A stretch of 35,886 nt of DNA, taken from positions 110,087,246-110,123,131 of the forward strand of contig NC_068985.1 of the NCBI RefSeq assembly GCF_001194135.2, given 5' to 3'. Positions within the stretch are counted from its first letter, which is position 1. The number at the start of each line of letters is the position of its first letter. Positions 1 to 35,886 of this stretch are shown here, piece by piece. The position numbers and the translations under genes are program-made. Below the pieces are notes generated by a model, which did no database searches, was not told the DNA's origin, and was given only the letters and a program-made list of their open reading frames with translations. Source of the DNA: Octopus bimaculoides. Its lineage: Eukaryota.

Positions 1-9
1 TTATATATA

Positions 10-172
10 TTTTTCTCTGCAAAATAGGCGTAGCTTATTCAGTGCAGGCTATATTATTAGCATTATTCTGCGATTGAGAATTTAAAATCACTTCTTTAAC
101 TTTCTAAGACATCTCAACGCTTTTAAAAGCAAACTTCGTTTGCTTATTTACGTTTGCCGTAATTTGAATTTT
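10..172. repeat. Unclassified dispersed repeat, also at 5810-5962
   Basis: Shares CAGGCTATATTATTAGCATTATTCTGCGATTGAGAATTT and AAAATCACTTCTTTAACTTTCTAAGACATCTC with 5844-5915. Confidence 0.85.
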
Positions 173-692
173 ATATATATTTATATATCATCATCATCGT
201 TTAACGTCCGCTTTCCATGCTAGCATGGGTTGGACGATTTGACTGAGGACTGGTGAAACCGGATGGCAACACCAGGCTCCAGTCTGATTATAGAGAGAGA
301 GAGAGAGAGATAGAGATAGATAGATAGATAGATAGAGGGATAGATAGATAGATATATGTATATATACATATATATATGTATTTATATGCACACAAGCATA
401 TATACATATGGTGACTGCTCGACCTTCACAGATGATTACTGTCTCTCAGCAGAGCTGTGTAGTTTGAAGCATAGGTGACAGGCAAAATTTGTAACTTTTA
501 CTGAATTGATTGGATCACTTTATGAAATATGTTTCCTGTGAACCACCATATGTCTCTTCAAACCTGTAACTGACTCGCAAGCACTTTTACACACTGCACA
601 TGTGAAATCACCTGGTGTAGAAGGAAGGACATTGCATACAGTTGATCTTTAATAGGATTTCAGATGATTGGCATACAAGCATTCATACGTAT

Positions 693-1000
693 ATTCTTTC
701 TTCGCCCTTTCAAAACCTAGCCAGCCTCATGGACCCAGCTTCCCAGTTTCTATGGCATATGTGGTCCCCCCAGCTGGACGGGACGCCAGTCCATCACGGT
801 GTTACTTAAGAAACAGGAAGAAAGTGTGAGAGAAAGTTGGGGCGAAAGAGTACAACAGGGGTCGACACCACCCCCTGCCAGAGCCTCGTGGAGCTCAGGT
901 GTTTCGCTCAATAAACACGCACAACGCCCGGTCTGGGTATCGAAACCGCGATCCTCCGACCGCGAGTCCGCTGCCCTAACCACTGGGCCATTGTGCCTTC
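693..1000 (-). mobile_element. tRNA-derived SINE (family D head) with V-domain-like body
   Basis: Minus strand A box TGGCCCAGTGG, B box GTTTCGATACC; body GATGGACTGGCGTCCCGTCCAG resembles the V-SINE domain as I recall it. Confidence 0.75.
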
Positions 1001-1097
1001 ACATTCATACATATATACATGCATGCATACAGGCATACATACATTCAGGTATACTAAATACATACATACATACATACATACATACATGTATGTATAT

Positions 1098-1760
1098 GGA
1101 AGACATCACACATGTGATTAGCAGCTGTCTTAAAATGTCACAGTACTACCTCCTAATGTGGCACAATGTTGTTGCTAAAACAATTTACAATGCCAACCAC
1201 AAAAAAGACTGTCCTGAAATAAACTTAGAAAATCGCTCTGTTATGGAATACATTCATAAACACCAAATCAAGGAATAGTGGTGGAATATGCCCATCAAAA
1301 CTTGTCAAATGTAAACATAACAGGCCAGATATGGTTGTTTGGGACAGAAGGGCAAAGGTATGTCCCATCATAGAGGTCAGCTGCCCTGCAGATATAAATA
1401 TCTCTTTGAAAATCAATGAAAAATAGGATAGCTATGGACAACTGCTTCAAAACTTCCAGCTTCTATATCCAGACTATGAATTCATATTCATACCACTAAT
1501 AATTGGAGCACTAGGTTTTGCTAGTAAATGCTTGAAGAAGAATCTGGATAAACTGCGATTTTCAGAAAGAGAGATCGACCTGCTAATTCGTACATTAAAA
1601 GTGCAATCTGTGAGGGGAAAAGTAAAAAATACGCAAGACTTTTCTCAAGTTCCAAATGTGAATTTGTCTGTGTTAACTACATTCAAAAAGATGGAGCCTT
1701 GTAACTTTGTTCGAAACCAGCTCTCTTCTCATTGGAAGCTTATAATAATTAAAAATTAGA
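1098..1760 (+). mobile_element. 3' fragment of an RLE-type (R2/R4/NeSL superfamily) non-LTR retrotransposon
   Basis: EDITHVISSC (CCHC finger tail), HNRPDMVVWD...IIEVSCPAD (PD-(D/E)xK nuclease), IPLIIGALG; internal stops and a frameshift. Confidence 0.85.
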
Positions 1761-2157
1761 AGAGACATACAATGAACATTGTGTCAAATACAGACATGTT
1801 GGCATAGAGGACTGTTCCTTCTCCCAGATAATGAATNNNNNNNNNNNNNNNNNNNNNNNNNNNNNNNNNNNNNNNNNNNNNNNNNNNNNNNNNNNNNNNN
1901 NNNNNNNNNNNNNNNNNNNNNNNNNNNNNNNNNNNNNNNNNNNNNNNNNNNNNNNNNNNNNNNNNNNNNNNNNNNNNNNNNNNNNNNNNNNNNNNNNNNN
2001 NNNNNNNNNNNNNNNNNNNNNNNNNNNNNNNNNNNNNNNNNNNNNNNNNNNNNNNNNNNNNNNNNNNTTTTTTTGGAAATGCAAAGAAACAACCTTTTGA
2101 GAAAAGATCATAGCAATAACCAATCAGTGAAATACATACCATGTGGAAAAATTACGA

Positions 2158-2378
2158 TATGAGGGGGTGGGGCTGAAAAGTTCCTGGTTTTTGGTATATG
2201 AAAATACAGGAGAATCAGATAATTATGATTTTATCCAACCTATTCCCCTTTCAGATTCATTCACTTATTGCAGCAGTCCTTCAGTTTTTCTAAGCCCTGT
2301 AAAAGAACTCGGAAGGTTGGGCCTCCAAGTAGGCCTTTCGCAATACACTTAAAGCCAGGAACTTTTCAGCACTCCCGC
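2158..2378. mobile_element. Mariner-type MITE, copy 1
   Basis: TIR core GCTGAAAAGTTCCTGG / CCAGGAACTTTTCAGC with TAYGAGGG-like terminus; second copy in opposite orientation at 9810-10029. Confidence 0.8.
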
Positions 2379-2439
2379 AATCATACACCATGGCGATGAA
2401 ACAATCCAGAGTCAGCTGTCACAAATTGTGGAACTATGG

Positions 2440-2730
2440 AGAGTTTATTATACCTACAAGTTTCAAATTCTTCAGATTCCAGACACCAGATTACAAATTC
2501 ATATTTTGCAAGTAAATGCCAAAGTGGCAGTGTGGAAAAGCTAGGGTTTTCAGAAAGAAAGAAATCAACCGACTAATACACACATTGCAAATACAATCTG
2601 TAAGCGGAACAGTTAAAATATGCAAGACTTTTCTCAAGTTCAAAATGTGAATTTGTTTTAGCTATCAACATTTCAATGATGAAACTGTATCTTTCTTAGA
2701 AACTAGCTCCTATTTTACAGGAAGATTCCA
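2440..2730 (+). mobile_element. Second, more decayed 3' fragment of the same RLE LINE family
   Basis: Shares TTTTCAGAAAGA, CAATCTGT, GCAAGACTTTTCTCAAGTT and AAATGTGAATTTGT with 1559-1667. Confidence 0.8.
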
Positions 2731-2887
2731 AATAATCAAGAATAGAAAACATATATGCATAAATACATACATACGCCAGTACTGCCTGACTGGCACGTAA
2801 AAGCACCCACTACGCTCTCGGAGTGGTTGGCATTAGGAAGGGCATCCAGCTGTAGAAACTCTGCCAGATCAGATTGGAGCCTAGTGC

Positions 2888-2929
<42 letters not shown>

Positions 2930-2932
2930 GAG

Positions 2933-2998
<66 letters not shown>

Positions 2999-3037
2999 CC
3001 AGCATGGAAGGTGGATGTTAAACAATGATGATGATGA

Positions 3038-3087
<50 letters not shown>

Positions 3088-3654
3088 TTGCAAATGTGTG
3101 TGTGTGTGTGTGTGTGTGTATAGTTTCTGTGAGACAAAAATAATAAATTCTCACAGCAAATTTATGTTACCAAGTCCCGTTGGAAAGAAAGTCAGCTCTT
3201 TAGTCAACAATTGCTGTTACTCCCTTCCTATAACTCGGAGGTAATGGTGTGGGTGGGTGCAACCATTAGCAACATTATTATCCAACACCATAAATTTCCT
3301 TCTCTCATTAACGAACTCTAGCCAGTGAATATAGCTTCTATAAAACCAAATCTCCTAATGACCATCTCTCCTATACCACCCACCAGCAAGCTCTTGCTTT
3401 GCTGAAATTTGGTAAATGCAATGCTGTCACTCTCAACACGATTAAAGTTTTCAACCATTTTTGGCATAAAAATCTCCAGCTGAAACTGCCGACCTATAGA
3501 ATTTATCTGTTTCTCATCTCTTTCACTGTGAACTTCCTATCAGATTACATAAACATGTGTGTTAACAGAGATCTTCCTGTTCCACATTGAATCAACTTCT
3601 GCATGATCCATAGTTCAGTTTGGTCTGACACTCTCTTTTTTTCCCTACATCCAA

Positions 3655-3862
3655 TAATCCTTTCTACTATAAGCACAAAGCCTGAAATTTGGTGGGAGGG
3701 GGCCAGTGGATTAGATTGACCCCAGTATGCAACTGATACTTAACTTATCAACCCCGAAATGATGAAAGTCGACCTTGGTGGAATTTGAACTCAGAGCGTC
3801 AAGACAAACAAAACACCGCTAAGCATTTTGCTCGGCGTGCTAATGATTCTGCCAGCTCCACT
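3655..3862 (-). mobile_element. tRNA-derived SINE (family E) with Meta/MESC-like domain
   Basis: Minus strand B box GAGTTCAAATTCC followed by GGTCGACTTTCATC...GGGGTTGATAA; domain name recalled, not verified. Confidence 0.75.
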
Positions 3863-4112
3863 GCTTTCCTTACATACTTACACAGATAACACTGCCCTCT
3901 ATTCTCCCTCAGCTTTCATCAAATTACTTCTTTCTTGGGTAACCAAAGTGTCACACATGAATTCACACTAATTCTTTGAAGGGACCTCAACCCCCACCAC
4001 CATGGAGCTATATCAATCTTACAACTTCTACTATAGCCCCAGGTCAAACAAAATCTTGTAAGTGGATTGGTAGAGGGAAACTGAGAGAAGCATGACATAT
4101 ATACATATCAAT

Positions 4113-4690
4113 CATCATCATCATCGTTTAACGCCTGCTTTCCATGCTGGCATGGGTTGGACAGTTTGACTGGGGACTAGTGAGCCAGATGGCTGCACCA
4201 GGCTCCAATCTGATCTGGCAGAGTTTCTACAGCTGGATGCCCTTCCTAACGCCAACCACTCCAAGAGCGTAGTGGGTGCTTTTATGTACCACCGGCACAA
4301 GGGCCAGTCAGGCGGTACTGGTAACGCCCTTGCTCGAATGTTGGTTTCCACGTACCACCGGCACAAGTGCCAGTAAGGTGACCTGGTAACGATCATGCTC
4401 GAATGGTGCTTTTTACGTGCCACTGGCATGGGGGCCACACAGCGGCCCTCACAACGATCATACTCAGATGATGCTCTTAGCGCTCCACTGGAGCGGATGC
4501 GAGTCATGCGGTGCTGTCCATAGAATTTGATTCTGATTTCACTTGCCACAATAGGTCTTCACAAGCAGAATTTAGTGTCCAATGAAAGAAAGGTTCACCT
4601 AAGTGGGCTGGTTACACCACTGGCATAAGCCAACAGGTTATGGTCTCACTTGGCCTTGGCCTGCCGGGTCTTCACAAGCACAGCATATTA
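4113..4690 (-). mobile_element. High-copy retroposon 3' segment (family A; GGAAGGGCATCC motif, (GAT)n tail), long copy
   Basis: CATCATCGTTTAACG...GGATGCCCTTCCTAACGCCAACC recurs in more than ten copies in the window; strand assigned from the tail. SINE vs LINE 3' UTR not resolved. Confidence 0.85.
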
Positions 4691-4964
4691 TGTCTATATA
4701 AATTTATGCGTGTGTGTGTCTTTGTGTCTGTGTTTATCCTCTGCCACTGTTTGACAACCGGTGTTGGTTTGTTTATCTCCCTGAAACTTATCAGTTCAGT
4801 TGAAAAAGAGCAATAATATAAGTACCATCTTTCAAAAAGAGAAAAAAAAAATACTAGGGCTGAATCAGTCAACTAAAAATTCTTCATGGCAAAGCCCCAG
4901 CATGGCCACAATTTAATGAGTGAAACGAGTAAAAGGTAAAAGGAAAAGATATACATATGTGTAA

Positions 4965-5000
<36 letters not shown>

Positions 5001-5124
5001 ATATGTAAGTGCATGTGTGTGTATGCATATGTGTGCATGTGTGTGTATGTGTGGGTTTTGTGTGTATGTGTGTATATGTGCATGTGCTGTGCGTGTGAGT
5101 GTGCATGTATGTATGTGTGTGTAT

Positions 5125-5155
<31 letters not shown>

Positions 5156-5313
5156 CATGCATGTGTGTGTGTGTGTTTGTACTACAAATGTACTGTTAGT
5201 CTATCCCCAGGCAACCTGTGGCTCAAATCTACATTAGAAGGAATTTGTATAGTAAACAGCCATTATAAAAGATATTCTACTCAGATGACCTGTACAAAGA
5301 CACAAATACAAAC

Positions 5314-5373
<60 letters not shown>

Positions 5374-5527
5374 CTATGTATGCATGTGTGTGTGATGTAA
5401 GTTTATACACATAGAAGCATCGGGAGAGAGATTACAGTATTTATGACAAGGGATGGTTCTTGTTTAAACATAACTATTCACTCTGTATTAGTTCACTGGC
5501 AGGTCATCAAAGTAATGTATGTATATG

Positions 5528-5560
<33 letters not shown>

Positions 5561-5637
5561 ATACTGGAGTAAGTACATAAAATGTGCAACAAGGTGGGAA
5601 AAAGAGTACTCAAATACCAGAGGTAGAGTAATATGCT

Positions 5638-5697
5638 TTATTTAAAAGCAACAGAAATATAACAAAAGACTGTTATATTTCTGCTGCTTTTAAATAA
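5638..5697. repeat. 27-bp inverted repeat with 6-nt loop
   Basis: TTATTTAAAAGCAACAGAAATATAACA / TGTTATATTTCTGCTGCTTTTAAATAA, one mismatch. Confidence 0.9.
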
Positions 5698-5710
5698 TGT
5701 ATATATATAT

Positions 5711-5881
5711 ATTCTCAATCGCAGAATAATGCTAATAATATAGCCTGAACAGGATAAACTACCCCTATTTTGCAGAGAAAAGTGTAGGTGGCCAGCTGTG
5801 GAACTACACTTTTCTCTGCAAAAATAGGGATAGTTTATCCTGTTCAGGCTATATTATTAGCATTATTCTGCGATTGAGAAT
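5711..5881. repeat. Near-perfect 77/78-bp inverted repeat with 16-nt loop
   Basis: 5711-5787 vs 5804-5881: one substitution and one 1-nt indel. Confidence 0.95.
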
Positions 5882-6003
5882 TTAAAATCACTTCTTTAAC
5901 TTTCTAAGACATCTCCACGCTTCTAAAGCAAACTTTGTTTGTTTATTTACATTTGTCGTAATNNNNNNNNNNNNNNNNNNNNNNNNNNNNNNNNNNNNNN
6001 NNN

Positions 6004-6039
<36 letters not shown>

Positions 6040-6565
6040 CAGTAAAAATATGCAGACATTAAGCTTCCTCAAATGCTCAGATGGATCATTAGAAGTAGTA
6101 GATAGCTCCTGTTACTTAGGGGACCAAGTTACCTGGGGAGTTCTGAAAGTGTGGTTGCTAGTCTAAGAACAGACTTGGCAAAGTTCAGAGTGCTTCTTCT
6201 ACCTTTGTTGGTAACTTAGAGCCTCTCCCTCTGAGTGAAAGGCAGATTGTATGGTGCCTGTGAACATACAGCTATGTTACATGGCAGTGAAACATGGGCT
6301 TTGACTACAGAGGCCTTGCGAAGGCTTGAAAGAAATGAAACTAACGTGTTCTGCTGGATGGGTAATGTTAGTGTGCATGTATGACAGAGTGTAAATGGTT
6401 TAAGAAGAAAACTGTATATAAGAGGCATCAGGTGTTGTGTGCAAGAAAGAAAACTGTTTTGGTTTGGTCATGGGATGCATATGGACGAGGACAGCTGCAT
6501 AAAGAAATAACAAGCTCTAATTGTGGAGGATATCTGTGGAAGCAGTAGACCCAGGAAGACATGAG
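6040..6565 (+). mobile_element. RTE-clade LINE 3' fragment (post-RT region), disrupted
   Basis: Motifs CYLG, LHGSETWALT, WFGH and RPRKT*, typical of RTE ORF C-termini; frameshifts and stops. Confidence 0.85.
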
Positions 6566-6669
6566 TAAGATAGAAATCAAAAGGGTCTGCAGATAAAAAA
6601 TGGTTAAGAAACACTGATATAGAGTATGTTTGTGTAGGTTGTGTTATTGTATCTTCTGATTTGTTGTAT

Positions 6670-6696
6670 GGGGTTAGGGTTAGGGTTAGGGTTAGG
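6670..6696 (+). repeat. Interstitial telomere-type (TTAGGG)4 repeat
   Basis: GGGGTTAGGGTTAGGGTTAGGGTTAGG seen directly. Confidence 0.9.
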
Positions 6697-6869
6697 TTAT
6701 ATTTTTGGTTTTATTGTACAGGGTGTGTATTTGTTGTGTGAGTTGTCTTACATTATTTGCTGGGTTTTTTTTTCTTTTGTTGAATGGGTTGTGTTATTAT
6801 ATTTGCCAGTTATTGTATAGAGTTTGTGTTGTGGGTGGAGAGTGCCCTGTTTCAGTTGTACCACTAAAT

Positions 6870-7415
6870 TAAAAGTGTTTATATAGATGCAGGCTGTACC
6901 TAGTAGTGTTGCTTTTAGGAACTGTGCATAATGTTATGAGCCCCTGGATTCTATATTTTCATTTATATTTATATAATCATACCTATGTCTCAGTTGCCAT
7001 AATACTCTTTTTAAGTTTTATACACCCACATCCTGTTTGGTTCAGTTTCAAGATCTTTCTATTTTGACCTTCTTTTTGGCAATATTTTGATTAGAAAGGA
7101 TCATGAAGTCTATCAGTATGCAGATATTTTCATTCAAATCCTAGATTATTTATATCCGGAAAGATTGTTTTGTTTTTGTTTTTAATTTTCTTTCTTATTT
7201 TCTTGTCAGTTTAAATAGGTATGCCCTAGAGGATTGTAGCTAGGTTATTGTCATGTTTTGCGTTTGATTTTTTTTAATACTGTTTTGTGTCCATTTTCAC
7301 GTTGAAATGTTGGCATATTGCCCAGTAAACATAGCTACTATCTCAATTGCGACTGTGTATATATTTGGTCTTGCCAAGGACTGGGCAGCTAGAAATTATG
7401 TGGTCAATAGCAGAT
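6870..7415 (-). mobile_element. 3' fragment of an R4/Dong-like RLE non-LTR retrotransposon
   Basis: Minus-strand motifs IDHIISSCPVLGKTKY, YVYWAICQHF, NICILIDF, RMW and KATLLGTA in the expected order; many stops and frameshifts. Confidence 0.8.
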
Positions 7416-7713
7416 TTAAGTTGGCTGAGAGAGAAGTGATGCAGTCAAGTAGATAAGCTAGAAGTGACTACTTTATGAGAAGTCAGCAGTTCAAATCCTT
7501 ACTTGGCATTTCAAAGTATTTCTTAAAATAACACTGAAATAGTAAGGTCTAGCAGTTAAGGTGTTGGGCTCCCATCATAAGGTTCATGTGTTCAATTCTG
7601 GGACTGAGCAGTATATTGAGGCCCTTCATTTAACATTGCTCCAGTCTGCTCAGCTGAAAAGGAACACTAAGTACGGGTGCATCTCTGTCTCTATCTCTGT
7701 CTCTCTGTCTCTC

Positions 7714-7782
<69 letters not shown>

Positions 7783-7799
7783 TTCTCTCTTTCTCTCTT

Positions 7800-8158
7800 T
7801 CTCTTTACATGCCAGTACCACATAAAGGCACCTAAGCCAGTACCATGTAAAAAGCATCCATGCCAATTCTACATATGATGCACTCGCACCAGTGCCACAT
7901 AAGAAGCATCCATGATGGCGCCATGTAAAAAGTACTCATGCCAGTGCCACATACAAAGCACTTGTGCTGGTGTCACATAAAAAGGCACCCAGTACACTCT
8001 GTAAAGTGGTTGGCACTAGGAAGGGCATCCAGTCATAGAAACCATGTGGAAACAGACAATTGGAGCCTGGTACAGCTTTCCAGCTGAAGAGCTCCTACCA
8101 AACCATCCAACCCATACCAGCATGGAAAATGGACGTTAAATGATGACAAAGATGATGA

Positions 8159-8160
<2 letters not shown>
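7800..8160 (+). mobile_element. Family A retroposon with about 25-bp internal minisatellite
   Basis: GCCAGT(A/G)CCAC(A/G)TAAAA-like units at 7811-8000, followed by GGAAGGGCATCCAG and a GATGA tail. Confidence 0.8.
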
Positions 8161-8197
<37 letters not shown>

Positions 8198-8220
8198 ATA
8201 TCTGTCTATCCATCTATTTA

Positions 8221-8267
<47 letters not shown>

Positions 8268-8307
8268 GTCTATGTATGTATGTATGAATATCTTGCAAAA
8301 CATATAT

Positions 8308-8349
<42 letters not shown>

Positions 8350-8857
8350 CTAGAAAACAAAAGACAAAGACAGGTGTAGGAACAAGAAGCAGGTGTATAT
8401 ATATATATATATATANNNNNNNNNNNNNNNNNNNNNNNNNNNNNNNNNNNNNNNNNNNNNNNNNNNNNNNNNNNNNNNNNNNNNNNNNNNNNNNNNNNNN
8501 NNNNNNNNNNNNNNNNNNNNNNNNNNNNNNNNNNNNNNNNNNNNNNNNNNNNNNNNNNNNNNNNNNNNNNNNNNNNNNNNNNNNNNNNNNNNNNNNNNNN
8601 NNNNNNNNNNNNNNNNNNNNNNNNNNNNNNNNNNNNNNNNNNNNNNNNNNNNNNNNNNNNNNNNNNNNNNNNNNNNNNNNNNNNNNNNNNNNNNNNNNNN
8701 NNNNNNNNNNNNNNNNNNNNNNNNNNNNNNNNNNNNNNNNNNNNNNNNNNNNNNNNNNNNNNNNNNNNNNNNNNNNNNNNNNNNNNNNNNNNNNNNNNNN
8801 NNNNNNNNNNNNNNNNNNNNNNNNNNNNNNNNNNNNNNNNNNNNNNNNNNNNNNNNN

Positions 8858-8892
<35 letters not shown>

Positions 8893-9809
8893 CTTAAATT
8901 TATCTCTTATTTAAATTAAATTTATTGCCCTTTAAAGATTGGCTGAAAACCAGAGCTAAGCACCATGCTTTGAAAGAACCATTGTACATATATATTTAGA
9001 AAACCAGAGATTGTGAATTGAAATCAGGGCATTTCTGGACACAACACTTTATTCTACTTTAGTCCAGTTCACATAACTGTGTTAAGGTATAGGGGAGAAA
9101 GAGCAAGCAGATCATTTGGTAGGTATAGCCATTGATAGCAATTCTCTTCCATTTGTTTCTTATCTGATGAAGACCATAGTACTGCAGGCTAAAAAGCTCT
9201 TTCAGTTTGTAGATTCTATATATTCTCAGCACATTACAATATGGAGTATTTTGTGGCTTGTAAAGGAGGAGTAGCAGATATGTAGTAATGTGATCAAAGC
9301 AATGTTGTTCCATTTGCTTCTTATCTGATTAATACCACAGTAATGAGAGCTAAAAAGCACCTCGAGTTTTTAGATTATATATATACTTTTTTTATTATTT
9401 TACAACAGTAACAGGCATACGTGAGAGGAAGTTTGCTTTCTAACCAAATGGTTCCATGTTCAGTTCGACTGCATGTCACCTTGGGCAAGTGTCTTCTATT
9501 ATAGCCTAAGGCCAACTAAAATCTTGTGACAAGAAACTGAAAGAAGCCTGTTGTATATATATATATAATGCACATATACATGCATATGTAGATGTGTCTA
9601 ACCCATGCCAGCTTGGAAGGCGAATGTTAAACAATGATGACGATGATGATGATGATACACATATATACACATCTACACACACACACACACACGTTAGATT
9701 ATAGTGTGTCATTTAATCGACATTACTGCTACAAAATGGTAACCCTGACATCACGATAAATTGAACAATGACCAACTGAATGGTCTCTTTGTTTTAGAAT
9801 GACTGTATG

Positions 9810-10029
9810 AACGAGGGGGTGTTGAAAAGTTCCTGGCTTTAAGGGTTTTGTGTATGGCCTAGTTGGAGGCCCTAATTTCTGAGTTCTTTTACAGAGCTTA
9901 GAAGAAATGAAGGGCTGCTGCAGTATGTGAATCTGAGAGGGGAATGTGTTCAATAAAATCATAATTAACTGATTCTCCTGTACTTTTTTTTTTTACCCAA
10001 AGCCAGGAACTTTTCAACACATTCTCATA
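9810..10029. mobile_element. Mariner-type MITE, copy 2 (inverted relative to copy 1)
   Basis: ACGAGGGGGTGTTGAAAAGTTCCTGGCTTT ... AAAGCCAGGAACTTTTCAACAC; interior matches the reverse complement of 2190-2340. Confidence 0.8.
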
Positions 10030-10805
10030 TGTCAGTGTGTGTGTATATTTGTTTATGTGTATGTATGTTTGTGTGTGTGCATGCATACATGCATGTGTGT
10101 GTGTGTGTTGGCATCATTACTTCAAATAGGTGAGCAGTACTTCATATGGGTCTTACTCCTGCATCAAGATACTTTCACACCTCCCATATCATCTAATATT
10201 ATGTGAGAAGGGAGGTTTATGAAAATTGAAAAAAGTGGGTAAACAATTGCAGTGTTTAATAATAATAAAATGGCTTTAAACTTTATAAATTTGTTTCATA
10301 CCATTATGGACAAACAAGAATTATAGAGAGGTAAACTCTATTTGGTTTTCTCAGTAATGGAAGAGGAAGGTTCGAATTTCACTTACTGATATTTTGGCAC
10401 TTTAAGAACCATTGATCTACTGTCTGTCATAACCAAATAGTTTTCTACTTTGCTGTTACGCAACCTGTCAGGTGTGTATATAAACTTATACACTTCTGAC
10501 AGATAATACAAACATAAATTTTATACTAAGGTTTACTGCAGAATATATCAAAGATTTTAGCCAACACTACATTTGTAAATTGATTAGATAATTAAGTTTA
10601 CCAGATGAATCACAGTCATAAATGTAACTGATGTTTATGACTGCCTCAGGTCTCAAGTAATTAATTTGATGGATATTATCTAGGGTAGTGGTTCCCAATT
10701 GAGGTGCAACATGAGTTTTAGGAGTCTGTCAAAGATGTGGAACAAATTGGCTATACTTCTACAATAAACAAAATATTTTAGCATTTTTAATACAATTCCT
10801 CATTC

Positions 10806-11207
10806 TCTTTTACTCTTTTACTCTTTTACTTGTTTCAGTCATTTGACTGCGGCCATGCTGGAGCACCGCCTTTAGTCGAGCAAATCGACCTCAGGACTTA
10901 TTCTTTGTAAGCCTAGTACTTATTCTATCGGTCTCTTTTGCCGAACCGCTAAGTTACAGGGACGTAAACACACCAACATCGGTCGTCAAGCGATGTTGGG
11001 GGGACAAACAGACACACAAACACATACACACATATATATATATATACATATATACGACGGGCTTCTTTCAGTTTCTGTCTACCAAATCCACTCACAAGGC
11101 TTTGGTCGGCCCGAGGCTATAGTAGAAGACACTTGCCCAAGGTGCCACACAGTGGGATTGAACCCAGAACCATGTGGTTGGTAAGCAAGCTACTTACCAC
11201 ACAGCCA
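10806..11207 (-). mobile_element. tRNA-derived CORE-like SINE (family B/C) with internal microsatellite and (AAAAGAGT)n tail
   Basis: Minus-strand head TGGCTGTGTGG...GGTTCAATCCC, body GGCACCTTGGGCAAGTGTC (CORE-like), tail GCAGTCAAATGACTGAAACAAGTAAAAGAG. Confidence 0.85.
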
Positions 11208-11430
11208 ATAACAAAAAAACAATACACTTTTTTTTAAATATCAAATGGCTATGGGGGTCCAGTAGAGTAGAATAGGATGAAAAGTAAAGTTGACCTCAGT
11301 GAAATCTGAATCCAGAATGTGAAATACCAGTAAGTAGATGAAATACCGCCAAATGAAATACCACTAAGCATTTCATCTGGCTTGCTAACAATTCTGCCAG
11401 CTCATCATCTTAATAATAATAATAATAATA

Positions 11431-11463
<33 letters not shown>

Positions 11464-11719
11464 AATAATAACTATGATAATACAAATAGTCCAACAAAAG
11501 AACAGGTGGTTCTGCTTTACATGATTACCTAAAGCAGATCAGTCTGGTATTGGTTACTAGGGGTCACTAGTCAACAAAGGAAGTTTCTGCATTGACACTG
11601 AGACTGTTAGAAATAGCAACCAAATCCCTGTTGGATCTTGCTGAACTGTCTTGAAAAAAGATTTAAACATTGTGTCATGGTTGGAACAACTTTGAATGTA
11701 GGTCTGACCTTTGGCTAAA

Positions 11720-12030
11720 AAAAGGAGGAGGAGGATAAGACAAAAGAAAGAGACAAAGAAGAAGAAGACAGAGGAGGAGGAAGAGGAGGAAGAAGTAGAA
11801 GAGGAGGAAGAAGGAGAGAAGGAAGAAGAAGGAGAGGAGGAGGAGGAGGAGAGAAGGAAGAAGAAGAAGAGGAGGACGAAGAAGAAGAAGAAGAGGAGGA
11901 AGAAGAAGGAGAGGAGGGAGGAAGAAGAAGGAGAGGAGGACGAAGAAGAAAAAGAAGAGGAAGAAGAAGAAGAAGAGGAGGATAGTAGTAGTAGTAGTAG
12001 TAGGAGCAGGAGCAGGAGTGGGGGAGGATT
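11720..12030. repeat. Compound (GAA/GAG)n purine microsatellite
   Basis: Seen directly; source of the poly-E/K ORF. Confidence 0.95.
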
Positions 12031-13450
12031 GACTATGATTAAAATTTAGGCCTTCAGAGCTTTGTCCAGTTTTGTAAAAACTATTATTTTCATTTCCATC
12101 TCTCCTTGGTTTTGCTCTGAGAATGTGACCTTTGTATGGCAGATCATAATACTATGAGAACTTGTTTGTGATTGTGTCTGTGCATGCATGTGTGTGTCTA
12201 TGCATGTGTGCGCATGTGTGTGTATCTATATGTGTATATGTATATATGCATGTGTATATTTATGATTGTCTGTATGTATGTATACATGTATGTGTATATG
12301 TAAGCATGTACATATGTTTGTATATGCATGCAGGTGTATGTGTGTTCACGTATATGTGCATGTATATGTGCAGGATGTATAAACCTTAGTGTGATGTATG
12401 CACCTATGTGGGTATGTATGTATTCTTTATGCATATTTGTGTGTCCTTTCGAGCACTGGGCCTCACGCAGGCAAAGTGGCAAAGTTCCTTCCAAGTGTTG
12501 GGCCTCACAGAAGCAATGACCAAGAACTTTGGCATTATGTCATACTTCAGAAGGAGACCCATCAAACTGAGCAAAAGGGCAGTCGTGGCAGATACTGGTG
12601 TCATGTAAATGGCACTTGTGCCAGTGGCATGTAAAAGCACTCATTACACTTTCGAAGTGGTTGGCGTTAGGAAGAGCATCCAGCCATGTATGTATGTATG
12701 TATGTATGTATCTATGTATGTATGGCTAAAAGTGTGTGTATATATATATATATNNNNNNNNNNNNNNNNNNNNNNNNNNNNNNNNNNNNNNNNNNNNNNN
12801 NNNNNNNNNNNNNNNNNNNNNNNNNNNNNNNNNNNNNNNNNNNNNNNNNNNNNNNNNNNNNNNNNNNNNNNNNNNNNNNNNNNNNNNNNNNNNNNNNNNN
12901 NNNNNNNNNNNNNNNNNNNNNNNNNNNNNNNNNNNNNNNNNNNNNNNNNNNNNNNNNNNNNNNNNNNNNNNNNNNNNNNNNNNNNNNNNNNNNNNNNNNN
13001 NNNNNNNNNNNNNNNNNNNNNNNNNNNNNNNNNNNNNNNNNNNNNNNNNNNNNNNNNNNNNNNNNNNNNNNNNNNNNNNNNNNNNNNNNNNNNNNNNNNN
13101 NNNNNNNNNNNNNNNNNNNNNNNNNNNNNNNNNNNNNNNNNNNNNNNNNNNNNNNNNNNNNNNNNNNNNNNNNNNNNNNNNNNNNNNNNNNNNNNNNNNN
13201 NNNNNNNNNNNNNNNNNNNNNNNNNNNNNNNNNNNNNNNNNNNNNNNNNNNNNNNNNNNNNNNNNNNNNNNNNNNNNNNNNNNNNNNNNNNNNNNNNNNN
13301 NNNNNNNNNNNNNNATGTATGGATGGATGGATGGATAGACATGTGCATGTATGTATGTATGTACGCATGTATCTATGTATGTATGTATGTATGTATAGCT
13401 AAAAGTGTGTGTATATATATAGATATATATATATGTGCATGTATGTATGT

Positions 13451-13620
13451 GTGTCTGGATAGACATGTGTGTATATAAATATGTGTATGTATGTACGTAT
13501 GTATGGATAGACGTGTGTGTGTATATAAATATGTGTATGTATGTACGTATGTATGGATAGACGTGTGTGTGTATATAAATATGTGTATGTATGTATGTAT
13601 GTATGTATGTATGGATAGAC
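13451..13620. repeat. 50-bp unit minisatellite within a TATG/TG microsatellite field
   Basis: 13481-13530 and 13531-13580 are identical, with partial units on both sides. Confidence 0.9.
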
Positions 13621-14122
13621 GTGTATGTGTATGTATGTATGTATGTGTGTATGGCTGGCTGGCTGGATGGTTTGTTGGTTGACAGTTGGAATGTATAATA
13701 AATAATCCCTTTGCAACAAGTTGAAGAAGATGCCAGTCAGATTAACTAACACAGAGGAAAAAAACCCTGGCTTCATCTGGCATAGATTAACTGGATTAAG
13801 TAAGTAAAGAGATTAAAGAAAAATACAATAAATAATAGCAAATGATTTAAAAAGGAAAACACATAGGAATAATAAAAGAAAAAGACAATGTGATATAAAC
13901 ATAACAAAAGCTATAAATGGAATAAAAAATGGTGGGGGTAGTTATCATCATTGTCGTCATCATGGTCATGATGATGATGATGATGATGATAACAATGATG
14001 GTGATGATGATGATGGTGCTAGTGACGGTGGTGTTGCTGGTGATGATGGTCATGCTGGTGATGATGATTATGATGATGATGATGGTAGTGATAATGGTGG
14101 TGGTGGTGGTGGTGGTGGTGGT

Positions 14123-15087
14123 NNNNNNNNNNNNNNNNNNNNNNNNNNNNNNNNNNNNNNNNNNNNNNNNNNNNNNNNNNNNNNNNNNNNNNNNNNNNNN
14201 NNNNNNNNNNNNNNNNNNNNNNNNNNNNNNNNNNNNNNNNNNNNNNNNNNNNNNNNNNNNNNNNNNNNNNNNNNNNNNNNNNNNNNNNNNNNNNNNNNNN
14301 NNNNNNNNNNNNNNNNNNNNNNNNNNNNNNNNNNNNNNNNNNNNNNNNNNNNNNNNNNNNNNNNNNNNNNNNNNNNNNNNNNNNNNNNNNNNNNNNNNNN
14401 NNNNNNNNNNNNNNNNNNNNNNNNNNNNNNNNNNNNNNNNNNNNNNNNNNNNNNNNNNNNNNNNNNNNNNNNNNNNNNNNNNNNNNNNNNNNNNNNNNNN
14501 NNNNNNNNNNNNNNNNNNNNNNNNNNNNNNNNNNNNNNNNNNNNNNNNNNNNNNNNNNNNNNNNNNNNNNNNNNNNNNNNNNNNNNNNNNNNNNNNNNNN
14601 NNNNNNNNNNNNNNNNNNNNNNNNNNNNNNNNNNNNNNNNNNNNNNNNNNNNNNNNNNNNNNNNNNNNNNNNNNNNNNNNNNNNNNNNNNNNNNNNNNNN
14701 NNNNNNNNNNNNNNNNNNNNNNNNNNNNNNNNNNNNNNNNNNNNNNNNNNNNNNNNNNNNNNNNNNNNNNNNNNNNNNNNNNNNNNNNNNNNNNNNNNNN
14801 NNNNNNNNNNNNNNNNNNNNNNNNNNNNNNNNNNNNNNNNNNNNNNNNNNNNNNNNNNNNNNNNNNNNNNNNNNNNNNNNNNNNNNNNNNNNNNNNNNNN
14901 NNNNNNNNNNNNNNNNNNNNNNNNNNNNNNNNNNNNNNNNNNNNNNNNNNNNNNNNNNNNNNNNNNNNNNNNNNNNNNNNNNNNNNNNNNNNNNNNNNNN
15001 NNNNNNNNNNNNNNNNNNNNNNNNNNNNNNNNNNNNNNNNNNNNNNNNNNNNNNNNNNNNNNNNNNNNNNNNNNNNNNNNNNNNNNG
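14123..15087. other. Assembly gap (one of many N runs, mostly flanked by microsatellites)
   Basis: N run. Other gaps start at 1837, 5963, 8417, 12754, 16334, 24913, 28935, 30863 and 34857. Confidence 0.98.
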
Positions 15088-15266
15088 ACACGTAAAAGCA
15101 CCCACTACACTCTCTGAGTGGTTGGCGTTAGGAAGGGCATCCAGCTGTAGAAACTCTGCCAAATTAGATTGGAGCCTGGTGTTGCCATCCGGTTTCACCA
15201 GTCCTCAGTCAAATCGTCCAACCCATGCTAGCATGGAAAGCGGACGTTAAACGATGATGATGATGA

Positions 15267-15297
<31 letters not shown>

Positions 15298-15301
<4 letters not shown>

Positions 15302-15351
15302 GGCGCATGGCTCAGTGGTTAGAGCATTGAGCTTACGATCGTGAGGTTGTG
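15298..15351 (+). mobile_element. Truncated family F SINE head fused to the Gypsy integrase relic
   Basis: GAAGGCGCATGGCTCAGTGGTTAGAGC...GAGGTTGTG stops before the B box and runs into integrase antisense sequence. Confidence 0.75.
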
Positions 15352-15980
15352 TCCACGAACTGTCCATGAACTGTTCAGCCCTTCCATTCAATCTAGGGTG
15401 ATACGGTGCTATAGTTTTATGTTCTAACATGAACATCTTGCAGAATCTTTTAAACTCACAGGAAACAAATTGTGTTCCGTTATCAGAGATAATTATATCT
15501 GGTACATCAAATCTTGTGAACAGCTTGTGTAAGAAGTTTATTACTGTATATGAGGTTGACCATTTACACTTCGTGACCTCAGGTCCATTTTGTGTAGCTG
15601 TCCACAACTATTATGTAATAATATTCATTTATCGGGCCTGCAAAATCGATATGCAATCAGAACCATGGTATTTTCACTTCTAGCCAAGGTTCACATTTTG
15701 TAGTTGGTAGTTTTGCTGCCAGTGTACATTTTCTGCAGCCTTTTACTAGGTTTTCAACTCACTTGTCCATGCTTGGTCAGTACACTAAACTTTGCATCAG
15801 CGCTTTCATTCTAGAGATGCCTGGGTGTCCCACATGAAGCTCTTTTAGCATTCTCTTCTGTAATGTCTGTGTAATGACCACCCTCTGAACTTACATTAGT
15901 ACACCATCACATATCGAGTACACATTCATATCTTGGCTGTTCTTTGCATCAGTCCTTTCTTTATTTCCTTTTGTCGACCA
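15352..15980 (-). mobile_element. Ty3/Gypsy integrase relic (HHCC zinc-binding domain and DDE core, several stops)
   Basis: Hand translation: LHVGHPGISRMK...GCRKC (HHCC), LHIDFAGP, VVDSYTKWPEV, IISDNGTQF, PYHPRLNGRAE; truncated just after the catalytic E. Confidence 0.92.
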
Positions 15981-16035
15981 CATTATTTACATTATTTACA
16001 CTTGACGGATATTTGTCCTCATCTTGTTTGTTGTT

Positions 16036-16081
16036 AACACAACGTTTCGGCTGATATACCCTCCAGCCTCCGTCAGGTGTC
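16036..16081 (-). ncRNA. Degenerate minimal type I hammerhead motif of a Penelope-like element
   Basis: Minus strand GACAC-CTGACGG-A-GGCTG...CAGCC-GAAACGTT-GTGTT: helix I GACAC/GTGTT, helix II GGCTG/CAGCC, ACGT palindromic helix III. A9 is G, so probably inactive. Confidence 0.65.
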
Positions 16082-16169
16082 TTGGGGAAATTTCGAACCT
16101 GGGTTCTCATTCCTATTATTATTATTATTATTATTAATATATTATTATTATTATTACTATTATTAATCA

Positions 16170-16242
16170 GGTCGCTGCCGTGAATCGAACTCGGAACCTT
16201 GGGGTTAGTAGCCCGTGCTCTTAACCACTACGCCATATGCCC
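16170..16242 (-). other. tRNA-derived segment with Pol III A and B boxes inside the PLE-like fragment
   Basis: Minus strand GGGCATATGGCGTAGTGGTTAAGAGC...GAGTTCGATTCACGG: A box TGGCGTAGTGG, B box GTTCGATTC. Acceptor stem does not pair, so not a tRNA gene. Confidence 0.7.
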
Positions 16243-16679
16243 GTAGGCAATTATGGGGTGAATTTTAAGGCTTATAAATCTATTATTTTTCTATCCTTCC
16301 TCAATACCGGTTCCCATATGCTATTCATATCTGNNNNNNNNNNATGCCCGTAGGCAATTATGGGGTGAATTTTAAGGCTTATAAATCTATTATTTTTCTA
16401 TCCTTCCTCAATACCGGTTCCCATATGCTATTCATATCTGCACTCGGTCTGCTTAGGAGGTTGTTGTGTCCTAGCATATGTGCTGCTTCAAATGTAAATA
16501 ATGTAAATAATTCCTCATCTCTTAAATATAGAACTGAGTTTTCTTTTTGTTTCATTAATAAATTTGCCAGTTTTCGCATTTCTTTTTATTTCTTCCAAAG
16601 TTACTGGTAGTACACACACAATGTTCCACATCACTTTTTTCGTTTCAGTTCATCGACCTCATTCGATCATTTGACTGCT

Positions 16680-17948
16680 ATTGCATAAAGCGCTTATGAG
16701 TGTATCCCATAAATTAAATTTCTCCATACATTCGGTGCTAAATAAATTCATGGATTTTCTCAACACATAACCATTCACTTTTTTTGGTTTGACCTTTGAA
16801 CACTATGTTACAAACACGTTTGCCCGTAAAATATAATTTTCTTCCTGTAACACCATATGCTATTTTGTTTGAACTACATAATTTTGGTTTACCCACTTGT
16901 TCCCAGGTTTTCTTATTTATGATTGTGATATCACTTCCCATGTCTAATTGCATTCTGATGCTAGTATTTTCAATTTTCACATTCACAAATTTTCTGTTTT
17001 TTGTAGTCACAACTTTTTCAGCTGCCAAACTATTTATTTTTCCTTGTTTGTTCCATTTCCCTATCATTCTAGTTTTGTAGTGCAATTTTATATGTCCTAT
17101 AAACCCACAGTGAAAACACTTTGCTTTTTTATATGGGCAATCTTTTTTCAGGTGCATTCCACCACATGCCATACATGGGTCTACATCCTGATTTTTTTTT
17201 CTGTTTTTTCCTGCAACATTTTATTTGTCTTCCAGCATTTTTGCACTGGTCTTATGTGGAAATACTCTTTCCATTGAATTTCTTCCATGTCATGCCTTAA
17301 TTTTGATATCCTCTCACACTCTTCAGACAGTTTCTGCAATGTCAAATCCTGGTTCATTTCCAGTTTTGATAGAATTTTTGTTCGGATTTCTGCATCACTT
17401 CTATCTGTCAATCCTTGTGCAAAATTCAAACACTTGAAAGAATCTGGAGTAAACACATCTAACCTAAATTTCTTACATTCTTTGTTGACTCTGCCTGTGT
17501 AAGTAGTGAAATCTTCACTCTTTTCTATGTTTAAACATTTCCATCTGATATTAAACAGTGAGCTCTTTTCACTAAACATTTTGCACAAAATGTCAACTGT
17601 GTTGGTGAAATTTATGGTGGACACTTTTTTTGGCAATATGAAGTTACTATACTTCTCATGCTCTACTGTCGCTAGTTTTCTTAACACTAGATAGGTTTTC
17701 ATTTTGTCCGTCCAATCCTGACCTTTTTCAAAAATTTGTTGAAATCTTCGAAAGTATACCTCAAAGATTACTCCTTCTTCGGGGTCATATTTTAATTCGC
17801 TTATGGAATTTGCTACATAGACAGGCGAAACTGTATTCTCTGGTTTGGTTATCAACTTCCGCAGTCCTTGTTGTTCTTCTCATTGTTCCTTGAGTTGTTA
17901 TTGCTGCTGTTTTGGCAACTAAACTATCTTAGCTAACAAGTCTTCCAT
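16680..17948 (-). mobile_element. Ty3/Gypsy LTR retrotransposon relic: gag, CCHC zinc knuckle, aspartic protease (disrupted)
   Basis: ATG at 17948 is in frame with ORF 17181-17855 (YDPEEGVIFEVYFRRFQQIF...) through in-frame stops. Frameshift into ORF 16738-17172 with CFHCGFIGH knuckle and LDMGSDITII (D[T/S]G protease motif altered). Confidence 0.9.
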
Positions 17949-18083
17949 ATTTAATGATTTTCCTAAGTTTGCACAACAAGTTTTTTGTTTCTTTTTGTCG
18001 AAGTATTTAATTTTCCACATGAATTAGTTTAAACTCTCTGTGTGTGAATGTTCTTTTTTACACTCCACGTAAATTTGTTTTTT

Positions 18084-18100
18084 CTCATCGCCACTGTTAC
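18084..18100 (-). promoter_or_regulatory. Primer-binding site and 3' end of the 5' LTR of the Gypsy relic
   Basis: Minus strand GTAACA-G-TGGCGATGAG about 135 nt upstream of the gag ATG, resembling the TGGCGAC/T-type PBS after an LTR ending in CA. LTR extent unresolved (SINE tail at about 18165). Confidence 0.6.
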
Positions 18101-18496
18101 AAGGTAGCCTTTTACCACTGTTGTATCTGTTTTTGATGACAATTATTGCTCTGAGAGATATTGCGACTAAAGGCGGTGCTCCAGCATGGCCGCAGTCAAA
18201 TGACCGAAACAAGTAAAAGAGAGTAAAAGAGAGTATCATAATCGCTTTATATTTTAGCTCTTTAGCATTTGAACCAGCCAAATCAGGTCAAAATATTATC
18301 AATGTTTTATGTCCAAAATGACAAAAAGCATTAAAATGTCTGACATCAAATAAGTCATGTATTGAATCAGTGACACCAAAATAGGTGGCGCTAAAACTTC
18401 TATGCCAAAATGTCTCATACCGCACTTCAATGTTTTTCAATGTCATGTGAACTTGTAACATCTATTTTGTTTTTTTCTTTTTTTGTGTGTTTCTAG

Positions 18497-18641
18497 GTTG
18501 TGATGCTCTCTGCTATCCCACCATTGAAGAAACTTTGCAAAGCTGCCTATCACAGTCTATCACATTCTCGATGAATCCTAATGATTTACTTCGGACAGAG
18601 ATCAATAACCTATCACGTAGTCAGATGAAGGAACTTTGCCA
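18497..18641 (+). CDS. Coding exon A of a multi-exon Cys-rich, probably secreted protein (GCDALCYPTIEETLQSCLSQ...MKELCQ)
   Basis: Pyrimidine tract + TTTCTAG acceptor (AG 18495-18496), donor CA|GTATGT at 18642. Entry phase 1, exit phase 2; CA + A of exon B gives Gln in frame. Confidence 0.88.
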
Positions 18642-18722
18642 GTATGTATCTAATTACTTTGTCTATCTGTCTGTTTGTCTTTCTCTCCAGTTCTCTCGCT
18701 CTCTCTTTCTCTTTGTACATAA

Positions 18723-18753
<31 letters not shown>

Positions 18754-19148
18754 ACATGCACACACACATAGCTACACATATAGATATGCACAGACACACA
18801 CACATACACACATGCTTATACATAAACATACATATGCCATGTAAGCTAACCAATACCTGTGTACATTTTTAAACCAAAATCTATTTTCTCTAGATTTTTC
18901 CTTTCTATATTTACCTCTTTTTCCCTTCCCCTCTTTTCCCGTTTTATACCTATATTCAGCAGATGGACAATGTCCAAAACATCATAATTAACTCTTTCCA
19001 GTTATTAGAGCATCAAACTAATAATTGTGATTGTGAGCCTGTCTCTCTTACTGTTTCTAGGATGAGTTTTTCTCATCATAGATTGACTGCTTTCACTGCT
19101 ACTAAGAAACTCAATCTACCCTTACAAAAATTTATTTAATCAATAGAT

Positions 19149-19320
19149 ATAGGTGCAGGAGTGGCTGTGTGGTAGGTAGCTTGCTTACCAACCACATGGT
19201 TCTGGGTTCAGTCCCACTGCATGGCACCTTGGGCAAGTGTCTTTTACTATAGACTTGGACCAGCCAAAGCCTTGTGAGTGGATTTGGTAGTTGGAAACTG
19301 AAAGAACCCCATCATATATA
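19149..19320 (+). mobile_element. Family B/C SINE 5' half
   Basis: GGTGCAGGAGTGGCTGTGTGG...GGTTCAGTCCC...CACCTTGGGCAAGTGTC; other partial heads at about 9410-9560, 21730-21890 and 28451-28720. Confidence 0.85.
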
Positions 19321-20563
19321 TTTTATTATATGTATTTATTTTCTCCTAGTAATAAATAACTCGGATAAAAATACTATGCGTTTACTCCATTCTTTAAATT
19401 TATATATATAAACAAATAGTAAATGAGTATATGCATATATACGTACAGGTATGTGCATACCGACATCCACCTGTATGTATAGGTGCATATCTGGGTACAG
19501 GACATTGCAAACAAAACAGAGACGAGAAAACACACAAGCCACATAGAGAACATTCTACTTCATCAGCTACCTCCGTTTTAACACCGGCGTTTCGAAGAGC
19601 TATATATATTTATTTGTTCTTTCCCTTATTTCTCACCATTTTGGCAGTTCTACACCATCATATGACAATACTTTGCCATTTTTTTATAAGCACACCACAC
19701 TTATTAATCCCAAATTGTCTCTGCATTCTTTGTTTTAGCTCTTCGAGGACTACATTTAACCCTTTTTTCTTGACCTTATATCTACATTCTAATTTCTGAT
19801 ATTTCTACTTTCTTATTTCTCTTTTTTATTTTTCTTCCAGGATGTTGATGTGCTTTCATATTCTGTTCAGTGATTGCTTTATCCTTCTTTTCTACCAAGG
19901 CTCTTTGACTACATTTCCTCTCTTACAGTTTGTTCAAGACCTATTTTCCTTCCTATATAGATGATGCAAGCTTTAATCAATCTATTTATTCCACCTATTA
20001 TCCATTTTAATTTCTTTCGGTACTTTATTAACCTCCTGAGTCCATCTCTGAGCAAAATTCTGTTTCCTTTTATAAATCCATTTACTTCTATGTCCAAACT
20101 TCTCTCAATGATACCCATAATTTCATTGGTCATTACTGTCTTCATTGCTCAGTCCCTCTACATTCTCAAAACCTAAACCAGCATTATTCTCTGAAACACT
20201 TTCATCCAAAACAACTTGGTCAATATTCTCTGTAGTCACTTCATCTTCACCACTGGGTTTTCAGTCATTCCGCTCTTCTTAATCTCATCAAGCTCTAATG
20301 CTGTTAACCATCTGTTCCTCCTTATTATCTTTACCTGGTCACACAATCTCTGTAATATCCAGATATTGTCTCTCCATTCAGATGTCATGCATTCTCATTC
20401 AATATCTTTTTATGAACTTCCTTTCACCATCAACATGTCTGCTCAGAATATATCGTCCTATGACAGCTATATTCTTCACTTTAGAGCATCTTGTTCTGGC
20501 AGCTGTATGACGGTAACCAGGCCTCTGCTGCTCAACCACAGAACACCTGCCAGGGCAAGAGTC

Positions 20564-21010
20564 CATCATCATCATCATCGTTTAACGTCCGCTTTCCATG
20601 CTAGTATGGGTTGGACGACTTGACTGAGGACTGGTGAAACCGGATGGCAACACCAGGCTCCAATCTAAATTTGGCAGAGTTTCTACAGCTGGATGCCCTT
20701 CCTAATGCCAACTACTCAGAGAGTGTAGTAGGTGCTTTTACGTGTCACCTGCACGAAGGCCAGTCAGGCGATACTGGCAACGGCCACGCTCGAAATGGTG
20801 TCTTTTATGTGCCACCCGCACAAGCCAGTCCAGGGGCACTGGCAACAATCTCACTCGAAAATCCTACGGAGGCCAGTCAGGCGGTACTGGCAACGGCCAC
20901 GCTCAAAATGGTGCATCTTATGTGCCACCTGCACAAGAGCCAGTCCAGGGGCCCTGGCAACGATCTTACTTGGCTTGCCGGGTCTTCTCACGCACAGCAC
21001 ATTTCCATCA
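20564..21010 (-). mobile_element. Family A retroposon, long copy with internal tandem subrepeats
   Basis: Same terminus as 4113; GGCCAGTCAGGCG(A/G)TACTGGCAACGGCCACGCTC repeated at 20759 and 20871. Confidence 0.88.
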
Positions 21011-21135
21011 TCTGAAGATTACAGATCCAAGCCGTCACTGGAACTGTAAAAATTTGTAAAACTTTCCAGAAGCTTATCATTTAAGTATATACGAGCATGT
21101 GTAGTCATACAATTATAAGCATGAGAATACATACA

Positions 21136-21552
21136 CTCTTTTACTGTTTTACTCTTTTACTGTTTTACTCTTTTACTTGCTTCAGTCATTTGACTGCGGC
21201 CATGCTGGAGCACCGCCTTTACTCGAGCAAATCAACCCCAGGACTTATTCTTTTGTAAGCCTAGTATTTATTCTATCGGTCTCTTTTGCCAAACCGCTAG
21301 GTTACAGATCCGTAAACACACCAGCATCGGTTGTCAAGTGATGCTGGGGGGGACAAACACACACAAACATATACACACACATACATATATATACGACAGG
21401 CTTCTTTCAGTTTCCGTCTACCATATCCACTCACAAGGCTTTGGTCGGCCTGAGGCTATAGTAGAAGACACTTGCCCAAGGTGCCACGCAGTGGGAATGA
21501 ACCACCAGGAACCATGTGGTTGGTAAGCAAGCTACTTACCACACAGCCACTC
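21136..21552 (-). mobile_element. Family B/C SINE, near full length
   Basis: Co-linear with 10806-11207. Confidence 0.88.
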
Positions 21553-22242
21553 CTATACAAATCTGCACATGCACTGACTTCAAATACTGCGCATGCACAC
21601 ACATACATGCAAAGATACTCTGTTGATGTTGATGAAATTCCAATAAGGGAACCTTGGATCTAGGTTAGAAACTGGCTCTTTCTCTATTGGCAAGAAATCT
21701 TGAAATAAAACTGAATAAAGACATACGTATATGAATGATGCATATCTTTCAGTTTCTATCAACTAAATCCACTCACAAAGCTTTGGTTGGCCTGGGGCTA
21801 TAATGGAAGAAGCTTGCCCATAGGTGTTTCACTGTGGGACTGCACACTAGATCATATGGGTTAAAAAGTAAATTTCTTACCCACACAGTCTCACAGACAC
21901 ACACTCTTTGGTGTGTTTATGTCCCCCGTAACTTACCAGTTTGGCAAAAGAGACCGATAGAATAAGTACTAGGCTTACAAAGAATAAGTCCTGGGGTCGA
22001 TTTTCTCGACTAAAGGCGGTGCTCCAGCATGGCCGCAGTCAAATGACTGAAACAAGCAAAAGAATCCTGCAATGGTTTGGTCCATATAACTCAGAAAGGA
22101 TTTCATCCTTTTATATTATATTATGTAATTTTCTTTGTACTCAACACATGATCTAGAACAGGTAACCACTTACTTATTTTTTTTTTTTTGCTTGATAAAG
22201 TATTGTAACTATCGTTCTCTGATTTGTGTTCTTCTTCTGCAG

Positions 22243-22370
22243 AATATTCTACAACTTCAAAGATTGTGTGGAAGAAGAGTTGAAACCATGTATGGACAAG
22301 GATGAATTTGAGAAAATTCTGGAAGCATTTGAAGAATCGTTCAACTATATTTGTCATGAAGGGTTTGAGC
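22243..22370 (+). CDS. Coding exon B (IFYNFKDCVEEELKPCMDKDEFEKILEAFEESFNYICHEGFE)
   Basis: Acceptor CTTCTTCTGCAG, donor C|GTATGT at 22371. 128 nt = 1+42x3+1, open and phase-compatible with exons A and C. Not shown in the ORF track. Confidence 0.9.
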
Positions 22371-22404
22371 GTATGTTGAGCATTATTGTTAATGTATGAT
22401 TTAT

Positions 22405-22442
<38 letters not shown>

Positions 22443-23045
22443 TATCATCATCACATTCTTTTTCATTGGTGTCATCGTCATCACCACCACCATCGTCATC
22501 ACCACCACCATCGTCATCACCACCACCATCGTAATCACCACCACCATCGTCATCACCACCACCAAAATCACCACCACATCTGCCACCACCATCACATCAT
22601 CATTGTCATAATAATGTTGATCATTGCAATCACCGCATCACCATCATCATCACCACCATCATCTTCATCATCATCATAGCACCACCACCACCACCACCAC
22701 CACCACCACCACCATCATCATTATCATCATTGCAACCATCACATTATCACCATTCCCATTGTCATAATCATCGTCATCGTCTTCGTCGTCATCATCATCA
22801 TTATCATTACCATCATAATCCTCATTATCGTTCTCTTTGTCATTACTGCATCATCACCATCATCATCATTGCCGCCACCATCATACCATCAACGCAACCC
22901 ACCACCACCGTCACTACCATTATCAGCCTCATAATCCGCTTCATGGCTATCATTTTCACCACCATCCTCTATACCATCATCAGCATCATAATCACCATCA
23001 TCATCACCTATAGCAACAGCAGCAGCAGCAGCGGCAGCAGCACTG
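22405..23045. repeat. Compound (CAT/CAC)n low-complexity tract at the start of intron B-C
   Basis: Seen directly. Similar tracts at 13930-14122, 24820-24912, 25845-25930 and 28000-28085; (TTA/TTG)n at 27035-27103 and 27493-27687. Confidence 0.95.
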
Positions 23046-23329
23046 TCATTGCTCTCATTTTATTGTTCATTTTTCCATGCTATTTACATGAATATTTTAT
23101 TAGTTAATGAGAGAACGACATGCAACAGCCATGACTTTTTACTCAGTCAAACACAATCTCGCACACATAGATGAATGTAAGCCTACACAGAGACACATCT
23201 ATAGTTATACATGTATCTATATATATATATATACATACACATACTAAGATGCAACTTAGTACAATCTTGCCTACAAATATACAATATTGCTGTTAGTATC
23301 CTGTCCAAGATATGAGATATTTCCTCATT

Positions 23330-23507
23330 TGACAACCGATGCTGGTGTGTTTACGTCCCCGTAACTTAGCGGTTCGGCAAAAGAGACTGATAGAATAAGT
23401 ACTAAACTTACAAAGAATAAGTCCTGGGGTCGATTTGCTCGACTAAAGGTGGTGCTCCAGCATGGCCGCAGTCAAATGACTGAAACAAGTAAAAGAGTAA
23501 AAGAGTA
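23330..23507 (+). mobile_element. Family B/C SINE 3' half
   Basis: GACAACCGATGCTGGTG...GACTGAAACAAGTAAAAGAGTAAAAGAGT; other tails at about 4700-4950, 18165-18235, 21905-22062 and 23941-23985. Confidence 0.88.
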
Positions 23508-24800
23508 GGGCAAGCTGGCAGAGTCGTTAGTGAACTGGATAAGATATCATTAAGTATATCTTTCAGCTCATTATATCCTGAGTTCTAATTCCACCAAGGT
23601 CAGCTTTGTATTTCATCCTTTCAGGGTTGATAAAAATAAGTACCAGTCAACCATTATGTTAAGTGTAATCCATTGATCGCTACCCCTTAACCCCTTACCA
23701 GGCAAAGACGAGTTAACTTGTTTTCACCTAATTTGTCTTTTTCAAAAACACAAATTACAGCTCTTTATGTTCTGAGTTCAAATTCTGTTGAAGTCAGCTT
23801 TGCATTTCAAACTTTCAGAGCCAAAACATATAATTCCAAAAACAGCCACAGACGATTTTATATGTCAATTTTCAGCATTTCTTAGATTTTTAAAAAATTT
23901 ATTTATTTATTTATTTATTTATTTATTTTTTTTACAAATTATGGCCCCGCAGTCAAATGACTGAAAGAAGTAAAAAGATAAAAGAGTATGTTTGAGCTCA
24001 GGAAAATGAATATATAAAAAGAAAAGATTTTTGAGAAGACATGCTAAAAAAAGAGTAATATGAATGTGTAATTCCCCTTTACTTTTGATGATAAAGTTGG
24101 AAAGAAAAAGCTATGAATAAAAGAAATATTCAAAAAAGTATAGAAAGACGAGTAATCTCATTTTCGCCGAAAATGGTATCTTCAAAATAAAATTTCAAAT
24201 AAAATACTGGAAATAGATAAAAACAAAAATATTTCCATAATCAGCATTAAAAAATACTATTAAAAAAAAAGCAATAAAAAATTCCGTCTGAAAATGAAAT
24301 GTTTTCTCCAAAAAAAGTAGCCAGGAGGGGGGGAAGTTAAATTGCTGGTCCAGTGCCAGAATGTGAAACTACTATTAAGACAGTAGAATTACAGAATCAT
24401 TAATGCACTGGACGCAACACTTAGTGGTGTTGCTCACAGCTCTTTGTGTTCTGAGTTCAAATTCTGTTGAAGTCAGTTTTGCATTTCAACCTTTCAGAGT
24501 CAATAAAATAAGTATCATTGGAATACTGGGTGCAAGGGATCAATGCAATCAATTAATCTCTTCTTCTCCCTATGACTGCTGGCTTTGAGCGAAAATTCGA
24601 ATAATTTAAAGTAAAGAACTGCTAGAATCATTAACATGTTGGTCAAAATGCTTAGTGACGAATGGTTCCAGCTTCTTACAGTCTGAGTTGAAATTCTGTT
24701 AGACTTTTATTTGTTTCTGGGCTGATAAAATTAAGTACCAGCCAAATACTGAAGTTGATATAATGAACTTATTAACATCCCTGAAATTGCTGGCCTGGTG
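23508..24800 (+). mobile_element. Cluster of decayed family E SINE copies, same orientation
   Basis: TGAGTTCAAATTC-like B boxes at about 23580, 23773, 24453 and 24685, and again at 26001. Confidence 0.7.
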
Positions 24801-24878
24801 CCAAAATATGAAACCGCCACTATCATTGTTATCATTGTCGTCATCGTCATCATCATCATTGTCATCGACATCATCATT

Positions 24879-24912
<34 letters not shown>

Positions 24913-25891
24913 NNNNNNNNNNNNNNNNNNNNNNNNNNNNNNNNNNNNNNNNNNNNNNNNNNNNNNNNNNNNNNNNNNNNNNNNNNNNNNNNNNNNNNNN
25001 NNNNNNNNNNNNNNNNNNNNNNNNNNNNNNNNNNNNNNNNNNNNNNNNNNNNNNNNNNNNNNNNNNNNNNNNNNNNNNNNNNNNNNNNNNNNNNNNNNNN
25101 NNNNNNNNNNNNNNNNNNNNNNNNNNNNNNNNNNNNNNNNNNNNNNNNNNNNNNNNNNNNNNNNNNNNNNNNNNNNNNNNNNNNNNNNNNNNNNNNNNNN
25201 NNNNNNNNNNNNNNNNNNNNNNNNNNNNNNNNNNNNNNNNNNNNNNNNNNNNNNNNNNNNNNNNNNNNNNNNNNNNNNNNNNNNNNNNNNNNNNNNNNNN
25301 NNNNNNNNNNNNNNNNNNNNNNNNNNNNNNNNNNNNNNNNNNNNNNNNNNNNNNNNNNNNNNNNNNNNNNNNNNNNNNNNNNNNNNNNNNNNNNNNNNNN
25401 NNNNNNNNNNNNNNNNNNNNNNNNNNNNNNNNNNNNNNNNNNNNNNNNNNNNNNNNNNNNNNNNNNNNNNNNNNNNNNNNNNNNNNNNNNNNNNNNNNNN
25501 NNNNNNNNNNNNNNNNNNNNNNNNNNNNNNNNNNNNNNNNNNNNNNNNNNNNNNNNNNNNNNNNNNNNNNNNNNNNNNNNNNNNNNNNNNNNNNNNNNNN
25601 NNNNNNNNNNNNNNNNNNNNNNNNNNNNNNNNNNNNNNNNNNNNNNNNNNNNNNNNNNNNNNNNNNNNNNNNNNNNNNNNNNNNNNNNNNNNNNNNNNNN
25701 NNNNNNNNNNNNNNNNNNNNNNNNNNNNNNNNNNNNNNNNNNNNNNNNNNNNNNNNNNNNNNNNNNNNNNNNNNNNNNNNNNNNNNNNNNNNNNNNNNNN
25801 NNNNNNNNNNNNNNNNNNNNNNNNNNNNNNNNNNNNNNNNNNNNGTCGTCGTCGTCGTCGTCGTCACCATCACCATCACCATCACCACCAC

Positions 25892-25930
<39 letters not shown>

Positions 25931-26046
25931 AGCAGCAAGCTGGCAGTATTGTTCGCATGCCAAACAAAATGCTTAGTGACATATCATCCAGCTTTATGTT
26001 CTGAGCACAAATTCCACTGAGGTCAAATTTGCCTTTTATCCTTTCT

Positions 26047-26210
26047 GCATGACACAGAGTGTGACAAGGCTGACCCTTTGAATTACAGGCACAACAGAAA
26101 CAAGAAGTAAGAGTGAGAGAGAGTTGTGGTGAAAGAGTACAACAGGGTTCGCCACCCCCCCCCCTGCCTCGTGGAGCTTTAGGTGTTTTTGCTCAATAAA
26201 CACTCACAAC
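26047..26210 (-). mobile_element. Internal fragment of family D SINE, interrupting a family E SINE
   Basis: Reverse complement of about 27180-27345; family E sequence stops at 26045 and resumes at 26211. Confidence 0.8.
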
Positions 26211-27104
26211 ACTGGGGTCAGTATAATTGACTAACCCCACCACCACCACCACCACCACCACCAAAAATTTCAGGCCTTGTGCTAATAATATGATAAAAGG
26301 ACAATGGATTAAGATCCTTCCTGAGTCTGGGTTATCCAATTCAGGATAAACTTTACATGCATGGACGTACCATCAACCAGGCCTGCCCAAGTGGTACACA
26401 GAGCAGTGAAACTCTTCTGCACACACCCAGTGTCCATCCATTGCTGACTTGTGGAGTTATGTTATATCACTAGCTGATATATGTAGGATGGATCCAGCTA
26501 ATAGCTGAATCCATTGTGAAGTCGATCCACTGCTTTGCTTTGGCCAGCAAGGGCCAGCAGTGTTTATCTGTCTGGTGGGCTTAGTGAAAGAGTTTGTGTG
26601 GTAGGCCTGATTGAAAGGTCTGAAAACAGACGCCTTCAACTTCATACAAGTTCTCATCAACTTCTCAAGTTTCACTTAAAAAGGAAAGTGAAAGTGAAGA
26701 GAGATGTGCTGTCTCCCAGCATACTTGCTGGCAGGTGAAAGTGAGTGGTGAGTTTGGTCCAAATGAAGGGGTATGCTCTAGCCACATGCCTGTAGATTGG
26801 AGGATAACGGAGAAGGTATTTTCCTTAGTAGTCATGGTAACCATGGTTTTGAGGGGTTTTCCATAATAGCCCTTGAAGCTCTCATCCTTTGAGGAACTTG
26901 TCATTGTTTGGAATTCATTGTTTCTTTGCTACTGTTGTTCTCTCTCTTACATTTCTTTCATGCAATCCCACATTGCATCATCCTGTAACATCCCCAATAT
27001 TTTTGTGAGCCCTTAGTGGTTAAGAAGGAAGACATTATTATTATTATTATTATTATTATTATCATTATTAATATTATTATTATTATTGTTGTTGTTGTTG
27101 TTGT

Positions 27105-27492
27105 GGAGGCGCAATGGCCCAGTGGTTAGGGCAGCGGACTCGCGGTCATAGGATCGCAGTTTCGATTCCCAGACCAGGCGTTGTGAGTGTTTATTGAGCG
27201 AAAACACCTAAAAGCTCCATGAGGCTCTGGCAGAGGGGTAGTGGCGAACCCTGCTGTACTCTTTCACCACAACTTTCTCTCACTCTCACTTCCTGTTTCT
27301 GTTGTGCCTGTATTTCAAAGGGCCAGCCTTGTCACACTGTGTCACGCTGAATATCCCCGAGAACTACGTTAAGGGTACACGTGTCTGTGGAGTGCTCAGC
27401 CACTTGCATGTTAATTTCACGAGCAGGCTGTTCTGTTGATCGGATCAACTGAAACCCTTGTCGTTGTAAACAACGGAGTGCCAACAACAACA
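27105..27492 (+). mobile_element. Full-length tRNA-derived SINE (family D) with (CAA)n tail
   Basis: GGAGGCGCAATGGCCCAGTGGTTAGGG head, B box GTTTCGATTCC; highly similar to 32254-32633; inserted in a TTA/TTG microsatellite. Confidence 0.9.
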
Positions 27493-27536
<44 letters not shown>

Positions 27537-27553
27537 TGTTGTTGTTGTTACTA

Positions 27554-27591
<38 letters not shown>

Positions 27592-27647
27592 GTTGTTATT
27601 ATTACTATTGTTGTTGTTGTTATTGTTGTTACTATTATTATTATTAC

Positions 27648-27687
<40 letters not shown>

Positions 27688-28252
27688 GGGGGTGCATGGT
27701 CTCATGGATAAGGTGTTGCACTCACGATCGCCAGACCCATGGTTTCAATTCCTAGACCAGGCGGTGCGTTGCTTTCTTGAGCAAAAACACTTCATATCAC
27801 ATTTCTCTGCAACCACTTCGACACCTGACATGTGGCACACCGTGCCCCTGTTCAAGCAATGTTGATTTGACGGAGGGAGGGAGTGACTTGATGTATAGCG
27901 CACATACATTTGATCACTATAAAATAAATCATGCAGATTATTTGGCAAAAGCTGAATACCCATATGCCATCTTTGCTGGGAGAGTCCATTATCAGCATTA
28001 TTATTATTGTCATTATCATCACTGTCATCGTTGTCATCGTTATCGTTATTGTCATCACTATTATCACCATCATCCATTTTATTATCATATGATATTGTGA
28101 AGTCCATGGTCTTATATTGTTTGATTCTTTCGTCCTTCCTTTATTATCGAAGTAGTAATGATGGTGTCATAAACAATTTCATCTATTTAACTACAGCTGT
28201 TCCACACGTCCAAGACCAAGCTGAAATACAGTTGTGTCTGTTTCCATTTCAG

Positions 28253-28394
28253 TTCTCATGAAGATCAAACCATGTACATCATCAGCAAACTTCAAGGACC
28301 ACATGAGCCAATGCTCTTACGATGCACAGTACAAAGTCAACCGACACAATGTCAGATTGATGAATGATTACATGATGAAAATGAAAGTTTGCAG
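28253..28394 (+). CDS. Coding exon C (LMKIKPCTSSANFKDHMSQCSYDAQYKVNRHNVRLMNDYMMKMKVC)
   Basis: Acceptor TTTCCATTTCAG, donor AG|GTAAGT at 28395. 142 nt = 2+46x3+2; C+TT gives Leu at the B/C junction. Confidence 0.9.
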
Positions 28395-28724
28395 GTAAGT
28401 TTGCACAATGTTATAGAACACTGCTGCTTTTATAGGGCTCTTATTCATAATAGGTGCAGGCATGGCTGTGTGGTAAGAAGTTTTCTTACTAACCATATGG
28501 TTCCAGGTTCAGTCCCACTCTGTGATACCTTGGGCAAGTGTCTTCTGTTATAAACTCAGGCCAACCAAAAACTTTGTGGAATTTGGTAGACAGAATCTGT
28601 AAGAAACCCATTGTAAACATGGCTGTGTGGTTCTGGACTCAGTCCCACTGCATGGCACCTTGGGCTGACCAAAGCCTTGTGAGTGAATTTGGTAGACTGA
28701 AACTGAAAGAAGCTCATCATATAT

Positions 28725-28755
<31 letters not shown>

Positions 28756-29087
28756 ACCACTCTCTGAGTGGTTGGCTTTAGGAAGGGCATCCAGCTGTAG
28801 AAACACTGCCAAATCAGATTGGAGCCTGGTGTAGCCATCTGGTTTCACCAGTCCTCAGTCAAATCGTCCAACCCATGCTAGCATGGAAAGCGGACGTTAA
28901 ACGACGACGACAATACGTACAGACATATATATATNNNNNNNNNNNNNNNNNNNNNNNNNNNNNNNNNNNNNNNNNNNNNNNNNNNNNNNNNNNNNNNNNN
29001 NNNNNNNNNNNNNNNNNNNNNNNNNNNNNNNNNNNNNNNNNNNNNNNNNNNNNNNNNNNNNNNNNNNNNNNNNNNNNNNNNNNNNNN

Positions 29088-29252
29088 CCACTCTCTGAGT
29101 GGTTGGCTTTAGGAAGGGCATCCAGCTGTAGAAACACTGCCAAATCAGATTGGAGCCTGGTGTAGCCATCTGGTTTCACCAGTCCTCAGTCAAATCGTCC
29201 AACCCATGCTAGCATGGAAAGCGGACGTTAAACGATGATGATGATGATGATG
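29088..29252 (+). mobile_element. Family A 3' end (near-identical block also at 28756-28910)
   Basis: CCACTCTCTGAGTGGTTGG...GGACGTTAAACGATGATG. Confidence 0.9.
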
Positions 29253-29459
29253 ATAATAAAGGTTATGAAGGGTATTGGAGTCAACCAAACCCTAAAGATA
29301 CAGGTAATACCGAGTAAGTGCTGTATACCGACTAGTTATGCCCCTGTCGTTGTATCAACATGAGTGGGGAATATAACATAGGTCGTGTATTAGCATGTGT
29401 AATAGTAGATGTTGTAATCCTTTCTTATAGATGTTATAATCCTTTCTTCTACTATTACC

Positions 29460-29508
29460 GTCTCCGATGAAGGGATACATTGGATTTTCCCTGAAACAGC
29501 TGTAAGAC
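29460..29508 (+). ncRNA. Minimal type I hammerhead ribozyme motif (U4C core variant), intronic, sense to host gene
   Basis: GTCT-CCGATGA-AGGGA...TCCCT-GAAA-CAGCTG-TA-AGAC: helix I GTCT/AGAC, helix II AGGGA/TCCCT, palindromic helix III ACAGCTGT, GUA cleavage triplet at 29502-29504. Confidence 0.7.
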
Positions 29509-29620
29509 TTTATGCATAAAATATAATTCTAATTTTGCCATTGGTCTCTTTATTCTTTTCTTTCTTTATACATAAATATATATATATATATATATATATA
29601 AAAGTATATATTTATAGAAA

Positions 29621-29807
29621 TATAATTATAATTAAGGGCACTGGAATGGCAATGCCTATACACTAGAAGTAGATGTCAGATGTCTACAAGCGACTCTAGA
29701 ACCCTTCGGTTGTAAATAGAGAACATATTTACAGTGGCTTGTAGATATTTAACATCTACTTCTGATGTATAGGCACTGGCACTCCAGCACCCTTAATTAT
29801 AGTTATA
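29621..29807. mobile_element. Fold-back MITE-like element with about 70-bp arms
   Basis: 29621-29691 matches the reverse complement of 29737-29807 with scattered mismatches; TTAA-GGG...CCC-TTAA internal ends; inner hairpin TGTAAATA/TATTTACA. Confidence 0.8.
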
Positions 29808-29922
29808 TTTTTATAATTATATACTTAAATATTAATTTTACTGATATGGTGGTGTTTTTCTATGCTAGCCACTGATATGATCATTTTAATCATTATATCC
29901 TCAATTTATGAATATGTGTATC

Positions 29923-30100
29923 ATCATCATCATCATCATCATCGTTTAACATCCGCCTTCCATGCTAGCATGGGTTGGACGATTTGACTGAGGACTGGTG
30001 AAACCAGATGGCTACACCAGGCTCCAATCTGATTTGGCAGAGTTTCTACAGTTGGATGCCCTTCCTAACGCCAACCACTCAGAGAGTGTAGTGGGTGCTT
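29923..30100 (-). mobile_element. Family A 3' end, inverted relative to 29088-29252
   Basis: CATCATCGTTTAAC...GAGAGTGTAGTGGGTGCTT; other copies at 188-288, 2770-3040, 12440-12690, 15088-15270 and 34586-34822. Confidence 0.9.
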
Positions 30101-30130
30101 ATATACCATTCTCATTTTTTTTCCCTATTT

Positions 30131-30186
30131 GTCTCTGATGATGGAATATCCCATACCCAGAGATTTCCCAGAAACAGCTGTAAGAT
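30131..30186 (+). ncRNA. Minimal type I hammerhead ribozyme motif (canonical CUGAUGA/GAAA core), intronic, sense to host gene
   Basis: GTCT-CTGATGA-TGGAA...TTCCCA-GAAA-CAGCTG-TA-AGAT: helix I GTCT/AGAT, bulged helix II, palindromic helix III ACAGCTGT, GUA triplet at 30180-30182. Confidence 0.75.
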
Positions 30187-30266
30187 TTTGAATTCTTCCT
30201 ATAATAATATTGTATACGACTTGAGGTGTTTGCCTTGCTTTAATGTTTGTTGTCCTGTTTAACAAT

Positions 30267-30297
<31 letters not shown>

Positions 30298-30417
30298 CTA
30301 TATAAATATATTTATGTATATAACAACAAGGATGACTTTGTGTCTGTGTTTATCCCCCAACCACTACTTGATAACCAGAGTTGGTTATGATGATGATAAT
30401 GATTTCACACAGCTTCA

Positions 30418-30700
30418 CTAATGTTCAATACATGCACCATCTGTTACACGACACACATCAAGTCGGTACTCCAGCTCCTGCCAAACATGCTGTAGTATGT
30501 CTTGCGCATAACATTCTCCACCACCTCTGTGAGTCTCTGTTTGAGTTCCTCTAGGTTTGTAAGAAGAGTGGGGGTATAGACCAATTCTTTCACTTAGTCC
30601 CATAGAAAAAAATCACAAGGTGTCAAGTCAGGTGAGCGTGGTAGCCATTCCAACAGCGCATTGTCATTAACAGTGACATACCTGATCCAAACTTAGTTTT
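30418..30700 (-). mobile_element. Tc1/mariner-superfamily transposase C-terminal fragment
   Basis: Minus strand EWLPRSPDLTPCDFF, then frameshifted LQHVWQELEYRLDVCRVTDGACIEH. Confidence 0.85.
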
Positions 30701-30821
30701 GACTCATTTTATTTTTACACATCTTACACATTTAGTTTTTATTCATTTTGAGATCATTCGAGTGAGAATTGGCTATGTTATTAGACACCAAAATGATGTC
30801 AATTTTTGGTGGTGTGTCTGT

Positions 30822-30862
<41 letters not shown>

Positions 30863-31438
30863 NNNNNNNNNNNNNNNNNNNNNNNNNNNNNNNNNNNNNN
30901 NNNNNNNNNNNNNNNNNNNNNNNNNNNNNNNNNNNNNNNNNNNNNNNNNNNNNNNNNNNNNNNNNNNNNNNNNNNNNNNNNNNNNNNNNNNNNNNNNNNN
31001 NNNNNNNNNNNNNNNNNNNNNNNNNNNNNNNNNNNNNNNNNNNNNNNNNNNNNNNNNNNNNNNNNNNNNNNNNNNNNNNNNNNNNNNNNNNNNNNNNNNN
31101 NNNNNNNNNNNNNNNNNNNNNNNNNNNNNNNNNNNNNNNNNNNNNNNNNNNNNNNNNNNNNNNNNNNNNNNNNNNNNNNNNNNNNNNNNNNNNNNNNNNN
31201 NNNNNNNNNNNNNNNNNNNNNNNNNNNNNNNNNNNNNNNNNNNNNNNNNNNNNNNNNNNNNNNNNNNNNNNNNNNNNNNNNNNNNNNNNNNNNNNNNNNN
31301 NNNNNNNNNNNNNNNNNNNNNNNNNNNNNNNNNNNNNNNNNNNNNNNNNNNNNNNNNNNNNNNNNNNNNNNNNNNNNNNNNNNNNNNNNNNNNNNNNNNN
31401 NNNNNNNNNNNTATGTATATTTGTAAAAATGAATAGAA

Positions 31439-31520
31439 ATGGCTTTTCTCATAATTTTTTCACATGTTTAAGCTAATAAACATCTAATTATTAATGTGGA
31501 AAAATTACCAGAAAAGCCAT
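31439..31520. repeat. 27-bp inverted repeat (hairpin) about 360 nt upstream of exon D
   Basis: ATGGCTTTTCTCATAATTTTTTCACAT vs ATGTGGAAAAATTACCAGAAAAGCCAT, 3 mismatches. Confidence 0.8.
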
Positions 31521-31575
31521 CTCTCTTCATTTTTTCAAATACACAATACTGTACTAATGACTTTCAATTTCTTAT

Positions 31576-31614
<39 letters not shown>

Positions 31615-31882
31615 CCATATATATTATGCCACGGTCAACTTTGCCTTTCATGCTTTCAGGGTCAATAAAATACGGACCAGTTGAACACTGGGGTCGATGT
31701 AATCGACTCATCCCTTCTCCCCAAACACATGAATTTATAGGTATATTTGCATAACTTTACAGTATACACACACACAGTTTCATTCACACAACCAAATAAG
31801 TAGTGAAAGAGACACAGAAGGAGTGTGGAAATGCATCACATTGTTCTGTTACAAAAACCACTAATTTTTGTGAATATTTCAG

Positions 31883-32025
31883 ATACCTCGAAGAATCACT
31901 AGAATGCGCAGAGACAGTTGCACAGAAACTATGTGGAAATGATGCTCAAAAATATTATCATGAACTCAACGTCAGGACAATGGGACCAGCCAAGAGATTT
32001 CTACGCTGTCACCAGGCCAGAAACA
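31883..32025 (+). CDS. Coding exon D (YLEESLECAETVAQKLCGNDAQKYYHELNVRTMGPAKRFLRCHQARN)
   Basis: Acceptor ATATTTCAG, donor A|GTAAGT at 32026. 143 nt = 1+47x3+1; AG+A gives Arg at the C/D junction. No stop codon, so at least one more exon follows. Confidence 0.9.
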
Positions 32026-32253
32026 GTAAGTTTAATGTTAAAAATACATAAGCTTCTACATGACTAGTAGAAACAGCAGTCAAATCCTCCTTAAGCCAAA
32101 ACTCCCCTGGCAGTTTAAAAATAAAGAAGACTTATTAAATAATGTAGTCCTACATACACTGTGACTGGAAAAAGACAAAGACAGGATGGCCATGGTTGTT
32201 GGAACATCTTTGATCACAGATCTTTTAGATCAGGCTTGAATTAAGGCAAAACA

Positions 32254-32633
32254 GGAGGTGCAATGGCCCAGTGGTTAGGGCAGCGGACTCGCGGTCATAG
32301 GATCGCAGTTTCGATTCCCAGACCGGGCATTGTGAGTGTTTATTGAGTGAAAACACCTAAAGTTCCACAAGGCTCCGGCAGGGGATGGTGGCGAACCCTG
32401 CTGTACTCTTTCACCACAACTTTCTCTCACTCTTACTTCCTGTTTCCGTTGTGCCTGTAATTCAAAGGGTCAGCCTTGTCACACTGTATCACGCTGAATA
32501 TCCCCGAGAACTACGTTAAGGGTACACGTGTCTGTGGAGTGCTCAACCACTTGCACGTTAATTTCACGAGCAGGCTGTTCCGTTGATCGGATCAACTGGA
32601 ACCCTCGATGTCATAAGCGACGGAGTGCCAACC
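32254..32633 (+). mobile_element. Full-length family D SINE with 12-bp target-site duplication
   Basis: TAAGGCAAAACA at 32242-32253 and 32634-32645. Confidence 0.92.
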
Positions 32634-32776
32634 TAAGGCAAAACAACAACAACTGTCAGTTGTTTTTGCTGATATTGTCCTCTCAACCCCTGTCAGCCTG
32701 GATCAAGCAGGCTTTTGATTAAAGATGTTCCTGTTATGAGAACCCCATCTTTTATCTAAATGCAGTGTATCGAAAA

Positions 32777-33033
32777 CAGTGGTTCTCAAACCTTTTTTAC
32801 CTATAGACCTCTTTGATTCCTATGTTCCTTGGATAGACCCTCATATCCATTCAGTGCTTGAAAAAGCCTATAAAATTTTCATAATTAAATATTTACTAGG
32901 AATTGCATTAAAAAAATTGTTAAAATATTATGTGTGATTTTAGAAGTATAAGCAATTTATTGTACATAACTTTTAACAACAAAATCCTGTAAGGAGCCCT
33001 AAGGGTCAGGTGGACCCTAGTTGAGAACCATTG
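32777..33033. mobile_element. hAT (Charlie-like) MITE
   Basis: TIRs CAGTGGTTCTCAA / TTGAGAACCATTG (12/13); flanks ATCGAAAA / ATCTAGAA resemble a decayed 8-bp NTCTAGAN target duplication. Confidence 0.8.
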
Positions 33034-33867
33034 ATCTAGAACTACATTGAATGTATCCATCCCGTTTAAAGAGAATAGAAGGAAATTTGGCTGCTCTTTC
33101 TCGCAGATTGAGGCACTCTTATTCACTCAAGAAGCTTCCTTAGCCATCACTCACAAATGAGTATGACTTGGTAGATTGTGCTATGCTTTTGCTAATTGCT
33201 TTAGGAGTCAATGTAGTTTTAATTAGACATAGATACCCTGCTTATAGGTACTCTGCTCATAGGTACTCTGCTCACTTTTGATCCAGCAGAACACTGAAGA
33301 TGTGACAGCCAGAGGTAAATAGAGCTTCACCAGAACAAAGGTGGTGATCATTTCTCTGGTTGAGTAAACTGGAGCAATGAAAAATGAAGTGCTTTGTCCA
33401 AGGATGTATTACATTACCCAATCCAGCAACTGAACTCGTGATCTTATGCTCATGGGCTCAACATCCTAACCACTAAACCAGGTGCCTTCACTCCAAAACC
33501 ATAGACCATTAACAGCGTTAGTCATTCGACTTAAATCTCACCTACATGTTGTGGTTTATTCAGGTTGTGTTCACTTGGCACCATATTCTTCTATTATCAA
33601 AAAACAGGGCCTTCATAGGCTCACATAGCTGGCTTCTCAGATTCTGTGGCATATATATTCACCCTACCCACTGGATGGGAAGCTGGTCCATTTTAGGATT
33701 ACTCACTTTTGCGAGCTGAGTTGACTGGAGCAATGGAAAATGTTTTGCTCAAGAACACAATGCATTGCCCAGTCCAGGAATTGAAACCTCAATCTTATGT
33801 TAATGAGAGCAAAACCCTAACCACTAAGCAAAATGTTTCCACAATCTTCTGTTGTACCTTTATGATA

Positions 33868-34212
33868 TAAGGGTAAAGAATCCGTTTGGTCACGAATGAC
33901 CATGGGATTGCACCTAGAAAGTTACCCTCCAAGGCACAAGTCTGGGCAGGGTTGTTTATGGAAGACCAGCAGTGACCTATGCATACCAGCCTCCGCTCTC
34001 CTCTCCATGCCACCAGTGTAATCCAAGAGAAAGGCAAAGGCCGATACAGCTTGGCACCTGTGACGTCGCAACTCATTTCTACAGCTGAGTGAACTGGAGC
34101 AACATGAAATAAAGTCTTACTCGAGAACACAACACATATTCCAGTCCAGGAATCGAACTCACTACTTCATGATTGTGAGCTTGATGATCTAGCCACTGAA
34201 CCATGCACCTTC
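33868..34212 (-). mobile_element. tRNA-derived SINE (family F), near full length
   Basis: Minus strand GAAGGTGCATGGTTCAGTGG...GAGTTCGATTCC; decayed heads of similar type at about 33340-33490, 33690-33830, 7545-7670 and 27690-27830. Confidence 0.8.
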
Positions 34213-34818
34213 ATCATGAAATATGATATTTACCTGCACATGATTTCTTAGGGGTTGAAATGTGTTTAGCTGTTATCTCTATCAGGTCCACTGACTAGAA
34301 ACATCAGAAGTGAGTATAATTTTGCTCTAGCACAAGGGACAAACTGAAGTTGCATAAAAATATGCCTAAAAATATAACGAAACATTAAATGTAATGAAAT
34401 AAATAGGCATACAATCATTGTTGTGCAGTTAAGAAGTTCACTTTGCAACTTCATGGTTTCAGGTTCAGTCCCAATGCACAGCGCCTTGGAAAAGTAATTT
34501 CTACTCTGAGCCTTGTAAGAGAATTTGCAATACAGAATTATCCAAAATTCTGACTGCCTCCTTTTTCTCATTATATATATATATCATCTTCATCATCATC
34601 ATCGTTTAACGTCCGCTTTCCATGCTAGCATGGGTTGGACGATTTGACTGAGGTTGGTGAACCAGATGGCTACACCAGGCTCCAATCTGATTTGGCAGAG
34701 TTTCTACAGCTGGATGCCCTTCCTAACGCCAACCGTTCCGAGAGTGTAATGGGTGCTTTTATGTGCCACTGGCATGAAGGCCAGTTAGGCGGTACTGGCA
34801 ACGGCTACGCTCAAAATG

Positions 34819-34856
<38 letters not shown>

Positions 34857-35644
34857 NNNNNNNNNNNNNNNNNNNNNNNNNNNNNNNNNNNNNNNNNNNN
34901 NNNNNNNNNNNNNNNNNNNNNNNNNNNNNNNNNNNNNNNNATATATATGCATATATGGGTACAGGACTTCACCAACATGAAGTACAAAAGCAAGCAAGTT
35001 AAATACACAAACAATGAGAGAAAAAAAATTGAAAACAGGACAAGTAACACAAAAAACGACTCTTCATCAGTTGTTGGTTGTCTCTCTACTCCTCATTTAT
35101 ATATATATATTGTTTATTATATATATATATATACATGTAATATTTCGCATAGGCATATATAAGTACTGAATATTGGGAAACACTATTGTGTTGCTTATTA
35201 ACTCCTATCGCATACGACAAATCCACCCACAAGGCTTTAGTGAGCCTAGTCAGCCGACTGTAGAAACCACTTGTGTACGGTTCTGTACTGCTGCACCGAA
35301 TCCAAAACCAAATGGTTAGGAAGCAAGCATTTACTTATTTATTTATTTATTTGTATCTGGTTTTCACAGAGAACTACTTCAGCAGGGGAGTTAAACAAGT
35401 GAATGCAGGCTAGTTATCTCCCTTACTTCAATATAGCTGCTTCCTTTATCGATACAATTGTTCATCTGGTGTTTCGGACTTTACCAAACGAGGAGACAAT
35501 AATCTACCTCCTGAAACCTCATGCTATCATTCATGTAATAAAATTAGGATAACGATGTTTTCATTCCCTTATAAACCCTACGGAAAGGTTATACGTCTTT
35601 CTAAACAACTTTTCCAATATTAATGAGTCTGACAGTTTGCTAAT

Positions 35645-35692
<48 letters not shown>

Positions 35693-35694
<2 letters not shown>

Positions 35695-35886
35695 CCTTTC
35701 TATTATAGGCACAAGGCCTGAAATTTGTGGAGAGGGGCTCAGTCGATTACATCGACTCCAGTACGCAACTGGTACTTATTTTATCGACCCCAAAATGATG
35801 AAAGGCAAAGTCGACCTCGGCAGAATTTGAACTCAGAATGAAAAGACAGGCTAAATGTTGCTAAGCAACAGTTCTGCCAGTTCACT
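35693..35886 (-). mobile_element. Family E SINE with (TTA)n tail
   Basis: Co-linear with 3655-3862; abuts the (TAA)n run at 35645-35693. Confidence 0.8.

What the first reader, a model, noticed from the sequence alone, without database searches (positions are those of the whole stretch)
18497..32025. Hidden four-exon gene encoding a tandem duplication of a 6-Cys helical module
Seen: four exons join into one uninterrupted 186-codon frame with phases 1-2-1-2-1. Cys spacing is C-x10-C-x30-C-x8-C-x7-C-x20-C in exons A+B and C-x12-C-x25-C-x8-C-x8-C-x24-C in exons C+D. The phase-2 intron falls just after the third Cys in both modules, so each module is a symmetric phase 1-1 two-exon cassette. GCDA-LC resembles a signal peptidase site and there is one N-L-S sequon. 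Inference: a secreted or GPI-anchored disulfide-bonded all-alpha protein made by exon-cassette duplication; resemblance to DUF19/T20D4.11-like or CPG4-like invertebrate domains is from memory only. I recognise no named gene.
Basis: partly seen in the sequence, partly recalled or inferred. Interest (0 to 1): 0.72.

Follow-up and report, generated by a model that had tools for sequence, protein, structure and literature searches.

The report
Annotated octopus membrane-protein gene, exons 2–5
The four exons are real and encode the whole outer part of an already catalogued but unstudied Octopus bimaculoides cell-surface protein (LOC106871567), so this is a correct reading of an ordinary gene, not a hidden new one.

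Summary
Four + strand exons (18497-18641, 22243-22370, 28253-28394, 31883-32025) have AG/GT borders and phases 1-2-1-2-1, and join into 558 nt with the stated Cys spacings.

The three N gaps lie deep in introns. Gap-free O. sinensis and O. vulgaris loci and a cuttlefish-like transcript are collinear across every junction, so no exon is hidden.

The gene is not hidden. It is RefSeq LOC106871567 (XP_014773559.1), which UniProt calls a 'Chondroitin proteoglycan 4 domain-containing protein'.

The window lacks two parts of the gene:
- Exon 1 (signal peptide) lies about 70 kb upstream of exon A in O. sinensis.
- The last exon lies about 1.5 kb past the window end and carries a transmembrane helix and a 140-aa tail with PPxY motifs.

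So this is a type I membrane protein, not a secreted or GPI-anchored one.

The two 6-Cys halves together form one ancient 12-Cys all-helical domain (AF2 pLDDT 89.7). It is a weak, sub-threshold relative of Pfam DUF19, CPG4 and DUF1397. The halves look like an old internal duplication. An annelid homologue has the same exon phases and intron positions. Function is untested.

The parts
1..18496 (+). 3' part of intron 1 of the gene. Exon 1 (start codon and signal peptide) is not in the window.
   Evidence: The window is collinear with O. sinensis L002 from about 49.9 kb to 91.8 kb, whereas O. sinensis exon 1 is at L002 10001-10058. Neither tblastn nor blastn with O. sinensis exon 1 finds it in the window.
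18497..18641 (+). Exon A (gene exon 2), 145 nt. It enters in phase 1 and leaves in phase 2. It encodes the end of the signal peptide (G-C-D-A) and Cys 1-3 of the N-half. It contains the RefSeq model's internal start ATG at 18571-18573 and the N-L-S sequon at 18607-18615.
   Evidence: It is 137/145 nt identical to O. sinensis with the same splice sites. The decapod protein hits it at E 1.7e-9.
18642..22242 (+). Intron 2, phase 2. It splits the codon directly after the third Cys of the N-half.
   Evidence: The annelid Capitella has an intron at the same position and phase.
22243..22370 (+). Exon B (gene exon 3), 128 nt. It encodes Cys 4-6 of the N-half and the conserved Y-I-C-H-E-G motif.
   Evidence: It is 123/128 nt identical to O. 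sinensis. The decapod hit is E 3.9e-13.
22371..28252 (+). Intron 3, phase 1, the boundary between the two halves. It contains the assembly gap 24913-25844, an (ATC)n array at 22405-22869 and an (ATT)n array at 27493-27687.
   Evidence: The orthologous O. sinensis intron is gap-free. The B/C junction sequence HEGF[ED]LLMKIKPC is contiguous in the decapod transcript.
28253..28394 (+). Exon C (gene exon 4), 142 nt. It encodes Cys 1-3 of the C-half.
   Evidence: It is 136/142 nt identical to O. sinensis. The decapod hit is E 1.5e-12. The equivalent Capitella exon is also 142 nt.
28395..31882 (+). Intron 4, phase 2. It splits the codon directly after the third Cys of the C-half. It contains the gaps 28935-29087 and 30863-31411.
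   Evidence: The O. sinensis counterpart is only 805 bp (L002 88905-89709) and gap-free. The C/D junction is contiguous in the decapod transcript.
31883..32025 (+). Exon D (gene exon 5), 143 nt. It encodes Cys 4-6 of the C-half and the conserved C-G-x-D-A motif, and leaves in phase 1.
   Evidence: It is 138/143 nt identical to O. sinensis. The decapod hit is E 2.3e-8 and the Capitella hit is E 1.4e-4.
32026..35886 (+). 5' part of the last intron. The final exon (transmembrane helix, PPxY tail and stop) lies outside the window. It begins near L001 28865 (where the tblastn match starts) and ends at 29344, which is roughly window-equivalent 37435-37914, beyond a 1066-N gap.
   Evidence: tblastn of P0003 on L001, with offset window = L001 + 8570.

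Best explanation
Shown:
- The four exons are exons 2-5 of a six-exon Octopus bimaculoides gene, RefSeq LOC106871567, on chromosome CM046605.1.
- Together they encode the complete extracellular domain of a single-pass type I membrane protein.
- That domain is one compact all-helical unit of about 180 aa held by 12 conserved cysteines.
- The unit is built from two related 6-Cys halves, each encoded by a two-exon cassette of phases 1-2-1.
- This arrangement is older than the mollusc-annelid split.
- Exon 1 (the signal peptide MDNLRFMFLFSVGLLPFWG in O. sinensis) lies far upstream of the window. Exon 6 (transmembrane helix plus a tail of about 140 aa carrying PPQY and a conserved C-terminal PPPSYEQVMAE) lies just downstream of it.

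Inferred:
- The signal peptide is cut near GCDA|LC. That removes the odd 13th Cys and leaves 12 Cys for six disulfides.
- The rigid helical ectodomain acts as a binding or co-receptor surface at the cell membrane.
- The cytoplasmic PPxY motifs recruit WW-domain proteins, most plausibly Nedd4-family ubiquitin ligases. That would couple the protein, and whatever it binds, to ubiquitin-dependent endocytosis and sorting.

Gene identity and architecture are near certain. I rate the binding and PPxY mechanism at about 0.35-0.4.
For: Identity:
- The spliced peptide is 100% identical to XP_014773559.1 over the part that model covers.
- The window is 100% identical to GCA_001194135.2 CM046605.1.

Full architecture:
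- The O. sinensis/vulgaris orthologue P0003 (355 aa) and the decapod transcripts P0004 and P0005 show signal peptide, domain, TM helix and tail.
- The decapod form occurs on at least 136 transcript contigs.

Selection:
- 534 of 558 exon nt are identical to O. sinensis with no indels and with the splice sites kept. Flanking intron sequence is 62-95% identical with indels.
- Codon differences are 8 synonymous and 12 non-synonymous.

Domain unit:
- 42 library proteins match at E <= 1e-3. Two of them (P0022, P0029) match only through short repeats and are probably spurious. Nearly all the others match across both halves.
- All 12 Cys and the YLCxEG and CGxEA motifs are conserved.

Fold: AF2 gives pLDDT 89.7 and pTM 0.83, all helices.

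Internal duplication:
- HHalign of the N-half against the C-half scores 26.7, against 8.9 +/- 1.7 (maximum 17.1) for 60 column shuffles.
- Both phase-2 introns follow the aligned third Cys.

Age: Capitella teleta ELU08433.1 has phases 1-2-1-2-1, domain exons of 163, 122, 142 and 137 nt, and a last exon holding the TM helix and PPxY tail.

PPxY: 9 of 18 relatives with a TM helix and tail carry PPxY in the tail. That PPxY is a class I WW-domain ligand is established knowledge, not tested here.
Against: - No O. bimaculoides RNA was available, so the junctions rest on orthologues and a decapod transcript.
- Exon 1 was not seen in O. bimaculoides. It is outside the window and outside the 10-kb flank I could fetch.
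- No ligand, expression pattern or phenotype is known for any family member.
- Nine of the 18 relatives with a TM helix and tail lack PPxY, and other relatives look GPI-anchored or secreted. The tail mechanism is therefore not a property of the domain family as a whole.
- Disulfide pairing could not be checked, because model coordinates are not exposed.
- Signal-peptide cleavage was not predicted with a dedicated tool.
Confidence: 0.85

Rival explanations
1. An unannotated four-exon gene for a secreted or GPI-anchored protein, made by a recent tandem duplication of a two-exon 6-Cys cassette.
For: Some distant relatives do end in a short hydrophobic, GPI-like C-terminus, or have none (10 and 13 of 41). 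The halves are related and share intron position and phase.
Against: The gene is annotated. The same transcript continues into a TM helix and a long conserved tail in octopus, cuttlefish-like species and annelid. Both halves are present together in all distant relatives, and the annelid gene shares the exon structure, so the duplication is ancient.
Confidence: 0.05
2. The gene is a decaying or non-functional copy in O. bimaculoides. The RefSeq model lacks a signal peptide because exon 1 has been lost.
For: Exon 1 is not found in the window or in L001. The RefSeq model starts at an internal Met.
Against: By synteny the window starts about 40 kb downstream of where exon 1 lies in O. sinensis, so its absence from the window is expected. 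All four exons are intact, with no indels and conserved splice sites, and all 12 Cys are kept. The last exon is also intact.
Confidence: 0.04
3. It is a chondroitin proteoglycan core protein like C. elegans CPG-4, as the UniProt name suggests.
For: The best Pfam lead is CPG4 (PF15481) at E 3.3e-5, and the UniRef name says the same.
Against: The score of 24.8 bits is below the curated 32.7. CPG-4's glycosaminoglycan sites lie in its C-terminal half, outside the Cys-rich domain (PMC2063922). The octopus ectodomain has no Ser-Gly dipeptide at all (direct reading of the peptide).
Confidence: 0.04
4. Each half is a neuritin-like or RGM-N-terminal-like module. The protein would then be a membrane co-receptor for a secreted growth factor (BMP-like), as RGMs are.
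For: With the family profile and with the C-half profile, the only consistent PDB hits are RGM N-terminal domains (RGMB, RGMA, RGMC), with five Cys aligned, at E 0.07-0.9. At E <= 0.001, 5 of 42 relatives give weak Pfam hits to NRN1 and 3 of 42 to RGM_N, and a few more match RGM_N at E <= 0.01.
Against: No hit is significant. Foldseek with the whole-domain model and with the C-half model does not retrieve RGM (best E 1.8 and 2.5). The octopus protein itself gives no NRN1 or RGM_N hit. It has no vWD/GDPH part and no GPI anchor.
Confidence: 0.12
5. The four segments are chance open frames with chance AG/GT borders.
For: None beyond the AT-rich, repeat-rich context.
Against: There are protein matches to all four segments, in order, from a decapod transcript (E 2e-8 to 4e-13). 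Exon borders are identical in two other octopus genomes. Intron positions are the same in an annelid.
Confidence: 0.01

Closest known systems
RefSeq XP_014773559.1 / LOC106871567 (O. bimaculoides), with its orthologue XP_029637059.1 / LOC115212335 (O. sinensis) and CAI9723138.1 (O. vulgaris)
   Same: It is the same gene. Identity is 100% over the part the O. bimaculoides model covers, and 94% to the O. sinensis protein over the four exons.
   Different: The O. bimaculoides model starts at Met 18571 inside exon A. It therefore lacks exon 1 and the first 24 complete codons of exon A (25 counting the split first codon), including two conserved Cys.
Pfam DUF19 (PF01579, nematode T20D4.11-like secreted proteins)
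   Same: The 157-position model spans the whole two-half domain in relatives (P0036: model positions 1-156, 31.0 bits against a cut-off of 23.2). Both are Cys-rich extracellular domains; the octopus one is predicted all-helical.
   Different: The octopus protein itself scores only 11-15.5 bits. It carries a TM helix and a PPxY tail. As far as I know, DUF19 proteins are mostly small secreted nematode proteins.
Pfam CPG4 (PF15481, Cys-rich domain of C. elegans chondroitin proteoglycan 4)
   Same: It is the best single Pfam lead. It matches residues 16-112 at E 3.3e-5, and 19 of 42 relatives also match.
   Different: The score is below the curated cut-off (24.8 against 32.7 bits). The model straddles the two halves instead of matching one. 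There are no Ser-Gly glycosaminoglycan sites.
Pfam DUF1397 (PF07165, an arthropod family; reported in centipede venom and the mosquito peritrophic matrix)
   Same: The N-half matches model positions 131-201 at 23.0 bits. The relative P0028 passes the cut-off at 34.8 bits.
   Different: The octopus score is below the cut-off of 25.7. Those proteins are soluble, whereas this one is membrane-anchored.
RGM N-terminal domain (PF06535; PDB 4uhz, 4uhy, 4bq6) and neuritin (PF15056)
   Same: These are short helical modules with Cys spacing similar to one half. They are the only PDB family hit by the family profiles.
   Different: E-values of 0.07-0.9 are not significant, and Foldseek gives no support. 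The RGM vWD part and the GPI anchor are absent.
PPxY-bearing single-pass membrane proteins that recruit Nedd4-family ligases (for example Commissureless; the multi-pass Ndfip1/2 use the same motif). This comparison is from my own knowledge.
   Same: A short membrane protein with cytoplasmic PPxY motifs. The C-terminal PPPSY is conserved from octopus to cuttlefish, and PPxY recurs in annelid and other relatives.
   Different: There is no sequence relationship, the ectodomain is unrelated, and WW binding is untested.

Membership tests
LOC106871567 orthologue group (cephalopod gene) | Identical or near-identical protein at the same chromosomal locus, with the same exon borders | tested here: met
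   Identity to XP_014773559.1 is 100%. The window is 100% identical to CM046605.1. Exon borders are identical in O. sinensis and the loci are collinear.
Pfam CPG4 (PF15481) | HMM score at or above the curated cut-off (32.7 bits) | tested here: not met
   Scores are 24.8 bits for the spliced peptide, 20.9 for P0001, 20.3 for P0003 and 25.1 for P0002.
Pfam CPG4 (PF15481) | Chondroitin attachment (Ser-Gly) sites, as in CPG-4 | tested here: not met
   The 185-aa ectodomain has no Ser-Gly dipeptide (peptide). CPG-4's sites lie in its C-terminal half (PMC2063922).
Pfam DUF19 (PF01579) | HMM score at or above the curated cut-off (23.2 bits) | tested here: not met
   Scores are 15.5 bits for the C-half and 11.2 for P0001. 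The link is transitive only: relatives found with the octopus profile pass (P0036 at 31.0 bits, P0025 at 23.3).
Pfam DUF1397 (PF07165) | HMM score at or above the curated cut-off (25.7 bits) | tested here: not met
   Scores are 22.7-23.0 bits. The relative P0028 passes at 34.8 bits.
DUF19/CPG4/DUF1397-like superfamily (12-Cys helical ectodomain) | Conserved 12-Cys pattern over about 170 aa, shared with proteins that pass those Pfam models | tested here: met
   42 proteins match at E <= 1e-3, two of them probably spurious repeat matches; nearly all the rest match across both halves. All 12 Cys are invariant or nearly so in alignments A4 and A5. Pfam hits among the members: CPG4 19, DUF1397 9, DUF19 7.
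DUF19/CPG4/DUF1397-like superfamily (12-Cys helical ectodomain) | All-alpha fold | tested here: met
   AF2 gives pLDDT 89.7 and pTM 0.83 with helices only. The C-half alone gives pLDDT 91.0. This is a prediction, not an experiment.
DUF19/CPG4/DUF1397-like superfamily (12-Cys helical ectodomain) | Six intradomain disulfides | not testable with these tools
   Model coordinates are not exposed. Disulfide mapping by mass spectrometry is needed.
Neuritin family (PF15056) | HMM match and a GPI-anchored single 6-Cys module | tested here: not met
   The octopus protein gives no NRN1 hit at E <= 10. Five of 42 relatives give weak hits. This protein has two modules plus a TM helix and tail.
RGM family (PF06535 RGM_N plus the vWD/GDPH part) | Significant sequence or structural match to RGM_N, and presence of the RGM C-terminal part | tested here: not met
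   HMM against PDB gives E 0.07-0.9. Foldseek does not retrieve RGM. The 319-355 aa proteins have no RGM C-terminal region.
Type I membrane protein | N-terminal signal peptide, one TM helix after the ectodomain, and a cytoplasmic tail | tested here: met
   A hydrophobic N-terminus is present in P0003, P0004 and P0005. One hydrophobic 19-mer follows the domain, then a tail of 114-142 aa. This is a hydropathy scan only; no dedicated predictor was run. Exon 1 was not seen in O. bimaculoides itself.
WW-domain ligands (PPxY class) | PPxY motif in a cytoplasmic segment, conserved among orthologues | tested here: met
   The octopus tail carries PPQY and PPSY, and PPPSYEQVMAE is conserved in decapods. 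PPxY occurs in 9 of 18 relatives with a TM helix and tail. Actual WW binding was not tested.

The most novel reading that the evidence does not exclude
The gene would represent an unstudied family of type I surface receptors. The family is at least as old as the mollusc-annelid ancestor. In it, a 12-Cys helical ectodomain, made by an ancient duplication of a neuritin/RGM-N-like 6-Cys module and with no similar solved structure found by Foldseek, is wired to PPxY motifs. That would make it a ligand-binding co-receptor whose surface level is set by Nedd4-type ubiquitin ligases. It would also tie DUF19, CPG4 and DUF1397 to the vertebrate neuritin and RGM modules as one superfamily.
Probability: 0.25. 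Interest if true: 0.5.

Novelty: already known. Interest (0 to 1): 0.25.

Why it matters
As a gene discovery it matters little, because the locus is already in RefSeq and UniProt.

Three small things are worth keeping:
1. The O. bimaculoides model is 5'-truncated. It begins at an internal Met and lacks the signal peptide and two structural cysteines.
2. The symmetric two-exon cassettes, with phase-2 introns right after the third Cys of each half, are conserved between octopus and an annelid. This is a clean textbook case of an ancient internal domain duplication recorded in intron positions.
3. The domain belongs to a widespread invertebrate superfamily (DUF19/CPG4/DUF1397) for which I found no solved structure and no functional study. 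This branch adds a membrane anchor and PPxY motifs, which gives an experimental handle on what the domain does.

Tried and rejected
- More modules in the window: tblastn with each half found only the four exons.
- Exon 1 in the window: tblastn and blastn with O. sinensis exon 1 found nothing. Synteny shows it should lie about 30-45 kb before the window start.
- The last exon in the window: absent. It lies in L001 beyond a 1066-N gap.
- PDB by sequence: nothing significant. The top hit with the four-cephalopod profile was RNA polymerase III RPC2 at E 0.15, a chance match that probably explains the spurious name 'RPC2' on the Sepia pharaonis model.
- Foldseek against PDB: the whole domain and the C-half both returned only generic helical bundles, at E >= 1.8.
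- A second word-indexed homologue search, with the 43-sequence profile, added no new named relatives.
- The Solemya velum locus was too long to fetch.
- Literature searches for the gene identifiers, DUF19, DUF1397, PF15481 and 'CPG4 domain-containing' returned only omics lists and no functional study.
- Rfam and tRNA scans of the window found nothing.
The O. sinensis ectodomain (94% identical) was folded instead.

Full report
**1. What the window is**

The window is 35,886 bases, 38% G+C, with ten N runs. It is 100% identical, block by block between the gaps, to Octopus bimaculoides chromosome CM046605.1 of assembly GCA_001194135.2. The offset is window x = L001 x + 8570.

**2. Check of the observation**

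Reading the DNA and splicing it confirms every number in the finding.
- Exon A is 18497-18641 (145 nt).
- Exon B is 22243-22370 (128 nt).
- Exon C is 28253-28394 (142 nt).
- Exon D is 31883-32025 (143 nt).

All four have polypyrimidine-AG acceptors and GTATGT or GTAAGT donors. The phases are 1-2-1-2-1. The sum is 558 nt with no stop codon.

The Cys spacings are exactly as stated. There is also a thirteenth Cys at the very start (G-C-D-A-L-C). Both phase-2 introns split the codon immediately after the third Cys of their half. The single N-L-S sequon is at 18607-18615.

**3. The gaps**

The three gaps inside the finding are 24913-25844, 28935-29087 and 30863-31411. All lie in introns 3 and 4, at least 472 nt from any exon edge. 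The reading frame therefore does not depend on their estimated lengths.

Could a gap hide an exon? Three lines of evidence say no.
- The orthologous loci of O. sinensis (L002) and O. vulgaris (L003) have no Ns and carry the same four exons consecutively, with the same splice sites. Intron 4 is only 805 bp in O. sinensis.
- A 1222-nt contig assembled from sequencing run SRR7548197 holds an uninterrupted 334-codon frame (L004, P0004). The protein is at least 90% identical to Sepia pharaonis. It aligns across all junctions without inserted residues.
- A near-identical decapod protein occurs on at least 136 short contigs.

No hidden exon is needed or likely.

**4. It is a real gene, and an annotated one**

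The spliced peptide is 100% identical to XP_014773559.1, 'uncharacterized protein LOC106871567'. UniRef calls it 'Chondroitin proteoglycan 4 domain-containing protein', A0A0L8HCJ5.

That 319-aa model begins at an internal Met (MNPND, 18571). It omits the first 24 complete codons of exon A, which hold two conserved Cys, and it omits any signal peptide.

The O. sinensis/vulgaris orthologue is XP_029637059.1 / CAI9723138.1 (355 aa, P0003). It starts MDNLRFMFLFSVGLLPFWG-GCDAFCYS. Its exon 1 lies 70 kb upstream of exon A.

The window is collinear with O. sinensis from about 49.9 kb to 91.8 kb of L002. The O. bimaculoides exon 1 is therefore expected some 30-45 kb before the window start. Searches for it in the window are negative.

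The last exon encodes TTLIGLGISIALVLAIVVLVIG, then RCLRRHQ, then a tail that ends PPPSYEQVMAEMRNRSEEQ. Its match begins near L001 28865 and it ends at 29344. That is about 1.5 kb past the window end, beyond a 1066-N gap.

So the window holds exons 2-5 of six, which is exactly the extracellular domain.

**5. Conservation**

Against O. sinensis the four exons are 534/558 identical with no indels. The 150-nt flanks are 62-95% identical with indels. Twenty codons differ, 8 synonymous and 12 non-synonymous. Given roughly three non-synonymous sites per synonymous site, that indicates moderate purifying selection.

The decapod protein is about 50% identical and finds all four exons in the window, in order, at E 2e-8 to 4e-13.

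**6. The domain and its family**

Pfam gives only sub-threshold leads for the octopus protein:
- CPG4: 24.8 bits against a cut-off of 32.7.
- DUF1397: 22.7-23.0 bits against 25.7.
- DUF19: 11-15.5 bits against 23.2.

A profile of the four cephalopod ectodomains was searched against 1.84 billion representative proteins. It found 42 proteins at E <= 1e-3. Two of them (P0022, P0029) match only through short repeats and are probably spurious. Nearly all the others match across both halves.

The conserved unit is therefore a domain of about 170-185 aa with 12 conserved Cys and the motifs Y-[LI]-C-x-E-G and C-G-x-[ED]-A.

Named members come from the annelid Capitella teleta (ELU08433.1) and the bivalve Solemya velum. 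Most others are unnamed transcript assemblies.

Several relatives pass Pfam cut-offs:
- P0036: DUF19 at 31.0 bits, over model positions 1-156.
- P0025: DUF19 at 23.3 bits.
- P0028: DUF1397 at 34.8 bits.

Nineteen of the 42 give weak CPG4 hits. At E <= 0.001, 5 give weak neuritin (NRN1) hits and 3 give weak RGM_N hits.

The octopus protein thus joins the DUF19/CPG4/DUF1397 group transitively, as a divergent branch. It fails each family's own threshold.

**7. Structure**

AlphaFold2 was run on the O. sinensis ectodomain (94% identical to the window's) with the 43-sequence alignment. It gives pLDDT 89.7 and pTM 0.83, with only helices. The C-half alone gives pLDDT 91.0.

Foldseek against the PDB finds nothing better than E 1.8 for the whole domain and 2.5 for the C-half. 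The hits are generic helical bundles with low TM-scores (at most 0.29 for the whole domain, at most about 0.5 over short stretches for the C-half).

HMM searches of PDB sequences return only RGM N-terminal domains as consistent hits. Five Cys align, but E is 0.07-0.9. This is a lead, not a result.

**8. Internal duplication**

Single-sequence BLAST of the two halves shows nothing. Profile-profile comparison of the N-half against the C-half of the family alignment gives a local score of 26.7 (E 2.8e-5, probability 74%) with the Cys in register. Sixty column shuffles give 8.9 +/- 1.7, with a maximum of 17.1.

The aligned third Cys of each half is followed, in the very next codon, by a phase-2 intron.

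The Capitella homologue has the same plan:
- Six exons with phases 1-2-1-2-1.
- Domain exons of 163, 122, 142 and 137 nt, against 145, 128, 142 and 143 in octopus.
- The same two phase-2 positions.
- A last exon holding the TM helix and a PPxY tail.

The event predates the mollusc-annelid split and is not a cephalopod novelty.

**9. Topology and likely mechanism**

Aligning octopus FWGGCDA|FC with decapod VVGVQG|TCE places the probable signal-peptide cut after GCDA. It would remove the odd Cys and leave 12. This is an inference; no predictor was run.

A hydropathy scan finds one TM segment after the domain and a tail of 114-142 aa in all cephalopod proteins. The octopus tail carries PPQY and PPSY. 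The C-terminal PPPSYEQVMAE is conserved in decapods.

Among the relatives, 18 have a TM helix plus tail (9 of them with PPxY), 10 end in a GPI-like hydrophobic stretch, and 13 have neither.

From established knowledge, PPxY is the ligand of class I WW domains, as in Nedd4-family ligases and YAP. My best mechanistic guess is a surface binding or co-receptor protein whose trafficking, or whose partner's trafficking, is controlled through WW-domain ubiquitin ligases. Nothing about ligand, tissue or phenotype is known; the literature searches were empty.

The 'proteoglycan' label does not fit. CPG-4's glycosaminoglycan sites lie outside the Cys-rich domain (PMC2063922), and the octopus ectodomain has no Ser-Gly.

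**10. Verdict**

It is partly wrong: the gene is neither hidden nor unnamed, it has six exons rather than four, it is membrane-spanning rather than secreted or GPI-anchored, and the duplication is ancient.

The useful residue is an annotation fix and a tidy example of a duplication recorded in intron phases. The domain superfamily itself has no known function and no solved structure that I could find. Interest is low to moderate.

Noticed in passing
window 15209-17855, minus strand: Remnants of an LTR retrotransposon sit inside intron 1. A gag-like ORF (17181-17855) matches DUF7083 at E 5.7e-15. An ORF with a CCHC-like knuckle (16738-17172) gives weak aspartyl-protease hits. An integrase core fragment (15209-15607) matches rve at 34.9 bits. 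The insertion is shared with O. sinensis at about 90% identity (L002 74929-77168), so it predates the split of the two species.
   Followed up: partly
window 18571-18573 (RefSeq start codon) compared with 18497: The RefSeq model XP_014773559.1 starts at an internal Met. It lacks exon 1 and the first 24 complete codons of exon A (two conserved Cys). It should be extended as in O. sinensis XP_029637059.1.
   Followed up: yes
P0002 (Sepia/Acanthosepion pharaonis CAE1292744.1, 'RPC2'): The cuttlefish genome model is truncated and misnamed. Its N-terminus MFNLFFFSLQ looks like a translated polypyrimidine tract plus CAG acceptor. Its C-terminal ...ACR-stop is what reading through an AG|gtaa donor would give, which is how the octopus exon C donor reads. 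Neither point was checked on the Sepia DNA. The name probably comes from a chance similarity to RNA polymerase III RPC2 (PDB search E 0.15). Transcript contigs give the full 334-335 aa protein.
   Followed up: partly
window 22405-22869 and 27493-27687: Long trinucleotide arrays, (ATC)n of about 154 copies starting 35 nt after the exon B donor and (ATT)n of 65 copies, lie in intron 3. They create long poly-His, poly-Asp, poly-Asn or poly-Tyr pseudo-ORFs on both strands that are not coding.
   Followed up: partly
window about 4097-4326, 15087-15283, 20564-20746, 28757-28904, 29088-29258, 29912-30103, 34572-34765; also 10805-11207, 21152-21549, 23329-23507: Two dispersed repeat families, of about 190 bp and about 400 bp and 88-97% identical between copies, recur on both strands. 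Several copies abut assembly gaps, as do the (TA/TG)-rich microsatellites. The gaps therefore look repeat-caused. No tRNA or Rfam match was found.
   Followed up: partly
window 28395-31882 compared with L002 88905-89709: Intron 4 is about 3.5 kb in O. bimaculoides (with two gaps) but only 805 bp in O. sinensis. The extra DNA is mostly repeat copies.
   Followed up: partly
L001 31098-39344, minus strand (outside the window, downstream): The next called gene encodes a protein of 711 or more residues with VIT and VWA domains, like an inter-alpha-trypsin-inhibitor heavy chain. It converges on the 3' end of LOC106871567.
   Followed up: no
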